Part shown: one piece after another, positions 1 through 64,000 of the stretch
Position numbering within the stretch: position 1 is the stretch's first letter
Layout: each line of letters starts with the position of its first letter
Assembly (NCBI GenBank): GCA_028287105.1
Contig: JAQBQH010000344.1
Coordinates: forward strand, 26-64,025
Source: Myxococcales bacterium
GTDB lineage: Bacteria; Myxococcota_A; Polyangia; Palsa-1104
Reading direction: 5' to 3'
DNA: 64,000 nucleotides
Notes under the pieces: model-generated
The model's input: the letters and a program-made list of their open reading frames with translations, nothing else
Databases searched by the model: none
What the model was told of the DNA's origin: nothing
Program-made: the position numbers and the translations under genes

Positions 1-179
1 ACGCCGCCGGCCGCTCGTTCGAGATCGGCGAGCGCGGCGCGGGTGCCGTCGCTGGAGCCGCCGTCGACGACGACGACCTCGGCGCGCGTGGCGGCCGCCC
101 GCAGCGCCGCCGCGAGCGCGGGCACCTCGGCCGCCTCGTTGAGCACCGGCACCACCACTGCGACGCCCGCCATGACCAT
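1..179 (-). CDS. Glycosyltransferase family 2, N-terminal part; the gene starts at 179 and runs off the window start
   Basis: The minus-strand translation from the ATG at 177-179 reads MVMAGVAVVVPVLNEAAEVPALAAALRAAATRAEVVVVDGGSSDGTRAALADLERAAGG. This contains the GT-2 hallmark (VVVPVLNE ... VVVDGGSSDGT). It lies 10 nt downstream of the lipoprotein gene stop at 190. Confidence 0.55.
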   Translation of the reverse strand, partial: MVMAGVAVVVPVLNEAAEVPALAAALRAAATRAEVVVVDGGSSDGTRAALADLERAAGG

Positions 180-189
180 CTATTACGGC

Positions 190-1062
190 TCAATAGCGAT
201 TGCGGATCAAGCTGCGCGCGGCTTTCTGGGCGTCGAGGTTCTCGGGCGCCGCTTCGGGCAGCGCGTTGGCGTCGGCGGCGATGACCTCGTCGAGCAGGCG
301 CCGGTAGAGCGCGGCGTCGCGCACGCGCGTGGCGTATTCCTCCGCATAGGCGATGCGCGTCGGCAGATAGGCGGGCGCGGCGGCTACGGCGGCTTCGAAG
401 TGCTCGAGCGCGTCGCGCAGATTCTGGCGCGCCTCCGGCATCTCGCAGTCGAGGATGCCGAGGACGCGGTCCGGCGCGGCCCAACCGATCGAGCGATCGA
501 AGCCGAGCGCGCGCACCGAGGCGACGATGATCCAGGGGCGGCGGTCGAGCAGCGTCGAGGTGCCGTTGGCGATGGCCCAACCGAGGAGCGCCTCGGCATA
601 GAGCGTGAGCGCGGGGGCGTCGGCGGGCTCGGCGTACGAGAAGATCTGCTCCGGACCCTTGCCGCTCTGCGCCGCCTCGCGGAGCTTGGCGTTGCGGGCG
701 GCCATGGCGCGCTCGGCGAAGCTGGTCGCCTCTTCGTAGCGGGCGATGACGGCGCCGCCGAGGCCGGCGCGGCGCAGCGCGACCCGCGCCAGGCGCACCA
801 GGATGGCCGCGTCCGACGGCCGATAGCGCAGAGCGGCGCCATAGGCGCGCGCGGCTTCGTCGAGCTGCTTGGGGTCCTGCCGCTTCTGCCAGGCGCGATC
901 GCCGTCGGCGAGGAGGTCGGAGATGAGCTGGTCGGAGAGATCGCCGAACGGCTCGGCCGGTGCGCGGAAGGCGGCCGAGCGATGCGCAATGCAGCCGCTG
1001 GCGAGCAGCGCAGCGACGGCGAGCATCGCGAAGAGGGGAGGACGATGTGCGTGCGCGGTCAC
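190..1062 (-). CDS. TPR-like lipoprotein, 290 aa
   Basis: Signal peptide plus lipobox (MLAVAALLASGC). The body is helical and Ala/Leu-rich, consistent with TPR/YbgF-like repeats. The start (GTG at 1062, or ATG at 1026) overlaps the stop of the giant TPR gene (1059-1061) in a GTGA arrangement, suggesting translational coupling. Confidence 0.6.
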   Translation of the reverse strand: MTAHAHRPPLFAMLAVAALLASGCIAHRSAAFRAPAEPFGDLSDQLISDLLADGDRAWQKRQDPKQLDEAARAYGAALRYRPSDAAILVRLARVALRRAGLGGAVIARYEEATSFAERAMAARNAKLREAAQSGKGPEQIFSYAEPADAPALTLYAEALLGWAIANGTSTLLDRRPWIIVASVRALGFDRSIGWAAPDRVLGILDCEMPEARQNLRDALEHFEAAVAAAPAYLPTRIAYAEEYATRVRDAALYRRLLDEVIAADANALPEAAPENLDAQKAARSLIRNRY

Positions 1063-4000
1063 GTGAGCGCGAGGGCGAAGGCGACCAGATCGCCGAGCGG
1101 AGAGGTCGTAAGCAGCGCGGCGCGTTCGGCCACACCGGTGCCCTCCGACGGCGCCAGCGCGGTCAAAGCGGCGCGCAGATCGCCGGTGGCGGCGAGGGCC
1201 GCGCGATCGGCCGAGAGTCGCTCGGCGCGGATCCAGTCGGCGGCGGCGGCGGCGGCACGGGAATCGACGACCGCGGCGGCGAGCACCACCTCGAGGCGCG
1301 CGCGCGCCGGCTCCGGTAGCCGCTCGGGATCGAGCTGTAGCTGCGCGAGCTCGGCCTGCCAGGCGCGTACGAACGCGGCAAAGGCGACGCCGCGATCGGG
1401 GGCGCGCAGATCGGGCAAGAAGAGCGCGGCCGCCGCGCGCAAGAGCGCGGCGACGTCGTCCGGCGGGCGACCCTCGACGAGCGGCACGCCGGCGTAGAGC
1501 GCGTACATCGCGCGCGCGGCGGCGAAGCGGGCCACGCCTTCGTCGGCGAGCGTGCGGCGCGCCAGGAGGAGCCGCGGCGGTCGGGTCGGCTCCGCCCAGG
1601 CCGGATCGCGGAGGTCGACGACGACCGCGGCCTCCAGCTCGCGGCTGCCGGTGGCGCGCTCGACGACGGCGCGCAGCTTGTCGGTCCAGGCGGGCGCCGG
1701 ATCGGCGTCGATCTCCGACGGTGCCAGCCCCATGAGCAGCGGCGCCAGCGCGGCCATGGCGTCGTGCAGGGGGCCGATGGCGTCGGGGTGCACGATCGCC
1801 TCGGGCGGCAGCGTGATCGGTTCCGGGGGCCCCAGCTCGCGCAGCCGGATCGCGGCCAGCGAGGCCGGCTCGACAAAGGTGCCGACCGCGTAGTGCACGC
1901 GCGCGCGGGCGATGTCGCCGGCGGCGTCATGCAGTCGCGCCAGCGCCAGCCGGGCGCCGGCGACGAGCGGGCCCGTCGGATCGCCCAGGATCGTCTCGAG
2001 CGCGATCTGCAGATTGCCGCGCCCCTCGGGGCCGAGCGCGCGCGCCGAGGCGCGCAGCGCCGGATCGATCTGCCCGATGGAGAGGATCTTCGCCGCCGCC
2101 AGGAGCTCGGCGAGCCGCGGCGCCGTCGGACGCGCGACCGCCACCACGACCGTGCCGCGCGCTTCGTCGCCGCCGAGCGCCAGCCCCAGCCCCGCTTCGA
2201 TGGCGGCCTCCTCGAGTGGCTGGCCGAGCTGCTCGAGGTCGCGCGCCACGTCCTTGAGCGCCACGAAGTCGCCCTCGGAATAGTAGTAGGCGACGAGGCG
2301 GCGCAAGGTCGGCGCGTGCGTCGGATGCAGGTCGGCCGCTTTGAGATAGGCGTCGTTGGCGCTCTCGAGATCGCCCATGCCGAGGCGCAAGAGCTCGCCG
2401 CGACGGAAGAGCAGCTCGGCGCGCTCGGCCGGCTCGCGCACGAGGCGGGAGAGCCGCGCCAGCGCATCGGCCGACGCCTGCCACTCCTCCTGCTCCATGT
2501 AGATGCGCGCCAGGAGCTCGAGCGCGCGCGCCTCCATCGGCAGCTGCGACAGGACCAGCTCGAGGTAGTTGCGCGCCGCGTCGCGATCGCCGAGCTTGAA
2601 CGCCAGCTCGCCGAGGTGTCGGCGCAGCTCGGTGATGCGCTCGACGGCGTCGAGCGGCAAGAGATCGAGCACTGCGCGCAGCGCCTGAAAGGCGCCCAGG
2701 TCGTCGCTGCGGCCGATGGCCAGTCGCGCCAGCGCCTGATGCGCCGACAGGTTGGAGCCGTTGTGCAGGACGGCCTGCTCGTAGAAGGCGCGCGCCTCCT
2801 CGAGGTCGCCCGCCTCTTCGGCCAGCTCGGCGCGACGCCGGGAGACCTCGTCGGCGCCGAGCGACGACGGGCGGTCGCCGAGCGCGGAGTAGAGCGCGCG
2901 CGCCCGCGAGACGTGGCGCGTGCGATAGGAGAGGTCGGCGAGCGCGTCGAGCGCCGTGGTGTGCTCGGGCTCGGCGATGAGCGCGGCTTCGTAGTCGGAG
3001 GCGGCGGCGGCGACGTCGTAGAGCTCGGTCTCGGCGATGCGGCCGGCCTCGAAGCGGCGCTCGGCCCGCTCGGCGTGGTCGCTGATGGCGGCGGCGCGCG
3101 CGCGCAAGAGCTGGGCGAGGCCGGCGGCGTCGCGGCGCGTCTCGAGGATGTGCTTGCGCGCGATGAAGGCCTCGGCGTCGTCGGGCGCGCGCGCCAGGAG
3201 CTCCTGGCTGCGCACGTCGATCTCGGCGCTGTCGCCCACGCGCACGGCGAGCGAGAGCACGCGGCGCAGGAGCTCCAGGCGCACTTCACCCTCGGGCTCG
3301 ACGGCCAGCCGCTCTTCGAGCCGACGGCGCAGCTCTTCGGGATCGCCCTCGTCCTCGGCGATTCGCAGGAGGCTGTCGTCGGCCTTGCGACCGGCTTCGC
3401 CGCCGATGGCCGCGGCTTCGGCGAGCCGCTGACGCGCGCGCTCGTGGTCGCCGGCATGCTCGTGCAGCTCGCCGGCGCGCGAGAGCGCCTCGGCGCGGGC
3501 CGCCGCCTGATCGACTCCGGTCAGCGTCGCCGCCAGCCGCTCGGCAGAGAGCGCGGCGTCGCGCCAGCGCTGCGCCTCGGCGTAGAGCCGCACGAGGTCG
3601 GCCCACGGCGCGTCGGCCGCGGGCGCGCCGGCGTCGAGGACCAGCTCCGCCGCCTGCTCGAAGTTGCGCAGCGCCGCGGCGCCGTCGAGGATCTTGTCCT
3701 CGAGGAGGTGCGCCATCTCGATGTGCAGGCGTGCCCGCTCGGCGGCGTCGGTGGTGAGCGCCAGCTCGCGATAGCGCTGCTCGGCCGCGAGCGCCCACTC
3801 GCCGCGCGCCTCGGCCATCTCGCGCAGCCCGCGCGCCGCCTCGCGCAGGTTGGGATCGCAGGCGACTGCCTCTTTGTAGGAGCGATAGGCGTCTAGCTCA
3901 CGCTTGAGCTCGTTCTGGAACAGGCGCGCCCGCTGTAGCGCCAGGCGCGCGCGCTCGCGCCGGTCGGCCGTCAGCGCCGCGGCCCGTCCCAGGAGATCGG

Positions 4001-7000
4001 CGTGCCGCTCCGAATCGCCGCGCGCGGCCGCCAGGCGGGCCAGCGCGTCGACGGGGCGGCGGTCGGCCGGATCGAGCGCCGCGGCCAGCTGATAGAGCCG
4101 CTCCGCCGTCACCGAGTCGCCCTCGACGAGCAGCACGTCGGCGGCGTCGACGGCGCAGGCGGCGGCGCGCATCGGCTCGAGGTCGGGCGCATCGGCCGCC
4201 GCGATGAGGTGCTCCAGCGCGCCCGCCAGATCGCCACGCTTCTTGTAGACGTCGGCGAGCGCGGCGTGCGCGCGGCCCACGCGCGGCGTGGTGATGAGCG
4301 CGTGCAGGAACTCGGCTTCCGCCTCGGCGTCGGCGCCGGCCTGCAGCAAAAGCTCGCCTTTGACGATCTTGAGCTGCGACAGCTCGATCTGGGTCTGCGG
4401 GGTCGCCGGCCCGTCGGCGACGAGCTTGATCTCGCGCTCCAGGACGGCGAGCGCGTAGATCGGCTCCGCCGCGGCGCCGTAGGCGATGCGTGCGCGCGCG
4501 GCCAGCTCGCGCTGCTCGGGCTCGCGATCGAAGAGGGCCGCGTAGCGTCGCGCCGCGTCGCCGGCGTGGCCCAGATCGCGCTCCAGCGTCTCGGCCGCCT
4601 CCAGCTCCAGCGCGAGGCGCTCGGCCGGATCGCTGGTCTGGGTCACCTGCGCATCGATTGCGACGACGAGATCGAGAAAGCGGCGCTCGGCACGCAGCAG
4701 CTGCCGTAACCGCGCCGGGTCGAGCGGCATCGGCATCCCCGCCGCACGCGCGCGCTCCACGAACGCGAGCGCCCGCCCGGCGTCGGCGCCGCTCGACAGG
4801 TAGGCCTCGCCGGCAAGGCGCGCCAGCTCGTCGCGCTCGCTGGGGTCGAGCCGCGGATCCTCGAGCGCGGCTTCGAAGAGCGGCGCCGCGTCGGCGTGAC
4901 GACCGTGACGGCCGTACAGCTCCCACAGCGCGCGCGCCGCCTCCAGCGACGGCGCGGCCCCGAGCGACGTGGTCCAGGCGCTCTCCGCCCGCTCCTCGTC
5001 GCCGATGCGCGACGCCAGCCGCCCGAGCTCTCGCGCGTACGCCGCCTGCCGCTCCATCGACGCCCGCGGCAGCTCGCGCTCGAGCCGCGCCATGAGCGCC
5101 GCCGCGTCGCCACCCGCGCGCAGCCGCGAGAGCACGCGATCGCGCGCCGCTTCGTCCGAAGGATCGAGCAGGAGGATCTGCTCGTCGAGCCGCGTCCCCT
5201 CCAGCTCCGACAGATGCGGCACCGCCTCGCGGAGGAGCGTCGCGCGCTCGAGGCCGGTCGCCTGCTCGGCCTGCTTGAGCAGCACCTCGGCCAGCTTGGC
5301 GCCGTCGCCGCGCGCGCGATGCAGCTCGGCGAGCCGCGGCCACGCCTGGTCGGCGCCGAGCTGGACCGCCTGCAACAGCGATTGCTCCTCGTCGATGCTG
5401 TCGCCGCGCTCGTGGGCATGCTCGGCGAGCCGCAGATGCACGCGCGCCGCTTCGTCCGCGGGCACGGCGAAGCGCGCCAGCGCCTCGCGATAATAGTCGG
5501 TCGCCGGCTCATGCTCGCCCGCGTCGTGATGGAAGTCGGCGAGCGGCAGCAGCAGATCGGCGCGCTCGCGATCGGCGGCGAAGGCGCGCGCCAGGCAGCG
5601 CGCACCGCGATCGGGATCGGCGAGCGGACCGAGGTACAGCCGCCCCAGGCGCGCCCACACCTCGGCGTCGGCGGGGCCGAGGGGCAGCGCGCGCTCGAGC
5701 AGCATCGCCGCGCGCGCCGGGTCGGCCAGCCGATCGGCGGCGAGCTGCGCCGCGCGCAGGTACATGCCGCGCGCCTCGGCGGGCGGTTTGCGTACCGCCT
5801 CGTCGGCGAGACGCGCCGCCAGCTCGTCGAGCCGACCGGTCGCTTCCAGCGCCCGCTCCAGCGTCTCCGACGAGCCGGGCAGCTTCCACAAGAGCGTGAC
5901 CACCTCCTGGAACGCACCGCGCTCGGCGTACAGCTCGGCCAGGTGGCGCAGATCGGCCGGCGTCGCGCCACCCTCTTCGCGCAGCCGCTCGAGCGCCGCC
6001 TCGGCCGCTCGCGGGTCGCCCGCGCGGAGGAGCGCCGCCTGCGCGCGCAAGAGGTCGCTGCGCAGCGGCGCCAGATCGGGGAACGGCTCCGATTCGGACA
6101 GCGCCCGCTCGACGGCGGCGCGCGCCCCGGCCAGGTCGCCCAGGCGATCGCGCAGCAGGCTGGCGCGCGCGGCGGAGATCTGGGCGCGGCGGCGCGGATC
6201 GTCGATGCGCTCCCACGCCGCCTGCAGCGCGCGCGCCGCGCCGTAGGGATCGCCTTCGCGTGCGAGGCCCAGCGCCGCCCCGACGTAGGCAGGATCGAGC
6301 GCCAGCGCCGACTCGTAGCGCGCCGCCGCCTCCGGCCCATGCATGCGATCGCCGAGCGCCACCAGCACCTCGGCCGTCGGTGACAGGGTAGCCGCGCGTT
6401 CGAGCGCCAGGCGCTCCTCGTCGCTCCCCGGCGGCAGGTCGCCGGCCACGGTGGCGAACAGCCAGGCGCCGTCCTCGACGGCAAGTCGCGGCGCCAGCTC
6501 GTCCGCGAGCGCCAGGATGGCCGCGGGCGACAGCCCGTTCATCGCCCACGCCAGCGACTCGGCATCGCGCGCATCCTGGGCCAGCGCCTCGATCGCGGCG
6601 GCGCGCGCCTCGCTGGCACGACCGGCGCGGAAGGCCGCCTCGGCGCGCTTCTTCGGCGGTGCCGCCGCGCCGGCGCGATGATAGGCCGCCGCCGCGCGCT
6701 CGCCGTCGCCGAGCGCCTCCCAGGTGCCGGCGAGCAGCACCCAGCCGTTGCCGTCGAGCGTGCCCAGCTCCGCCGCGCGGGTGAGCGCGCGCGCCGCCTC
6801 GGCCGGCTGGCCGCGCGAGGAGAGCAGGGTACCGTAGGCGCGGTGCGCCGCGCCCACGTCGGGCGCCACCTCGATGACCTCGCGCAGCCGCGCCAGCGCC
6901 GCGTCGCTGTCGCCGGCCTTGGCCAGCACCGTCGCCACCTCGATGCCGAGCTCCGCTTCGCGTGCCGGCCCTTCGAAGGTGCGCCGCGCGATGCGCAAGA

Positions 7001-10000
7001 GCCGCTCGAGCGCCGCCAGCTGCCCCGCCGCGTTGCCGCGCGCGCGCTCCAGATCGATCAGCACCAGCGCCGCGTCGCGATCGTCGGGATCGAGCTCCAG
7101 CGCCCGTCGCGCCAGCTCCTCCGAGGAGCTCGAGCGATGCGCCGCCGCCACGCGCAACAGGCGCCGCGTCGCCCAGCGCTCGCTCGACTCGTCGTGCGCC
7201 GCCGCCGCGCGCGCCCGCAGCTCCTCGAGCGCCGGTGCCGCCTGCGCCAGCGTCCCGCGCGCCTCCTCGATCTCGGCGCGCAGCTTGAGCGCCGCGTCGG
7301 GCGCCGTGGTCGGCACCAGATCGCGTAGCAGCGCCAGCGCTCCGTCGAGATCGCCGCGCGCATGCCGCGCCCGCGCGCGCTCGGCCACCGCCAGCGAGCG
7401 GGCTGCGCCGTCCTCGGTCAGCTCCGCCAGCCGCCCGAGCAGCAGATCCTCCTCGGCGGCATCGCCGCGGCCGCGCGCCAGCGCCAGCAGGCTCTGCAGC
7501 GCCACGCGGCTCTTCGGCTCCACCTCGAGCGCCTTGTGCAGCACCGCGCGCGCGCGCTCGGGGTCGTTCAGTCGATCGTGCGCCAGGTGCGCGATCTCGA
7601 CGTAGAGCGCCTCGGCTTCACCGCGCCGCCCGTCGGCCGCGTGGCGCTCCGCCAGCCGCGTCAGGAGCTGCGCCAGCGGCTGCCATTCGTTGCCGTTGCG
7701 CAAGAGCGCCGCCAGTCGGTTCCAGGCCGCCGCCGACGACGGCCTGAGCGCGATCAGCTGCTCGTACGCGTGGACCGCCGCGCGCAGCTCGCCGAGCGAC
7801 TCGAGCAGCGCCGCCCGTCGGAACAGGAGCTCGACGATGACGTCGAAGTCGGTCTCGACCTCGGCGCGCACGGCCAGGAGCTCGGCCAGCTCGCGCGATC
7901 CACCGCGCGCCGCCAGCGCCTGATCGATCACCGCGAGCGCAATCCGTTCGCGCGGTGCCAGCGCCAGCGCCTTGCGCGCCGTGCGCTCGGCCTCTTCGCG
8001 CATTCCCGTCGCCGCGTAGAGCTCGGCCAGCCGCGCCAGCGTCGGCGCCGCCGCCTCCGGCTCGACCGGATCGGCCGCCAGCGCCGTCAGCTTCTCGAGC
8101 GCCGCCCGCTCGTCTTCGGTCGCGCCGCGCGCCCGCGCATCGCCCGCCAGCCACGTCAGCGCCGGCCGGAACGCCGCGTCGAGCTCCAGCGCCCGCGCGT
8201 AGGCCGCGCGAGCCGCGTCGGGACGCCCGAGCTCCGCCTGCAGCGCCGCCAGGCGGCCCAGGATCGCTTTCTGCTCGGTGGGCCGCTTCGCCGTCGCTGC
8301 CACTTTGCGCCCGAGCACCTGCGCCACGCCTTCGAGGTCCTGCGCCTCGGCCGCCAGCGCCTCCAGCGCGTCGAGCGCGGTGATCTGCAACGGGTCGAGC
8401 CCGAGCGCCCGCTCGTAGCCGGCGAGCGCCTCCTGGCGGCGTCCGGCGCGCTTGCGCCAGATCTCGGCGGCCACGACGAGGCGGCCGGCACGCACGGTGT
8501 CGGGCTCGTTGGTGCTCGGATCGTCGGCAGCGCGCAGCTGCGCCTCGGCTTCGGCGTGGAAGTCGCCGAGCGAATGGAAGATGCCGGCGAGCGCGTTGTG
8601 CGCCCGCACCGCGTCGGCCGCGTGCGCGCCTGCCGTCAGCGCCGCCTGGTAGAAGGGCACCGCCTCGTCGGCACGCCCCTGACGCTCGGCGATCTCGCCG
8701 AGGCGCAGCGCGCGCTCGCCCCGCGGCTGTAGCCCGCGCGCGAACAGCGGCTCGAGCGCCGCCCGCGCCTCGTCCCACAGCTTGAGCGCGTAGGCGACCT
8801 CGCCGAGACCCACGCGCGCCTGCACGTCGTCATCGGGCGGCGAAATGGCGAGCGCCCGCCGATAGCTCTCGAGCGCGTCCGACATACGTGACAGCCGCGC
8901 CCGCGCCGCGCCCTGCGCTGCCAGCGCCCGCGCCCGCCCCGGATCGTCGTCGCGCAGCTCGGCCAGCTTGCCGAGCGCCGCCTCGAGGCCGCGGTCGTCG
9001 CCCTGACGCATGAGCACGTCGGTGATGAGCTCGACCGCGCGCCGCTCGTCGACGTCGCGCAGGGTCTCGCCGATCAGCTCCTCCAGCAGCGCCCGCGCGC
9101 CGTCGAGATCTCCGTCGGCGGAGCGCAGCTCGGCCAGCCGCAGCCGCGCCGACGGATCGCCGCCCACCGCCGCCAGCCGCTCGAGCGCCGCCCGCAGATC
9201 GCCGCCCCGCCCGAGCGCCGCGTAGGCCTGCGCCATGACCGCCGCCGCCGCCGCCGGGAACGAATTGGAGACCTCCTCGGCCGCCGCCGCCGCCTCTTCG
9301 TAGCGCTCGAGCCGCGCCAGCACCTCGGCCTGCCGCAGCTTGGCGCGCCGGTCACCCCCGTCGGCCAGCTGCGAGCAGAGCCGCTCGAGGTCGTCGAGCC
9401 GACCGTCCTCCTCGGCCAGCTCCACCGCCAGCTGTAGCGCCGCCGTCGACGGCACGATCGCCAGCGCCCGCTCGACGTAGGCCCGCGCACCGTGCTGATC
9501 GTGCAGCGCCTCCCGCGCCAGCCGCGCCAATGCCACCAGGAGGTTGGCGCGCGTCGGATCGTCGTGCGTCTCCTCGGCGCGCTCGATCGCGTCCTGGTAG
9601 GCGGCCACCGCGTCGTCGAGCCGGCCCAGGCGCGCCAACAGCTCGGCCGTCCGCTCGAGCGCGGCCAGATCCGTCGACGCCGCGCGCAGCGCCGCATGGG
9701 CGTGGCCCAACGCCGCCTCGACGTCGCCTTCGGCCTCCGCCAGCACCGACGCGCGCAGCTCCAGCGCCGCCCGCGCGCCGCCCTCGAGCAGCGCCGCCGC
9801 CTTGCCGAGCGACTCCCGCGCGCGCTTGCCGTCGCCGGTCGCCTCGAGCGTGCGGGCATACAGCTCCCACAGCTTGGCCTCGCCCTCCTGCCCGCGCAGC
9901 ACCCGCTCCAGCTCGTCGCGCGCGCGCACTGGATCGTGCAGCTCGTCGAGCCATACCCGCGCGATACGCCCGCGCACCTCCGCCTCGACCACGGGATCGT

Positions 10001-11210
10001 TGGTCTGCGTCAGCCGCCAGCGCTCGAGACGCAACAGATCCTGCCAGCGTCCGTCGGCGGCATAGGCCGCGCACAGGAGCGTGGCCGCCTCCGAGTCGTC
10101 GCGCGCGCCGGCGAGCGTCTTCTCCAGCCACGGGATCGCCTCGCGCGGCGAGACTCGCGCCAACAGCTCGCCGGCACGCAGCGCCGCCGCGCGGGCGTCG
10201 TCCTTTTCACCCGCCGCCTCGGCCAGCTCCGCCAGCTTGACGTAGCGCGCCGCCGCCGTCGACGACAGGCCGCGCTCCGCCTCGATGGCCGCGAGCGCAT
10301 GCAGCGCCTGCGGCCGCTCGGGAAAGTCGGCCACCAGCCGCGCGCCCAGCGTCTCCGCCTCGGGCCAGCGCGCCGGCATGGCCGCCAGGATCGCCAGCTG
10401 GCGCTCCGCCGCCTCCGGCCCCGTCCAGCTGCGGGCGATCCGGCCCCACGCCTCGACGGCGCCCAACAGATCGCCGCGCGCGAGGAGCGCATCCGCCGCG
10501 CGCGTCTCCTCGTCGCCGAGGTCCGGCTCGACCGCAGCCGCCGTGCCCGCGCCATAGCGCAACACGATCGCGCCCTCGTCGACGCGCGCCTCGAGCAGCG
10601 CCGCCTCTTGGTAGCGCGGCAGCCGCCAGCCGGCCGGCGGCAGCGTCTTCCACAAGAGAAGCTCGAGCGGGTTGAACAGCACCTCGCCCGTGCCCTGCAC
10701 CGACAGCGCGTGCGGCGCGCCGTTGGGCTCGGCGCCGAGACCGAAGGCGATGCCGAGGCCCACCAGCGGCGCCGGCGCCGGCAGGTATCCATAGAGGCGC
10801 ACGTCGCCGATGCGGGCGCGCAGCCGCTGGCCGCCCGCCGGCTCCAGCGTCACGCGCGCCGTCACCACCGCCGTGCCGTCGCCCATGCGGGCGCGCGCGG
10901 CCAGCTCGATGCGCCCGGGCACGAGCCGCGCCTTGAGCTGCGTCAGCCCCAGGCGGCCAAGCCGCGTCCGCCCGTCGAGCCACGCCTGCAGCTTGTCCGC
11001 CTCGACGCGCAGCGCCGCCGCGCCCAGCTCGCAGCGACGGTTCTGGAACCGCGCCGTCCCGCCCGAGGCGTCGAAGGGAAAGCGCAGATTGGGAACGGTC
11101 AGCTCGAGCCGCTCGATGCCGACCAGATCGAACAGCGTCTGCGCGCCGAGGCCGAGCACCCCCCGGCCGTCGACGAACTTGAGCGCGAAGTCGAGCGGCT
11201 GCGCGCTCAT
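1059..11210 (-). CDS. Giant tetratricopeptide-repeat protein, ~3383 aa, with no signal peptide
   Basis: A single uninterrupted minus-strand ORF with high GC3. The ORF-track start at 12185 is rejected because it overlaps the upstream SBP gene and gives Arg-rich junk. The real start is the ATG at 11208-11210 (MSAQPLDFALKFVDG...), which overlaps the TGA of the upstream gene by 1 nt (TGATG). About 290 aa of non-repeat N-terminal domain is followed by >3000 aa of TPR-like helical repeats (recurrent A..Y..AL..P.....AL..LA patterns). Confidence 0.8.
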   Translation of the reverse strand: MSAQPLDFALKFVDGRGVLGLGAQTLFDLVGIERLELTVPNLRFPFDASGGTARFQNRRCELGAAALRVEADKLQAWLDGRTRLGRLGLTQLKARLVPGRIELAARARMGDGTAVVTARVTLEPAGGQRLRARIGDVRLYGYLPAPAPLVGLGIAFGLGAEPNGAPHALSVQGTGEVLFNPLELLLWKTLPPAGWRLPRYQEAALLEARVDEGAIVLRYGAGTAAAVEPDLGDEETRAADALLARGDLLGAVEAWGRIARSWTGPEAAERQLAILAAMPARWPEAETLGARLVADFPERPQALHALAAIEAERGLSSTAAARYVKLAELAEAAGEKDDARAAALRAGELLARVSPREAIPWLEKTLAGARDDSEAATLLCAAYAADGRWQDLLRLERWRLTQTNDPVVEAEVRGRIARVWLDELHDPVRARDELERVLRGQEGEAKLWELYARTLEATGDGKRARESLGKAAALLEGGARAALELRASVLAEAEGDVEAALGHAHAALRAASTDLAALERTAELLARLGRLDDAVAAYQDAIERAEETHDDPTRANLLVALARLAREALHDQHGARAYVERALAIVPSTAALQLAVELAEEDGRLDDLERLCSQLADGGDRRAKLRQAEVLARLERYEEAAAAAEEVSNSFPAAAAAVMAQAYAALGRGGDLRAALERLAAVGGDPSARLRLAELRSADGDLDGARALLEELIGETLRDVDERRAVELITDVLMRQGDDRGLEAALGKLAELRDDDPGRARALAAQGAARARLSRMSDALESYRRALAISPPDDDVQARVGLGEVAYALKLWDEARAALEPLFARGLQPRGERALRLGEIAERQGRADEAVPFYQAALTAGAHAADAVRAHNALAGIFHSLGDFHAEAEAQLRAADDPSTNEPDTVRAGRLVVAAEIWRKRAGRRQEALAGYERALGLDPLQITALDALEALAAEAQDLEGVAQVLGRKVAATAKRPTEQKAILGRLAALQAELGRPDAARAAYARALELDAAFRPALTWLAGDARARGATEDERAALEKLTALAADPVEPEAAAPTLARLAELYAATGMREEAERTARKALALAPRERIALAVIDQALAARGGSRELAELLAVRAEVETDFDVIVELLFRRAALLESLGELRAAVHAYEQLIALRPSSAAAWNRLAALLRNGNEWQPLAQLLTRLAERHAADGRRGEAEALYVEIAHLAHDRLNDPERARAVLHKALEVEPKSRVALQSLLALARGRGDAAEEDLLLGRLAELTEDGAARSLAVAERARARHARGDLDGALALLRDLVPTTAPDAALKLRAEIEEARGTLAQAAPALEELRARAAAAHDESSERWATRRLLRVAAAHRSSSSEELARRALELDPDDRDAALVLIDLERARGNAAGQLAALERLLRIARRTFEGPAREAELGIEVATVLAKAGDSDAALARLREVIEVAPDVGAAHRAYGTLLSSRGQPAEAARALTRAAELGTLDGNGWVLLAGTWEALGDGERAAAAYHRAGAAAPPKKRAEAAFRAGRASEARAAAIEALAQDARDAESLAWAMNGLSPAAILALADELAPRLAVEDGAWLFATVAGDLPPGSDEERLALERAATLSPTAEVLVALGDRMHGPEAAARYESALALDPAYVGAALGLAREGDPYGAARALQAAWERIDDPRRRAQISAARASLLRDRLGDLAGARAAVERALSESEPFPDLAPLRSDLLRAQAALLRAGDPRAAEAALERLREEGGATPADLRHLAELYAERGAFQEVVTLLWKLPGSSETLERALEATGRLDELAARLADEAVRKPPAEARGMYLRAAQLAADRLADPARAAMLLERALPLGPADAEVWARLGRLYLGPLADPDRGARCLARAFAADRERADLLLPLADFHHDAGEHEPATDYYREALARFAVPADEAARVHLRLAEHAHERGDSIDEEQSLLQAVQLGADQAWPRLAELHRARGDGAKLAEVLLKQAEQATGLERATLLREAVPHLSELEGTRLDEQILLLDPSDEAARDRVLSRLRAGGDAAALMARLERELPRASMERQAAYARELGRLASRIGDEERAESAWTTSLGAAPSLEAARALWELYGRHGRHADAAPLFEAALEDPRLDPSERDELARLAGEAYLSSGADAGRALAFVERARAAGMPMPLDPARLRQLLRAERRFLDLVVAIDAQVTQTSDPAERLALELEAAETLERDLGHAGDAARRYAALFDREPEQRELAARARIAYGAAAEPIYALAVLEREIKLVADGPATPQTQIELSQLKIVKGELLLQAGADAEAEAEFLHALITTPRVGRAHAALADVYKKRGDLAGALEHLIAAADAPDLEPMRAAACAVDAADVLLVEGDSVTAERLYQLAAALDPADRRPVDALARLAAARGDSERHADLLGRAAALTADRRERARLALQRARLFQNELKRELDAYRSYKEAVACDPNLREAARGLREMAEARGEWALAAEQRYRELALTTDAAERARLHIEMAHLLEDKILDGAAALRNFEQAAELVLDAGAPAADAPWADLVRLYAEAQRWRDAALSAERLAATLTGVDQAAARAEALSRAGELHEHAGDHERARQRLAEAAAIGGEAGRKADDSLLRIAEDEGDPEELRRRLEERLAVEPEGEVRLELLRRVLSLAVRVGDSAEIDVRSQELLARAPDDAEAFIARKHILETRRDAAGLAQLLRARAAAISDHAERAERRFEAGRIAETELYDVAAAASDYEAALIAEPEHTTALDALADLSYRTRHVSRARALYSALGDRPSSLGADEVSRRRAELAEEAGDLEEARAFYEQAVLHNGSNLSAHQALARLAIGRSDDLGAFQALRAVLDLLPLDAVERITELRRHLGELAFKLGDRDAARNYLELVLSQLPMEARALELLARIYMEQEEWQASADALARLSRLVREPAERAELLFRRGELLRLGMGDLESANDAYLKAADLHPTHAPTLRRLVAYYYSEGDFVALKDVARDLEQLGQPLEEAAIEAGLGLALGGDEARGTVVVAVARPTAPRLAELLAAAKILSIGQIDPALRASARALGPEGRGNLQIALETILGDPTGPLVAGARLALARLHDAAGDIARARVHYAVGTFVEPASLAAIRLRELGPPEPITLPPEAIVHPDAIGPLHDAMAALAPLLMGLAPSEIDADPAPAWTDKLRAVVERATGSRELEAAVVVDLRDPAWAEPTRPPRLLLARRTLADEGVARFAAARAMYALYAGVPLVEGRPPDDVAALLRAAAALFLPDLRAPDRGVAFAAFVRAWQAELAQLQLDPERLPEPARARLEVVLAAAVVDSRAAAAAADWIRAERLSADRAALAATGDLRAALTALAPSEGTGVAERAALLTTSPLGDLVAFALALT

Positions 11211-12226
11211 CAGAAGGCCTCGATTTCGCGATGCTCGGCGCGATAGTCGGCCAGGAGCGACAGCACCCGTTCGATGAGCGAGCGCGGCAGCTGCGGATCG
11301 TTCATGCGCTCGCGCAGTGACCGCGCCTCGTCGAAGAACTGCGCCCGCAGCTGCTGCGACACCGGCACCGTCGTCAGCCCCTGCTTGGCGAAGAGCCCGC
11401 CGAGCAGCGCCTCGTCCTGCGCCCGGCTGGCGTCCTCGAGGTGACCGAGCCCGCGCGCCGCCGCGTGCCGGATGATCGCCTTGTGCTCCTCCGGCAGCGG
11501 ATCGAAGGCGCGGTTGGCGATGAGCACGCAGGCGTCGAGCATCGCCAGCCTGAGCGGCACGAGGTGGCGCGCCTGCGCCGACCACTGAAACGCCAACGCC
11601 GCCGCCGGCGCCGCGATGAAGCCGTCGATCTTGCCTTCGTCGTACAGCCGCGCCGCATCTTGCAGGCTGGCGTGAACCGCCTTGAACCCCATGGCGTCGA
11701 GCGACGGTCCGAGCGTGTTGTCGACGTCCCAGGTCCACAGCGGTGTCGCCTTGAGCTCGGCCAGTGTCCGGATGGGCTTCCGCGCGAACACGAACTCGGG
11801 ACCGACGCTGACGACGCCGAGATTGACGAACCCCGACTTCCTGAACTCCTCGTCGACGCCGGGCTTGAGCCGCCCCATGACGTAGGCCAGCTCGTCGCGC
11901 CCCTGGAACAGCCCCAGGATGCGCATCACGCGCATCGTCGGTGCCAGCCGCTGGCACAACATGCCGCCCGAGAACACGCCGTCGAGCTGGTCGCGCCGGA
12001 TGCGCTCGCCCGCCTGTAGCTCGTCGCCGGCGATGCCCGAGAAGTAGATCTTGAAGCGCACCTGCCCCTTGGTCTCGTTCTCCACCGCGCGCGCGAACGT
12101 GCGGATTTCGCGCGCCCACGCGGTCCCTTCGGGCACCGGCGTGCCCATGCGCAACACGGTCTGCGCGTGCGCCGCCGCCGGCCACGCCAGCACCACGGCA
12201 GCGACGGTGACAAGGAGGGTCCGCAC
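11210..12226 (-). CDS. Periplasmic solute-binding protein, DctP/TRAP-SBP-like, paralog 1, 338 aa
   Basis: Signal peptide MRTLLVTVAAVVLAWPAAAHA. The layout is DctP-like: LRMGTPVPEGTAWARE...FARAVENETKGQVRFKIY..G.AGDEL ... LGLFQGRDE ... KPIRTLAELK. It is 45-65% identical to the four neighbouring paralogs, including the conserved GGMLCQRLAP motif. Confidence 0.7.
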   Translation of the reverse strand: MRTLLVTVAAVVLAWPAAAHAQTVLRMGTPVPEGTAWAREIRTFARAVENETKGQVRFKIYFSGIAGDELQAGERIRRDQLDGVFSGGMLCQRLAPTMRVMRILGLFQGRDELAYVMGRLKPGVDEEFRKSGFVNLGVVSVGPEFVFARKPIRTLAELKATPLWTWDVDNTLGPSLDAMGFKAVHASLQDAARLYDEGKIDGFIAAPAAALAFQWSAQARHLVPLRLAMLDACVLIANRAFDPLPEEHKAIIRHAAARGLGHLEDASRAQDEALLGGLFAKQGLTTVPVSQQLRAQFFDEARSLRERMNDPQLPRSLIERVLSLLADYRAEHREIEAF

Positions 12227-12247
12227 GAGGGCCCCTATCGTATCACG

Positions 12248-13270
12248 TTACCGTTCGCTCTCGACGGACCGATGGATGGCGCGGTAATCGGCCAGGAGCC
12301 CGAGGACGCGCTGGAGCAGCGCCTCGGGCACCAGCTTGCCGGTCAGCTGCTCGCGCGCCGCCTGCGACGCGGCGAAGAACTCGGCGCGAAACGACTCCGA
12401 AACAGGCACGCGCTTCAACCCCTGGGTCACGAAGAGCTGGCTCAAGAGCTGCTCGTCCTGTGCGCGGCCGAGCTCCTCGAGCTGCGCGATGGCGCGCGCC
12501 CCCGACTGCTTGACCGCGCGCTGCCCGGCGATCGACAGCTGATCGTACGCTCGCGACGTGATGATGATGCAGCCGCGCAGAAAGCTCGGCCGCAAGTCCG
12601 CGTAGTAGTGCGCCTGCGTCGACCACTGGAACGCCAGCGCCCCCGTCGGCACCGCGAGGAAGCCGTCGAACTGCCCCGCTTCGTAGTCGTGGTGCGCGCT
12701 CTCGAGCGAGCGCGGCACCACCGCCAGCCCCATCGCGGTGAGCGTCTGCCGGAACATGTCATCGAGGTCCCAGATCCACAGCTTGGTGTTCTTGAGCTGC
12801 GCCATCGTGGTGATCGGCTCGCGAGAGAAGACGACGTCGGGGCCGATGCCGAGCTCTCCCAGGTTGACGAAGCCCGATCGCAAGAACTCGGCGTCGAGCG
12901 TGCTCTTCAAGCGACCGTTCACGTAGGCCGACTCGTCCCGGCTCTGAAAGAGCCCCACGATGCGGAGCGCGCGCATCGTCGGCGCCAGCCGCTGGCACAG
13001 CATCCCGCCCGAGGCCACTCCGTCGAGCTGCTCGCGCTTGATGCGATCGAGCATCTGCAGCTCGTCGCCGGCGATGCCGCCCAGGTACCACTTCATGCGC
13101 ACCTGGCCATGCGTCAGCTCTTCGATGTCGCGCTCGAACGCCTTGGCTTCGCGCGCCCAGGCGGTACCGGGCGGCGCCGCCGTGGCCATGCGCAACACGA
13201 CCGGCTCCGCCTGTGCGACCGCGCCGACGGCCAGCGAGAGCGCCGCCGCCACCGCCAGCGCTCGCCTCAT
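12248..13270 (-). CDS. DctP/TRAP-SBP-like periplasmic binding protein, paralog 2, 340 aa
   Basis: The 645-aa track ORF was trimmed to the internal ATG at 13268-13270 (MRRALAVAAALSLAVGAVAQA signal peptide). This ATG overlaps the paralog 3 stop as ATGA. The body is paralogous to the other four (EPVVLRMATAAPPGTAWARE...). Confidence 0.7.
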   Translation of the reverse strand: MRRALAVAAALSLAVGAVAQAEPVVLRMATAAPPGTAWAREAKAFERDIEELTHGQVRMKWYLGGIAGDELQMLDRIKREQLDGVASGGMLCQRLAPTMRALRIVGLFQSRDESAYVNGRLKSTLDAEFLRSGFVNLGELGIGPDVVFSREPITTMAQLKNTKLWIWDLDDMFRQTLTAMGLAVVPRSLESAHHDYEAGQFDGFLAVPTGALAFQWSTQAHYYADLRPSFLRGCIIITSRAYDQLSIAGQRAVKQSGARAIAQLEELGRAQDEQLLSQLFVTQGLKRVPVSESFRAEFFAASQAAREQLTGKLVPEALLQRVLGLLADYRAIHRSVESER

Positions 13271-14301
13271 CGTCGCGAGTCGCCCTGGAAGGCCCGATGC
13301 TCGGCGCGATAGTCGGCGAGAAGGCTGAGCACCCTTTGCAACAGCGCCGCCGGCACCAGCCGCGCCGCGATCTGCTCGCGCACCGCGCGCGCCTGGGCGA
13401 AAAAGTCGGCGCGGAACGCCTCCGACACCGCCGTCTTGGTGAGCCCCTGCTTGGCAAACAGGCCGCCGACGAGCTGCTCGTCCTGACGCCGGCCCAGCTC
13501 CTCGAGCTGCAAGATGCCCTTGCCCGCGGTCTGCAGCAGCGCGCCGCGCTGCTCGAGCGACAGGGCATCGAAGGCGCGCGTCGACATGAGGATGCACGAG
13601 CGCAGGAACGAGACGCGCAGATCGCTGACGTAGCGCGCCTTGGCCGACCACTGAAATGCCAGCGCCGCCGTCGGCACCGCCAAAAAGCCGTCGACGCGTT
13701 TTTCGTCGTAGGCGCGCTCGGCATCGTCGATGCGCGTCGGCACGACCGGCACACCGAGGAGCGGCCACGACGCGCGAAAGACCTGGTCGAGCTCCCAGAT
13801 CCAGAGGCGGGCCTTCTTCAGATCGTCCATCGACATGATCGGCGTGCGCGAGAAGATGAGATCGGGCCCGATGCCGACCTCGCCCAGGTTGACGAAGCCG
13901 GCCTTGTGAAACTCGTCGTCGAAGATCGGCTTGAGACGACCCGCCACGTAGGCCGATTCGTCGCGCGTTTGAAAGAGCCCGACGATGCGCAGGACCCGCA
14001 TCGACGGCGACAGCCGCGTGCACAAGGTGCCGCCGGAGGCGATGCCGTCGAGCTGATCTTTGCGCACGCGCTCGGCCATCTGCAGCTCGTCGCCGGCGAT
14101 ACCGCCGAGGTACCACTTGGTCAGCACCTGGCCGTCGGTGCGCGTCGAGAGATCCTCGGCGATGGCGCGGGTGATGCGGGCCCATTCGGTGCCGCCGGGG
14201 GCGATGGTGCCCATGCGCAGGGTGGTGGGCTCGGCGTGGGCGATGCCGGCGACGGCGACGGCGATGGCGACGACTACGAGCTGCGTTCGAAGGATGGCCA
14301 A
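13267..14301 (-). CDS. DctP/TRAP-SBP-like periplasmic binding protein, paralog 3, ~344 aa
   Basis: The track ORF start at 14490 would overlap paralog 4 by 185 nt. The likely start is the TTG at 14299-14301, giving the signal peptide (L/M)AILRTQLVVVAIAVAVAGIAHA, 4 nt after the paralog 4 stop. The body reads EPTTLRMGTIAPGGTEWAR... Confidence 0.6.
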   Translation of the reverse strand: MAILRTQLVVVAIAVAVAGIAHAEPTTLRMGTIAPGGTEWARITRAIAEDLSTRTDGQVLTKWYLGGIAGDELQMAERVRKDQLDGIASGGTLCTRLSPSMRVLRIVGLFQTRDESAYVAGRLKPIFDDEFHKAGFVNLGEVGIGPDLIFSRTPIMSMDDLKKARLWIWELDQVFRASWPLLGVPVVPTRIDDAERAYDEKRVDGFLAVPTAALAFQWSAKARYVSDLRVSFLRSCILMSTRAFDALSLEQRGALLQTAGKGILQLEELGRRQDEQLVGGLFAKQGLTKTAVSEAFRADFFAQARAVREQIAARLVPAALLQRVLSLLADYRAEHRAFQGDSRR

Positions 14302-14305
14302 GCCA

Positions 14306-15334
14306 TCACCGTTTCTCTGCGCGATGATTGTTCCGATACTCGGCCAGCCACTCGGAGACTTTGTCGAGGAGCCCGGGCGGCGCCAGCTTCTCGACCGACT
14401 TGAGCGCGTCGCGCGCGGCGGCATTGAACTCCGCCTGCAGCGTCGGCGACGCGGGCATCGCCTGTAATCCCTGGCGCGCGAACAGCCCACCGAGGAGCAT
14501 CTCGTCGCTCATCCGCGCGGTCTCTTCGACGCGGACCTGCAGCTTGGCGGCGGCGCTCGTGATGAGCGCCTGGTCGTCGTGCCCGAGCGTGTCCCAGGCG
14601 CGCCGCGACACCAGCATGCAGCCGGCCAGGTAGCCGACGCGCAGGTTGGTCACGTAGCGCGTCTGCGCCGACCACTGAAATGCCAGCGCCGCCGACGGCA
14701 CGCTGATGAAGCCGTCGATCTTACCCTCGTCGTAGGCGCGCCCCGATCCCTCGACCGGCAGCGGCGCCGGCGCCAGCCCCATGGCGAAGAGCTGCGTCTT
14801 CAAGACCTCGTCGAGACCCCACATCCACGGGTGCAGCCGCTTGAGATCCGCCATCGTCCTGACCGGCGTGCGCGAGAAGATGACCGAGAAGCCCATGCCC
14901 GCCTCGGCGACGTTGACGTAGCCCGCCTTGTCGAACTCGGCGTCGACGATGGGCTTGAGCTTCTGCAAGATGTAGCTCGCCTCGCCGCGGTCGCGAAAGC
15001 GCGCCACGGTGCCGGCGGCGCGCAGCGACGGCGCCAGGCGCTGGCAGAGCATGCCGCCCGAGAGGATGCCGTCGAGCTGATCGCGCTGTACGCGGTCGTG
15101 CATGGCCAGCTCGTCACCGGCGATGCCGGAGAGGTACCATTTCACCAGCACCTGCTCTCGCGTCGAGGCGGCGATCTCGCGGCCGGCGGCGTGCAGCTCG
15201 CGCGCCCAGGCGCTGCCCTCGGGGGTCACCGACGCCATGCGCAGCGTCTGCGGATCGGCGGCCGAGGCAGCCGGCGCGAACGCCAGCGCTGCGGCGATCA
15301 GCCCCGCTGCCAGCGTCCCCCCTGGCGCGGTCAT
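14306..15334 (-). CDS. DctP/TRAP-SBP-like periplasmic binding protein, paralog 4, 342 aa
   Basis: The 687-aa track ORF was trimmed to the ATG at 15332-15334 (MTAPGGTLAAGLIAAALAFAPAASA signal peptide), which overlaps the paralog 5 stop as ATGA. The body reads DPQTLRMASVTPEGSAWARE... Confidence 0.7.
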   Translation of the reverse strand: MTAPGGTLAAGLIAAALAFAPAASAADPQTLRMASVTPEGSAWARELHAAGREIAASTREQVLVKWYLSGIAGDELAMHDRVQRDQLDGILSGGMLCQRLAPSLRAAGTVARFRDRGEASYILQKLKPIVDAEFDKAGYVNVAEAGMGFSVIFSRTPVRTMADLKRLHPWMWGLDEVLKTQLFAMGLAPAPLPVEGSGRAYDEGKIDGFISVPSAALAFQWSAQTRYVTNLRVGYLAGCMLVSRRAWDTLGHDDQALITSAAAKLQVRVEETARMSDEMLLGGLFARQGLQAMPASPTLQAEFNAAARDALKSVEKLAPPGLLDKVSEWLAEYRNNHRAEKR

Positions 15335-16362
15335 CGCTTGGCGCCTTCGCGTCGCTGTTGGCGGTGCTCGGCGAGCATCTTCTCCACCGAGGAGAGCAGC
15401 GCCGGCGCGATCAGCGCGGCACCGAGCTTGTCGCGCGCGCGCCTGGCGGCGGCATAGAATTCGCGCCGCAGCGCCGGCGAGGCCGGCACGCGCTTGAGCC
15501 CCTGCTTCTCGAAGAGACCGGAGGTCAGCGCATCGTCGAGCTGCACCGAGATCTCGTTGAAGTGGATCATGAACTTCGCCGCCGAGCTCTGCAGCACCTG
15601 CTTGAGCTCGAGCGGCAGCGGATCGAGCGCGGCGTTCGCCACGACCAGACACGCGGGCAGCATGGTGGCCGCGAAGTCGGTGTAGTAGGGCACTTCGGCA
15701 GACCACTGGTACGCCAGCGCCACCGACGGCACGGTGAAGAAGGCGTCGTAGCTCTTGCGACGCCACGCGGGCGAGTGCTCGTCGATGGAGGTCGACATCG
15801 TCTTGAGGCCCATCTCCTGCGCGATCTGCTGCCAGACGGGATCGAGGTTCCAGGCCCACAGCTTGGCCGCGCGCAGCTCGTCGAAGGTGCGGATCGGTTG
15901 CCGCGAGAAGAGGACGTCGGCGCCGAACACCGCCTGCCCGAGGTTGAAGAAGCCGGACTTGCGGAATTCCTCGTCGAGGACCGGTTTGAGGCGGCCCATG
16001 ATATAGACGACCTCGTCGCGCGATTCGTAGAGACCACCGAGGCGAGCCGCGCGCAGCGACGGCGCGAGCCGCGCGCAGAAGCTGGAGCCAGCCTCGCCGT
16101 CGAGCTGACCCTGCTTGACGCGCTCGAGCGCCGCCAGCTCGTCGCCGGCGATGCCGCCCAGATACCACTTCATCTTGAGCTCGCCCTTGGACGAGACCTC
16201 GACGTCGCGCGCGAAGGCCTTGAGCGTGCGCGCCCATTCGGTGCCGTCGGGCGCGATGGCGGCCATGCGCAGCGTGACCGGGTCGGCGGCCGCCGGCGTC
16301 GTCAAGAGCGTGAGCGCGCAGAGCGGAAGCGCGGCGGCGCGGATCGGCTTCGGGAGGCTCAC
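15331..16362 (-). CDS. DctP/TRAP-SBP-like periplasmic binding protein, paralog 5, 343 aa
   Basis: The start is the GTG at 16360-16362, overlapping the kinase gene stop as GTGA. The signal peptide is MSLPKPIRAAALPLCALTLLTTPAAA and the body reads DPVTLRMAAIAPDGTEWAR... Confidence 0.7.
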   Translation of the reverse strand: MSLPKPIRAAALPLCALTLLTTPAAADPVTLRMAAIAPDGTEWARTLKAFARDVEVSSKGELKMKWYLGGIAGDELAALERVKQGQLDGEAGSSFCARLAPSLRAARLGGLYESRDEVVYIMGRLKPVLDEEFRKSGFFNLGQAVFGADVLFSRQPIRTFDELRAAKLWAWNLDPVWQQIAQEMGLKTMSTSIDEHSPAWRRKSYDAFFTVPSVALAYQWSAEVPYYTDFAATMLPACLVVANAALDPLPLELKQVLQSSAAKFMIHFNEISVQLDDALTSGLFEKQGLKRVPASPALRREFYAAARRARDKLGAALIAPALLSSVEKMLAEHRQQRREGAKR

Positions 16363-18071
16363 TTGCCACCGCCGGGGCTGAGCAGCAGGCGCACGGTCTG
16401 GCCCTGCACGACGTGCACCTTGGAGCTCGCCTTGTGGCCGCCGCCGTCGCGCACCTCGATCATGTGGTCGCCGAGCGCCACGTGGATGCCGAGCGTCGGG
16501 GTCGTGTAGCCGGTGTCGACGCCGTCGAGCCAGACTTCGGCCGCGGTGTTGGCGTCGACGAGGAGGGTGCCGCGCGGCTGCTTCTCGGGCGTCAGCGCCA
16601 TCGTGAACATGGGGTCGTGGTCGTCGGGCGTCAGCGCCCGCGTGGCGGTCTCGTAGCCCGACTTTTCGACGCGCAGCTCGTGGAATTCGTCGTCGGTGAC
16701 CTCGATCGTCGTCGGGGTCTCGCCGACGGCGACGCGGCCGTCGAGATAGACGGTGGCGCCCTCGGGAACCGAGCGCACCTCGACCTTGTGGCTCGCCGGC
16801 GGCAGCACGACGTTGACCACCGCGTGCTCGGCGTTCTGCAGGGTCACCTGGCGCTCGACGGCCCCGAGCTTGCCCTTCTTGAGCTTGACGGTGTGGGCGC
16901 CGGGACCGAGGTACGGAATCATCGTCGGCGTCGGCTCGGGGAACAATTTGCCGTCGATCTCGACGGCCGCGCCCGAGGGTCGCGTGACGACGAGGATGGC
17001 GCCGCCTTCGATCTTCGCGATCGGGCGGTTCATGCGGGAGAACGCGTAGCCGGCGAGGCCGCCGACGACGGCGACGAGGACGGCGACCGCCGGCCAGCTG
17101 ATGCGCGTCGACCAGCCGGTCGCCCTGACGGCCCGCTGCGTCCCCGAGTGGCGCGGCACGTCGACCGACGCCTCGCCGGTGATGCTGCGATAGACGCGCC
17201 GGCGCGCGCGCGAGATCGCTTCCGCCATTTCGCGCATCGACTGGAAGCGAGCGCCCGGCTCCTTTGCGAGCGCCTTGCCGAGCAGCTTGTCGATCTCGGG
17301 CGGCGCGTCGGGGACGTGATCCTCGACGCGGTCGGGCTTGACCTGGAGCTGCTGATAGAGGACCTGCACGTCGTCACCGCCGGTGAAGGGCGGCCGTCCG
17401 ACGCACAGCTCGAAGATGAGACAGCCGAGAGAATAGACGTCGGAGCGCGCGTCGACTTCCTTGTTGGCGATCTGCTCGGGCGACATGTAGTCGGGCGTGC
17501 CGACGATCTGGCCCGTGCGGGTCAGCCCCTTTTCGGCCGACGCGGCGGCGACCTTGGCCAGACCGAAGTCGATGAGCTTGGGCTCGATCTCGTTCTCGGT
17601 GTCGGGCGAGAGGATGACGTTCGACGGCTTGATGTCGCGATGGACGACGCCGCGCTGGTGCGCCGCTTCGAGCGCCCAGCAGAGTCGCTCGGCGATGTAC
17701 ATCGCGTCGAGCGGCGGCAGTCGCTTCTTGTCGCGGATGACCTGCGCCAGCGTCGGCCCGCGGACGTACTCCATGACGATGAACGTCGGATCGCCGACGA
17801 CGAGGTCGAGGAAGCGGGCGACGTTGCGATGCTCGACGGCGGCGATCGCCTCGGCCTCCTGCTGAAAGCGCATGCGGAACGTCGCGTCGGCCAGCAGCTC
17901 CTGCTTGAGCACCTTGAGCGCGACCTTCTGGCCGATGGCCAGGTTCTCCGCGACGAACACCTGCCCCATCGCGCCGTCGCCGAGCGTCTGCAGGAGCTTG
18001 TATCGCCCCGCGATGACGTCGCCGACGAACAGCGGCCGCGACTGCAGCAGCTTGACCAGTGCTTCGGGCAA
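16359..18071 (-). CDS. Membrane Ser/Thr protein kinase with C-terminal periplasmic PEGA repeats, 570 aa
   Basis: Hanks kinase motifs are present: AMGQVFVA...VALKVL, HRDIKPSNVIL, DFGLAK, GTPDYMSPE. A single TM segment (WPAVAVLVAVVGGLAGYAF) is followed by about three PEGA-like beta modules (VTRPSGAAVEIDGK..., RSVPEGATVYLDGR..., ANTAAEVWLDGVDTGYTTP). Confidence 0.85.
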   Translation of the reverse strand: MPEALVKLLQSRPLFVGDVIAGRYKLLQTLGDGAMGQVFVAENLAIGQKVALKVLKQELLADATFRMRFQQEAEAIAAVEHRNVARFLDLVVGDPTFIVMEYVRGPTLAQVIRDKKRLPPLDAMYIAERLCWALEAAHQRGVVHRDIKPSNVILSPDTENEIEPKLIDFGLAKVAAASAEKGLTRTGQIVGTPDYMSPEQIANKEVDARSDVYSLGCLIFELCVGRPPFTGGDDVQVLYQQLQVKPDRVEDHVPDAPPEIDKLLGKALAKEPGARFQSMREMAEAISRARRRVYRSITGEASVDVPRHSGTQRAVRATGWSTRISWPAVAVLVAVVGGLAGYAFSRMNRPIAKIEGGAILVVTRPSGAAVEIDGKLFPEPTPTMIPYLGPGAHTVKLKKGKLGAVERQVTLQNAEHAVVNVVLPPASHKVEVRSVPEGATVYLDGRVAVGETPTTIEVTDDEFHELRVEKSGYETATRALTPDDHDPMFTMALTPEKQPRGTLLVDANTAAEVWLDGVDTGYTTPTLGIHVALGDHMIEVRDGGGHKASSKVHVVQGQTVRLLLSPGGGK

Positions 18072-18326
18072 CGTATCGACGCGCGAGACTGCTCCCCGCG
18101 CGGATTCCGGCAGCGGCGCTCCCCCCCTGGGCTGCGCTACCTCCTCCGTGGTGCGGGAGAGTTCCTGCTTGTCACTGTCTGATCGCTTTGGCAGGCGCGA
18201 CCCCTCCGCTCGGAAATGGGGGAGGCCCTACTTTACCAGAACAGTCGGAAAAAGAGGAGCGCCGCGGCGACGATTACCCTCCGCGCGGTGAGGAGCGGTA
18301 GCGCGGAGGAGCGTCGTAGGGAGGAC

Positions 18327-19997
18327 CTAGAACGGCGACTTTTGACTACACGGCTCGTACTTCACCGCCGTCTTGTTCCCCGACTCGTACTCCAGCACCT
18401 CCGGGTTGACCTTGATCCGCCCGTCATCCCGCACTTCGACGCACTTCTGCTTCGACCAATTGTCCACCAGCTCGGCCCACTTGCCGCGCTCGGACTGGCG
18501 CACGATCTCCGCTTTCCGCTTCTCGAAGTCGGCGAGGTCCGGCTCGCGGTGTTCCTTCGCGCGGACCACGACCCAGCCCGAACCGACGTCGAACGGGCCC
18601 GCGACCTCGCCCGTCTTGAGCTCGAACGCGCGCTTGGCCAGCTCCTTGGAGATGCCGATGTCCTGCACCATCTCGCCGCGACGGGAGAACAGCCCCGTCT
18701 CCTGCAGATGCACCGGCTCCGACGGCTTCTTCATGAACGCCTTGATCTGGCGCTCCTCGGGCGTCTCGTTCGGATTGGTCTCTTCCTTCGGCAAGAGCGC
18801 CTCGAGCTTCTCGCCCTTCTTGACGCGATCGATCAGCGCCTGGGCCTCGGCCTTCGCCTTGTCCTTCGCCTTCTGCTTGCGCACTTCCTCGGTCGCCATC
18901 TCGCGCTCGGCCTCGGCGAGCGGAACGTCCCCTTCGCGGAAGCCTTCGACCTCGATGATCTCGAAGCCGCGCTCGGTTCGCTCGGGCCCGATGAGGTCGC
19001 CCTTCTTTGCGCCGAAGACCTTGCCGTCGACCGCGTCGCCGAAGCCGGTGAACCCCTTCTTGCGCCAGCCGAGCTCGCCGCCGCGACCCTTGGTGCGCTC
19101 GTCGGTGCTGACCGTCCTGGCCAGGTCCGCGAACGGCGTGCCGCCCTTGATCTTGGCGAGCGCGTTGGTCGCCTTGGTGCGCGCGGCCTCGGTCTGATCC
19201 TGGGGAATGTCCTTGGCCGCGTCGACGACGATGTGGCGCAGCCGCGCCTGCTTCTCCAGGTTCTTGTAAAGGAAGGAGCGCTCTTCGTATTGCTTCTTCA
19301 GCTCGGCCGCGTGCCCCTTGACGTAGGCATCGATCTCCGCCGGCGTGGCCTCGCCGATCTCTTCCTCGTAGCGACGCTCGGGAAAGCGGCCGTACTCGAG
19401 GTTGACCTGCAGCCCCTTGGACTCGAACTCCTGCTTGACCTCGTCGGGCGACACCTTGGCCGACACGCGCAACGCCTCGCGCACCTTGTCGGCCATGAGC
19501 TCGCGCTGCTCGATCTCGATGAGGTGCTTGACGCTCACGCCGAGCTGGTTCTGCGACACCATCTTGAAGCGGTCGTAGTCGAACTTGCCGTCTTTGTAGA
19601 CGTAGCTGTCGACGCGGCGCGGAACGCCCATCACCATCATGCGCCCATCGGCGATCATGTCCTCGACCTCTTTGGCCGAGACGTTGTAGCCCAGGCGCTC
19701 GGCCTCGGCCGCGAACAGCTCACGCTCGATGAGCTTGTCCATGACGAACTCTTTGAGCCGCCGCTCGCGCGCCACCTGCGGCGGATATTGCGTGCCGCCG
19801 AGCGCAACGTAGGCGAAGTGGAAATCCTGCTCCGATACGCTCGATCCGGCGACCTTCGCGGCGTAGGCCGACGACGGTCCCGAGTAGCCGAAGCCGCGCG
19901 AGCCGGGGCCGAAGCTGATGACGAACGCGGCGATGAGGATGCCGAACAAGACGTAGATGATCGCGTGGCGCGAATTGCGCCGCATGGCTGCCAACAT
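18327..19997 (-). CDS. ppiD: PpiD/SurA-like periplasmic chaperone / parvulin peptidyl-prolyl isomerase, 556 aa
   Basis: N-terminal TM anchor (IIYVLFGILIAAFVISF), a SurA-N-like chaperone region, and a parvulin block (RLRHIVVD...GGELGWRKKGFTGFGDAVDGKVFGAKKGDLIGP). Confidence 0.7.
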   Translation of the reverse strand: MLAAMRRNSRHAIIYVLFGILIAAFVISFGPGSRGFGYSGPSSAYAAKVAGSSVSEQDFHFAYVALGGTQYPPQVARERRLKEFVMDKLIERELFAAEAERLGYNVSAKEVEDMIADGRMMVMGVPRRVDSYVYKDGKFDYDRFKMVSQNQLGVSVKHLIEIEQRELMADKVREALRVSAKVSPDEVKQEFESKGLQVNLEYGRFPERRYEEEIGEATPAEIDAYVKGHAAELKKQYEERSFLYKNLEKQARLRHIVVDAAKDIPQDQTEAARTKATNALAKIKGGTPFADLARTVSTDERTKGRGGELGWRKKGFTGFGDAVDGKVFGAKKGDLIGPERTERGFEIIEVEGFREGDVPLAEAEREMATEEVRKQKAKDKAKAEAQALIDRVKKGEKLEALLPKEETNPNETPEERQIKAFMKKPSEPVHLQETGLFSRRGEMVQDIGISKELAKRAFELKTGEVAGPFDVGSGWVVVRAKEHREPDLADFEKRKAEIVRQSERGKWAELVDNWSKQKCVEVRDDGRIKVNPEVLEYESGNKTAVKYEPCSQKSPF

Positions 19998-20068
19998 GCG
20001 GCGCAGACTAGTACGGCGAGATTACTGGGGCAAGTGAGGAAGCGCGCGAAATCGCGCCATTCGCGCGG

Positions 20069-20590
20069 TTACTCTGGAAGCGCGACCTTGAAGTGGATTC
20101 CGGTGATCTCTTCGGTCGACTCGATCTGGTCGTCGGTGACCTCTTCGTATTCGGCCTCCATCTCGACGACCAGCTCGTCGACGTAGGGGCCGCTTGAGCG
20201 CCGCCGATCGAGCTCCCGACGCTCGAAGGCGGCCTCGCGAACGCTCGGGCGGCCGACCGATTCGGCGCGGCGATCGCCCCAGCGCCGGTCGCGCGCCAGC
20301 CGCATCTTGAGGCCGTCGAGGCTGCGCGGCGCCGGCTGCATGCGCTCCGACGCGGCGACGCAGTTGTGGCACAGGACGATCCAGCGGCCGCCGGGCGCGT
20401 TGGCGCGCACGCCCAGCTCCCAGTAGCGCAGGTGATCGAGCCGGCGGTCGTCGCAGCCGGCGCAGGCGCCGCCGACGCCGACGGTGCGCGCCTTGACCCA
20501 AGCGTCGTAGCAGCGGGTGCAGCGTCCGCGTCGCAACACTCCGTCGACGGGAGGTGTTCCACAGCCGCCGCAGCGGACAAGCGTTTCCAT
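20069..20590 (-). CDS. Double zinc-ribbon protein with acidic C-terminal tail, 173 aa
   Basis: Four CxxC pairs (CGGC, CTRC, CAGC, CHNC) and a C-terminal Asp/Glu-rich segment (EMEAEYEEVTDDQIESTEE). No family is recognised. Confidence 0.5.
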   Translation of the reverse strand: METLVRCGGCGTPPVDGVLRRGRCTRCYDAWVKARTVGVGGACAGCDDRRLDHLRYWELGVRANAPGGRWIVLCHNCVAASERMQPAPRSLDGLKMRLARDRRWGDRRAESVGRPSVREAAFERRELDRRRSSGPYVDELVVEMEAEYEEVTDDQIESTEEITGIHFKVALPE

Positions 20591-20692
20591 TCTTCAGCGG
20601 TAAACCCGTTCCACGAAGCGAGCAAATTTTCTGAAGCAGCTGTCAGCCATTGGCCGTTCGCCGTTGGCTACGGAATTGCTCCCTTGACGCGT

Positions 20693-21820
20693 GTGCGGTG
20701 GATCGCGAGCGTGGTGGTGGCGATTGTCGCGGGCTGCAATGGTGGCAGCCCAACAACAGCGACGTCGTCGACGAGCGTCGATCCGCTCGCGCAAAAAGAG
20801 GCAACGCTGAACGTCGAGAGCGTCGGAGACGCGGCAGGGCCGTGGCCGACGCCCGTCGTGCGCATCGCGAACGGCTGGGTGATCCCCTGGAGCGACGGTG
20901 GTGCCATCCACGCCCGCTTCGTCGGTGACGACGGCGCGCGCACCGATCGCGTCGTCGATCGCGGCACCTTCGTCGGCGCCACCGCCACCGCCGACGGCTA
21001 CGCGCTGGTCGTCGCCGCCGACGGCAACGCCCGCGTGCACTTCGTCGCCGGCGACAGCGACGACCTCGTGACCGCGCCGCTCGACGGCAAACCGGTCCTC
21101 GCCGCCGCCAGCGACGGCGCGCGCATCCTCGTCGCCTCCACGCGGGGCGGCGACATCGCCATCGAGGATCCGCGCCCCCTCGACGCGACCTTGCTGCTCG
21201 TCGGCCGCGAGGGCGCGCGCGCCATCGACCTCGGCCGCGTCGCCGCCGCCCCGTCGCTGTGGGGCGACGCCGATGGCTTCATCGTCGCCGGCACGCTGAC
21301 CCTCGACGCCGGCGGCCGCATCGCGCCCGCGCCCGGCCGCCAGATCCGCGACGCCCGCCTCTTCCGCGCTCCGGTCCCCGCCGGCACGCAGCCGACGAGC
21401 GATCGCATCACCATCGACGGCAGCCGCTGGCTCGAAGTCGACGGTCTGGTCGGCTGGGCCGCGCGCGACGGCAGCGGCGCGCGGCTCGAGGTCGTCCGTC
21501 CCGAAGGGCGCGACCTGGTCGAGGTGGGTGAAGAGCTCACACCTCGTCTCACCCGCACGCTCCCCGCGACGACGCGCGGCGACGCCGGTCAGTCGTGGGT
21601 CGCCGCCGCCGACGCTGGCCGCGTCGTCTGGGCGGCGACGCGGGAGAATGATCCTGTGTTCGCCATCTTGGACGCGCTCGACATGCATACTGACTCCCCG
21701 GTCATTCGAATTTCCCAGCCCTCCAGTCGCACGATCGTGGTGAGCCCGGGCGCTTCGAGCGTGCTGTTCGCTTGGACGGAAGGCGGGCAGAACGTTCACT
21801 TCTTTGTGCTGCCTTGGTGA
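20693..21820 (+). CDS. Hypothetical lipoprotein, ~375 aa
   Basis: The GTG at 20693 gives (M)RWIASVVVAIVAGC, a lipobox, and the frame has high GC3. The overlapping 409-aa minus-strand ORF is Gly/Asp/Arg-rich junk. The body is beta-rich (ADGYALVVAADGNARVHFVAG...). Confidence 0.5.
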   Translation: MRWIASVVVAIVAGCNGGSPTTATSSTSVDPLAQKEATLNVESVGDAAGPWPTPVVRIANGWVIPWSDGGAIHARFVGDDGARTDRVVDRGTFVGATATADGYALVVAADGNARVHFVAGDSDDLVTAPLDGKPVLAAASDGARILVASTRGGDIAIEDPRPLDATLLLVGREGARAIDLGRVAAAPSLWGDADGFIVAGTLTLDAGGRIAPAPGRQIRDARLFRAPVPAGTQPTSDRITIDGSRWLEVDGLVGWAARDGSGARLEVVRPEGRDLVEVGEELTPRLTRTLPATTRGDAGQSWVAAADAGRVVWAATRENDPVFAILDALDMHTDSPVIRISQPSSRTIVVSPGASSVLFAWTEGGQNVHFFVLPW

Positions 21821-21949
21821 CAATGGCAGCGTAAGCTAGCTTGCGAGCAACGAAATTCTTGAACCTCCCCATGGAGCGTGGTAACTCACAATGCAAAGAC
21901 AATAGCGTTCGATCACATAGCCAGGGTGGCTCGAACGCGAACCACATAG

Positions 21950-22996
<1,047 letters not shown>

Positions 22997-23028
22997 TGGG
23001 TGGATGAGAAGCTGAACCAAGGTGGTGA

Positions 23029-23919
23029 ATGACGCTGACGCGCAGAGCACGAGAGCTCGTCATCGTTGCGACGCTGCTGGCGGTCCCCGTCTTGTTCCTG
23101 CGCGCGAACCTCGCCGCCACCGAGCACCTCAACGTCGTCGACCGCGCCATCTTGCGCGTCTCGGCGCCGCTGCAGTCGGGGCTGACCGGATTGGCGCGCG
23201 GCGTGGGCAATGTCTGGACGCGCTACATCGCGCTGGTCCACTTGCGCGAGGACAACGCGCGGCTGGTCGACGAGAACGCGCGGCTTCGTGCGGAGCTGGT
23301 GACGGCGCAGAACGGCGCCGTGCGGACGGCCGACCTCGAGAAGCTGCTCGGCCTGCGCGGTTCGTTGCAGTTCGACACGCTCTCGGCGCGCGTCATCGCC
23401 GTCGAGACCTCGGCCTTTTTCCGCGTCGTGCGCGTGCGGCTCGACCGCGGCGAGGCGGACGTCAAGCCGGGCATGGCGGTGCTCGCGTCGGCGGGCGTCG
23501 TCGGCCGCGTGCAGCGCGTCTTCGGCCCCTACTGCGACGTGCTCCTGGCGGCCGATCCGAAGTCGTCGATCGACGTCGTCGTCGGGCGCACCGGCGGACG
23601 CGGCGTGCTCAAGGGCATCGCCGGATCGGATCGCTATCGCACCCGCATCGAATATCTCGAGCGCAAGGATGAGGCGGCGGAAGGCGATCTGGTCGTCACC
23701 AGCGGCCTCGGCGGCAACTTTCCGCGCGACCTGCCCGTCGGCAAGATCATCAAGGTCGACAAGCGCGGCTTCGGTCTCTATCAGAACGCCGAGGTGCAGC
23801 CGGTCGTCGACTTCGGCAAGGTGCGCGACGTCCTCGTCGTGGTGCCGCGCGAGTCGCAGCCCATCGGACCGCTGCCGGAGCCGCCGGCGGGCCAGGGGGC
23901 GGGCGGTGACCGGCGATGA
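23029..23919 (+). CDS. mreC: Rod-shape-determining protein MreC
   Basis: N-terminal TM segment, a coiled coil (REDNARLVDENARLRAELV) and a C-terminal beta domain (VVTSGLGGNFPRDLPVGKI). Position immediately after mreB. Confidence 0.9.
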   Translation: MTLTRRARELVIVATLLAVPVLFLRANLAATEHLNVVDRAILRVSAPLQSGLTGLARGVGNVWTRYIALVHLREDNARLVDENARLRAELVTAQNGAVRTADLEKLLGLRGSLQFDTLSARVIAVETSAFFRVVRVRLDRGEADVKPGMAVLASAGVVGRVQRVFGPYCDVLLAADPKSSIDVVVGRTGGRGVLKGIAGSDRYRTRIEYLERKDEAAEGDLVVTSGLGGNFPRDLPVGKIIKVDKRGFGLYQNAEVQPVVDFGKVRDVLVVVPRESQPIGPLPEPPAGQGAGGDRR

Positions 23920-24434
23920 GCGCGCAGCGCGCCACCGTGATGATCCTGGCCGTCTACGTCGGGCTCATCGTCACCTCGTCGCTGCAGGCGCTGTTGCCGT
24001 GGCGCATGTCGACGCCGGAAGTGGCGCTGCTGGTGGTCCTGTACCTCGGGCTCGGCGGTCGCGGCACCGCGCCGACGCACATCGCGGTGGCGCTCGTCCT
24101 CGGCTACCTGGCCGATCTGTTCGCCGGGTCGCCCAAGGGGCTGCAGGCGCTCACGCTCGGCGTCGGCATGGTGCTGGCGCGCGCGGCGTCGTCGCGCCTC
24201 GACGTGGCTACGCCCTGGCACACGATGGTCATCGCGCTCGTCGCCACGGCGGCGCACGGCCTTCTGCTCGTCGCCATCTCGTCCTCGCTGTATCAGGGCG
24301 ACGCGACCTCGGCGCTCGGCCTGGTGCCGACGACGGCGGTGGCGACGGCGCTGGTGGCGCCATTCGCATTTGCGCTGCTCCGTCGGCTCGATCGGCGGCT
24401 GCAGCCCGATCCGCGCGCGCTGAGGATGTCGTGA
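23916..24434 (+). CDS. mreD: Rod-shape-determining protein MreD
   Basis: A 172-aa polytopic membrane protein. It overlaps the mreC stop as ATGA and sits in the canonical mreBCD position. Confidence 0.8.
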   Translation: MSAQRATVMILAVYVGLIVTSSLQALLPWRMSTPEVALLVVLYLGLGGRGTAPTHIAVALVLGYLADLFAGSPKGLQALTLGVGMVLARAASSRLDVATPWHTMVIALVATAAHGLLLVAISSSLYQGDATSALGLVPTTAVATALVAPFAFALLRRLDRRLQPDPRALRMS

Positions 24435-24444
24435 AGGTGCTGCC

Positions 24445-26382
24445 GTGACCTCGCGCTCGCGCCTCACGCCGCGCGCCAAGGGCACGCATGCGCCGCCGCG
24501 CCGCTTCGCGTGGGCGCAGGTGGCGGTGGGCTGCGCCTTTTTCCTGCTCATCGGTCGCCTCTATCAGCTGCAGGTCATGTCGGGCGACTATTACCTGCGC
24601 AAGAGCGCCGACAACTTCGTCAAGGAGCTGGAGCTGCCGGCGACGCGCGGCCAGATCCGCGACGCCAAGGGGCGCGTCCTCGTCGACAATCGCCCCGCCT
24701 ACAACGTCTACATCACGCCGCGCTTCTTCAACACCGACTCGTTCACCAAGCTGAAGAAGTATCTCGCGCTCACCGACGAGCAGGCGACGGCGCTCGAGGT
24801 GCGCATCGCGTCGAAGCGCGGGCTCGATCGCTTTCGCCAGTTCCTGGCGTTCGAGGACATCACGCGCGATCAGCTCGCCGTCCTCGAGTCGGAGAAGAAC
24901 GACGTGCCGGGCGTGGCGGTGCAGGCGGTGGCGCACCGCAACTATCCGCACGGTGCCTTGGCCGCGCACATGCTCGGCTACATGAATCAGATCACGCCCG
25001 AGGAGCTGTCCGACAAGCGGCAGAAGGCGGACGCGCTCAACTACCACCTCGGCGACTACGTCGGGCGCGCGGGGCTCGAGCGGCAGTGGGAGTCGTTCCT
25101 GCGCGGCAAGGACGGGGTCGAGCGCATCGTCGTCGACGCCAAGGGGCAGCGCAAGGACGGGGCCGAGCGGGAGGCGCTCGACACTTTTTATCTCGGGGGT
25201 CCGCAGCGCTCGGAGGCGGAGCCGGGCAACGATCTCGTCACGTCGATCGATCTCGAGCTGCAGAAAAAGGTCGAGACGGCGCTCTCCAAGCACAAGTCGG
25301 GCGCCGCCGCGGTCATCGACGTCGAGACCGGCCGCGTCTTGGCGCTCGCGTCGTGGCCGGAGCCCGATCCCAACATCTTGACCGGGCGGCTCTCGCACGC
25401 GCAGGCCGAGCAGCTCAACACCGATCCGCTGCGTCCGATGATGGACAAGACGCTGCGCGAAAACTACTTCCCCGGATCGACGTTCAAGGTGGTGCCGACC
25501 ATCGCGGCGCTCGAGGACCACCTGATCGATCCCGACGCGATCGTGCGCTGCAGCGGCGGGCTGCGCTTCGGCAAGCGCTACTTCCGCTGCGACAAGGCGC
25601 ACCTTTCGGTCAACCTGAACTTCGCCCTCGCCGAGTCGTGCAACGTCTACTACTTCGAGCTGGGGCAGACGCTGGGGCTCGATCGCATGGCGCGGGTGGC
25701 CAACGACCTCGGCCTCGGCGCGCCGACGGGCGTTGGGCTCAACAGCGAAGTTCCCGGCCTGGTGCCGACGAGCGACTACTATAAGCGCATCGCCGGCGGC
25801 TTTCAGAAGGGCGTGGTGCTCAACACGGCCATTGGGCAAGGCGACACCAAGGTGACCGTGCTGCAGCTGGCGATGGCCTACGCCGCCATCGCCAACGGCG
25901 GCAAGCTATGGGTGCCGCAGATCGTCGAGCGCGTGCAGACCGCCGACGGACAGGTGATCCAGGAGTTCCCGCCGCGGCTGCGACGGCAGCTCGCCGCCTC
26001 GGCCGATATGCTGCAGAAGGTGCGCGCGGCGCTGTATGACGCGGTCAATCATCCGCCGCCGCACGAGGGGACGAGCTTTCGCGCGCGCGTGCCGGGCCTC
26101 GACGTCGCCGGCAAAACCGGGACAGCGCAGACCGGTAAGTTTCACAAGGAAGGCGAGGAGGGCGACGAGAACAACAGCCACTCGTGGTTCGCCTCGTTCG
26201 CGCCGTCCAAGGATCCGAAGATCGCGGTGGTGGTGCTGATCGAGCATGGCGGCTTCGGCGCCAAGGCCTCGACGCCGACGGCGATGGAGATCTATCAGGG
26301 CTACTTCGATCTGCAGAAGGGGCTCTCGGCGGGTCCGGCAGCGGCGCCGGAAGCGCGTCGTGCCGCGCGCCGGGCGCAGTAG
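24445..26382 (+). CDS. mrdA: Penicillin-binding protein 2 (elongasome transpeptidase)
   Basis: GTG start and an N-terminal TM segment. Transpeptidase motifs STFK (GSTFKVV) and KTGTAQ are present, and the gene occupies the canonical mrdA position. Confidence 0.9.
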   Translation: MTSRSRLTPRAKGTHAPPRRFAWAQVAVGCAFFLLIGRLYQLQVMSGDYYLRKSADNFVKELELPATRGQIRDAKGRVLVDNRPAYNVYITPRFFNTDSFTKLKKYLALTDEQATALEVRIASKRGLDRFRQFLAFEDITRDQLAVLESEKNDVPGVAVQAVAHRNYPHGALAAHMLGYMNQITPEELSDKRQKADALNYHLGDYVGRAGLERQWESFLRGKDGVERIVVDAKGQRKDGAEREALDTFYLGGPQRSEAEPGNDLVTSIDLELQKKVETALSKHKSGAAAVIDVETGRVLALASWPEPDPNILTGRLSHAQAEQLNTDPLRPMMDKTLRENYFPGSTFKVVPTIAALEDHLIDPDAIVRCSGGLRFGKRYFRCDKAHLSVNLNFALAESCNVYYFELGQTLGLDRMARVANDLGLGAPTGVGLNSEVPGLVPTSDYYKRIAGGFQKGVVLNTAIGQGDTKVTVLQLAMAYAAIANGGKLWVPQIVERVQTADGQVIQEFPPRLRRQLAASADMLQKVRAALYDAVNHPPPHEGTSFRARVPGLDVAGKTGTAQTGKFHKEGEEGDENNSHSWFASFAPSKDPKIAVVVLIEHGGFGAKASTPTAMEIYQGYFDLQKGLSAGPAAAPEARRAARRAQ

Positions 26383-26384
26383 CC

Positions 26385-27488
26385 ATGCCGCTCACCGCGC
26401 TTCGCAAGCTGCGCACCAAGTTCGACTGGCCGCTGTTCGGCGCCATCGTCGCCATCGTCGCCATCGCGCTCGTGAACCTCTATTCCGCCACGCGCGTGGC
26501 GCCGAAGGGGCTCTATCAGAATCAGCTGATGTGGTTTGCCGTCGGCACCGTGATCTTCATCGTCACGGCCGCGAGCGACTATCGATTCTTCGAGCGACTG
26601 GCCTACGCCGTCTATGGCGTCGGGCTGGTGCTCCTCATCGCGGTGCTCATCGGCGGCAAGACGGTCAAGGGATCGTCGCGCTGGCTCGGGTTCGGGCCGT
26701 TCGGCGTGCAGCCGTCGGAGCTGGCCAAGATCGTCGTGATCATCGCGCTCGCCAAGCTGTTCTCCGGCGATCCGCTCGATCTGGCGCTGCGTCCGTGGCG
26801 CTATCTCATGTCGGCGCTCTTGATCATGGGCGTGCCGATGCTGCTCATCATGAAGCAGCCCGATCTCGGCACGGCGCTCATCCTCTACCTCATCGCCACG
26901 ACGATCCTGATGGTCGTGTCGCTGCAGCTGCACGTGAAGCTGCTCACGCTCGGCGCCGAGTTTCTCTTCGGCACGGTATTCTTTCTATTCAAGCTTCACG
27001 GATATCAAAAGAAACGATTGCTCACGTTCATCGATCCGTCGCTCGATCCGTCGGGCGCCGGCTGGCACGCGCGCCAGGCCATCTTTGCCGTCGGCAGCGG
27101 CAAGTGGACGGGCAAGGGTTGGCTCAAGGGTACGCAAAATCAGCTGCAGTTCCTACCCGAGCACTGGACCGATTTCCCATTCGCGGTCTTCGCCGAAGAA
27201 TGGGGTTTCATCGGCTGCACCATCCTCATCGGCTGCTACCTGTTCCTGATCTTGTGGGCGCTCAACCTCGCCGCCGAGGCGCGCGACCGCTTCGCCGAGA
27301 CCCTCTGCGTCGGCTGTGCCGCGCTCCTCTTCTGGCACGTCTTCTTCAATATCGGCATGGTCGCCGGCATCCTCCCCGTCGTGGGCGTGACCCTGCCGCT
27401 CATCAGCTACGGCGGCTCGTCGCTGCTCACGGTCATGGTGACGCTCGGGCTCATCATGAACGTCTCGATCCGCCGCTATTCGTACTAG
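26385..27488 (+). CDS. rodA: SEDS-family peptidoglycan polymerase RodA
   Basis: The track ORF was trimmed to the ATG at 26385 (MPLTALRKLRTKFDWPLFGAIVAIV...). It is polytopic and carries the conserved SEDS ends ...WTDFPFAVFAEEWGF... and PLISYGGSSLL. Confidence 0.9.
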   Translation: MPLTALRKLRTKFDWPLFGAIVAIVAIALVNLYSATRVAPKGLYQNQLMWFAVGTVIFIVTAASDYRFFERLAYAVYGVGLVLLIAVLIGGKTVKGSSRWLGFGPFGVQPSELAKIVVIIALAKLFSGDPLDLALRPWRYLMSALLIMGVPMLLIMKQPDLGTALILYLIATTILMVVSLQLHVKLLTLGAEFLFGTVFFLFKLHGYQKKRLLTFIDPSLDPSGAGWHARQAIFAVGSGKWTGKGWLKGTQNQLQFLPEHWTDFPFAVFAEEWGFIGCTILIGCYLFLILWALNLAAEARDRFAETLCVGCAALLFWHVFFNIGMVAGILPVVGVTLPLISYGGSSLLTVMVTLGLIMNVSIRRYSY

Positions 27489-27538
27489 GCCGCGGAACTT
27501 TTCTCGCGCGGGGTCGGAGTAAGGGAGAGGAGGCAGAA

Positions 27539-28303
27539 ATGCGAACCATCCTCGCCACCCTGTTCATCTTCGTAACCGTCGGTGTGGCGCACGCCGACCC
27601 CGCCGCCGACCTGGCCGACCAGGCATCGAAGCTTCATCGCGAGGCGCAGAAGACGAAGGAGCCGCAGAAATACGAGAGCGCCCATCAGCTCTATCAGCAG
27701 TATCTGCGGCAATATCCCGCCGGCGCCGTGGCCGCCGAGATCGCCTATTTCGACGCGGAGCTCGAGTTCGCGCGGCAACACTACGACGAGGCGGCGCGGC
27801 TCTACGATCAGTCGATCACGCGAGAGCCGAAGGGCAAGTACACGCAGGAGGCGGCCTACGCGCTCGTCATCTCGGTCAAGAACGCGGCGCACCTCGACGA
27901 TCATAAGGTGCCCGACGCAGGGGCGCCCTGTCCGCCGCCACCGACGGTCTGCACCATCACGCCCGACTTTACGCGCATGCTGGCGGCGTTCGACCGCTAC
28001 CTCGCCGTCGTCGCCCAGAGCGAGGAGCGACCGAACATCGAGTACCGGCGCGCGCGCATCTACTACGAGTTCAATCAGCTCGACAAAGCAGCGCCGCTCT
28101 TCGACGCCATCGTGGCGCGCTATCCGCAACACGAGTTGGCGGTCTACTCGGCCAACCTCGAGATGGACTGCCTCGCCATCCTCAAGCGCTACGACCAGCT
28201 GCGCGGGCTCGTCGCGCGGCTCAAGAAGAGCCCGGTCATGCACGACGCGACCGTGCGCGAGCAGGTCGAGCAGATGGAAAAGGGCCTCAAGAAGAAGCCG
28301 TGA
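27539..28303 (+). CDS. Secreted hypothetical protein with TPR-like helices, 254 aa
   Basis: A strong ribosome-binding site (GGAGAGGAGG) lies 7 nt upstream of the ATG. The signal peptide is MRTILATLFIFVTVGVAHA. The stop overlaps the sigma-factor GTG start as GTGA. Confidence 0.7.
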   Translation: MRTILATLFIFVTVGVAHADPAADLADQASKLHREAQKTKEPQKYESAHQLYQQYLRQYPAGAVAAEIAYFDAELEFARQHYDEAARLYDQSITREPKGKYTQEAAYALVISVKNAAHLDDHKVPDAGAPCPPPPTVCTITPDFTRMLAAFDRYLAVVAQSEERPNIEYRRARIYYEFNQLDKAAPLFDAIVARYPQHELAVYSANLEMDCLAILKRYDQLRGLVARLKKSPVMHDATVREQVEQMEKGLKKKP

Positions 28304-28866
28304 AGCTGCCGGAGCTCGACGAGGCGACGCTGGCGCGCGCCCAGGCCGGTGACCGCTCCGCGTTTCGCGCGCTCTACGAGCGTTACGCGGACGTCGTCTA
28401 CGCCTTCGTCCGGCGCATGCTCTTCGACGACGCCACCGCCGAGGACGCGTTGCAGGACACCTTCGTGCGCATCGCGCGCAGCCTGGCGTCGTTCGACCCG
28501 CGCGGCCCGGCGGCGCTCTCGACCTGGATTCTAACGATCGCCCGTCGCGCGGCGCTGACCCCGCGACGCCCGCCACCGACGGTGGGCCTGGAGACGACCT
28601 CGACCCTGCCGCCGCCCGTCGAGCTCAGCACGATGCGGCGCCGTCTCGAAGACGCGCTGGCGGCGCTGTCGCCCGAGCAGCGCGCGGTCTTCGTGCTGCG
28701 CGAATGCGCGCAACTGTCGTACGACGAAATCGCAATCGCAGTAGAGGCGGACGTTGGTACGGTGCGGTCGCGGCTGCATCGCGCGCGGGCCGCGCTGCAG
28801 GAGCGGCTGCGCGACCTGATGGAGCACACCGAAGGAGAGGGCCGTGGACGAAAAGCTGGACGCTGA
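28300..28866 (+). CDS. ECF (sigma-70 family group 4) sigma factor
   Basis: Region 2 (YERYADVVYAFVRRML.DDATAEDALQDTFVRIARSL) and a region 4 helix-turn-helix (EQRAVFVLRECAQLSYDEIAIAVEADVGTVRSRLHRARAAL). Confidence 0.85.
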   Translation: MKLPELDEATLARAQAGDRSAFRALYERYADVVYAFVRRMLFDDATAEDALQDTFVRIARSLASFDPRGPAALSTWILTIARRAALTPRRPPPTVGLETTSTLPPPVELSTMRRRLEDALAALSPEQRAVFVLRECAQLSYDEIAIAVEADVGTVRSRLHRARAALQERLRDLMEHTEGEGRGRKAGR

Positions 28867-29623
28867 CGCGATGGCGCTGCTGTCGGCGCTCGAGGCGGAC
28901 GAGCTGACCGGCGACGAGCGCGCCGGCGCCGAGGCGCTGCTGGCGCGATCGGCGGAAGCGCGCGCGACGCTGGCTCGGCTCGAGCGGCTACGCACGCTGA
29001 CCGCCGAGCTGCCCGACCCGGCGCTGCCCGCGGCGGCGAGGCGTCGCGCCGGCGATCGCGCGGTCGCGGCGCTGGAGTCGGCCGTTCACGCCGCGCGACG
29101 TCGTCGGATCGCGCTGGCGCTCCTCGCCGGCGCAGCGGCGGCGGCGATGATCGCATTCGTCGTCGCCCGGCCATGGCGAGCGCGCGTCGTGCCGGTCGTC
29201 GAAACGGAGATCCGGACCGGCGCCGGCGAGCACCGGCTCCTGGAGCTCGGCGGCCGCGCGACCGCGTTCGTCGGCGAACGAAGCATCGTTCGCGTCACGC
29301 CCGGCCAGCCGGTCCGCGTCGAGTCCGGGCGCGTGCGCCTGGTCGTGCGGCGCGATCCATCGACGCCGTTCGCCGTCGCGACCGCTGCCGCGACCGCGGT
29401 CGTGCGCGGCACCGAGTTCGACGTCGATGTCACCGAGGAGGGCACCGAGGTACGCGTCGCGCGCGGTGAGGTCGAGGTGCGCAATGCGTATGGAGCGCGC
29501 ACGCTGTGGGCGGGCGAAGTCGCGCGCGCGCAGGTGGGAGCGGCCCCCCGAAGGATCGAGCGCGTGGACGCGATCTTGCTGGACGGCCCAGCGCAGATCG
29601 ACCCGCCGCAACGAAGGCGGTAG
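28844..29623 (+). CDS. Anti-sigma factor with single TM segment and FecR-like periplasmic domain
   Basis: The GTG start overlaps the sigma gene by 23 nt and has a GAAGGAGAGG ribosome-binding site. A TM segment (IALALLAGAAAAAMIAFVV) is followed by a FecR-like beta region (VRGTEFDVDVTEEGTEVRVARGEVEV). Confidence 0.7.
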   Translation: MDEKLDADAMALLSALEADELTGDERAGAEALLARSAEARATLARLERLRTLTAELPDPALPAAARRRAGDRAVAALESAVHAARRRRIALALLAGAAAAAMIAFVVARPWRARVVPVVETEIRTGAGEHRLLELGGRATAFVGERSIVRVTPGQPVRVESGRVRLVVRRDPSTPFAVATAAATAVVRGTEFDVDVTEEGTEVRVARGEVEVRNAYGARTLWAGEVARAQVGAAPRRIERVDAILLDGPAQIDPPQRRR

Positions 29624-29721
29624 GACGAGGCGCCACACCCGCAATCCGAAGCGCGCCCTTGCCGCCACCACCGTGCGGGCTTCGCAACTCGCGCGCGCCG
29701 CCTCGCGCGCCCCTCGCGGAC

Positions 29722-30264
29722 CTACTCGTTCTCGTTCTTCGAGAACAGCCCCGCCGCCCCCGTCACCGATCGATCCGGCATCACCGATCCCGACCGCTCG
29801 AACGTCGACTGGATGCTATCGCAGTCGAGATCCCCGAACGCCCACGCGCCGAACGTCGCGCTCGTGTCGGTGCCGGAGGTCGAGTACTGGTAGACGAAGA
29901 AGAAGGGATCGTCGACGGAGAAGTGGAGGACGGTCCAGCTGTCGGAGGCGAAGTTCGTCGGCGCCGGCACGCAGCGATCGCCGCTCTGGCCGCAGCAGGC
30001 GGCGGTGGCGGTGGCGCCCGGCGAGGGGCCGGCGTTGGTCGGGAACTGCTTGAGGATGGCGACGCCGCTCTTGTCGGCGTGGTCCGCTTCGTAGTACGCG
30101 ACCGACGAGTCGTAGATCTTGCGCAAGTTCATCGTCGCTTCGATGGTCTTCGAGCGGCGGATGTATTTGATCAGCGACGGAATCGCCACCGACGCCAGAA
30201 TGCCGATGATCGCCACGACGATCATGAGCTCGATGAGCGTGAAGCCGCGCTGTAGGCGTCGCAT
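29722..30264 (-). CDS. pilA: Type IV pilin (PilA-like) with class III prepilin signal
   Basis: N-terminus [29 protein letters not shown] carries the prepilin peptidase cleavage/N-methylation motif (G|FTLIE). The C-terminal domain has Cys pairs ([11 protein letters not shown]; DLDCDS). The first 30 aa closely resemble myxobacterial PilA. Confidence 0.8.
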
Positions 30265-30411
30265 GGAGCCCCTACAGTGCAGCCCCCATGCCGCGTCCTC
30301 GCCGGCGCGCTCAGTCAGACATTATCGTTACTTAGCCCCTGGCAAGGACGCCGCCCCGCGCGGATCTGCTAGCCCAAACCGGGCCCCGGTGCCGTGAATT
30401 GTCACCGCGTC

Positions 30412-31269
30412 CTACTTGAGCCCGGCGGCGTTCCACTTCTTGACCGTGTCCTTGATGAGCGCGCCGACCTTGGCCACCACGCGCTTGTAGTACTCGTCGG
30501 CCTTCTTCTGATCGAAGTCGGTCGGCCAGCCCTGCCCCGGCTTATATAACGTGATGCTCGAGGGAAACGGCGTCGCCGACCAGGCGCCGGGCGCCGGATT
30601 CGCCGTCGCCATCTCCTTGCCGGTGTAGAGCTCCTTGTGCACGAGCTTGGGATTGATCGCCTGAACGAACGCGGTCTCGTTGATGCCGGCGTGGCCGCCG
30701 TCCTCGCCGAAGATCTCCTGCGTCACGTCGCTGCACAGCGCCCACCAGTTGATCACCATCGTCTCGACGCCGTGCGCGAACGCGACCTCGCGCGTCACCG
30801 CGTCGAGGATCGCCGTCTGCGGCCCGCCATGTCCGTTGAGCACCACGATGCGGCGAAACCCGTTCTTCACCATGCCGTCGAGCACCGCGCGCACGTACCC
30901 CCGGAACGCCTCGTCGGGGATGTGCAGCGCGCCCGGGTAGGGCGCCATCGCGCCGGTGACCCCGTACGGAATGTGCGGCGCGACCAGCGCATTGACCTCC
31001 TCGGCCAGCGCGCGCGCTATCGCCACCGGCGCGGTGTTGTCGGCGCCGTTGTTGATGACCCCGTGCGGCTCCATCGTCCCGACGGTGACCAGCACGGTGT
31101 CGATGCGCGCGGGCACCAGCTTTCTAAACTCCATCCAATTGAGGTCGTTCATCTCGCGCGTCGCCAGCTTGGGCTCGGCTGCGGAGGCGACGGGTGCGAA
31201 GGCAACGGCCGCGAAGGCGACGACAGGGACGAGGGCCAGCGTCACGGTCAAGATGCGCATGCCGCGCAT
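30412..31269 (-). CDS. Creatininase-family amidohydrolase with N-terminal signal/TM segment
   Basis: Creatininase-like metal-binding blocks (TVGTMEPHG ... VLNGHGGP ... GGHAGINET). The start was chosen at the ATG at 31269 (MRGMRILTVTLALVPVVAFAAVAFA...), which lies inside a GCTAGGATGCG motif. Alternative starts are 31260 or 31329. Confidence 0.65.
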   Translation of the reverse strand: MRGMRILTVTLALVPVVAFAAVAFAPVASAAEPKLATREMNDLNWMEFRKLVPARIDTVLVTVGTMEPHGVINNGADNTAPVAIARALAEEVNALVAPHIPYGVTGAMAPYPGALHIPDEAFRGYVRAVLDGMVKNGFRRIVVLNGHGGPQTAILDAVTREVAFAHGVETMVINWWALCSDVTQEIFGEDGGHAGINETAFVQAINPKLVHKELYTGKEMATANPAPGAWSATPFPSSITLYKPGQGWPTDFDQKKADEYYKRVVAKVGALIKDTVKKWNAAGLK

Positions 31270-31807
31270 CCTAGCGTATGCTTCTGCCGTGCGGATCGAG
31301 ACCGAGCGGCTCATCCTGGTGCCGATCACGCTCGAGATGTTCGAGGCGGTCTACGTCGGCGATCGCGCCCGCGCCGAGCTCCTGGCGAACGCCCGCCTCC
31401 CCGACGCCTGGCCCGGCCGCGCCATCCTCGAGCGGGCCTTCTCCGCCGACATCGACCTCATCCGCGAAGATCCCCCGCGCCGCCTGTGGGGCGACCGGCT
31501 CATGATCTCGCGCGGCGAGCCGCGCATCGTCGGCAGCGTCATCTTTCACGGCCGCCCCGAGGACGGCATCGCCGAGGTCGGCTACGGCGTGGAGCTGGAG
31601 TCGCAGGGGCGCGGCTTCGCCACCGAGGCCACGCGCGCCTGCGTCGACTGGGCGCTCGCGCAGCCCGAATGCGTGGCCGTCACCGCCACCACCTTCCCCT
31701 GGCACAAGGCGTCGCTGCGCGTCATCGAGAAGCTCGGCATGACGCAAGCCGGCTCGCGCGAGCACGACCTCCTCGGCGAGCTCTTCGTCTTCGAGAAGCG
31801 CCGATGA
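31253..31807 (+). CDS. GNAT family N-acetyltransferase (RimJ/RimL-like)
   Basis: IETERLILVPITLEMF...GSVIFHGRP.DGIAEVGYGVELESQGRGFATEA...IEKLGM. The start is ambiguous (31253 or 31259) and overlaps the divergent creatininase start. The stop overlaps the next gene as ATGA. Confidence 0.7.
   Translation: MRMPRILAYASAVRIETERLILVPITLEMFEAVYVGDRARAELLANARLPDAWPGRAILERAFSADIDLIREDPPRRLWGDRLMISRGEPRIVGSVIFHGRPEDGIAEVGYGVELESQGRGFATEATRACVDWALAQPECVAVTATTFPWHKASLRVIEKLGMTQAGSREHDLLGELFVFEKRR
31265..31275 (-). promoter_or_regulatory. GCTAGGATGCG start-context motif, copy 3 (minus strand)
   Basis: The minus strand reads ACGCTAGGATGCGCGGCATGCGCATC. The motif ATG (31269) is the predicted start of the creatininase-family gene, with a second ATG 7 nt after the TAGGAT. 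Confidence 0.35.
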
Positions 31808-32640
31808 AGCCGAAGCACATCCCGTGGCGCCGCCTCGCCGCCGACCTGCGCCGCGAGATCCACGAAGATCACCTCGCGCAAGGCGCCGCCGCCCTCGCGT
31901 TCTTCTGGATGCTCGCGCTCTTCCCGGCCGCGATCTTCCTCCTCACGCTGCTCGCCTATCTGCCCATCCCGCATCTCGAGCGCGCGCTCATGCACCTCGT
32001 CTCCGACACGCTCCCCGCCGACGCGGCCGGCCTGTTTCGCGGCGTCGTCGAGAGCGTCTTTTCCAAGCGGCGCGGCGGCTTCCTCTCGGTCGGCCTCATC
32101 CTCACCGCCTGGTCGACCTCGAGCGGCGTGCATGCGCTCATGCAGCAGCTCAACGTCGCCTACGACGTCTCCGAGCGCCGCCCCTATCTGCGGCGCCGCA
32201 TGGTCGCCATCATCCTCTCGATCACCTTCTTCGTCCTCATCATCGGCGCCTTCGTCTTGATCGTCGCCGGGCGCTTCCTGCAGCGCCACCTCGTGCACCT
32301 CGGCGCGGGCGACATCCTGCCGGCGGTGGTGCTGCTGCGCTGGATCATCGTGCTGGTCGCGCTCCTGACCGGCCTCGCCGTCGTCTATCGCTACGGCCCG
32401 AGCGTGAAGCAGCGCTTCCGGCTCGTCTCGCCGGGCAACGTGCTCGCCGTCCTCATGCTGTTCGTCGCATCGGTGGGGTTCCAGCTGTTCGTGCGCTGGT
32501 TCGGGCACTTCGACGTGACCTACGGCAGCCTGGCTGCCGTGATCACGCTGATGCTCTGGCTCTATCTGGCGGGGTGGGCGGTGCTACTCGGTGCGGAGCT
32601 CGACGCGACGCTGGCGTCCTACGGGCGTCGCGGCGCTTGA
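31804..32640 (+). CDS. YihY/BrkB (ribonuclease BN-like) family membrane protein
   Basis: AQGAAALAFFWMLALFPAAIFLLTLLAYLP ... six TM segments ... YGSLAAVITLMLWLYLAGWAVLLGAELDA. These are YihY family hallmarks. Confidence 0.75.
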   Translation: MKPKHIPWRRLAADLRREIHEDHLAQGAAALAFFWMLALFPAAIFLLTLLAYLPIPHLERALMHLVSDTLPADAAGLFRGVVESVFSKRRGGFLSVGLILTAWSTSSGVHALMQQLNVAYDVSERRPYLRRRMVAIILSITFFVLIIGAFVLIVAGRFLQRHLVHLGAGDILPAVVLLRWIIVLVALLTGLAVVYRYGPSVKQRFRLVSPGNVLAVLMLFVASVGFQLFVRWFGHFDVTYGSLAAVITLMLWLYLAGWAVLLGAELDATLASYGRRGA

Positions 32641-32662
32641 CGGCGGGGCGAGGAGCGGCGAG

Positions 32663-33826
32663 CTAGCGGCAGCTCGTGTACGTGATGCACTGGCCCTGAG
32701 CATCGCACTGCCAGCCGCCGGAGCACTCGTTGGCCGTGTAGCCGTAGTCGGCGCACTTGTACTCGCACGCCGGCGTCGGGGCCGGCGTCGACAGCGACGG
32801 GACCGTGTCGACGTAGGCCGACGCGTAGGCGTCGATGTACTGGTACTGGATGAAGCCGTAGCCGGGGCCGTACGGGTTGTCGATGCCGAAGCGCGCCGTG
32901 CCCCAGCTGTTCTTGAAGATGTAGAAGACCTTCTGCATGACCGGATTGCCGGCCGCGTCCTTGACCGGCACGCCCTTTTCGTCGACGGCCGGGAAGCTCA
33001 GGTTGTCATCCCAACCGACGATGAGGATGCCGTGGCCCGCGCGCTCCTTGTGGCTCTCGGTGATGTCCTTGGCGTTCGGATTGCGCACGATGCCCTGGCG
33101 GAAGTCGGCCTCGCTCACCGTCAGCGTCGAGAGGCGGTGGTTCCACGCCTGATAGAAGAAGTCGATGCCGACGACCACGGCGGTGTGGTTCTTCGAGATG
33201 TGCGACTTGATCGAGCGCGACGACAGGTAGCTGCCGCTCGGGAGCTTGTACTGCTTGGCGGCCAGCGCGGCCGCGGACGGCTCGCCTTCGGTCCAGCACT
33301 TGGTGGGAAGCGACTCGCCTTCGGCGCCGGTCGACTTGCACGCCGGATCGTCCGCCTCGGTCCACGGATTCGGGTTGTACGCCCAGGCGCTCTCCTCGGG
33401 GATGCCGAACTTGGCGATGGCGGCGACGTTGTCCGAGTTGTTCGAGCCTTCGGAGTTGGTGTACGAGCCGTACTGCTTCTTCACCGACCACTGCAGGTAC
33501 TGCTCGGAGAAGTCGGGCATCGCGAGGCCCGCCTTGATGTAGAGGTGCTCCATCAGGCCGATGGTCGAGAAGATGGTGCAGACGCCGCGGCGCGCCTGGT
33601 TGCGCACCGGCGACTGCCACTGCAGGAGCTCCGTGTTCTTGGCGGCGATGGCGTCCGCCTTGAAGTCGATCTGCGGCAGCGCATCGTTGCTCGGCGCGCC
33701 CTTGAAGACCGAGTCGTAGCTGGTGAGCGGCGAATCTTCCTCGCCGACGTTGTCGAGCTGCGTCTGGCCGGCACAGCCGACGAGCAGGGTAGAGGCGAAG
33801 AGCGGGAGCAGGATGTGTTTGCGCAT
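32663..33826 (-). CDS. Papain-like (C1 family) cysteine peptidase lipoprotein with Cys-rich C-terminal tail
   Basis: Lipobox LLVGC. The catalytic Cys context is Q..RRGVCTIFS, with a catalytic His/Asn region (HGILIVGWDD ... NSWG). The C-terminus (CEYKCADYGYTANECSGGWQCDAQGQCITYTSC) is a Cys-knot-like module. Confidence 0.75.
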   Translation of the reverse strand: MRKHILLPLFASTLLVGCAGQTQLDNVGEEDSPLTSYDSVFKGAPSNDALPQIDFKADAIAAKNTELLQWQSPVRNQARRGVCTIFSTIGLMEHLYIKAGLAMPDFSEQYLQWSVKKQYGSYTNSEGSNNSDNVAAIAKFGIPEESAWAYNPNPWTEADDPACKSTGAEGESLPTKCWTEGEPSAAALAAKQYKLPSGSYLSSRSIKSHISKNHTAVVVGIDFFYQAWNHRLSTLTVSEADFRQGIVRNPNAKDITESHKERAGHGILIVGWDDNLSFPAVDEKGVPVKDAAGNPVMQKVFYIFKNSWGTARFGIDNPYGPGYGFIQYQYIDAYASAYVDTVPSLSTPAPTPACEYKCADYGYTANECSGGWQCDAQGQCITYTSCR

Positions 33827-33963
33827 GGCGGGGCGCGCATCTCACGAAACATGCCAGAAACCGGCACTAGTGGACGCCCACCCAAATCGCGGAGTTGTTT
33901 GAATTGGCTTACGAAAATCACGGGGTAGGAGTGGCGCCTACAGCCGGCGATTGCGACAGCCTG

Positions 33964-35058
33964 TCACACCAGATTCTGGAGGTCGTACTGCTTGAACTTC
34001 CAGATGACGCCGTCGAGGTAGTAGTGGCCGAGGGTGAGCGCGGTCCACAGCGCCAGCGCGACCTCGCCGAGTGCCCAGCCGGTCAGGCGCGCGCCGGCAA
34101 ACGCGATCAGGTAGACGCCGGTGGCGCAGGCGGCGAGGACGGCGACGTACCCGAAGGCGCGGCCCGGCTGCGACACCCACGAGATCAGGCGCGCGTTGGG
34201 ATCGCGGCGGCCGGCGTAGCGGGTGCGGTTGTACTGCCACACGATGCCGATGTACTGCACCGCGTGCCACAGCGCGGCGGCGGCGAAGGCGCTCGTGCCG
34301 TTCTTGATGACGAGGAACGGCATGGCGAAGCCGAACGCGGTGCCGGCGACGAGGAGCGCGCGCAGCCAGGTCGTCGCGGGCAGCGCGCGACCACGCACGA
34401 GCAGGACCGAGTAGGCGAGGGCGATGCACGCGACCACGCCACCGACGGCGTTGACCTCCCAGGCGCGCGGAAACGGATGGATGATCTGCGTGCCGAAGAG
34501 CTCCCAGGGCCCGGTGTAGACGCGGCGTAGGACGCAGAAGAAGCAGACCGCGAAGAGCAGCGCCTTCTCGAGCCGCGCGGCGAGGGTCCCGATGGCGCCG
34601 TGCTTGCGCTGGTAGATGCGCAAGATGCCGTAGGCCTGCGCCACGAAGTGCCAGGAGGCCCAGTAGAAGATGACGGTGCGCAGATAGATGGGGCCGAGGC
34701 CGCCGGCGGCGATGCAGCCGATGGCGAAGCTGGCCAGAAGACCCGGCACGATCCAGTAGTGCAGCGGGCGGCGGTAGCGCTCGCGACGCGGCAGGTAGAC
34801 GCGCGTCCAGGTCGAGATCAGGTGCGGCCCGTTGAACAGCGCGACGGCGATCAGGATGAGGTGGCCGGGGACGCCGAGCTTGTCGCTCGCGATCCAGGGG
34901 CCGATGGTGAGGAGGGTGACGAAGACGAAGATCGTCAGGTCGACGGCGGGCGAGATGATGAAGGGCGCGGCGGCGGAGGCGGCGGCGCGGCCGGCACCGG
35001 CATGAGGTGCATCCACGGCAGGAGCAGCAGCGGCGCGGGTGATTGCGGAGCTCGCCAT
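33964..35058 (-). CDS. Hypothetical polytopic membrane protein, ~364 aa
   Basis: Trimmed to the internal ATG (MASSAITRAAAAP...). It has at least seven hydrophobic segments and conserved-looking aromatic blocks (WHFVAQAYGILRIYQRKHG; HYYLDGVIWKFK). The overlapping 542-aa ORF in another frame is rejected. Confidence 0.5.
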   Translation of the reverse strand: MASSAITRAAAAPAVDAPHAGAGRAAASAAAPFIISPAVDLTIFVFVTLLTIGPWIASDKLGVPGHLILIAVALFNGPHLISTWTRVYLPRRERYRRPLHYWIVPGLLASFAIGCIAAGGLGPIYLRTVIFYWASWHFVAQAYGILRIYQRKHGAIGTLAARLEKALLFAVCFFCVLRRVYTGPWELFGTQIIHPFPRAWEVNAVGGVVACIALAYSVLLVRGRALPATTWLRALLVAGTAFGFAMPFLVIKNGTSAFAAAALWHAVQYIGIVWQYNRTRYAGRRDPNARLISWVSQPGRAFGYVAVLAACATGVYLIAFAGARLTGWALGEVALALWTALTLGHYYLDGVIWKFKQYDLQNLV

Positions 35059-36392
35059 CGACGAGCCAGATCTGTAACTGATCCGAAGGCGCGCCGCCAC
35101 CAGCGCCCCATGCGGCGGCCGAACGAGAGCACCCACTCGCGCCGGAGGTCGGCCACGAGGTCGCGCGCGGGATCGAGGCCGCGGAGGACGCCGTCGAGGA
35201 GCGCCAGCGCGCGCACCAGCGCCAAGAGCGACGGCGACAGGCGCAGCTGATGGGTGCGGCCGAGCGCCACCATCTGCTGCAGCACGCGCGCGCCGTCGGC
35301 CTTGCCCGACGCGCCGTCGACCAAACAGGCGAGCTCCACCTCGAGGCGCGCGCGGTCGATGGCGACGGGAACGCCGCCTGGCGAGAGCGCCAGCACGGCG
35401 TCGGCGAGGGCGCGCGTGCGGCCGAGCGCCAGCGCGCGCACGAGGCGGCCCAGGCTCGTGCGCATCGCCTCTTCGACCTGCTCGACGGCGCCGAGATCGA
35501 GGAGCACGAGGCGGCCGTCGGGCTCGATGAGCACGTTGCCGGGATGCGGGTCGGCGTGGAAGACACCGTGGTCGAGGATCTGCCGTGAAAATGCGCGCAA
35601 GAGCGCGGCGCGCGCCGATCGCTGCTGCGCGTCGGTGAGCGCGGAGAGGCGCTGGCCGTGGACCTCCTCCATCACCAGCACCGTCGGGCGCGTGAGCGCG
35701 TGGTAGATGCGCGGCACGCGCACCTCCTTGGCGCCGGCGAGCAGCGTCGAGAGGCGCGTCGCGTTTTCGGCCTCGTGCGTAAAGTCGAGCTCCGCCGTGA
35801 TCGAGCGCTCGAACGCCTCGAGCAGCGCCACCGGCTCGAGCGCCGCGACCTCGGGGATCGCCTGCGCCAGGAGGCCGGCGAAGAAGCGCATGAGCGTCAG
35901 ATCGGCGGCGACCATGCGCGCCAGACCGGGGCGCTGAATCTTGACGACGACCTTCTCGCCCGTGCGCAACGTCGCGCGATGCACCTGTCCGATCGACGCC
36001 GCCGCCAGCGGCTGCGGATCGAGCGACGCGAACGCCTGGCCGAAGTGATCGCCGAGCGCGCGCTTGAGCTGCCGCTCGACGGTGCGCGTCTTCATCGGCG
36101 GCACGCCCGAGTGCAGCTCCGAAAGCGCGCGCGTGATCTCGGCGGGGAACAGATCCTCGCGCGTCGCCAGCAGCTGACCGAGCTTGATGAACGTCGGCCC
36201 GAGATCGGCGAGCACGCGCGCCAATCGCTTGCCGAGCCCCTGGGGACTAGGCCGGCGGCGCTCGAGGATCTCGCCGAACCCGTGGCGCGCCAGCACCAAC
36301 GCGACGCGCTGCATGCGCATGGCGGGGGCCCACATGCCCGTCGGCAGGATCCAGCCTGCCGAGCGCGCCGGGATGTCAGCCATCGTTGTCAC
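34935..36392 (-). CDS. ubiB: ABC1/UbiB-family atypical protein kinase
   Basis: LGPTFIKLGQLLATREDLFP, ASIGQVHRATL..GEKVVVKIQRPGL, and HGVFHADPHPGNVLIEPDGRLVLLDLGA (the catalytic loop). The C-terminal ~40 aa overlap the downstream membrane-protein gene and may be artefactual. Confidence 0.8.
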   Translation of the reverse strand: MTTMADIPARSAGWILPTGMWAPAMRMQRVALVLARHGFGEILERRRPSPQGLGKRLARVLADLGPTFIKLGQLLATREDLFPAEITRALSELHSGVPPMKTRTVERQLKRALGDHFGQAFASLDPQPLAAASIGQVHRATLRTGEKVVVKIQRPGLARMVAADLTLMRFFAGLLAQAIPEVAALEPVALLEAFERSITAELDFTHEAENATRLSTLLAGAKEVRVPRIYHALTRPTVLVMEEVHGQRLSALTDAQQRSARAALLRAFSRQILDHGVFHADPHPGNVLIEPDGRLVLLDLGAVEQVEEAMRTSLGRLVRALALGRTRALADAVLALSPGGVPVAIDRARLEVELACLVDGASGKADGARVLQQMVALGRTHQLRLSPSLLALVRALALLDGVLRGLDPARDLVADLRREWVLSFGRRMGRWWRRAFGSVTDLARRWRAPQSPAPLLLLPWMHLMPVPAAPPPPPPRPSSSRPPST

Positions 36393-36670
36393 GCGGCCTT
36401 CTTGCGGCGGTCGCTCTTCTTCGCGCGGCGCTCCGACAGTCTCCGATTTTCGGAGACGCGTGGCGCCTGGGTCTTTTGATCCTGCGTGCGCGTTTCATCC
36501 GCAATCTCGGTCGCCTCGACGGCGGACGGGCACGATCCGGGCGCGAACCACCTCCGGAAATCGAACTCCGAGAGGTTCCACGGCCACCCGTCGACGATGA
36601 TCTGGATCTCCGCGTAATACGTGGCATGTTGCCGTTTCATGTGTCGCGTCTTGAGCAAGGTTCATGCCGT

Positions 36671-36681
36671 GCTAGGATGCC
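36671..36681 (+). promoter_or_regulatory. GCTAGGATGCC start-context motif, copy 1, with an upstream TTGAGC box
   Basis: TCTTGAGC-N16-TAGGAT-GCCGCGCC. The TAGGAT fits the high-GC -10 pattern TAnnnT with a TTGAGC -35 at 16-nt spacing. The ATG within the motif is in frame with the GT2 gene that starts 36 nt downstream. Confidence 0.35.
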
Positions 36682-36712
36682 GCGCCAGACCCGAGCGAGT
36701 TGTAAAATCCTG

Positions 36713-37405
36713 ATGAAACTTTCGATCATCATTCCCGTCTTCAACGAATCCGCCACCGTCGGCGCCATCATCGACAAGGTGCGCACCCTCGATCTCGGCA
36801 AGGACGTGGTCAAGGAGATCATCGTCGTCAACGACGGCTCCTCCGACGGCACGCGCGAATCCTTGAAGCCGTACGAGAAGCTCGACGGCATGCGCGTCCA
36901 CCACTCGCCGGTCAATCTCGGCAAGGGCTCGTCGGTGCGCATCGGCTTCTCGTTCGCGTCGGGTGACATCATCACCATCCAGGACGCCGACCTCGAGCTG
37001 GATCCCGCGGAGTACAAGCAGCTCATCAAGCCGATCCTCGACGGCGACGCCGACGTGGTCTACGGCTCGCGCTTCGTCGGCAAGGGGCGGCAGGGCAAGC
37101 TGACCTTCTGGCTCGCCAACAAGGCGCTCGCGGCGCTGACCAACACGCTCTTCCGTGCGTCGCTCACCGACATCGAGACCTGCTACAAGGTCTTCCGCGC
37201 CGACGTCATTCCGCAGCTCAAGCTCAAGGCCGCGCGCTTCGAGATCGAGCCCGAATTGACGGCGCAGCTCTTGAAGCGCGGCTTCCGCATCAAGGAGCTG
37301 CCCATCGGCTACGCGCCGCGCACGCACGACGAGGGCAAGAAGATCAATTGGAAGGATGGATTCGGAGCGGTCTGGATGCTGGTGACCCAGCGGATGGACA
37401 AGTAG
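36713..37405 (+). CDS. GT-2 glycosyltransferase (polyprenol-phosphate sugar transferase, DPM1-like)
   Basis: MKLSIIIPVFNESATVGAIIDKV...IIVVNDGSSDGT...QDADLELDP...YGSRF. An in-frame upstream ATG at 36677, inside the GCTAGGATGCC motif, would add 12 aa. Confidence 0.85.
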   Translation: MKLSIIIPVFNESATVGAIIDKVRTLDLGKDVVKEIIVVNDGSSDGTRESLKPYEKLDGMRVHHSPVNLGKGSSVRIGFSFASGDIITIQDADLELDPAEYKQLIKPILDGDADVVYGSRFVGKGRQGKLTFWLANKALAALTNTLFRASLTDIETCYKVFRADVIPQLKLKAARFEIEPELTAQLLKRGFRIKELPIGYAPRTHDEGKKINWKDGFGAVWMLVTQRMDK

Positions 37406-37420
37406 CGCGGAAGGCGGAGC

Positions 37421-37750
37421 TCAGAGCGCCTTCTTGACCAGCTCTTCGATCTTCGGCTTCGGCACGGCGCCGACGATCTGGCCGACCACCTTGCCCTCCT
37501 TGAACAGGAGCAGCGTCGGAATCGAGCGCACGTCGTACTGCGTCGGCACGCGCGGGTTGTCGTCGATGTTCACCTTCACCATGCGAACCTTGCCCGCGTA
37601 CTCCTTGGCGAGCTGCTCGACCACGGGGGCGATCGCGCGGCAGGGTCCGCACCACGGGGCCCAGAAATCGATGAGGACGGGCTCCTTCGACTGCAGAACA
37701 TCCGCTTCGAAGCTGGCGTCGGTCACGTTGGCGATGCTGTCAGATCCCAT
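37421..37750 (-). CDS. trxA: Thioredoxin
   Basis: 109 aa with the WCGPC active site (VLIDFWAPWCGPCRAIAP) and a thioredoxin fold. Confidence 0.95.
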   Translation of the reverse strand: MGSDSIANVTDASFEADVLQSKEPVLIDFWAPWCGPCRAIAPVVEQLAKEYAGKVRMVKVNIDDNPRVPTQYDVRSIPTLLLFKEGKVVGQIVGAVPKPKIEELVKKAL

Positions 37751-37768
37751 GAGAACTCCTTATCACAT

Positions 37769-37779
37769 GCTAGGATGCG
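37769..37779 (+). promoter_or_regulatory. GCTAGGATGCG start-context motif, copy 2
   Basis: CATGCTAGGATGCGGCGGCGCATGAAA. The ATG inside the motif (37775) is the ORF-track start of the YfhO-like gene. It lies 24 nt from the divergent trxA start. Confidence 0.35.
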
Positions 37780-40084
37780 GCGGCGCATGAAAAGGTGGCG
37801 CTGGGCCGCGTTGGCGTCGCTGATTGTCGGTGTCCTCGTCCTTCATCACGAGGTGCTGCTGGGTGGGCTCGTGTACCACAACGAGGACGCCGCCGACGGC
37901 TACTATCCAAGCCATGTAGCGATCCAGCGTGCGCTCGGCAAGGGGGAGCTGCCGACGTGGGAGCCGGGCGCGTGGGCCGGCTGGCCGCTGCACGTCGATC
38001 CCTACTACGGTCTCTATTATCCGCTCAGCGCGATCTACGCCGTGTGGGGTGCAGTGCGCGGGCTCGGCGTGACCGTGGCGCTGCACGCGCTCCTGGCCGG
38101 GCTCGGCATGCTGTGGCTCATGCGGCGCCGCAAGCTCGACTGGGGGCCGGCGCTGTTCGCGGCGGTGTCGCTGGCGTTCGGGTCGTTCATGGTCGAGCGT
38201 ATCCGCCACATCATCTTCGCGCAGATGATGGCGTGGCTGCCGCTCATCCTCGTCGGCGTCGAGGGCTACCTGGCGGAGCGGCGCGCGCGCTGGCTGGTGT
38301 TGGCGGCGGCGGCGACGGGTATGGCGCTCGTGTGCGGCGCCTTGCCGCTGGCGCCGTTCGTCGTGCTCACCGTCGGTGGCTACGTCGCCGCGCGACTGGC
38401 CGCCGTCGATCGCGCGGCGCGGCTGCGCACGCTCACCTGGCTCGGGACGGCGGCGCTGGCCGGCGGGCTGGTGGCGGCGGCGCAGATCGTACCGACGGTG
38501 GCGCATCTGCCGTATTCGCCGCGCTCGCTCGGGGTCGACTACCAGTTCGCCTCGTCGTACGCATGGCCCGATGTGCGCTATCTCGGCGTCCTCATCGCGC
38601 CCGATCTCTTCGGCGGCGCCGATCGCGGGCACTGGTTCGGCGTCTTCAACCACTGGGAAATGGCCGGCTGGTACACGGGCGCGCTGACGGTGCTGCTGGC
38701 GCCGTTGGGCCTGGTGCGGCGCCGCCCCGAGCTGTGGGCGCTCGGCGCGGTCGCGCTCCTCGGGATTCTCCTGGCGTTCGGCGACCACGCGCCGGTGCAT
38801 CGCTTCTTCTTCCACTACGTCCCGCTCTACGGCGCGCTGCGCTGCCCGACGCGCGCGCTCGTCATGGACCTGGTCGCGCTGCCGATCCTCGGCGCCGAGG
38901 GGCTGGCCTGGCTGTCGGAGCGCGTGCGCACGCGGCGCGCGGCGGGCCTCGCCTGCGCGATCGCGTTTGCCGTCGCCGGTGTCGTCGCCGCCAGCCTGCT
39001 GCACGCGCCTGCGAAGTTCTCGCCGGCCGTCGTCGCCACGCGTCACGCCTTCGGCCACTTCGCGCTCGTCGTCGGAGCGGGTGGGGCGCTCGCGTCGCTG
39101 CTCGTCGCCGGCGTCGTGCGTGCGCCGGTCGCCACGTTCGCCATCGCGCTGGTCTCGCTCGTCGATCTCGTCTCGGTCAGCCGCGGCTCGGTGCAGCCCA
39201 AGCCGCGCGACTGGGCCGAAGGGACCGAGCGCTTCACCGCCGTCGACTGGCTCCTCGAGCACCATCCGGCCGATCGCTTCATCACCGACTACCGCGGCCC
39301 CTTCCGCTTGCACAACCTCGGCATGACCTACGATCTCGAGGGCGCCGGCGGGTACGAGTCGTTCACGGTGTGGCGCTACGTCAACCTCCTCTACACGATC
39401 AACAACGGGCAGCCGTACCCGTTCGACAAGCTCAAGCAGGATCTGGCGGCCGGCGATGTGCGGCGCTTCGATACGCCGCTCGTCGATCTCCTCAACCTGC
39501 GCTGGTTCATCGGCCTGTCGCCGCCGGCGCCCCACTGGGTCGAGCGCTTCCGTCCCACGCCGGGTGCCAGGCCGCACGCGGTGCACGAACCGACGTGGGA
39601 TCCGCAGCTCGTCGTCTACGAAAATCCGCGCGTCCTGCCGCGCGCGTTCGTGGTCCATCACGCGTCGGTGCTGCCGACCGATCGCGCCCAGGCCGCGGCG
39701 CTGGTCACGCTCGATCCGCGCGCCGACGTCATCCTCGACGCCGCGCCGTCGCCGCCCCCCTCGGGGAGCGGGCTCGAGCCGGCGCGCGTGACGACTCACG
39801 AGCGGGCGCGCGTTGTCGTCGACAGCGATGCGCCCTCGCCAGGCGTGCTGGTGCTGGCCGACACCTGGTACCCCGGCTGGCGCGTCACCGTCGACGGCGC
39901 GGCGGCGCCGCTCCTGCGCGCCGACTACGCTTTCCGCGGCGTGGCGCTGCCCGCCGGCCATCACCTCGTCGAATTTACGTATCGCGCACGACCGGCCGCG
40001 ATCGGGCTGTGGCTGTCGCTCCTCGGGCTCCTCTCGCTCGGGGGCATCGCTCTCATTGGGCGTAAGCGCCCGTCGCTGTTATAA
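37775..40084 (+). CDS. YfhO-family large polytopic membrane protein (GT-C-like glycosyltransferase candidate)
   Basis: 769 aa with ~12 or more TM segments in the N-terminal half. The C-terminal soluble domain has YfhO-like blocks (VLVLADTWYPGWRVTVDGAAAPLLRADYAFRGVALPAGHH). The start ATG sits inside the GCTAGGATGCG motif; an alternative start is 37787. Confidence 0.7.
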   Translation: MRRRMKRWRWAALASLIVGVLVLHHEVLLGGLVYHNEDAADGYYPSHVAIQRALGKGELPTWEPGAWAGWPLHVDPYYGLYYPLSAIYAVWGAVRGLGVTVALHALLAGLGMLWLMRRRKLDWGPALFAAVSLAFGSFMVERIRHIIFAQMMAWLPLILVGVEGYLAERRARWLVLAAAATGMALVCGALPLAPFVVLTVGGYVAARLAAVDRAARLRTLTWLGTAALAGGLVAAAQIVPTVAHLPYSPRSLGVDYQFASSYAWPDVRYLGVLIAPDLFGGADRGHWFGVFNHWEMAGWYTGALTVLLAPLGLVRRRPELWALGAVALLGILLAFGDHAPVHRFFFHYVPLYGALRCPTRALVMDLVALPILGAEGLAWLSERVRTRRAAGLACAIAFAVAGVVAASLLHAPAKFSPAVVATRHAFGHFALVVGAGGALASLLVAGVVRAPVATFAIALVSLVDLVSVSRGSVQPKPRDWAEGTERFTAVDWLLEHHPADRFITDYRGPFRLHNLGMTYDLEGAGGYESFTVWRYVNLLYTINNGQPYPFDKLKQDLAAGDVRRFDTPLVDLLNLRWFIGLSPPAPHWVERFRPTPGARPHAVHEPTWDPQLVVYENPRVLPRAFVVHHASVLPTDRAQAAALVTLDPRADVILDAAPSPPPSGSGLEPARVTTHERARVVVDSDAPSPGVLVLADTWYPGWRVTVDGAAAPLLRADYAFRGVALPAGHHLVEFTYRARPAAIGLWLSLLGLLSLGGIALIGRKRPSLL

Positions 40085-40091
40085 TCCTCGG

Positions 40092-40421
40092 ATGGCGCGC
40101 CTGTTCATCTCCGCCGACCAGATGGATCGCTGGTCGGGTGAAGGCAAGGTCACCTTGCAAGACGACGTCATGGCGCTGCCTGCGCTCAACCGCTCGTTCC
40201 GCCTGCGCACTGCCGTCCGCTTCTTGTCGGTCGTCGAAGGCGGCGATGTCCACGGGCTCATCGGCCGCGTCAAGACCGACGAGCAGCTGGCCGAGATGGG
40301 CGGCGAGCATTACGGAGCCAGCGTCATCATGGGCGACATCGGCTACGAGTGCGAAGAGGGGTTCATCGGCATGCCCGTCGACGGCGGCCAATCCGGTCTC
40401 CTCAAGCTGCCAGGACAGTGA
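40092..40421 (+). CDS. Hypothetical cytoplasmic protein, 109 aa
   Basis: The track ORF was trimmed to the ATG at 40092 (MARLFISADQMDRWSGEGKVTLQDDVMAL...). It has high GC3 and occupies the gap between yfhO-like and hemX-like. No motif is recognised. Confidence 0.45.
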   Translation: MARLFISADQMDRWSGEGKVTLQDDVMALPALNRSFRLRTAVRFLSVVEGGDVHGLIGRVKTDEQLAEMGGEHYGASVIMGDIGYECEEGFIGMPVDGGQSGLLKLPGQ

Positions 40422-40425
40422 GCTG

Positions 40426-41220
40426 ATGCCGCCGCTGTTTCCCGTCACGCTGGCGCTCTACGCCGTCGCGCTCTCCTTGTACCTGGCGCACCTCATGGCC
40501 GGGACCCAGAGCCTCGCGCGCGCGGCTCGCATCGCGCTCCTCGCCGCGTTCGGCGCCCAGGCCATCGACATCGGCTGGCTCTGCACGCACGGGCTCCATC
40601 CGGCGGTCTCGGCGCGCGAAGCGATGTCGTTCGCGGCCTGGCTCATCTGCGGCGCCTACCTGGCGCTCTCGTTCCGTTTCCGCGTTCCCGTCGTCGGTGC
40701 GCTCGTGGTCCCGGTGACCATGGTGCTCGACCTGGCGGCGCGACTGTCGCCGCAGCACGAGCCGTCCCACGGGGTCTCCACGCTCGGCCTGACGCACATC
40801 ACGCTCGCCACCGCGGGCGTGGCGCTCTTTGCCGTCGCTGCCGGCGCCGCCGTCGTCTACCTCGTCGAAGAGCGCAACTTGAAGGCGCATCGCGCGCAGA
40901 AGATGTTCAAGCGCGGTGGCGCCTCGCTCGAGACGCTCGACCGCCTCAACCGTCGCTGCATCGTGTTCGGCTTTCCGCTCTTCACCGTCGCGCTCATCAC
41001 CGGCGCGGTGTGGGGCGTGCAGCTTCACGATCAGCTGTTCACGCCGCAATACTCGATCGCCGCCGCCGCGTGGCTCATGTACGCGGTCTTGATCGTCGCG
41101 CGGGTCACCGCCGGTTGGCGCGGACGGCGCGCCGCCATCATGACGCTGGGCGGCTTCGCCACGTCGCTGACGGTGCTGCTCATCTACTACGTGCGCGGCT
41201 TCGGCGGTACGGCGGGCTAG
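40426..41220 (+). CDS. Cytochrome c assembly (CcsA/HemX-like) membrane protein
   Basis: Polytopic, with CcsA-family features (WLMYAVLIVARV..GWRG). It lies immediately upstream of hemA, as does Bacillus hemX. Confidence 0.6.
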   Translation: MPPLFPVTLALYAVALSLYLAHLMAGTQSLARAARIALLAAFGAQAIDIGWLCTHGLHPAVSAREAMSFAAWLICGAYLALSFRFRVPVVGALVVPVTMVLDLAARLSPQHEPSHGVSTLGLTHITLATAGVALFAVAAGAAVVYLVEERNLKAHRAQKMFKRGGASLETLDRLNRRCIVFGFPLFTVALITGAVWGVQLHDQLFTPQYSIAAAAWLMYAVLIVARVTAGWRGRRAAIMTLGGFATSLTVLLIYYVRGFGGTAG

Positions 41221-42552
41221 ATGGCACGGCAGCTGGGAATCGTGGGCCTCTCGCACAAGACCGCGCCCATCGAGGTGCGCGAGCGGCTCGCCTTCGCAGG
41301 GGACTCGCTGCCCGAGGCGCTGCGCCGCATCCTGACGGTGCCCGGCGTCGGCGAGGCGATGATCGTGTCGACCTGCAATCGCGTCGAGGTCTACGCCGGC
41401 ATCGAGGACCCCAACACGATCGAGGGGCTCAAGCGCTTCATCGTCGACGAGCGGCAGCTGCCCGGCGAGCTGCGCGCGCATCTGTACGCGCACGGCGGCA
41501 ACGACGCCCTGCGCCACCTCTTCCGCGTCGCCGCGTCGCTCGACTCGATGGTGGTCGGCGAGTCGCAGATCCTCGGCCAGGTGAAGGACGCCTATCAGGC
41601 GGCGCTCGAGGCCGGCACGCTCGGCCCGGTGCTGCAGCGGGCGGTGCCGCGCGCCTTCGCGCTGGCCAAGCGCGTGCGCACCGAGACCGACGTGGCGCGC
41701 AGCTCGGCGTCGATCGCGTCGGCGGCGGTCGATCTGGCGGCGCAGATCTTCGGCGATCTCGACGGACGGCGGGTGCTCGTCGTCGGCGCCGGCAAGATGG
41801 GCGATCTATCGGCGCGCCACTTGAAGGCGGCGGGCGTGGGCGAGCTGATCGTCGCCAATCGCACGCAGTCGCGCGCGGTCGCGCTGGCGGCGCGGCTCGG
41901 CGGCAAGGCGGCGCCGTGGGAAGATCTCGACAAGCTCCTGCAGCGAGCGGACATCGTCCTGTGCTCGACGGGCGCGACCGAGCCGGTGCTCATGCGCGAC
42001 CGCATCGAGCGGGTGATGCGCGCGCGCAAGGGGCGCTGGCTCTTCTTCATCGACATCGCCGTGCCGCGCGACATCGACCCCGCGGTCGGCGAGATCGAGA
42101 ACGTCTATCTCTACGACGTCGACGCGCTGGAGAAGGTGGTGGCGCAGAACCGTGCCCAGCGGCAGAGCGAAGCCGCCGAGGGCGAGGTGATGGTCGACGT
42201 CGAGCTCAAGCGTTATCAGGAGCACGAGCAGTCGCTCGGCGTGGTGCCGACGATCAAGCTCCTGCGCGGGCGCTTCCTCGAGGTGGCGCAGGGCGAGGTC
42301 GATCGGGCGATGGCGCGCGTCGCCGCGTCCGACCGCGCGACGGTGCAGGCGATGGCAGAGGCGATTGTGAACAAGCTCTTGCACGTTCCGCTGACGAAGC
42401 TGAAAAAAGAGGCGCGCGACAATCCCGACAGCGAGCTGGCCGCGACGGTGCGCGCGCTGTTCGATCTGCATACCGGCCACACCGAGGAGATCCGCGTCGA
42501 TCTCGACGTCGACCTCGACGCGACCGATCCCAAGAGCGCGGTGAAGCAATGA
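41221..42552 (+). CDS. hemA: Glutamyl-tRNA reductase
   Basis: LGIVGLSHKTAPIEVRERLAF...CNRVEVYA...GESQILGQVKDAY...VLVVGAGKMG. Confidence 0.9.
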   Translation: MARQLGIVGLSHKTAPIEVRERLAFAGDSLPEALRRILTVPGVGEAMIVSTCNRVEVYAGIEDPNTIEGLKRFIVDERQLPGELRAHLYAHGGNDALRHLFRVAASLDSMVVGESQILGQVKDAYQAALEAGTLGPVLQRAVPRAFALAKRVRTETDVARSSASIASAAVDLAAQIFGDLDGRRVLVVGAGKMGDLSARHLKAAGVGELIVANRTQSRAVALAARLGGKAAPWEDLDKLLQRADIVLCSTGATEPVLMRDRIERVMRARKGRWLFFIDIAVPRDIDPAVGEIENVYLYDVDALEKVVAQNRAQRQSEAAEGEVMVDVELKRYQEHEQSLGVVPTIKLLRGRFLEVAQGEVDRAMARVAASDRATVQAMAEAIVNKLLHVPLTKLKKEARDNPDSELAATVRALFDLHTGHTEEIRVDLDVDLDATDPKSAVKQ

Positions 42553-43499
42553 GCACGATCCGGATCGCCACGCGCGGCTCGGCGCTGGCGTTGTGGCAGG
42601 CCAACTGGGTGCGCAGTCGCTTGCTGGCCGACGATCCCGCGCTCGCCGTCGAGCTGCTGGTCTTGAAGACGCGCGGCGACAAGATCGTCGATCGCGCGCT
42701 GTCGGAGGTCGGCGGCAAGGGGCTCTTCGTCAAGGAGATCGAGGAGGCGCTGCTCGACGGGCGCGCCGAGGTCGCGGTGCATTCGATGAAGGACCTGCCG
42801 GCCGACATCCCCGACGGCTTGATCCTGGGCGCGGTGCCGGTGCGCGAAGATGCGCGCGACGCGTTGATCGTGGCGCCGGTGCACGGAGTGCGCGACGTGA
42901 TGTCGCTGCCGCGCGGCGCGCACGTGGGCACCTCGAGCCTCCGGCGCGTGTGCCAGCTCAAGGCGCGCCGTCCCGATCTCGAGATCACGCCGCTGCGTGG
43001 CAACGTCGACACGCGTCTCGGTAAGGTCGAAGCGGGGGAGCTCGATGCGATCATCCTCGCCTGCGCGGGGCTCAACCGCCTCGGTCACGGCGCGCGCATC
43101 ACGGCGGCGATGTCGACGCAGGAATCGCTGCCGGCGATAGGGCAGGGCGCGCTGGCCATCGAGTGCCGCGTCGACGATCCGGAGACGCTGGCGCGCCTGC
43201 AGCGCTTCGACGATCGCACGACGGCGCTGGCAGTCATCGCCGAGCGCGCGTTCTTGAAGCGGCTGTCGGGCGACTGCAAGACGCCGCTCGCGGCGCACGC
43301 GACGCTCGACGGTGGGCGGCTGATGCTCGAGGGCCTCGTCGGTGCGCCCGACGGATCGAAGCTCTTGCGCGAGCGCCTCGAAGGCGCGGCCGAGGACGGC
43401 GCGGCGATCGGCCACGCGCTCGCCGAGTCGCTCTTGAACAAAGGTGCGGATCGTCTGCTCGCGCTCGCGACGACGAACGAGATCGTCGGCGGCGAATAG
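42549..43499 (+). CDS. hemC: Porphobilinogen deaminase (hydroxymethylbilane synthase)
   Basis: IRIATRGSALALWQANWV...KTRGDKIVDRALSEVGGKGLFVKEIEEALLDG..VAVHSMKDLP. The start overlaps the hemA stop as ATGA. Confidence 0.9.
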   Translation: MSTIRIATRGSALALWQANWVRSRLLADDPALAVELLVLKTRGDKIVDRALSEVGGKGLFVKEIEEALLDGRAEVAVHSMKDLPADIPDGLILGAVPVREDARDALIVAPVHGVRDVMSLPRGAHVGTSSLRRVCQLKARRPDLEITPLRGNVDTRLGKVEAGELDAIILACAGLNRLGHGARITAAMSTQESLPAIGQGALAIECRVDDPETLARLQRFDDRTTALAVIAERAFLKRLSGDCKTPLAAHATLDGGRLMLEGLVGAPDGSKLLRERLEGAAEDGAAIGHALAESLLNKGADRLLALATTNEIVGGE

Positions 43500-43520
43500 G
43501 TCGTCCAGGGGATTGCCTCA

Positions 43521-43541
43521 CGCCCGCGGCGGGTGTATTCC
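43521..43541 (+). terminator. Possible intrinsic terminator after hemC (weak)
   Basis: A short GC hairpin (CCCGCGGCGGG) is followed by TGTATTCC, 22 nt after the hemC stop. The stem is short and the U-tract is poor. Confidence 0.2.
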
Positions 43542-43563
43542 GACCGCAACGAGGAGGTGATCG

Positions 43564-44022
43564 ATGAGCCAGGTGAAGGCGATCCCAGAAGGTCTGCACA
43601 CCATCACGCCGCAGTTCTCCGTCGACGGCTGTGCCAAGGCGATGGAGTGGTACAAGAAAGCACTCGGCGCCGAGGAGGTCTCCCGCGCGCCCGACCCCAG
43701 CGGCCAGAAGATCTGGCACGCGTCCATGCGCATCGGCGACTCGACCTTCTTCCTCAACGACACGTTCCCCGAAATGGGCGCGACGCCGCAAACCGCCAGC
43801 CTCTGGGTCTACACCGACAACGTCGACCAGCTCTTCAAGCGCGCCACCGACGCCGGCGCCAAAACCGTCATGCCGATGATGGACCAGTTCTGGGGCGACC
43901 GCACCGGCACACTCCTCGATCCTTTCGGCAACCGCTGGACCCTCGGCCAACACATGAAGAACCTCACCGACGCCGAAATAAAATCCGCCGCCGACGCCTT
44001 CATCGCCTCCATGAAGAAATAG
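43564..44022 (+). CDS. VOC (glyoxalase/bleomycin-resistance/dioxygenase superfamily) protein
   Basis: 152 aa with a GAGGAGG ribosome-binding site 7 nt upstream. It shows the βαβββ pattern (IWHASMRIGDSTFFLND...FWGDRTGTLLDPFGNRWTLGQH). Confidence 0.75.
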   Translation: MSQVKAIPEGLHTITPQFSVDGCAKAMEWYKKALGAEEVSRAPDPSGQKIWHASMRIGDSTFFLNDTFPEMGATPQTASLWVYTDNVDQLFKRATDAGAKTVMPMMDQFWGDRTGTLLDPFGNRWTLGQHMKNLTDAEIKSAADAFIASMKK

Positions 44023-44062
44023 CCTCTACACCACCTGTCCTCACGAGGCCGACGGCCGTCCG

Positions 44063-44557
44063 CTACAGCAGCTTCTGCAAATACACGCAGTCCAGCCACT
44101 GCCCGAACTTGAACCCCACCACGCGCAACCTCCCCGCATCCACGAACCCCGCCGCCCGATGTAGCGCCACGCTCGCCTCCTGATCCGCCGAGATGCTCGC
44201 GACGATGGTCCGATGTCCCAGGCCCCGCGCGCGCTCGACCAGGTCCGTCAACAGCGCTCGCCCCACGCCGCGCCGTAGCCGCCCGGGGTGCACGTAGACG
44301 GTGTTCTCGACGGTAAATCGATACCCCTCGCGCACGTTGTAGACCGAGAGCGATCCCCAGCCGACGACCTCGCCATCCAGCACCGCGACGGTGACCGGAT
44401 GTTCCTGATCGTGCGCGCTCAGCCACAGTCGCCGTTGCGCGGCGGTATTGGGCTCGCACTGCCACGTGCAGGTCGCGTTCAAGACGTAGTGGTTGTAGAT
44501 GGCGTCGATCGCGGCGAGGTCGTCCTCGCAGGCGTCGCGAATTGTCAGCTCGCCCAT
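44063..44557 (-). CDS. GNAT family N-acyltransferase
   Basis: 164 aa with the acetyl-CoA binding loop RRGVGRALL and a GNAT fold pattern (NTVYVHPGRLRRGVGRALLTDLVERARGLGHRTIVA). Confidence 0.75.
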   Translation of the reverse strand: MGELTIRDACEDDLAAIDAIYNHYVLNATCTWQCEPNTAAQRRLWLSAHDQEHPVTVAVLDGEVVGWGSLSVYNVREGYRFTVENTVYVHPGRLRRGVGRALLTDLVERARGLGHRTIVASISADQEASVALHRAAGFVDAGRLRVVGFKFGQWLDCVYLQKLL

Positions 44558-44636
44558 CCCTCGATCCTACGGCGCCGACGTTTCGGATGCGTTTCCGTCA
44601 CCTCGGCCTAGGAGCCGGCTCAGCCCGCCAGCCGCC

Positions 44637-45476
44637 TCACCCCGCCAGCCCGACGATCCTCTCCGTCTCCGCCCACAGCCGCTTCTGCGTCTCCACATCC
44701 AGCGCCCGCTTCGACGGCTGCTTCTCTTTGCGCTTCGCGAAATACTTCCCGCTCACGCCTTCGACCGCGGGCGACGACGCCAGCCAGATGCTGGTACGCG
44801 CCCCTTGCGCGGGTGTCAGGAAGAACGGCCGCACCAGCGCGATGCCGAAGCGCATCAGCCCGCTCGAGGAGCTGCCGAACCCGCTCGCCACCGGCCCCGG
44901 ATGCGCCGCGTTGACGGTGACGCCGCTGCCCTCGAGCCGCCGCGCCAGCTCGTAGGTGAAGAGCAGGTTCATCAGCTTCGACAGGCAGTAGGCCTTGAAG
45001 CCGCCGTAGCCGGTCTTGAGCTCCAGGTTGTCGAAGTCGACGCGCGCCGGACGATGCGCATCCGACGACACGTTGACGATGCGCGCCTTGCCCGCCGCCT
45101 TCAGCCGATCGAGCAGCAGATGCGTCAACAGAAAGTAGCTCAGGTGGTTGAGCGCGAACGTCCGCTCGTGCCCCTCGGCCGTCTCGATGCGCGGACCGAA
45201 GATGGCGCCCGCGTTGTTGACCAGCACGTCGATGCGATCGTACTTGGCGTTGATCTCCGCCGCCACCGCGCGCACCGACGACATGAGCGATAGATCGGCG
45301 AGATGCGCGTGCGCCGCCGGCGCGCCCGCCGCCTTCAGCTCGGGAAGGAGCGCCTCGGCCTTGGCGCCGTCGCGCGCGATGATGACCAGCTCGGCTCCGA
45401 GCTTGGCCAGCTCCAGCGCCGTGATGCGACCGATTCCCGTGGTCGCGCCGGTGACGACGATCCGCTTGCCCTTCAT
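44637..45476 (-). CDS. Short-chain dehydrogenase/reductase (SDR)
   Basis: The TGATTGIG Rossmann motif (VVTGATTGIGRITA), NNAG, and a YxxxK catalytic pair (YCLSK). The stop overlaps the yceI-like gene as ATGA. Confidence 0.85.
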   Translation of the reverse strand: MKGKRIVVTGATTGIGRITALELAKLGAELVIIARDGAKAEALLPELKAAGAPAAHAHLADLSLMSSVRAVAAEINAKYDRIDVLVNNAGAIFGPRIETAEGHERTFALNHLSYFLLTHLLLDRLKAAGKARIVNVSSDAHRPARVDFDNLELKTGYGGFKAYCLSKLMNLLFTYELARRLEGSGVTVNAAHPGPVASGFGSSSSGLMRFGIALVRPFFLTPAQGARTSIWLASSPAVEGVSGKYFAKRKEKQPSKRALDVETQKRLWAETERIVGLAG

Positions 45477-46033
45477 TTCGTGAACGCGAGCACGGCGTCG
45501 ACCTTCAGCTCGTCGTCGACCTTGACGAACATGAGGCTGGGGCGCTCGACCTTGTAGGCGTCGAGGCTGATCGGAATCGTGGCCTTGGCGACCACCCTCT
45601 GCGCCGACTGCCAGGTGACATCGACGGGCAGCTCGAACAGCTGCTGAATGCCGTGGAACGTGAGCTGCGCCTTGAACGTCTTCTTCTGCGTCGTCGGGAA
45701 GCTCGTCGGCGGCACCAGGCCGTCAGCGAGCGCCTTGACCTCGATCCACGGATACTTCGCCGCCTCGACCGCTTCCTTCATGTGCGAGTCGCGGTTGACG
45801 TTGCCCGAGTCGAACGACTCCGACGGCGCGCGCACCACGACCTGCGCCTTGCCGTCGGGCAGAAGGCGAGCCTTGCCTTCGACCTTGTGAGAGACGCCGT
45901 CGACTTTGTGCATCTTGTGGACGAGATGGTAGGTGAGCGACGAGCCCTTGGTGTCGACGGCGTAATCGGCGGGCTGTTGCGCGCGCGCGACACCGGACAG
46001 GAGCACGATCGCAAGGCTGAGGAGCTTGCGCAT
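45473..46033 (-). CDS. YceI-family periplasmic polyisoprenoid-binding protein
   Basis: Signal peptide MRKLLSLAIVLLSGVARA and a YceI beta-barrel pattern (SSLTYHLVHKMHKVDGVSHKVEGKA...NVNRDSHMKEAVEAAKYPWIEVKA...KAQLTFHGIQQ). Confidence 0.75.
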   Translation of the reverse strand: MRKLLSLAIVLLSGVARAQQPADYAVDTKGSSLTYHLVHKMHKVDGVSHKVEGKARLLPDGKAQVVVRAPSESFDSGNVNRDSHMKEAVEAAKYPWIEVKALADGLVPPTSFPTTQKKTFKAQLTFHGIQQLFELPVDVTWQSAQRVVAKATIPISLDAYKVERPSLMFVKVDDELKVDAVLAFTK

Positions 46034-46042
46034 GCGCGAACG

Positions 46043-46273
46043 CTAGCACGCCGGCCAGTCGTCGGGGCGCGCGATCTCGATGAGCCCCGCCTCGGCGGTG
46101 AGCCGCTGCACCAGGAGCTCCGCCTCTTCCTCGAGCCCCTCGCCGACCATCCATTCGATCTCGCCGCGGCGCGGGTCGGGCGCGCGCAGGAGCGCGACGC
46201 CGTCGTAGGCCTCGATGATGGCGCGAACGTACCCGATCTGCTCGAGCGGGACCCGGAAGTAGCGTGAGCTCAC
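46043..46273 (-). CDS. Small hypothetical protein (DUF4911-like, ~76 aa)
   Basis: The GTG at 46273 gives (M)SSRYFRVPLEQIGYVRAIIEAYDGVALLRAPDPRRGEIEWMVGEG.... It lies 9 nt upstream of the yceI-like gene on the same strand. Confidence 0.4.
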   Translation of the reverse strand: MSSRYFRVPLEQIGYVRAIIEAYDGVALLRAPDPRRGEIEWMVGEGLEEEAELLVQRLTAEAGLIEIARPDDWPAC

Positions 46274-46338
46274 CGACGCGGAGGATAGCGGTTTTTTGCG
46301 CCGGCACCATCCAGTCGGTAGACTTCTACGTTGGGAAG

Positions 46339-47274
46339 ATGGGCACACGTATTTTTGCGTTGGGGATTTGCGCGGCGCTGCTGCCGGGATGCGGCGAGAC
46401 CATCTCGCGCGCCGAGCTCACGGACGTGCGCCAGCGTCTCGACGCCGAGCAGAAGCGGTCGGCGTCGGCGCAGCACAAGGTCGACGAGCTGGAGAACCGG
46501 GTCTTCCTCTTGACCGATCAGGTCGAGAGCCAGAAGGTGGCGTCGCTGCACCGCACCACGCGGACGCTGCCGGTGGTGACGCTCAAGCCTGACGCCGTAG
46601 AGCCCGCCGCCGACGCTGCCGACGAGGTCGGCTTCGAGGGCGCGGCGCGCTCGAACGATCCCGATCACACGCGTCCGGTGTTCCGCATCGACAATTCGCG
46701 ACCGGGCGCGCACCGCGCCGAGCCGGTGGCGCACAAGACCGAGGCCGCGCCGCGCAAGGCCGAGCCGGTGGCGCACAAGCCGGTCGAGAGCAGCTCCGAC
46801 TCCGACGACAACCTCGGGGTCGCACCGGTCCCGCCGATTCGCGGTTCCGCTTCGGCGCCCGCCGAGCGCAGCGCGCCGGCGGTCGAGCCCTTGACGCTCT
46901 ATCGCGCCGCCTACGAAGAGCTGCGCGCCGGCCGCCACGACAGCGCCGAAGCCGGCTTCCGCGACTTCGTGCGCCGCTTCCCGCATCACGACTACGCCGA
47001 CAACGCGCAGTACTGGCTCGGCGAATGTTTCTACGACCAGAAGCGTTACGATAAGGCCGCGCCGGAGTTCCGCGCGGTCGTGCAGCGCTGGCCGACCGGC
47101 AACAAGGCGCCCGATGCGCTGGTCAAGCTCGGCTTCTCGCTCATCGCGCTCGGCGAGATCGACAAGGGCCGACAGACGCTGCGTGAGGTGCCGACGGCCT
47201 ATCCGCGCACCGAGGCGGCGCGACTGGCCGCCGAGCGGCTGGCGCAGCTCACACCGACGGAGGGATCGAAGTGA
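46339..47274 (+). CDS. YbgF/CpoB-like Tol-Pal associated lipoprotein (coiled coil plus C-terminal TPR)
   Basis: Lipobox ALLPGC, an N-terminal coiled coil (LDAEQKRSASAQHKVDELENRVFLLTDQVESQK) and a C-terminal TPR block (AAYEELRAGRHDSAEAGFRDFVRRFPHHDYADNAQYWLGECFYDQKRYDKAAPEFRAVVQRWP). Confidence 0.7.
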   Translation: MGTRIFALGICAALLPGCGETISRAELTDVRQRLDAEQKRSASAQHKVDELENRVFLLTDQVESQKVASLHRTTRTLPVVTLKPDAVEPAADAADEVGFEGAARSNDPDHTRPVFRIDNSRPGAHRAEPVAHKTEAAPRKAEPVAHKPVESSSDSDDNLGVAPVPPIRGSASAPAERSAPAVEPLTLYRAAYEELRAGRHDSAEAGFRDFVRRFPHHDYADNAQYWLGECFYDQKRYDKAAPEFRAVVQRWPTGNKAPDALVKLGFSLIALGEIDKGRQTLREVPTAYPRTEAARLAAERLAQLTPTEGSK

Positions 47275-48497
47275 AACGGCTGCTCCTGGTTTTCGGCCTC
47301 GCCCTCATGACCACCGACGCGCAGGCGCAGTCGACGTCCAATCTGCCGTCGACCGAGACACAGAGCGGCTCGCAAGGGCTGCCGACGACGCAGACGCAAC
47401 CCGCGCCGCCCCCCGGCCAGCAGGGCGGCTGGTATCCCGGGATGCCGCTGCCGCCGCCGGCACGCGCTGCCGCCGCCGCGCCCGACGCCAAGGGCGAGAA
47501 GAAGCGCACCGGTCTCGACATCACCGAGGACCCCGATGTCGGCGAGGTCTCGATGGCCGAATCGGGCCCGCCGCCCGACACGCACGTCGTCGTCAAGGGC
47601 GACACGCTCTGGGATCTCTCGGCGCGCTACTACCGCAACGCGTGGGGCTGGCCCAAGCTCTGGTCGTACAACCCGCAGATTACGAATCCGCACTGGATCT
47701 ATCCGGGCGACATCGTGCGCCTCTCCGCGCCCGGCACGGCGGTCGCCACCGCGACGCCGACGCCAAACGAAGGCCCGCGTCGCATTCAGGGAATGCCGCG
47801 CGGTCCCAACGGCGTCTTCTTGCGACAGACCGGCTTCGTGGAGCCGGGCGAGCTCAAGAAGGCGGGCACGATCGTCGGCTCCAAGGAAGAGAAGATCATG
47901 CTCGGCACGCTCGACGAAGCCTACGTCGGGTTCCCGAAGGAGAAGCCGTTCCAGGTCGGCGAGCGCTACACGATCTATCACCCGACCTTCGCGGTGAAGC
48001 ACCCGGTCACCGGCAAGCTCCTCGGCCACATGGTCGAGATCCTCGGCGAGGGCGAGGTCCGCGCCGTCACCAACGGACACATCGCGCGCGTCACGGTCAT
48101 CGACTCGATCGATCCGATCGAGCGCGGCTTCCTCGTGGGCCCGCTGCGCCGCCAGTTCAAGGTGGTGCCGCCGTCGATCAACAAGTCCGATCAGATCGGC
48201 GTCGTCGTGACGACGATGCAGCCGCGCGACCTCATCGGTACCGAGCACATCGTCTTCCTGGACCTCGGCAAGAGCGAGGGCGTCGAGATCGGCAACCGCT
48301 TCCTCGTCACCCGCCGCGGCGACGGCTACATCCCGATCCTGGCCAAGGGTCCGGTCGACGACAAACGCTTCCCACGCGAGACGGTCGCCGAGATCATCAT
48401 CGTCGACCTGCGCGAGCATCTCGCCACCGGCGTGGTCACCAAATCCACAAAGGAAACGCGAGTCGGCGACCGGGTCGAAGCGCGCCGCGGCTTCTAG
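47271..48497 (+). CDS. LysM peptidoglycan-binding domain protein
   Basis: The GTG start overlaps the upstream stop as GTGA. A signal peptide and a LysM motif (VVKGDTLWDLSARYYRNAWGWPKLWSYNPQITNPHWIYPGDIVRL) are followed by a C-terminal beta domain. Confidence 0.75.
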   Translation: MKRLLLVFGLALMTTDAQAQSTSNLPSTETQSGSQGLPTTQTQPAPPPGQQGGWYPGMPLPPPARAAAAAPDAKGEKKRTGLDITEDPDVGEVSMAESGPPPDTHVVVKGDTLWDLSARYYRNAWGWPKLWSYNPQITNPHWIYPGDIVRLSAPGTAVATATPTPNEGPRRIQGMPRGPNGVFLRQTGFVEPGELKKAGTIVGSKEEKIMLGTLDEAYVGFPKEKPFQVGERYTIYHPTFAVKHPVTGKLLGHMVEILGEGEVRAVTNGHIARVTVIDSIDPIERGFLVGPLRRQFKVVPPSINKSDQIGVVVTTMQPRDLIGTEHIVFLDLGKSEGVEIGNRFLVTRRGDGYIPILAKGPVDDKRFPRETVAEIIIVDLREHLATGVVTKSTKETRVGDRVEARRGF

Positions 48498-48539
48498 CTA
48501 TTACTGGCTAACTTGTGGTAAGATGGCTTACGGAGGCTG

Positions 48540-49208
48540 TTGATGCGCCGTAGTCGTCTGCTCGTCGCTCTGGTCGTCATCCCGTGCGCGGTCTCGGCCG
48601 CCACCAGCGCCTTCGCGCAGCAGGTCCTGCAGCCCTACTCGGAGCCGGTGCTGTCGCCGTACGCCGACGAGCCGGGCCCTGGGCAGCCGCTGCCGGCGGT
48701 GCCGCCGCCGGTCGTCGCGCCGCCGCCGGGCTACAACTATGGCTACCAGCAGCAGTACCCGCAGCAGCAGTACCCGCAGCAGCCCTATTACGGCCAGCCG
48801 CAGCCGATGTACTACCCGCAGCAGCAGCCTCTCCACTTCCACGAGGAGATGCAGCCGCGCTACGGCCTGATGGTCGCCGGCCTCGTCGTCTTCGGCGTGT
48901 CCTGGTCGATCAACGCCGCGACCGCCTACGCCGCCGACGAGTGGCGCCTCGCCGTCCCCGTCATCGGCCCGTTCATGGAGACCTCGCAGATCAACACGTC
49001 GTCGGGCTACGAATACAACCGTGCGCTCGTGGGGCTCCTGGTGTTCGACGGGCTCATCGAGACGGCCGGGGCAGTGATGTTGGTGGCCGGCGCCGTTACC
49101 AAGCAGAAGGTCAGGATCTACGATCGCGGCCCCGCGGGCCCGCAAGTGTCAGTCGTCCCGACGGCCTCGCCGGGGATGACCGGAGTGGCCGCGTTCGGTC
49201 GCTTCTGA
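48540..49208 (+). CDS. Secreted hypothetical protein with Q/P/Y-rich low-complexity region and C-terminal TM helices
   Basis: Signal peptide MMRRSRLLVALVVIPCAVSAATSAFA. It contains a QQQYPQQQYPQQPYYGQPQPMYYPQQQP repeat, then two hydrophobic segments. Confidence 0.6.
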   Translation: MMRRSRLLVALVVIPCAVSAATSAFAQQVLQPYSEPVLSPYADEPGPGQPLPAVPPPVVAPPPGYNYGYQQQYPQQQYPQQPYYGQPQPMYYPQQQPLHFHEEMQPRYGLMVAGLVVFGVSWSINAATAYAADEWRLAVPVIGPFMETSQINTSSGYEYNRALVGLLVFDGLIETAGAVMLVAGAVTKQKVRIYDRGPAGPQVSVVPTASPGMTGVAAFGRF

Positions 49209-49227
49209 CACCAACTTCCATCGCCGG

Positions 49228-49401
49228 GCTAATCGATTTCCAACAAGCTCCAGCGCGAAAGCGGACGCGCGAACACCACCCGCTTGGCCGTCGTCAGCAC
49301 GAAGTACACTCGTGACTTCCCGCACGTCGGACAGCGAGTAGGCGGTTGCGCGCCATCGGGCGTGAAGCCGCAGCCCGTACAGTTCCAATGCCTGGCACCC
49401 A
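49228..49401 (-). CDS. Possible small zinc-ribbon protein, 57 aa (not in ORF track; below the 60-aa cutoff)
   Basis: Manual translation of the minus strand from the ATG at 49399-49401 gives MGARHWNCTGCGFTPDGAQPPTRCPTCGKSRVYFVLTTAKRVVFARPLSRWSLLEID, then TAG. Two CxxC pairs (CTGC, CPTC) match a rubredoxin-like zinc ribbon. GC3 is about 74%, lower than neighbouring genes. Confidence 0.35.
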
Positions 49402-49527
49402 TGTACTGAGATAGAGCAAGGGCCAGGCCAGCTATAAAGTCGCGGGCTTGGGTAAATCGCCTTGACGGGTCGAGGTACTGTGACTATCCGTTATGTCCTT
49501 ATGCGGTCTGGAATCCGCATCATTAAT

Positions 49528-50376
49528 ATGGACGCCAAGGCGATACATCGAGGTGAGACGGGCTACCCGGCGCGGTTGGAGGCGCTGGTAGATCCCCCAT
49601 CGCCACTCTGGATCCGGGGGGACTGGACCCCGGGGCGGCGTGCCGTGGGGGTCGTCGGGGCGCGGGCGGCGACCGCTCGTGGCTTCGATGTGGCGCGGAC
49701 CTTCGGCAGCGAGCTGGCGGCGGCGGGTGTCGATATCATCTCCGGCGGCGCGCTCGGCATCGACGCGGCCGCGCATCGCGGGGCGCTCGACGTCGCCGAC
49801 CGCCATCCGGGCGTCGGTCATACCGTCGCGGTCATGGGTACCGGCATCGACATCGCCTATCCGGAGCGCAACGCGCAGATGTTCGAAGAGATCGTCGCGT
49901 CGGGCGGCGCGCTCGTGTCGCAGTTCGCGCCCGGCGAGCAGCCGCGGCGCCATACCTTTCCGGCGCGCAACGCGGTCATCGCGGGGCTGGCCGATCTGGT
50001 CGTCGTCGTCGAGGCGGGGCTGGCCTCGGGCACGATCCACACGGTGCGAGCGATGCAAAAGCTCGGACGTCCGGTCGCGGCGCTGCCGGGATCGCACGGG
50101 ACCGACGCGCTTCTGTTGGACGGCGTGACCGCGGTCGCGGGTGTGGCCGACGTGCTGGAGATGCTCGAAGGCAGGTCGCCGGCGCCGCCGGATCTGCCGG
50201 ACGATCCCTTGGCAGTAAAGCTGTACGCGGCGCTCGATGGTGTGCCGCGCGACGTGGGCGAGCTGGCCTACCGCGCCGGATTGGCGGTCGGCACCTGCGC
50301 TGCGATGGTGGTGGACTTGGAGCTCGGTGGGCTGGCTGCGCGAGCGGCTGGCGGGCGTTACCTTCGATTGAGGTAA
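49528..50376 (+). CDS. dprA: DNA processing protein DprA/Smf (Rossmann core)
   Basis: YPARLEALVDPPSPLWIRGDW...VGVVGARAATARG...AAAGVDIISGGALGIDAAAHRGAL...TVAVMGTGIDIAYPERN. Start chosen at the ATG at 49528; the track TTG at 49462 is less likely. It appears to lack the N-terminal SAM-like domain. Confidence 0.8.
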   Translation: MDAKAIHRGETGYPARLEALVDPPSPLWIRGDWTPGRRAVGVVGARAATARGFDVARTFGSELAAAGVDIISGGALGIDAAAHRGALDVADRHPGVGHTVAVMGTGIDIAYPERNAQMFEEIVASGGALVSQFAPGEQPRRHTFPARNAVIAGLADLVVVVEAGLASGTIHTVRAMQKLGRPVAALPGSHGTDALLLDGVTAVAGVADVLEMLEGRSPAPPDLPDDPLAVKLYAALDGVPRDVGELAYRAGLAVGTCAAMVVDLELGGLAARAAGGRYLRLR

Positions 50377-50384
50377 GGGGACTT

Positions 50385-52940
<2,556 letters not shown>

Positions 52941-52966
52941 CTGAAAGCCTTTCGAGAAGCGTTCAC

Positions 52967-54277
52967 ATGTTCCGACCCGATGTAATCGTGATAGGCGGCG
53001 GACTCGCCGGAAGCGAAGCTGCGTGGCAGCTCGCCCGGCGCGGTCTCAAAGTGTCGCTGATCGAGCAGAAGCCCGCTCGCATGTCGCCGGCGCATACGAC
53101 GCCGCTGTTCGCGGAGCTCGTCTGCTCGAACTCGTTGCGGTCGGACGATCCCGATACGCCGGCGGGGCTGCTCAAGGCCGAGCTGCGCCGGGCCGGGTCG
53201 CTCATCGTCGAGTGCGCGGACGCGACCAGGGTGCCGGCGGGCGGAGCGCTCGCCGTCGATCGGCACGCCTTCTCGCGGCTGGTGACGACGCGGCTGGCGC
53301 TCGAGCCCAACGTGCGCATCGAGCGGCGGCCGGCCGAGGGGCTGCCCGAAGCGGACGTGCCGGTCATCGTTGCCGGCGGGCCGCTCGTCGGTGGCGGGCT
53401 GGCGGCGCGGATCCGTTCGCTGTGCGGCGACCGCTTCTATTTCTACGACGCCATCGCACCGATCGTCGAAGCCGACAGCATCGATTGGGACCACGCGTTT
53501 CGCGGCTCGCGCTGGGGCAAGGGCACCGACGACGGCGGCGACTACGTCAACTGCCCCATGTCGACCGCCGAGTATCGCGCGTTCGTCGAGGCGCTGCGCG
53601 CCGGGCAGAAGGTGCCGCCCAGGGCGTTCGAGGAACCGAAGTATTTCGAAGGCTGCCTGCCCATCGAGGTCATGGCCGACCGCGGCGACGACGTCCTCGC
53701 CTTCGGGCCGATGAAGCCGGTCGGCCTCGAGACCCGCGCGCACGCCGTCGTGCAGCTACGCACCGAGAACATCTACGCCACCAGCTTCAACCTGGTCGGT
53801 TTCCAGACGCGGCTCACCTACGGCGAGCAGAAGCGCATCTTCGCGATGATCCCGGCGCTGGCGAAGGCGGAGTTCCTGCGCTTCGGCTCGATTCATCGCA
53901 ACTCGTACATCGAGTCGTGGCGCCTCTGCGGCAGTGAGCTCGAGCTGCACGCGCTGCCGCACGTGCGCCTGGCCGGGCAGATCACGGGCGTCGAAGGCTA
54001 CATCGAGTCGACCGCGATGGGCCTCCTCGCCGCCCTCTTCACGCACGGTCGCGCGATCGGCAAGCCCGTGCCGGCGCCGCCGCCGACCACCGGATTCGGC
54101 GCGCTCTATCACCACCTCATGCGGCGCCGCGCGCCGGGCGAGCCGTTCTCGCCGACCAACATCAACTTCGGCCTTCTGCCGCCGCTGGAAGGGCGCGCTA
54201 AGAAACGGGACCGCCGGGCGCTGCACGCGGCGCGGGCGCAAGAGGCGATGGGGTCGTGGCTGGCCGAGGTGGCTTGA
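52967..54277 (+). CDS. trmFO: Methylenetetrahydrofolate--tRNA-(uracil54-C5)-methyltransferase TrmFO (Gid)
   Basis: VIVIGGGLAGSEAAWQLARRGLKVSLIEQKP... (FAD-binding GxGxxG), ...LFAELVCSNSLRSD..., ...FRFGSIHRNSYI.... Bacillus-type position after topA. Confidence 0.9.
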   Translation: MFRPDVIVIGGGLAGSEAAWQLARRGLKVSLIEQKPARMSPAHTTPLFAELVCSNSLRSDDPDTPAGLLKAELRRAGSLIVECADATRVPAGGALAVDRHAFSRLVTTRLALEPNVRIERRPAEGLPEADVPVIVAGGPLVGGGLAARIRSLCGDRFYFYDAIAPIVEADSIDWDHAFRGSRWGKGTDDGGDYVNCPMSTAEYRAFVEALRAGQKVPPRAFEEPKYFEGCLPIEVMADRGDDVLAFGPMKPVGLETRAHAVVQLRTENIYATSFNLVGFQTRLTYGEQKRIFAMIPALAKAEFLRFGSIHRNSYIESWRLCGSELELHALPHVRLAGQITGVEGYIESTAMGLLAALFTHGRAIGKPVPAPPPTTGFGALYHHLMRRRAPGEPFSPTNINFGLLPPLEGRAKKRDRRALHAARAQEAMGSWLAEVA

Positions 54278-55127
54278 TGAGCGACACCGCCGCTGTCACG
54301 ATCAAGATCCCCATCGTTGCGCACAGCGCCACCCACGACGGCACGTGGACCACGTCGTCGAGACACATCTTGGCGCCGATGAGGATGAGGATGCTGCCGA
54401 TGCCGAAGGGCAGGTAGGCCAGCCGCGCCACCAGCTTCTCGACGACGAGGTAGAGCGCGCGCAGCCCCAGCACCGCCAGCACGTTCGAGCTGAACACGAT
54501 CAGGAAGTCGTTCGAGACGCCGAGGACCGCCGGGATCGAGTCGACGGCGAAGATGAGATCCGAGATCTCGATGATGATCAGCACGAACAAGAGCGGCGGC
54601 ACCTTCACCACGCGGCACAGCGCCTTGACCCAGGCGCGATCGACGATCGCCTTGCCTCCGTCATCGTCGCGGTGGATGAGCGTCTGCACGCCGCTGTACG
54701 CGAGAAAAGCGCCGAACAGATAGATGATCGGGTGCCAGAAGCTCAGCAGCTTCACGCCGCCGAAGATCATGAGGCCGCGCATCACCAGCGCGCCGAGGAT
54801 GCCCCAGGTGAGCACGCGATGACGCTCGCCCTCCGGAACGCGGAAGCGCCGGAACACGACGAGGAAGACGAGCAGATTGTCGAAGCTGAGCGACTTCTCG
54901 AGCAGGTAGGCCGTGAAGAACTGCGTCGCCGCGCCGCCGCCGCGCCGCCACCAGACGAGGCAGCCGAAGGCCACCGACAGCGCGATCCAGAGGAACGACC
55001 AGCCGATGGCGGCCTCGAGCGTCAGCGGCTTGTGTTGGTGACGATGGACGCCGAGATCGAGGGCAATGGCGCCGAGGACCAGTGCAAAAAGCCCGGTCCA
55101 AAGCCAGGGATGAGCCATGTAATTCAA
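54198..55127 (-). CDS. TerC-family integral membrane protein
   Basis: Polytopic, with TerC blocks (LEKSLSFDNLLVFLVVF; AVDSIPAVLGVSNDFLIVFSSNVLAVLGLRALY). Alternative start at 55118. The 3' end overlaps trmFO convergently by 80 nt. Confidence 0.75.
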   Translation of the reverse strand: MNYMAHPWLWTGLFALVLGAIALDLGVHRHQHKPLTLEAAIGWSFLWIALSVAFGCLVWWRRGGGAATQFFTAYLLEKSLSFDNLLVFLVVFRRFRVPEGERHRVLTWGILGALVMRGLMIFGGVKLLSFWHPIIYLFGAFLAYSGVQTLIHRDDDGGKAIVDRAWVKALCRVVKVPPLLFVLIIIEISDLIFAVDSIPAVLGVSNDFLIVFSSNVLAVLGLRALYLVVEKLVARLAYLPFGIGSILILIGAKMCLDDVVHVPSWVALCATMGILIVTAAVSLIKPPRPATTPSPLAPAPRAAPGGPVS

Positions 55128-55261
55128 TCGATGCGAGATGCGCGCCGAAGCTCCTGCATTGGCTCGATCACGTCATTCTGCGCGGCCTGCGCACGGCAGG
55201 GGGCATTGGGGCGGAGCGTCCCAGATGCGGGCGCGGCCCGGTCGGTGTATCCTCGCCAAAG

Positions 55262-56422
55262 ATGCTGCGGTTTTCGTTGGTCGCGCTCACTGCGTTCGCC
55301 GTCGTTGGTTGCGGCGGCGCCGACTGTTCGCAGTCGGCCGACATCCAGGTGACGGTGGTGCCCAACGCCGACGTCGCCACCGCGAGCATCATCCGACTGC
55401 ACGTCATGCTCGTCGTCGATGACGGGAATCCGCGCAGCCTCGACATCACGCCGCAGAAGACGCTCACGACGGCGGGATCGGCGTTCATCTTGCGGCCCGA
55501 TCCCGCGCCCTCGCCGAAGTATCTCGTGACCCTGACGGTGCAGGCGTTCGACGCGGACTCGACGCTGATCGCGATTGGATCGGAGTCGCAGCAGGTCCTC
55601 AACCAGGGATGCAATCGGCTGTCGCTGCACCTGGCCGGGCTGCCGGCGGCGCCGGTGTTCGACCTGGCCTCGTCGAGCACCGACATGGCTGGCATCGTGC
55701 CTCCAGTGCCTCCCGACCTGGCAGGTTGCATTGGCGGAACGCCCGACGAGGATTCCGACGGTCGCTCCAACATCTGCGACGCCTGCCCGGCCGACTCGGA
55801 CCCTTCGCCCGTCGACAGCGACGGCGACGGCCTGCCGGACGCGTGCGACCCGGATCCGGCGGCGGCCACCAACAAGCTCCTCTACTTCGAGCCGTTCGAC
55901 GCGGTCAATCCGAACTGGAGCGGCAACAACGCCAACACCATCACGCAGAGCTATCTCAAGCTCGATCCGAACCAGCCCGGCATCGCGCTGTCCAACAACG
56001 CCACCGATACGCTGCCGCTCAACGTCCGTGCCCAGACGTTCGTTTTCCCGGAGGGCTACTATCCGGGCACGAGCCCGATCGACACCGGGTTGTTCGTTGG
56101 CACCAACCCCAATCCCGGGGCACCCGGCGCCATGGGCGCGCTCTGTCGCCTCAACGGTTCCAACAACACGCTCGAAGTGTTCCCGGTGGCTAACGGGACT
56201 CTGCTAGGCGGAACCGCTACGGCCCTGAATATCAACGGCGCTCTCTATCGGATTCGCTTGACGCAGCGTGGCAATAAGTGGAACTGCGAAGCTGTCGTCA
56301 ACAACACGACGGTGGCTGTCAATACGACGCAGGCCGTCACGGCGCCGCTCTACATCTCGCTCCGCGCCGAAAACATGTCGGTCCACTTTCACTCCGTCGT
56401 CGCGGAAACCGCTTTACCGTAG
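55262..56422 (+). CDS. Lipoprotein with thrombospondin type-3-like Ca-binding repeats and C-terminal lectin-like beta domain
   Basis: Lipobox AVVGC and a TSP3-like Asp-rich module (DEDSDGRSNICDACPADSDPSPVDSDGDGLPDACDPD). The C-terminal ~200 aa are N/T/G-rich and beta-like (concanavalin/LamG-like by composition only). Confidence 0.65.
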   Translation: MLRFSLVALTAFAVVGCGGADCSQSADIQVTVVPNADVATASIIRLHVMLVVDDGNPRSLDITPQKTLTTAGSAFILRPDPAPSPKYLVTLTVQAFDADSTLIAIGSESQQVLNQGCNRLSLHLAGLPAAPVFDLASSSTDMAGIVPPVPPDLAGCIGGTPDEDSDGRSNICDACPADSDPSPVDSDGDGLPDACDPDPAAATNKLLYFEPFDAVNPNWSGNNANTITQSYLKLDPNQPGIALSNNATDTLPLNVRAQTFVFPEGYYPGTSPIDTGLFVGTNPNPGAPGAMGALCRLNGSNNTLEVFPVANGTLLGGTATALNINGALYRIRLTQRGNKWNCEAVVNNTTVAVNTTQAVTAPLYISLRAENMSVHFHSVVAETALP

Positions 56423-56436
56423 TAGACTTGGCCTGA

Positions 56437-58179
56437 GTGGCCGCCCAGGCTTCACCGACGGCCGTCGGCTCGCTGCTGAACGGCACTTACCGACTCGAGC
56501 GCATCATCGCCGAGGGCGGTATGGGCGTGGTCTTCGAGGCGCAACATGTGCGTCTTCCGCGCAGGTTTGCCGTCAAGATCTTGGGCAAGCCGGTGGACTC
56601 GGACACCACGGCGACGACGCTGACGCGTTTCCGTCGCGAGGCGGAGATCGCGTCGACGCTGGCGCATCCGCACATCGTCGAGGTGTTCGACTACCAGGTG
56701 GCCGAGTCGGGCGCCCCCTACCTGGTGATGGAGCTCCTCGAGGGCGAGGACCTCGCCGATCGGCTCAAGCGCGGGCGCGTGAACATCATCGCCACCCTGC
56801 GCATCATCGCCGAGATCGCCGAGGCGCTCGACGTCGCGCACACCGGCGGTGTCGTGCACCGCGATCTCAAGCCGGCGAACATCTTTTTAACCAAGCGCGG
56901 CGCGCGCGAGGATCACGTCAAGGTCCTCGACTTCGGCGTCTCCAAGCTCATCGACTCGGCGACGCTGACACAAGAGAAGGCGATGGTCGGCACGCCGCTC
57001 TACATGTCACCCGAGCAGGCCGTCGGTACGCAGGAGCTCACGCCCGAGTCGGACATCTTCTCGCTCGGCGCCATCTGCTACGAGATGCTGACCGGGCGGC
57101 GCGCGTTCGCGGCGTCGTCGATTCCGTCGATCCTGTATCAGATCGTGCACGGTCCGACGCCGAGGCTGGCGGGCAAGGCGCCGGGGCTGAGCGCTGCCGT
57201 CGACGAAGTGTTCGGGCGCGTGCTGGCCAAGCGCAAGGAGAACCGCTACAAGCGCGCCACGCAGTTCGCCGAAGATCTGCGCGTGGCGCTCGGCCGCGAG
57301 GAGCCGGGCGATCTGGCGCCGCGCACGCTCGCCTTCGACGGCGACAGCCTCGAGTCGCTGGCCGCGGCGCACGAGCCGACGAGCGACGTCATGGGTCGCG
57401 GCGCGATGGTCACCGGTGCCGACGACACGGAGCTCGACTCGTCGACGAAGGCCGAAGAGGCGCTGGCGCCGATGTCGCCGCGCCCCGTGAGCGGCGCGCA
57501 GACCGCGGCGGGCAAGCGCGCGCCGTCGTCGGTGGTGTTCGATCCGGCCAGCGCGCCGAATTCGTTCGATCCGATGTCCGAGCGCTCCTACACGCAGGAG
57601 CTGCGCGCCGGATCGCGGCGTCGCTCGTCGCTGGTGCTGGGGGCGCTGGCGCTGGCGGCTCTCGCTGGTGTAGTGGCGCTCCTGCAAAGCGGGACGCCGC
57701 TGCTCAGCTCGCCCGCGGCCGCGCCGGCTGCGCCGCCCGCGCCGAGCGGAGCGACCGCGGCGACTGCGCCTGCCGCGCCGATGGGCGTGGCCGGCACGAC
57801 CGACGATGAAGATCCGCCGCCCGACAAGACCGCCGCGCCCGACAAGGTCGACAAGGCCGCCACGCCGTCGACGCGCTTCGACCCGGAGCCGGTCGAGCGC
57901 CATCCCGACGTGCAGTTCACCTTCCACGTGTTCCCGCGCGGCGCCGAGATCCTCGTCGACGACAAGAAGATCGGCGGTACGCGCATGACGCTGCCCTACG
58001 GCAGGGACGCCCACCGCGTGCTGGTGCGCGCGCCCGGCTACCACACCATCACCACGAGCGCCTCGTCGACGGCGAACCGCACCTTCGAGCTGCGCATGGA
58101 TCGGATCGTCGTGCGCACCAAGAAGGTCGTCGCGCCGCAGCGGCCTGCCCACGACGCGGCGCCGGTACAAGACCTGTGA
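56437..58179 (+). CDS. Membrane Ser/Thr protein kinase with C-terminal PEGA domain, 580 aa
   Basis: GTG start. Kinase motifs: GGMGVVFEA...AVKIL, HRDLKPANIFL, DFGVSK, GTPLYMSPE. A TM segment (LVLGALALAALAGVVALL), a Pro/Ala-rich linker, and PEGA (FTFHVFPRGAEILVDDKKIGGTRMTLPYGRDAHRVLVRAPGYH). Confidence 0.85.
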   Translation: MAAQASPTAVGSLLNGTYRLERIIAEGGMGVVFEAQHVRLPRRFAVKILGKPVDSDTTATTLTRFRREAEIASTLAHPHIVEVFDYQVAESGAPYLVMELLEGEDLADRLKRGRVNIIATLRIIAEIAEALDVAHTGGVVHRDLKPANIFLTKRGAREDHVKVLDFGVSKLIDSATLTQEKAMVGTPLYMSPEQAVGTQELTPESDIFSLGAICYEMLTGRRAFAASSIPSILYQIVHGPTPRLAGKAPGLSAAVDEVFGRVLAKRKENRYKRATQFAEDLRVALGREEPGDLAPRTLAFDGDSLESLAAAHEPTSDVMGRGAMVTGADDTELDSSTKAEEALAPMSPRPVSGAQTAAGKRAPSSVVFDPASAPNSFDPMSERSYTQELRAGSRRRSSLVLGALALAALAGVVALLQSGTPLLSSPAAAPAAPPAPSGATAATAPAAPMGVAGTTDDEDPPPDKTAAPDKVDKAATPSTRFDPEPVERHPDVQFTFHVFPRGAEILVDDKKIGGTRMTLPYGRDAHRVLVRAPGYHTITTSASSTANRTFELRMDRIVVRTKKVVAPQRPAHDAAPVQDL

Positions 58180-58925
58180 TGCGCCGCCTCCTCGCGCCGG
58201 CGATCGCGCTGGCGTGTCTCGCGTCCGCCCCGGCCTACGCCGCCCCCGACGAGGAATCGCCGGAAAAGGCGCAGGCGCGCATGCTCTTGTCGCAAGGCAA
58301 TCAGCTCTTCGAGCGCGGTGACCTGCGCGCGGCGCTCGCCGATTTTCGCGCGGCGTACGCGCTCTATCCCAGCCCCAAGCTCCTGGTGAACGCCGCCGCC
58401 GCCGAGCGCGAGCTGGGCGATCTGCCCGGCGCCGCCACCGACCTGCGCCACTTCCTCGACGACGCCACCGAGGACGAGAGCGCGCTGCTCGACAAGGCGC
58501 GCTCCGATCTACGCGCCATCGAGAAGAAGGTCGGACGCATCGGCATCAAGGCGTGGCCTGCGCGCACGGCGCTCGAGATCGACGGTCGCGCCGCGCGCGA
58601 CCCGACCTACGTCAAGCCGGGCGCCCATTCGGTCAAGGTGCGCGCCGCCATCGGGGTGCAGCTCGATCGCGACGTCGAGGTTGCCGCGGGCGAGTCGATG
58701 GAGCTGGCCGTCCCCGAGGGCGCGCAGATGGTCGCTACCGCGTTGCCGCGCGAGCCGCGGGCGGTGGTGAAGAAGAAGCGCACGTGGTTGGTGCCGGTGG
58801 TCGTCGTCGGTGCGCTCCTCATCGCAGGCGGCGTCACGGCGGGCGTGCTGGTCGGAACGCAGACGACGACGGGCAAACCGCTGTCGGGCGATCTTGGAAC
58901 GTTCGGCTTCTCGCAGTTCCACTAG
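58176..58925 (+). CDS. Secreted TPR plus PEGA domain protein with C-terminal membrane anchor
   Basis: The start overlaps the kinase stop. Signal peptide MMRRLLAPAIALACLASAPAYA, a TPR-like region (NQLFERGDLRAALADFRAAYALYP), PEGA (GRIGIKAWPARTALEIDGRAARDPTYVKPGAHSVKVRA), and a C-terminal TM segment (WLVPVVVVGALLIAGGVTAGVLV). Confidence 0.7.
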   Translation: MMRRLLAPAIALACLASAPAYAAPDEESPEKAQARMLLSQGNQLFERGDLRAALADFRAAYALYPSPKLLVNAAAAERELGDLPGAATDLRHFLDDATEDESALLDKARSDLRAIEKKVGRIGIKAWPARTALEIDGRAARDPTYVKPGAHSVKVRAAIGVQLDRDVEVAAGESMELAVPEGAQMVATALPREPRAVVKKKRTWLVPVVVVGALLIAGGVTAGVLVGTQTTTGKPLSGDLGTFGFSQFH

Positions 58926-58926
58926 C

Positions 58927-59973
58927 CGGAGCCCGACAGCCGCGCGGCTCGACGGCCTCACCGGCGTCCGCTTCGTCGCGGCGGCTTGGGTATTCGCCTA
59001 CCACTTCTTCGTGCTCACCGTCGCGGGCGCGCCATCGTGGCTGCGCGACGTGCAAGCGAGCGGTCACGCCGCGGTGTCGCTCTTCTTCGTCCTCTCGGGA
59101 TTCGTGCTGGCCTACAACTACGCCGCGCCGCTCGAGGCGGGCCGCGTCTCGCGCGCGCGCTTCTGGTGGGCGCGGTTCGCGCGCGTGGTGCCGCTCTACG
59201 CGCTGCTCATCGTGGTCGAGATTCCGCTCTCGCTCCATGCCGGCCTCGGCGGCGCGCGCGTGGCCGCGGCGACGGCCGCCGATCTGGCGGGGCTGCAGGC
59301 GTGGATCCCGCCCATCGTCTTCGTCGGCAACACGCCGGGCTGGAGCGTCAGCGTCGAGCTGTTCTTCTACGTCGCCTTCCCGTGGCTGGCGGCGCGTCTG
59401 TTCCAGACGCCGCGTCGCGCGCTCGCCGAGCTGGCGGCGTTCGTCCTTGCGGCGCTGGCGACGGCGGCGCTGCCGTCGCTCTTGCCCGCCCAGAGCGGCT
59501 GGGCGCTGTTCGCCAAGTGCGGCCCGCTGACCCGGCTGCCCGAGTTCGTCGTCGGCATCGGGCTCGGGCGCGCCTTCTTGCGCGGGCAGCTGCGCCTATC
59601 GCCGCGCTTAGCGACGCTGCTGGCGATCGTCGCGGTCGGTCTCATGGCCGTCGTCATCGGCGTGCAGTCGCAGCTGCCGCGTTACTTCCTCCACGCCGTC
59701 CTGCTCGTTCCCTTCGCGCTCTTCTTGTACGCGGTGGCACACGGCGGCGTCGTCGGTCGCGCGCTCGGCTGGCGGCCGCTCACGATCCTCGGTGAGGTGA
59801 GCTACGGGCTCTACCTTTTACAGATGCCGCTCTTTCAGGCGATCGGCGGCAAGTACGAGTGGTCGGCGATGACGTTGTGCGGATACTTCGTGCTGCTCGT
59901 CGGCTGCGCGACGGTGCTGCACTTCGCCGTCGAGCGACCGGCGCAGCGCTGGCTCCTCTCGGCGCGCTCCTAG
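58927..59973 (+). pseudogene. Acyltransferase family 3 (OafA-like) O-acyltransferase lacking a usable in-frame start (possible pseudogene or overlapping start at 58810)
   Basis: The AT3 N-terminal signature RLDGLTGVRFVAAAWVFAYHF begins 8 codons after the upstream TAG at 58923-58925. No ATG/GTG/TTG lies in frame between them; the only upstream in-frame start (58810) overlaps the preceding gene by 116 nt and encodes Arg-rich sequence. The body otherwise has intact AT3 polytopic architecture (...GNTPGWSVSVELFFYVAFP...). Confidence 0.55.
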
Positions 59974-60677
59974 AGCCCGAGCGCGCGCGCGTGGTGGGCG
60001 AGCGCGTCGACGACGTGGCGGTCCCAGTATTCCCACGTGTGCGCGCCGGGATGCTCGCGATACTGATGCGGCACGTCGAGCGCGTGCAGCCGCGCGTGGA
60101 AGCGCGCGTTGTCGGGCAAGAGGGGATCGTCGGTGCCGCAGTCGAAGGAGAGGGCACCCATGGCCGCGCCGTCGACGCGCGCGGCCAGCGTATCGACGTC
60201 GAGATCGTCGAGCGCCGCCTCATCGCCGTCGGCGAAGCCTGCCCAGGGCAGCGACGGCAGCTCCGCGCGCGCCGGCAAGCGGCTCGAGTGCGCGTAGATC
60301 GATGCGTAGCGCTCGGGATACTTGAGCCCGAGGCGAATTGCGCCGTAGCCGCCCATCGACAGCCCGCCGATGGCGGCGCGTCCTTCGCGCGCGCGAAAGG
60401 TGCGCGCCACGTCGGCGGGCAGGTCGTCGACGATCAGCCGCTCGTGCGCGCCGACGTAGTAGCTGTTCTCGCCCGACGGCATCACGATCAAGAGCGGCAG
60501 CCCGGCCGCGTGGCGTAGGAGGCTCGATTTGTAGAGCCAGGCGCGGTGGTCGTCGTCGTGGCCGTGGAGGAGATACAAGACGGCCCACGGTGGGGCGCCG
60601 ACCTCCGGCACCAGGGCCGAGTAGGTGGTGGTGCGGCCCAGCGCGGCGCTGTAGAGCTCGACGGTGACGACGCTCAT
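59970..60677 (-). CDS. Esterase (putative esterase / esterase D family, alpha/beta hydrolase)
   Basis: VLYLLHGHDDDHRAWL...AIGGLSMGGYGAIRLGLKYPERYASIYAHSS (GxSxG nucleophile elbow), with a C-terminal His region. The stop overlaps the AT3 gene convergently by 4 nt. Confidence 0.8.
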   Translation of the reverse strand: MSVVTVELYSAALGRTTTYSALVPEVGAPPWAVLYLLHGHDDDHRAWLYKSSLLRHAAGLPLLIVMPSGENSYYVGAHERLIVDDLPADVARTFRAREGRAAIGGLSMGGYGAIRLGLKYPERYASIYAHSSRLPARAELPSLPWAGFADGDEAALDDLDVDTLAARVDGAAMGALSFDCGTDDPLLPDNARFHARLHALDVPHQYREHPGAHTWEYWDRHVVDALAHHARALGL

Positions 60678-60744
60678 ACGGCGAGCCTACCACCGCCCGG
60701 CGCCAATTTTCGCGCGCCGCGCCGGGCCGACGTACGATGCGGTC

Positions 60745-61622
60745 ATGCAGGAGCTCGTCGACCGATTTCGTCGACATCTCGAGTCGGAGAAGCGTGCGTC
60801 GCCGCACACGGTGCGCAACTATCTTCTCAACATCGAGCAACTGGTCGCGTTCATGCGCGAAAAGGGGCGCCCGCTCCGGCCTGCCGCGGTTGACATCCCC
60901 CTTTTGCGTTCTTACCTTGCCTCGTTGTTCGAACGTAACGAAGCGTCGACGATCGCGCGCAAGCTGTCGGCGGTTCGTGCGTTCTTGCGCTTTTTGCGAC
61001 GCGAAAAGGTGATCGAGGAGAACGTGGCGATGTTGTTGCGCCCGCCGAAGGCGAAGAAGTCGCTGCCGACGTTCTTGACCGTCGAGCAGGCGGGCGTGCT
61101 CGTCGAGACGCCCGACAAGACGCGCGACGCCGCGCTCTTCGAGGTGCTCTACGGCTGCGGGCTGCGCGTCTCGGAGTGCGTCGGCCTCGACCTCGGCGAT
61201 CTCGACGACGACGTCGTGCGCGTGCGCGCGGGCAAGGGCAAAAAGGATCGCGTCGTGCCGCTCGGCGACAAGGCCAAACAGGCGATCAGCCGCTGGCTGC
61301 CCGAGCGGCTGGCGCTCCATCCCGTCGACGATGCGCTCTTCGTCAACCGTCGCGGCCGCCGCTTGACCGCGCGCTCGGTGCGCCGCTTCCTCGACGCCCG
61401 CACGCACGCCGCCGATCTGCCCAAGACCCATCCGCACGCGCTGCGCCATTCGTACGCGACGCACCTTCTGGCGTCGGGCGCCGATCTGCGCGCCATCCAG
61501 GAGCTGCTCGGCCACGCGTCGTTGAAGACCACGGCGCGCTACGCGCACGTCGACTTCGAGTATCTTGCTCGCGCCTACGAGAACCACCCGCACGCGGGCG
61601 AAATGTTCAAGACAGGAAAAAA

Positions 61623-61626
<4 letters not shown>
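60745..61626 (+). CDS. xerC: Tyrosine site-specific recombinase XerC (CodV-type)
   Basis: An N-terminal SAM-like core-binding domain ([33 protein letters not shown]) and a catalytic domain with RHSYATHLL...[15 protein letters not shown] (R-H-R-Y tetrad). It sits in the conserved position before hslVU. Confidence 0.85.
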
Positions 61627-62153
<527 letters not shown>

Positions 62154-62155
62154 TC

Positions 62156-63565
62156 ATGCCGGTGCGGGATCCGCGCGCGCTCACTCCGCGCGCCATCGTC
62201 GAGGAGCTCGACCGCTACATCGTCGGGCAGAAGGCCGCCAAGCGCGCCGTCGCCGTGGCGCTGCGCAGCCGCTGGCGGCGCCAGCAGGTGCCGCAGCCCA
62301 TGCGCGACGAGATCACGCCCAAGAACATCATGCTCATCGGGCCCACGGGCGTCGGCAAGACGGAGATCGCGCGCCGGCTCGCCAAGCTCGCGGGGGCCCC
62401 CTTCATCAAGGTCGAGGCGTCGAAGTTCACCGAGGTGGGCTACGTCGGCCGCGACGTCGACTCGATGGTGCGCGATCTCGCCGAGACGGCCATCTCGATG
62501 CTGCGCGACGAGGAGCGCGAGCGCTTGCGTCCTCGCGCGCGGGAGAACGCCGAGGAGCGCCTGCTCGACGTCTTGCTGCCGCCCGCGCCACGCGCGCCCG
62601 CGGCGTCCGGCTTCGGCGCGCCCGAGCGTGGCTCGTCAGGGGCGATCCCGCTGCCGAGCATCGGCGAGTCGACGTCGCCCGGCGAGAATTCCACGCGCGA
62701 GAGCCTCCGCCGCCTGCTGCGCGAGGGGAAGCTCGACGAGAAGATCGTCGAGATCGAGACGACCGATTCGTCCCAGCCGTTCGGCGACGTCTTCTCGGGG
62801 ACGGGCATGGAGGACATGGTGATGAATCTGCGCGACATGATGCCGCAGGGCGCGCGCAAGTCGAAGCGGCGGCGGCTCCCCGTGCTCGAGGCGCTCGAGG
62901 CGCTCACCGACGAGGAGGCGGCCAAGCTCATGGACATGGATCGCCTGCAGAAGGACGCGATCCGCCGCGCCGAACAGGCCGGCATCATCTTCATCGACGA
63001 GATCGACAAGGTCGTGGGGCGCGAGGGCGCGGGCCACGGCCCCGACGTCTCGCGCGAGGGCGTCCAGCGCGACCTCCTCCCCATCGTCGAGGGCTCGACC
63101 GTGTCGACGAAATACGGGCCGCTCAAGACGGACCACGTCTTGTTCATCGCCGCGGGCGCGTTCCACGTCTCGAAGCCGAAGGACATGATCCCCGAGCTAC
63201 AGGGGCGCTTCCCCATCCGCGTCGAGCTCGAGTCGCTCACCGACGACGATCTCGTCCGCATCCTCACCGAGCCCGAGAACGCGCTCACGAAGCAGTACAC
63301 GGCGTTGCTCGCCACGGAACAGGTCATCCTCGACATTCGCCCCGACGCCGTGGCCGAGATCGCGCGCATCGCCGCGCTCGTCAACGCGCGCATGGAGAAC
63401 ATCGGAGCGCGCCGCCTGCATACGATCATGGAGCGAGTGCTCGACGAGCTCGCCTTCGAGGCGCCGAGCCTCGGCCCCACGACGATCCCCATCACGGCGG
63501 CCTACGTGCGCGAGCGCCTCGACGGCATCCTCAAGGACGAGGATCTGTCGCAGTACGTGCTCTGA
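62156..63565 (+). CDS. hslU: ATP-dependent protease ATPase subunit HslU
   Basis: [34 protein letters not shown]...[51 protein letters not shown] (Walker A) ... [11 protein letters not shown] (Walker B) ... a C-terminal SRH. Confidence 0.95.
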
Positions 63566-63649
63566 CCAAAGGGATCGGCAAAGAGACGATGTCACCTCGT
63601 GCTGATTCCCTCTCCGAGCGTGCACATCGTCGTCTCATCGAAAACAGGG

Positions 63650-63668
63650 GCCTGATCTTGATTCAGGC
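63650..63668 (+). terminator. Hairpin in the hslU 3' region (possible bidirectional terminator, weak)
   Basis: GCCTGA-TCTTGAT-TCAGGC, a perfect 6-bp stem with a 7-nt loop. It lies 85 nt after the hslU stop and 65 nt beyond the stop of the convergent minus-strand gene. There is no clear U-tract. The surrounding 63566-63732 segment has lower GC. Confidence 0.2.
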
Positions 63669-63732
63669 GATAGGCGGTCCTCGAGCGCAAGTGATCGAAA
63701 TGTGCTGCGTCCAAACGGGACCGAAGGGCCGG

Positions 63733-64000
63733 CTAATACCCGAGCTCGAGCGGAGCTAAATCAGGTGGCAACCAGGCCGCCCGGGCCGCCGGAGACATCA
63801 GCTGATCGCGAGACCAGAAACGAAACAGGAAGGTCTTGTCCGCGAGCGGGCCCGCGAGGATCGTTTCCACGCGGGACGACAGGGGCGTCGTCGCCCTGGC
63901 GAGCGCGGCGGCGAGGAGGCGCACGTAGGCGGCTGTGATCGTCTCGTGATAGCCGCTCGTCTCCGAGTTCTTCGTGCCGTGGCTGTCGTTGAGGGCGCGG
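63733..64000 (-). CDS. Hypothetical protein, C-terminal part (gene starts beyond the window end)
   Basis: The minus-strand frame is open from the window end down to the TAG at 63733-63735: ...RALNDSHGTKNSETSGYHETITAAYVRLLAAALARATTPLSSRVETILAGPLADKTFLFRFWSRDQLMSPAARAAWLPPDLAPLELGY. It is convergent with hslU. Confidence 0.45.
   Translation of the reverse strand, partial: RALNDSHGTKNSETSGYHETITAAYVRLLAAALARATTPLSSRVETILAGPLADKTFLFRFWSRDQLMSPAARAAWLPPDLAPLELGY

Follow-up and report, generated by a model that had tools for sequence, protein, structure and literature searches.

A 10-kb Gene of a Myxococcales Bacterium Encodes a 3,383-Residue Helical-Repeat Protein with a Putative Scaffold Function

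The 10-kb open reading frame (ORF) in the 64,000-nt window, the whole stretch of DNA that was analyzed, is a real gene, single and intact, whose product is a helical-repeat protein of 3,383 residues and a putative scaffold. The protein belongs to an unannotated and undescribed family, restricted to Myxococcota as far as we have seen, whose genes usually lie next to the cell-shape (mreB) genes. The defining features of the family are an N-terminal beta-rich domain, a TPR solenoid of very variable length, and, at the far end, a conserved TPR module with a globular domain C-terminal to it. We give an even chance to the reading that the giant protein is a soluble, cytoplasmic, very elongated, membrane-proximal TPR mega-scaffold of this family, analogous to GltI of M. 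xanthus. Coordinates are collected in Table 1.

Table 1. Features in the window and the evidence for each.
Feature	Coordinates	Strand	Evidence
Giant TPR gene	1059..11210	minus	3,383 codons + stop; ORF/translation, GC3 frame signal, colinear intact orthologs L003, L004, L009
N-terminal beta-rich domain (aa 1-~260)	10431..11210	minus	phmmer family, alignments A1, A2, A3, A5, AF2 model
TPR/TPR-like helical solenoid (aa ~270-3125)	1836..10403	minus	Pfam TPR-clan matches; AF2 model; composition
Lineage-specific solenoid expansion (aa ~1270-2740)	2991..7403	minus	Tile mapping of L008, L010, L012, L019 proteins; ortholog lengths
Most conserved solenoid module (aa ~2744-2990)	2241..2981	minus	Identity to shorter orthologs; strong Pfam TPR matches
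C-terminal alpha/beta domain (aa ~3155-3383)	1062..1748	minus	AF2 model pLDDT 90.7, pTM 0.88
TatT-family TPR lipoprotein, lipobox LASGC	190..1062	minus	PF16811 TAtT 48.7 bits, cutoff 26.5
DctP-family SBP, paralog e	11210..12226	minus	PF03480 81.6 bits; signal peptide; stop overlaps giant ATG
DctP-family SBP d	12248-13270	minus	PF03480; signal peptide
DctP-family SBP c	13267-14301	minus	PF03480; signal peptide
DctP-family SBP b	14306-15334	minus	PF03480; signal peptide
DctP-family SBP a	15331-16362	minus	PF03480; signal peptide
Tandem DctP genes d, c, b, a together	12248..16362	minus	
Receptor-type Ser/Thr kinase	16359..18227 (stop-to-stop)	minus	Pkinase 170 bits, PEGA 101 bits
PpiD/SurA-like membrane-anchored PPIase	18327..20021	minus	SurA_N_3 + Rotamase domains
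mreB-mreC-mreD-pbp2-rodA operon, divergent	21950..27488	plus	Pfam

Gene and Coding Signal

The original prediction described a single uninterrupted ORF of ~3383 aa with uniformly high GC3 at 1059-11210, encoding no signal peptide. The translation, GC3 windows, and orthologs agreed with the ORF, a hydropathy scan agreed with the lack of a signal peptide, and the strand had to be corrected, to minus. GC3 was 0.87-0.98 in all 300-nt windows over the gene, and the probability of 3,383 stop-free codons at the local base composition was ~7e-20. The start ATG at 11210 matched residue 1 of homologs in alignments and was preceded by GAGG 7 nt upstream. The stop-to-stop frame extends to 12185-12242 at longest. 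An N-terminal extension beyond 11210 was rejected because it overlaps the upstream DctP gene, whose frame holds the GC3 signal, and translates to Arg/Gly-rich nonsense.

The giant protein was rich in Ala, Leu, Arg, and Glu. It carried no hydrophobic N-terminus, signal peptide, lipobox, or TM-grade segment, and the best 19-aa Kyte-Doolittle mean (1.64) was located at the extreme C-terminus. Searches for long or near-identical repeats in the gene, and for internal repeats in the protein at E<1e-3, returned none. Intact, colinear, single-frame orthologs were present in three independent assemblies: L003 (3,397 aa, 68% identity), L004 (3,440 aa, 57%), and L009 (3,344 aa, 46%). Full-length orthologs of 3,344-3,440 aa in three assemblies argue that the giant ORF is not mis-assembled, which answers the concern about a mis-assembled repeat raised with the original prediction.

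Domain Architecture

The giant protein begins with a beta-rich domain of ~260 aa, continues as a TPR/TPR-like solenoid of ~2,850 aa, and ends in an alpha/beta domain. The proposal of thousands of TPR residues held for most of the solenoid: Pfam TPR models scored above threshold at aa 341-2040 and 2721-3060, but matches were weak at aa 2041-2380 and none was obtained at aa 2381-2720. Residues 2960-3125 formed helical hairpins in the AF2 model. The solenoid was colinear by position with the proteins P0014, P0018, P0025, and P0031, which indicates that each repeat is conserved in its own right, a pattern expected if the repeats act as specific docking sites.

The ~1,470-aa expansion had no counterpart, by tile mapping, in the ~1,800-2,090-aa mreB-linked orthologs of other Myxococcales MAGs; the exceptional size emphasized at first is therefore not constant across the family. 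The most conserved module of the solenoid was 43-48% identical to these shorter orthologs and 35% identical to L027, and was matched in most long family members.

A non-repeat domain had been recognized correctly at the N-terminus, while another at the C-terminus had been missed. In the AF2 model, this C-terminal domain has a three-stranded sheet (aa ~3193-3217) and, beyond it, helices. It had no Pfam match and no PDB relative by sequence, and Foldseek against the PDB returned TPR-type matches only, none better than E 0.06. A search with an HMM of this domain placed it C-terminally in P0014, P0018, P0025, and P0031, as well as in the short P0013 and P0063.

Conservation of the N-domain began at residue ~5 in the alignments and included the motifs LELxIPxLRFPFDxSGGxxRFQxRRC and LPPxGWRLP. 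The AF2 model (pLDDT 72) was mixed beta/alpha, beta-rich with interspersed helices, and Foldseek gave no significant fold match in the PDB. The domain had been described as lacking a recognized motif, and the window sequence indeed matched nothing in Pfam or NCBIfam, although the domain is not wholly an orphan. PF11209 (LmeA-like phospholipid-binding, DUF2993), the only non-TPR Pfam family to recur, matched the N-domains of 8 of 75 relatives, all below threshold (best E 3e-4) and under the gathering score. Each of the three matches with coordinates listed followed the 217-position profile colinearly for ~135-160 residues (profile positions ~53-215). The window's own N-domain gave no PF11209 match. 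These recurrent matches and the predicted beta-rich fold suggest a probable distant relationship of the N-domain to the LmeA-like lipid-binding domains, which belong with Chorein-N-like/TULIP-like lipid-transfer folds and include a mycobacterial phospholipid-binding envelope protein. LmeA/DUF2993-type proteins are ~270 aa long, have either a signal sequence or a TM anchor, and bind lipid extracytoplasmically (PMC6791001), whereas the domain described here is predicted to be cytoplasmic and is joined to ~3,100 further residues.

Family Distribution and Synteny

An exhaustive phmmer search with the N-domain recovered 399 cluster representatives (clusters at 50% identity) at E<=1e-3, and 263 at E<=1e-10. 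The domain was N-terminal throughout the family, in proteins of ~1,000 to ~3,900 aa; among the 150 matches listed, 42 were at least 2,000 aa and 14 at least 3,000 aa long. Every member examined came from uncultured Myxococcota, and none of 20 clusters looked up was from a cultured myxobacterium or bore a Glt name. A hydrophobic N-terminal segment was found in none of 90 long members. Pfam and NCBIfam contain no model for the family.

The most widely conserved upstream neighbor was the ppiD-like gene (32 of 51 related loci), and mreB(CD-pbp2) lay upstream and divergent in 23. A small 4-TM ORF, which overlaps the start of the family gene, lay upstream in 24 loci. SBP and TatT genes were missing from the neighborhood of most members. 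Unrelated contexts, such as lysS-lolCE-lolD in L043, were seen for Bradymonadales members and some paralogs. The apparent ancestral home of the family is beside the ppiD-like gene and the mreBCD-pbp2-rodA operon, though the adjacency to mreB may reflect nothing more than an arrangement of housekeeping genes that has been conserved and passed on together with the ppiD-like gene. The original suggestion of a scaffold remains the most reasonable, but the association with the SBP array arose recently and is specific to this lineage, which disfavors an ancestral signaling scaffold. The conserved partners (PpiD-like, 4-TM, and mreBCD-pbp2-rodA) instead favor a cytoskeletal or envelope organizer as the ancestral role.

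Operon of the Giant Gene

The module of kinase, five TatP-like SBPs, and TatT is an addition in this subclade only. The kinase is composed of a cytoplasmic kinase domain, one TM segment, and periplasmic PEGA domains, and its stop overlaps DctP a as GTGA. Junctions within the SBP array were ATGA, ~4 nt, ATGA, and 21 nt. The SBPs were 42-58% identical pairwise, and all had a signal peptide. The overlaps originally noted on both sides of the giant gene were found as described, TGATG (1 nt) with the DctP e stop and GTGA (4 nt) with the GTG start of the lipoprotein, now assigned to the TatT family. The stoichiometric complex proposed from this coupling does not follow, since overlaps show co-translation and the flanking proteins are periplasmic while a cytoplasmic location is predicted for the giant protein. 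The order DctP-giant-TatT was kept in L001-L004. No FHA domain or other kinase-docking feature was found.

The genes flanking the giant gene are of the type seen in TPAT of Treponema pallidum (TatT Tp0956, TatP Tp0957, TatQ-M) and in Enhygromyxa salina (Es_TatT). The best PDB matches of DctP e were T. pallidum TatP(T)/Tp0957 (3u65, 4di3; E ~1e-10), and the lipoprotein matched PF16811 and, best in the PDB (E 2.8e-15), 8g52, palmitate-bound E. salina TatT (PMC11713862). TatT proteins are extracytoplasmic and bind long-chain fatty acids (PMC11713862). Unlike TPAT, this operon has five SBPs rather than one, is headed by a Ser/Thr kinase, and had no DctQ or DctM membrane subunit among the window's predicted genes scanned; the giant protein has no TPAT counterpart. 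All other genes of the operon encode periplasmic or membrane proteins and characterized LmeA/DUF2993 proteins are extracytoplasmic, both of which sit awkwardly with a cytoplasmic location.

Discussion

Several other readings of the giant gene were weighed. An assembly artefact or decaying pseudogene, whether a collapsed or expanded repeat array or genes joined by sequencing error, is barely credible and close to refuted. The homologous region was broken into many called genes in the related long-read contigs L001 and L002, but with more than 10 frame changes in each, as is typical of indel errors, and with the ppiD-like and kinase neighbors in L002 broken likewise. The intact orthologs, uniform GC3, and lack of near-identical repeats able to collapse also argue against it. 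It is unlikely that the giant protein is an ortholog or paralog of GltI (AgmK, MXAN_4863) that would scaffold motor units of an Agl-Glt-like focal adhesion through repeated FHA/GYF-domain binding sites. GltI, a cytoplasmic TPR protein of 3,822 aa whose C-terminal domain is helical, has been modelled as a scaffold with multiple sites (PMC11761067) and is reported in Myxococcales only (PMC3169522; PMC11761067), and MreB belongs to the cytoplasmic gliding platform of M. xanthus (PMC11761067). Compared by their descriptions, the two share giant size, a predicted location in the cytoplasm, a long TPR solenoid that leads into a distinct C-terminal domain, occurrence in myxobacteria, and a genetic or functional connection with MreB-containing machinery. 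However, gltI belongs to the G1 glt cluster, where gltH and gltJ flank it, whereas the giant gene lies between the SBP array and tatT, its family adjoins ppiD-like and mreB, and no glt genes were found beside it or at any related locus examined. The descriptions of GltI mention no beta-rich domain at its N-terminus (PMC11761067; PMC3169522). NCBIfam gave generic TPR-family matches only, the nearest glt model being GltE (28.6 bits vs. a cutoff of 225), and the 20 clusters looked up likewise speak against this assignment.

We consider it very unlikely that the giant protein is exported as a periplasmic part of TatT/TatP-type lipid handling, in which it would form a long TPR bridge or reservoir for the five SBPs and TatT, with the LmeA-like N-domain binding lipid in the periplasm. 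The stop/start overlaps with TPAT-type periplasmic proteins on both sides, the gene order kept in L001-L004, and the extracytoplasmic lipid binding of LmeA/DUF2993 and TatT (PMC6791001; PMC11713862) would fit such a role. Against this, SBP and TatT genes are absent near most family members, the N-terminus is conserved from residue ~5, and the giant protein has no PF16811 match. The absence of a signal peptide, lipobox, or TM segment points to the cytoplasm, as does the lack of a hydrophobic N-terminal segment in all 90 long relatives.

The gene, its domain organization, its family, the synteny, and the lack of export signals are directly observed; for the cytoplasmic scaffold that we favor, we infer membrane tethering, the scaffold function itself, and any link to the kinase or MreB. 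The N-domain would bind lipid and/or a membrane partner, which in most lineages may be the small 4-TM protein, and so keep the giant protein on the cytoplasmic side of the inner membrane. Along the solenoid, envelope or cytoskeleton-associated proteins would then dock at many sites, each specific to its position, as in the model of GltI. In this Polyangia subclade, the solenoid appears to have nearly doubled and the gene to have joined a tightly overlapped operon of a receptor Ser/Thr kinase, five TatP-like SBPs, the giant gene, and the TatT lipoprotein. Since no component other than the kinase is predicted to cross the membrane, the giant protein would most plausibly serve here as the cytoplasmic platform or substrate of a periplasmic sensing module.

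Integrity of the Giant Gene

The giant gene is not a single-genome oddity but an expanded version of an unannotated protein family that is conserved in Myxococcota. It had been described as a single giant ORF, which GC3 and the orthologs confirmed as one intact gene; the coordinates given were correct, and ORF analysis placed the gene on the minus strand. GC3 was 0.87–0.98 in every 300-nt window along the gene, and the probability of 3,383 stop-free codons was ~7e-20 at the local base composition. The stop-free frame reached upstream of the ATG to ~12185–12242, overlapping the last DctP gene. In this extension, the GC3 signal sat in the DctP frame, and the giant frame itself translated into Arg/Gly-rich nonsense. 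The ATG was accepted as the start because GAGG was located 7 nt upstream, the DctP stop overlapped it as TGATG, and residue 1 was the start residue of the homologs in the alignment. A chain of antisense ORFs of up to 852 codons (GC3 0.83–0.90) was observed opposite the gene. These ORFs are putatively not genes, being a compositional mirror of the Ala/Leu/Arg/Glu-rich coding strand, and could mislead gene callers.

Features of the window (positions on the forward strand)
Feature	Position	Strand	Remarks
GT2 glycosyltransferase gene, start	~1–180	minus	begins a few bases past the tatT stop and leaves the window
tatT, TatT-family TPR lipoprotein	190–1062	minus	PF16811, 48.7 bits (cutoff 26.5)
Giant gene	11210 (ATG) to 1059–1061 (stop)	minus	3,383 residues
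Antisense ORF chain	1341–9437 (e.g., 1341–3896)	plus	
DctP-family SBP e	11210–12226	minus	PF03480
DctP-family SBP d	12248–13270	minus	PF03480
DctP-family SBP c	13267–14301	minus	PF03480
DctP-family SBP b	14306–15334	minus	PF03480
DctP-family SBP a	15331–16362	minus	PF03480
Receptor Ser/Thr kinase with PEGA domains	16359–18227	minus	
Weak terminator-like hairpin and T-run	18260–18272	minus	inside the 100-nt gap between the ppiD-like and kinase genes
PpiD/SurA-like PPIase (ppiD-like)	18327–20021	minus	
Cys-rich ORF	20069–20593	minus	174 aa, between mreB and ppiD-like; no Pfam match
mreB-mreC-mreD-pbp2-rodA	21950–27488		divergent from the minus-strand genes
Second Ser/Thr kinase	56437–58179	plus	C-terminal PEGA domain; 38 kb from the first kinase

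Near-identical repeats were not found in the gene. Tandem Repeats Finder and a direct-repeat search returned only short, 60–80% identical matches, and self-BLASTP of the protein found nothing off the diagonal at E < 1e-3. The repeats are thus old and diverged, with nothing able to collapse. Single-frame, full-length, colinear orthologs were present in three independent assemblies, at the related loci L003 (3,397 aa, 68% identity), L004 (3,440 aa, 57%), and L009 (3,344 aa, 46%). Tile-by-tile colinearity was also seen with the full-length database proteins P0014 (3,282 aa), P0018 (3,444 aa), P0025 (3,356 aa), and P0031 (2,925 aa). With intact colinear orthologs in three assemblies and no collapsible repeats, an assembly artefact was rejected as the source of the ORF.

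Two ENA contigs, L001 (456 kb) and L002 (346 kb), kept the gene order of the window and contained >10 frame changes in the giant-gene region, and gene calls on them divided the giant gene into 5–7 pieces. Frameshifts broke every gene of the locus in L002; in L001, they broke the giant gene, tatT, and one SBP gene. The number of frame changes, together with the neighbors being broken alike in L002, points to indel errors as the cause of the splitting. Gene calls split in this way also account for database matches to the family being mostly "partial" proteins.

Architecture of the Giant Protein

The protein is tripartite, consisting of an N-terminal domain, a TPR solenoid, and a C-terminal domain. 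The N-domain (aa 1–~260) had no Pfam or NCBIfam match, and its AlphaFold2 model (pLDDT 72, from a shallow alignment) was beta-rich with interspersed helices. The solenoid (aa ~270–3125) is rich in Ala, Leu, Arg, and Glu, and its conservation is position-specific. TPR-clan Pfam models scored above their thresholds at aa 341–2040 and 2721–3060 and weakly at 2041–2380; no Pfam TPR match was obtained for aa 2381–2720. Above-threshold matches thereby fell in six of ten 340-aa segments of the protein, and weak ones in a seventh. The scores (TPR_8 82.5 bits, TPR_1 66.5, TPR_2 44.8, and others) place the protein in the TPR clan. The model of aa 2960–3383 was of high confidence (pLDDT 90.7, pTM 0.88). 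In it, helical hairpins extend to ~aa 3125 and give way to an alpha/beta domain containing a three-stranded sheet (aa ~3193–3217) and helices. This domain had no Pfam match, and the C-terminal 230 aa had no meaningful relative among PDB sequences. A Foldseek search of the PDB with the C-terminal model returned generic TPR matches only, and the fold was left unassigned. The giant protein contained no signal peptide, lipobox, or TM-grade segment.

Family Membership and Length Variation

An exhaustive phmmer search with aa 1–265, using representatives at 50% identity, recovered 399 cluster representatives at E ≤ 1e-3, 263 of them at E ≤ 1e-10, in which the N-domain was N-terminal; the best full-length matches were 50–57% identical. 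Among 150 matches listed, 90 were at least 1,000 aa long, 42 at least 2,000 aa, and 14 at least 3,000 aa, the longest being 3,927 aa. The giant protein shares with the family the motifs LELxIPxLRFPFDxSGGxxRFQxRRC and LPxxGWRLP at the extreme N-terminus, and the (nearly) invariant columns of the N-domain include P45, D47, G51, G194, W195, and P198. It also shares the order in which the TPR solenoid directly follows the N-domain and a distal module (aa ~2744–3150) precedes the C-terminal domain. The distal module occurred in 37 matches, ~30 of which were family proteins of 828–3,444 aa and the remainder C-terminal fragments. Not one of the 90 long family members had a hydrophobic N-terminal segment, which makes the predicted cytoplasmic location a family-wide property.

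The 20 clusters looked up were all metagenomic, with named sources that were Polyangia or "Deltaproteobacteria" MAGs, and those that were named carried the names "TPR repeat protein", "hypothetical", and, once, "TadD". A scan of species-representative genomes yielded 49 loci, all in MAGs (Myxococcales, Polyangia, Myxococcota, Bradymonadales, and "delta proteobacterium"). The scan used one narrow pattern, [ET][IV]Px[LI][RS]FPFD, so the missing cultured species are no proof of the family's absence there, and such species may still carry it. Only about a dozen close MAG proteins, mostly partial, came from word-indexed searches that used the N-domain, a 29-sequence profile of it, or the C-terminal region as query. 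Literature searches on M. xanthus mreB-adjacent locus tags and on giant Myxococcota TPR proteins yielded nothing on the family.

Length varied by lineage: 977–1,465 aa in Bradymonadales-type members, ~1,790–2,090 aa in the mreB-linked orthologs of most Myxococcales MAGs, and 3,280–3,450 aa in the subclade of the window. Tile mapping showed that the shorter proteins have the N-domain, the first ~1,000 solenoid residues, and aa ~2744–3120 in common with the giant protein, which has ~1,470 extra residues (aa ~1270–2740). Two database proteins, P0013 (1,435 aa) and P0063 (1,187 aa), combined the N-domain and the C-terminal alpha/beta domain with a solenoid about one-third as long. Both come from Logan contigs of only 5.6 and 6.3 kb, for which mis-assembly is possible; if both proteins are complete, the solenoid can vary about three-fold in length while the ends stay the same.

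Operon Structure and Conserved Neighbors

Translational coupling of the giant gene to its neighbors, as originally predicted, was correct and extends over eight genes; the junctions from the kinase gene to tatT are GTGA, ATGA, ~4 nt, ATGA, 21 nt, TGATG, and GTGA. A promoter scan of 1–20000 detected no sigma-70-like promoter. The five SBPs carry signal peptides and are 42–58% identical to one another, and their best match among solved structures was T. pallidum TatP(T)/Tp0957. The lipoprotein best matched 8g52 (E 2.8e-15), which is TatT from the myxobacterium Enhygromyxa salina with palmitate bound (PMC11713862). No DctQ/DctM match was obtained among the predicted window genes scanned. The kinase and five SBPs without a TRAP subunit look like an orphan SBP array, which may serve the kinase and not a transporter. 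The GT2 gene (PF00535) beyond tatT follows in the same order in L001.

Synteny was examined across 51 related loci. The ppiD-like gene lay upstream of the family gene in 32 of them, and mreB (usually with mreC, mreD, and pbp2) was divergent and upstream in 23. The window has this arrangement, its giant gene lying downstream of ppiD-like and divergent from mreBCD-pbp2, with the kinase and SBP genes interrupting it. In 24 of the 51 loci, an ORF of ~230–250 aa was located between ppiD-like and the family gene (e.g., L008 9213–9968 and L019 9298–9987), and in L019 it shared 8 nt with the start of the family gene. The ORF, which contains about four hydrophobic segments and matched no Pfam model, encodes a candidate membrane partner for the scaffold. 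The window lacks this ORF and has the kinase and SBP genes in its place. Among the loci compared, kinase and SBP genes occurred only in the nearest relatives of the window. Gene order in L001 and L002 was as in the window; L004 had ppiD-like, two SBP genes, the kinase, three SBP genes, the giant gene, and tatT; L003 had one SBP gene, the giant gene, and tatT; and L005 kept the kinase and an SBP remnant. L009 had neither SBP genes nor the kinase, and the more distant giant-form relatives L052 and L053 had no tatT downstream. This distribution indicates that the ancestral setting is ppiD-like, a small membrane protein gene, and the scaffold gene, adjoining the elongasome operon (mreBCD-pbp2-rodA), and that the kinase/SBP/TatT module is a later addition. 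Bradymonadales members and some paralogs were found in unrelated contexts, such as lysS-lolCE-lolD in L043.

Two further neighbors were observed. The Cys-rich ORF, which carries several CxxC pairs and whose product is, judging by its sequence, likely zinc-binding, was found at the same position in L001, L002, L004, L005, L006, and L009 and was not seen in other Myxococcales loci. In a clade of fen and peat MAGs (L012–L023, L035), an Asp/Glu-racemase-like gene, 85–93% identical between loci, lay directly downstream of the ~1,800-aa orthologs. If this gene is murI, it would be one more peptidoglycan-related neighbor of the family.

Similarity of the N-Domain to LmeA-Like Proteins

PF11209 (LmeA-like phospholipid-binding, formerly DUF2993) was the one recurring non-TPR Pfam family when 75 N-domains were scanned singly. 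It matched one of 29 sequences in an alignment of relatives (A2), four of 36 further members (A5; best E 3e-4), and three of 10 independent divergent loci (E 5e-4, 9e-4, and 0.06), a total of eight matches at E 3e-4 to 0.1 that all fell under the gathering score of 27.3 bits. The three from divergent loci scored 13.7–20.6 bits, and the matches there spanned profile positions ~53–215 of 217. The N-domain of the giant protein itself had no PF11209 match at E ≤ 0.1 and is not a member by the Pfam definition. At least three matches at E < 1e-3 fell on one and the same of 24,736 models, far above the ~0.08 that chance predicts for 75 queries, and remote homology to LmeA was therefore taken as likely. 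These profile matches suggest that the N-domain is remotely homologous to the LmeA family but not a member of it. A Foldseek search of the PDB with the N-domain gave START/Bet v 1-like matches that were insignificant (TM < 0.3), and the fold was not assigned; an N-domain profile likewise found no meaningful match in the PDB.

DUF2993 proteins have a predicted fold that combines Chorein-N-like and TULIP-like lipid-transfer features and are anchored outside the cytoplasm (PMC6791001). The likeness covers the N-domain only and not the rest of the giant protein. In addition, LmeA/DUF2993 proteins carry a signal sequence or TM anchor and are extracytoplasmic, whereas the giant protein and 90 relatives lack a hydrophobic N-terminus.

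Comparison with GltI and TPAT

The closest functional analogue of the giant protein is GltI/AgmK of M. xanthus, which is cytoplasmic, 3,822 aa long, and built of TPRs and a helical C-terminal domain. A published model gives it six binding sites for GltG-FHA and two for GltJ-GYF, and a role in clustering motor units has been proposed (PMC11761067). GltI has been reported in Myxococcales only (PMC3169522). Compared by description and gene context, both are giant TPR proteins with a helical C-terminal domain, GltI being cytoplasmic and the giant protein predicted to be so. The gene for GltI lies within the glt cluster (gltD-E-F-G-H upstream and gltJ downstream), whereas the giant gene lies beside five DctP genes, the kinase gene, ppiD-like, and tatT. 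No glt-type neighbors were found at the window locus or the related loci examined, which sets the giant gene apart from the context of GltI, and none of the 20 family clusters looked up contained a Glt-named protein. A pair of genes with gltG/gltH-like sizes upstream of the L043 homolog (640 and 224 aa) was rejected, as the genes are lolCE and lolD.

TPAT describes the flanking genes and not the giant protein. The neighbor tatT corresponds to the T component, but the giant protein itself had no PF16811 match. The five SBP paralogs near the giant gene correspond to the P component (DctP-family, TatP(T)-related), and the Q and M membrane subunits were missing from the ORFs scanned at the window locus.

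Discussion

The original prediction of a scaffold for a signalling system, or of a cytoskeletal or cell-surface organiser, was supported only in part. We give about an even chance to the reading of the giant protein as a cytoplasmic scaffold, taken as a whole, and consider a specific client, be it the elongasome or the kinase pathway, considerably less probable. Such a scaffold would be anchored to the inner membrane through its N-domain, by binding lipid or the small 4-TM protein; in this subclade, the kinase is another possible partner. Many distinct docking sites would be provided along the solenoid. As the sole operon product predicted to cross the membrane, the kinase is a plausible link between the periplasmic SBP and TatT proteins and the cytoplasmic giant protein.

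The main tension in the scaffold reading is that nearly all neighbors are envelope proteins and LmeA-type domains act outside the cytoplasm, and a periplasmic role was therefore kept as a rival; however, neither the giant protein nor its family has an export signal, and we consider such a role improbable. A bolder form of the cytoplasmic scaffold reading would see a new class of Myxococcota-wide, lipid-binding TPR mega-scaffolds, tied to the elongasome as a "ruler" and wired here to a lipid- or nutrient-sensing kinase module. The solenoid would then be a spacer for envelope machinery, with its length set per lineage (~1,000, ~1,800, ~3,400, and ~3,900 aa), and, through the kinase, five TatP-like SBPs, and fatty-acid-binding TatT, cell-wall growth or cell shape would respond to the lipid or nutrient status of the periplasm. 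This extended version we regard as unlikely.

To our knowledge, giant bacterial scaffold proteins are few, and a role has been proposed for GltI only. The present analysis defines ~400 clusters (50% identity) of a family whose N-domain and C-terminal domain are both without a Pfam or NCBIfam model, and gives it two handles, a conserved place by cell-elongation genes and a possible lipid-binding anchor. Its length range of about one- to four-fold, with both termini conserved, is a natural experiment on solenoid length. The kinase/five-SBP/TatT operon without a TRAP membrane subunit bears on TatT/TatP-type lipid binders outside transport. Should the family turn out to organise envelope or cytoskeletal machinery, this would contribute to explaining how wall growth, shape, and surface motility are coordinated in myxobacteria.

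Follow-up and report, generated by a model that had tools for sequence, protein, structure and literature searches.

The window, a 64,000-nucleotide stretch of a metagenome-assembled genome of a soil myxobacterium from the Polyangia (Myxococcota), contains exactly three copies of the 10-mer GCTAGGATGC, at 31266–31275 on the minus strand (copy 1) and at 36671–36680 and 37769–37778 on the plus strand (copies 2 and 3), as the sequence-only reading had reported. That reading had also counted three copies of the 11-mer GCTAGGATGCG, which held for two of them; the copy at 36671 has C as its final base. Each of the three 10-mers lies in a short divergent intergenic gap, and Pfam bore out the families previously assigned to the genes downstream: creatininase, GT2 glycosyltransferase and YfhO, for which the next ATG lies 7, 34 and 10 nt, respectively, beyond the last T of TAGGAT. 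Three copies were observed where 0.05 were expected, and none of 100 dinucleotide-preserving shuffles of the window reached that number, a recurrence far beyond chance for random sequence. When the flanks were compared, no similarity among the copies was detected outside the 10-mer, and neither dyad nor direct-repeat symmetry was found at the copies. We compared these sites with 24 related loci, which included 16 YfhO orthologs (~50–80% protein identity).

Genes and boxes at the three copies

Copy 1, with its hexamer at 31273–31268 and a GC-rich 7-nt spacer (31267–31261), precedes the creatininase-family gene (30412–31260, minus strand; PF02633, E = 4e-40), which likely starts at the ATG at 31260–31258; the resulting N terminus, MRILTVTLALV..., resembles a signal peptide. 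This copy lacks the TG of an extended -10. The corresponding sequence is cgaTAGGATgcg in L002 and L007 and gcaTATGATgcc in L003, with the ATG 7 nt downstream in all of them, and the 7-nt spacing is kept in four orthologs. A gene for a GNAT acetyltransferase (31289–31807, plus strand; PF13302, E = 3e-18) diverges from the creatininase gene across a start-to-start gap of 28 bp (31261–31288). Its -10 box, TATGCT (31277–31282, plus strand), lies 6 nt upstream of the GTG start at 31289, and TATGCT is also found 6–7 nt upstream of GTG-CGG-ATC-GAG in L002, L003 and L007. The two boxes are back to back, reading ATCCTA-gcg-TATGCT on the plus strand, with 3 bp between them.

At copy 2, the hexamer (36673–36678) is part of an extended -10, TGcTAGGAT, whose TG occupies 36670–36671. 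The -35 that had been proposed for one of the copies is present here, as a -35-like TTGAGC at 36651–36656 on the plus strand, 16 nt upstream of TAGGAT; in L003, the -10 is preceded by the same block, cttgagcaaggttcatgccgtgc, as the TTGAGC region of copy 2. The GT2 gene (36713–37405, plus strand; PF00535) was independently called as 230 aa. Its orthologs have the conserved N terminus MKLSIIIPVFNE or VRLSIVIPVYNE, and we place the probable start at MKLSIIIPVFNE (36713), rejecting the ATG within the motif at 36677. The 34 nt between box and start contain no Shine-Dalgarno sequence. Orthologous boxes read TAGGAT (L007), TACAGT (L003 and L002), TAGAGT (L012) and TATCGT (L024), and the box stays tied to the upstream sequence even as its distance to the start ranges from 8–10 nt (L012, L024 and L003) through 34 nt (the window and L007) to ~71 nt (L002). 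The GT2 and YfhO genes are adjacent across the Polyangia.

Copy 3 is likewise an extended -10 TGcTAGGAT (TG at 37768–37769, hexamer at 37771–37776), with the ATG of the YfhO-family membrane protein gene (37787–40084, plus strand; PF09586) 10 nt downstream of the hexamer. The protein starts MKRWRW... and has 765 aa, as recorded at NCBI and Logan. Divergent from it is a thioredoxin gene (37421–37750, minus strand; PF00085, E = 9e-36) with a strong Shine-Dalgarno sequence, AAGGAG, at 37761–37756. The predicted -10 box of the thioredoxin gene, TAGCAT (37767–37772, minus strand), is followed on that strand by gtgatAAGGAGttctcATG and overlaps the copy 3 box at the TA step, giving ATGCTAGGAT on the plus strand. 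The block ctccttatcacatg[cg]TA is kept in L002, L003 and L007, and the minus-strand counterpart of TAGCAT in L002 is TACCAT.

Conservation and positional enrichment of the TANNNT box

In the YfhO orthologs, T0, A1 and T5 of TANNNT were invariant (16 of 16) and TG at -3/-2 was nearly so (15 of 16), while the middle of the hexamer varied (TAGGAT, TACGAT, TAAGAT, TAAGGT, TACCGT, TAAGCT, TAGATT and TAACGT) and the spacer to the ATG ranged from 7 to 12 nt. An invariant TAnnnT with an upstream TG and a drifting middle is the conservation signature of an extended -10 promoter.

We then examined ORF-opening ATG and GTG starts in the window together with 24 Polyangia loci (435 kb). Against an expectation of 39.8, TANNNT was found 6–10 nt upstream of such starts in 103 cases (Poisson p = 5e-17), most often at a spacing of 6 nt, and TGNTANNNT occurred 27 times before ATG where ~3 were expected. 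Within the window itself, ~13 other starts carry TANNNT at this distance. The consensus of 74 candidates was TGCTA(c/g)GATGC, with base frequencies upstream of the hexamer of 0.54 for T at -3, 0.61 for G at -2 and 0.43 for C at -1, and from there on of 0.47 for G at position 3, 0.39 for A at position 4, 0.53 for G at +6 and 0.42 for C at +7. A scan of 30000–41000 with an E. coli-type consensus returned no promoters because the -35 regions are weak.

TAGGAT itself was scarce in 642 kb of GC-rich loci (24 copies, whereas the 89 hexamers of equal base composition averaged 67), and 10 of the 24 (42%) lay 5–12 nt upstream of an ORF-opening start, compared with 4.2% in controls, which ranked it first of 90 hexamers for start-proximal position. 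These totals include four copies from additional metagenome loci, all of them start-proximal, with L032 and L033 identical. A fourth TAGGAT in the window (44564–44569, minus strand) has different flanks (ccgTAGGATcgaggg) and lies 6 nt upstream of the ATG that opens another GNAT gene (44063–44557, minus strand; identified by Pfam); at its ortholog in L007 (17584, minus strand) the sequence is gcgTAGGATcgagccATG.

A promoter reading and its alternatives

The footprinting, the positional enrichment and the local consensus support the earlier suggestion that TAGGAT is a TAnnnT -10 box giving rise to leaderless or short-leader mRNAs. GCTAGGATGC most probably represents three independent near-consensus extended -10 regions of the housekeeping type (sigma-70 family), as opposed to a unit element, and the arrangement at the three genes, with little or no leader, is best read as one that is known and ordinary in GC-rich bacteria. 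From the conservation pattern, enrichment and consensus, which were observed directly, we infer the transcription start sites, the acting sigma factor and leaderless translation. By established promoter biology, region 3 of sigma would recognize the TG and region 2 the TAnnnT hexamer, flipping out the A at position 2 and the T at position 6, and RNA polymerase would start ~6–8 nt downstream of the box. At the creatininase gene, the 7-nt spacer would put the start on or beside the A of the ATG, so that the mRNA is predicted to be leaderless and its translation to do without a Shine-Dalgarno sequence. The YfhO leader would measure 0–4 nt, and the GT2 leader, ~27 nt long, likewise has no Shine-Dalgarno sequence. 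Points against the promoter reading are that the YfhO spacer of 10 nt exceeds the 6–8-nt optimum, that copy 2 does not give a leaderless GT2 mRNA, that copy 1 lacks the TG and that the E. coli-type scan returned no promoter. The flanking bases would stem from the extended -10 (TGC) and from a bias toward G or C in the first two bases of the discriminator, with those of two copies further constrained by the -10 of the divergent neighbor (TAGCAT for thioredoxin, TATGCT for GNAT).

A rival explanation is that the copies mark a dedicated sub-regulon, served by an alternative sigma factor with a more specific -10 or by an operator overlapping the -10 box. Such a regulon would place the GT2 and YfhO genes, a plausible envelope glycosylation pair whose neighborhood extends across the Polyangia, under common control with a secreted creatininase-family enzyme. 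Under an independent-position model of the promoter consensus with 10–30 promoters assumed, three identical copies were moderately unusual, with p between ~1e-4 and 3e-2 depending on the assumptions and estimated post hoc, which leaves room for a further shared constraint that may act on them; moreover, each of the three promoters carries TAGGATGC in one or more further lineages (L002, L007, L005, L020, L025 and L010). We nevertheless consider a sub-regulon improbable. The possible regulon of the sequence-only reading is not supported by close relatives, where the 10-mer is not retained as a unit: all three 10-mers are missing from the closely related L003, which nevertheless keeps the promoters, as TATGAT (creatininase), TACAGT (GT2) and TACGAT (YfhO), which argues against a dedicated regulon site, and the YfhO box is TACGAT in L002 and L007 as well. 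Furthermore, the invariant positions are the generic -10 ones only, symmetry and similarity beyond the 10-mer are missing, the flanks of the copies agree with the general consensus of unrelated promoters, and no exact copy of GCTAGGATGC turned up in a further 232 kb from related GC-rich loci.

It is very unlikely that translation truly begins at the ATG inside the motif and that the motif is a preferred translation-start context. That ATG is indeed in frame with the downstream ATG at all three copies with no stop between, as had been claimed, giving the extensions MRG-MRIL (creatininase), MPRQTRASCKIL-MKLS (GT2) and MRRR-MKRW (YfhO), and it is also in frame in four of four creatininase orthologs and the four closest YfhO orthologs. 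However, at spacings of 7 and 10 nt the frame is a matter of arithmetic (AT + G plus 6 or 9 nt), and in 12 of the 16 YfhO orthologs the position is out of frame or has no start codon. At the GT2 gene, the in-frame ATG of L007 meets a TAA after five codons, L024 has no start codon at the position and L012 has it out of frame. The extension peptides are unconserved, no Shine-Dalgarno sequence precedes the internal ATG, and independent gene calls (765 aa for YfhO, 230 aa for GT2) take the downstream starts. The frame is indecisive for the creatininase gene only, because its four orthologs all keep the 7-nt spacing. Under the promoter reading, the internal ATG would be a by-product of the hexamer's final AT and the preferred next G.

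That the 10-mer recurs by chance, without function, or belongs to some dispersed repeat or to a mobile element is hardly credible: the motif is only 10 nt long and was picked by eye, hence post hoc, but the shuffles, the intergenic position of every copy, the dissimilar flanks and the lack of a significant Rfam match (a sub-threshold CRISPR-DR29, E = 0.62, only) speak against it, and conservation of the T-A...T core at orthologous sites over deep divergence has already largely refuted it.

Comparison with known promoter systems

The vegetative -10 consensus of the Streptomyces type is TAG(Pu)(Pu)T. TAGGAT matches it (TAGRRT), but the phylum is another one and TACGAT is at least as frequent here as TAGGAT. 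As in the extended -10 (TGnTATAAT), whose TG is able to replace the -35 region (PMC3160421), copies 2 and 3, along with 15 of the 16 YfhO orthologs, have a TG separated from the hexamer by a single base, and -35 regions are weak or absent; unlike in TGnTATAAT, the hexamer is GC-enriched (TAGGAT/TACGAT versus TATAAT), and copy 1 has no TG.

Bidirectional promoters with overlapping -10 elements are defined by starts 7–25 bp apart; in the canonical form the separation is 18 bp, and -11A pairs reciprocally with -7T (Warman et al., 2021, in the summary given by PMC10268837). Copy 3 is similar in that ATGCTAGGAT holds two overlapping boxes, TAGCAT on one strand and, on the opposite one, TAGGAT; the boxes at copy 1 are 3 bp apart. 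The predicted divergent starts fall inside the 7–25-bp range given in that summary. Unlike in the canonical form, the copy 3 boxes share the TA step only, so that the predicted separation is ~23 bp. Among the 74 candidates, A at -4 was unenriched (0.16), so overlapping boxes do not characterize the promoters of this lineage in general.

Leaderless promoters are a further close parallel. In high-GC bacteria, leaderless genes are recognizable by a TANNNT whose first T lies ~12 bp before the start (PMC3160421), and in 'group C' genomes, which are rare among Proteobacteria (5.6%), the Pribnow box lies 6–8 nt from starts (PMC6028130). Our search of the literature turned up no survey that treats leaderless genes in Myxococcota systematically; in myxobacteria, pexR has been proposed to have a sigma-A-type promoter from which it 'may be transcribed' as a leaderless transcript (PMC12754779). 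The lineage here, Polyangia, differs from the Actinobacteria and Deinococcus-Thermus, and the prominent TG extension and the common 9–10-nt spacers at the YfhO promoter set these promoters apart from the group C type. As in the leaderless promoters of Actinobacteria, Deinococcus-Thermus and GeneMarkS-2 group C, however, TAnnnT lies ~6–8 nt before the start with an uninformative middle and without a Shine-Dalgarno sequence, in genomes that also contain Shine-Dalgarno-led genes (PMC3160421, PMC6028130, PMC3898074, PMC4007540), and the spacing peak of 6 nt is the same as in the leaderless promoters of high-GC bacteria.

The 10-mer and the genes around it

The window contains three exact copies of the 10-mer GCTAGGATGC, copy 1 at 31266-31275 (-), copy 2 at 36671-36680 (+) and copy 3 at 37769-37778 (+), as the sequence-only reading had stated; 0.05 copies were expected, and none of 100 dinucleotide-preserving shuffles of the window reached three. 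The 11-mer in the title of that reading held for two copies and failed for the one at 36671, where the last base is C. The GC content of the window in this region is ~69-70%.

Assigning domains with Pfam confirmed the proposed identities of the three genes concerned, creatininase-family (30412-31260, -), GT2 glycosyltransferase (36713-37405, +) and YfhO family (37787-40084, +), and also identified a GNAT acetyltransferase gene (31289-31807, +) and a thioredoxin gene (37421-37750, -). Each 10-mer copy sits in a very short divergent gap: the start codons are 28 bp apart for creatininase and GNAT (copy 1), 72 bp apart for an 83-aa ORF (36389-36640, -) and GT2 (copy 2), and 36 bp apart for thioredoxin and YfhO (copy 3). 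The 83-aa ORF, which diverges from GT2 and has a basic C terminus, had neither a Pfam match nor a TANNNT box upstream of its ATG; its stop codon overlaps the GTG with which an ABC1/UbiB-like kinase gene (34935-36392) begins. Neither the 282-aa nor the 285-aa creatininase product was found in public protein records, look-ups of the thioredoxin and YfhO products led to a single 5.6-kb Logan contig identical to the window, and the relatives of the YfhO product were Polyangia genomes. Elsewhere, a giant protein with many weak matches to TPR/ARM-type repeats is encoded at 1059-12242 (-), in a frame that stays open for about 3,700 codons at about 75% GC.

The ATG formed by the end of the TAGGAT hexamer and the following G was, as claimed, in frame with the next ATG at all three copies, with no stop between, giving the readings MPRQTRASCKIL-MKLS (GT2), MRG-MRIL (creatininase) and MRRR-MKRW (YfhO). 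Also present as described was a TTGAGC upstream of the TAGGAT of the GT2 copy (36673), at a spacing of 16 nt. When aligned with 40-nt flanks, the three copies had only the 10-mer plus GCG in common.

Conservation of the predicted promoters in related genomes

For comparison we used 24 loci that surround orthologs of YfhO in Polyangia and related genomes (L002, L003 and so on), and we aligned 16 YfhO promoters by anchoring them on the hexamer. Counting from zero, the first T (T0), the adjacent A (A1) and the last T (T5) were invariant at all orthologous promoters (16/16 YfhO, 4/4 creatininase and 5/5 GT2), with the middle bases varying, which is the behavior of a sigma-70-type -10 element (TAnnnT, A2 and T6 conserved, middle free). 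The YfhO hexamers were TAGGAT, TACGAT, TAAGAT, TAAGGT, TACCGT, TAAGCT, TAGATT and TAACGT, at box-to-ATG distances of 7-12 nt; T at -3 and G at -2 were each found in 15/16, G at position 3 in 13/16, G at +6 in 11/16 and C at +7 in 12/16. Judged from these alignments, what is conserved is no fixed 10-mer; the footprint is that of a putative extended -10 element, TGnTAnnnT. The TG one base upstream of the hexamer (-15/-14) that characterizes such elements is present in the window at copies 2 and 3, which read TGC-TAGGAT; copy 1 has CGC before the hexamer. In a lower-GC relative (L010, 2020-2340; 59.5% GC), about 320 nt separate the exact 10-mer from the YfhO start downstream of it; this stretch, with its repeated GACG(A/T)CAACGTCAACG-like units, may represent a repeat array, a long leader or a small gene.

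The GT2 box and the sequence upstream of it (cttgagcaaggttcatgccgtgc, common to L003 and the window) stay together, but the distance from box to start varies: 8 nt in L012, 9 nt in L024, 10 nt in L003, 34 nt in the window and L007, and about 71 nt in L002. The leader (window 36679-36712; L002 8841-8911; L003 8905-8914) thereby differs greatly in length among close relatives (34, about 71 and 10 nt, respectively), and the long leader of L002 is composed of GAGCGA-like repeats (gagcgagcaaagcgagcgcagcagagcgaagcga). A possible second -10 box within the GT2 leader, TGTAAAAT, was rejected because it sits too close to the ATG (4 nt) and was not conserved in L007. At the creatininase promoter the spacer was 7 nt in all four orthologs.

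Candidate boxes for the divergent neighbors were found at copies 1 and 3. At copy 3 the + strand reads ATGCTAGGAT, of which the TAGGAT side serves YfhO; on the opposite strand thioredoxin has TAGCAT ahead of its gtgatAAGGAGttctcATG, and L002, L003 and L007 all keep the block ctccttatcacatg[cg]TA. At copy 1 the + strand reads ATCCTA-gcg-TATGCT, with TATGCT 6 nt before the GNAT GTG and conserved in the same three loci. Another candidate GNAT box, TAGCGT (11 nt before the GTG), was passed over because TATGCT alone is conserved in L003. The TG extension, the preference for G/C after the hexamer and the neighbor's box therefore constrain the bases flanking TAGGAT.

Polyangia loci (window 36713-41220; L002, L003, L007, L012 and L024 around 8700-12400) share the order GT2 (+), thioredoxin (-), YfhO (+), 109-aa gene and cytochrome c assembly-like gene. 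The placement of GT2 beside YfhO is reminiscent of two-step envelope glycosylation of the CsbB/YfhO type in Gram-positive bacteria. The 109-aa gene 3' of YfhO (window 40092-40421; MARLFI..., no Pfam match) carries a consensus TATAAT box of its own 6-9 nt before the ATG (L002 12333, L003 12312, L005 12258 as TATGAT, L007 12295, L008 1814, and window 40080-40085, where it overlaps the YfhO stop codon).

Enrichment of -10-like boxes before gene starts

The box proved to be enriched just upstream of starts across the lineage. In the window plus 24 loci (435 kb), TANNNT lay 6-10 nt before an ORF-opening ATG or GTG in 103 cases (Poisson p = 5e-17; maximum at 6 nt), where the background at spacings 20-44 predicts 39.8, and TGNTANNNT was observed 27 times before ATG versus about 3 expected. 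Shine-Dalgarno-like hexamers also peaked in this sample, 4-7 nt before starts, and both initiation modes therefore coexist. A frequency matrix of 74 candidate promoters gave the consensus TGC-TA(c/g)GAT-GC (T 0.54 and G 0.61 at the TG positions), so GCTAGGATGC is essentially that consensus. About 13 starts in the window have a TANNNT box 6-10 nt upstream. Two further divergent pairs each have boxes 6 nt before their ATGs: TAGGCT at 60689 (-) and TACGAT at 60733 (+) within 60677-60745, and TAGCGT at 46045 (-) and TACGTT at 46327 (+) within 46030-46340.

TAGGAT itself was about threefold depleted in 642 kb of GC-rich loci (24 copies versus a mean of 67 for 89 control hexamers of the same composition), a deficit that could reflect CTAG/TAG avoidance or selection against spurious -10 boxes. 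The copies that do occur favor gene starts: 42% lay 5-12 nt before an ORF-opening start versus 4.2% for the controls, which placed TAGGAT first of 90 hexamers for start proximity; the second, TAAGGT, is also a TANNNT. The enrichment tests cover 435-642 kb of loci, less than a whole genome. Part of the 642-kb sample came from a metagenome scan whose query, a window protein, has motifs in common with Ser/Thr kinases, and which returned mostly distant kinase-domain matches; about 15 loci were close relatives, and the GC-rich subset made a small additional sample, in which all four TAGGAT copies (L032 and L033 being identical), already counted within the 642-kb totals, were start-proximal. Some TAGGAT copies belong to textbook leadered promoters, such as TTGACT-17 nt-TAGGAT at L018 10296, which is followed by a leader with AAGGAG.

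Probable promoter class, competing explanations and known systems

Together, the ortholog footprint, the positional enrichment and the local consensus support the earlier proposal that TAGGAT is the -10 box of leaderless or short-leader promoters; where transcription begins, which sigma factor acts and whether translation is leaderless are inferred, and the three-copy motif is an ordinary feature in a little-studied lineage. If leaderless denotes a 5' UTR of at most 5 nt, with the hexamer ending about 6-8 nt before the start codon, the 7-nt creatininase spacer falls within the range and the 10-nt YfhO spacer is borderline, implying a predicted leader of 0-4 nt. By its 34-nt spacing the GT2 promoter is not leaderless in this genome (8-10 nt in L003, L012 and L024). 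No Shine-Dalgarno sequence was found between box and start, the spacers gcgcggc and gcggcggcgc leaving no room for one, and the GT2 leader contained neither GGAG nor GAGG; the thioredoxin gene, by contrast, carries AAGGAG. A scan of 30000-41000 for canonical E. coli-like promoters (at least 9/12 matches to TTGACA-N16-18-TATAAT) recovered no sites, the best match being TTGAGC-N16-TAGGAT at 8/12; we did not count this blank as evidence against a promoter because the thresholds are ill-suited to GC-rich promoters with weak -35 elements.

Might a shared specific factor instead recognize the 10-mer at all three promoters? Three identical 10-mers among 10-30 promoters would arise with p of about 1e-4 to 3e-2 (independent-position model, post hoc), but L003 keeps all three promoters without any TAGGAT (TATGAT, TACAGT and TACGAT), the YfhO promoter of L002 and L007 is TACGAT, the exact 10-mer was absent from 232 kb of additional GC-rich loci, and the three copies have neither symmetry nor extra shared positions; we consider such a factor unlikely. 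A dedicated factor (either an alternative sigma or a repressor whose site overlaps the -10 box) that reads the exact 10-mer, beyond TGnTAnnnT, and couples the GT2/YfhO envelope-glycosylation pair to the secreted creatininase-family amidase in this Polyangia lineage seems very unlikely. The same low probability covers a milder version, in which Polyangia would be a proteobacterial-grade lineage not yet recognized as 'leaderless-rich', whose divergent -10 boxes are compact and overlap. The suggestion of a regulon is likewise not supported, the 10-mer not being kept as a unit in relatives and the copies lacking the dyad or direct-repeat symmetry and specific positions of an operator.

The internal ATG, previously put forward as the real start, is not a conserved in-frame start context: the matching codon was absent or out of frame in 12/16 YfhO orthologs, and in the L007 GT2 gene it is in frame and meets TAA after five codons. 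Since the 7-nt spacer is constant in creatininase orthologs, frame cannot discriminate the start there, and an in-frame ATG at that spacing is arithmetic. As for a dispersed repeat, REP or MITE, such an element would show similarity reaching into the flanks, with terminal or internal inverted repeats, and the 40-nt-flank alignment revealed nothing shared beyond the 10-mer plus GCG; an Rfam scan gave no significant match (one sub-threshold CRISPR-DR29 match inside the YfhO gene, E = 0.62, is taken as chance), and nothing favored restriction-site or repeat-element explanations.

Returning to the -10-box reading, the overlapping divergent boxes of the window belong with bidirectional promoters but lie off the canonical 18-bp register as summarized in PMC10268837: the Warman-type arrangement (divergent starts 18 bp apart with -11A and -7T reciprocally paired) was not seen at copy 3, where the boxes share only the TA step and the predicted starts are about 23 bp apart, or at copy 1, where the boxes are 3 bp apart. 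The broader bidirectional definition (7-25 bp) would apply if the predicted starts are real.

Among myxobacteria, a sigma-A-type promoter with a leaderless transcript has been proposed for pexR, which "may be transcribed" in this way (PMC12754779), and the M. xanthus Cappable-seq paper does not give global 5'-UTR or -10 statistics (PMC8844925). The published leaderless-gene signature of high-GC bacteria is a TANNNT whose first T lies about 12 bp before the start codon (PMC3160421), and in the 'group C' genomes of GeneMarkS-2, which are rare among Proteobacteria (5.6%), the Pribnow box lies 6-8 nt from the start (PMC6028130). Our results leave the current understanding of transcription or translation initiation unchanged. 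They indicate that true gene starts in GC-rich uncultured myxobacteria are well marked by a TGnTAnnnT box lying 6-10 nt upstream; the AT plus G with which the box ends can be mistaken for an earlier start codon and lead annotators to false N-terminal extensions. They also illustrate very compact divergent promoters, with 28 bp between two start codons, and place Polyangia among the lineages where transcription units that look leaderless make up a substantial fraction (about 13 starts in this 64-kb window).
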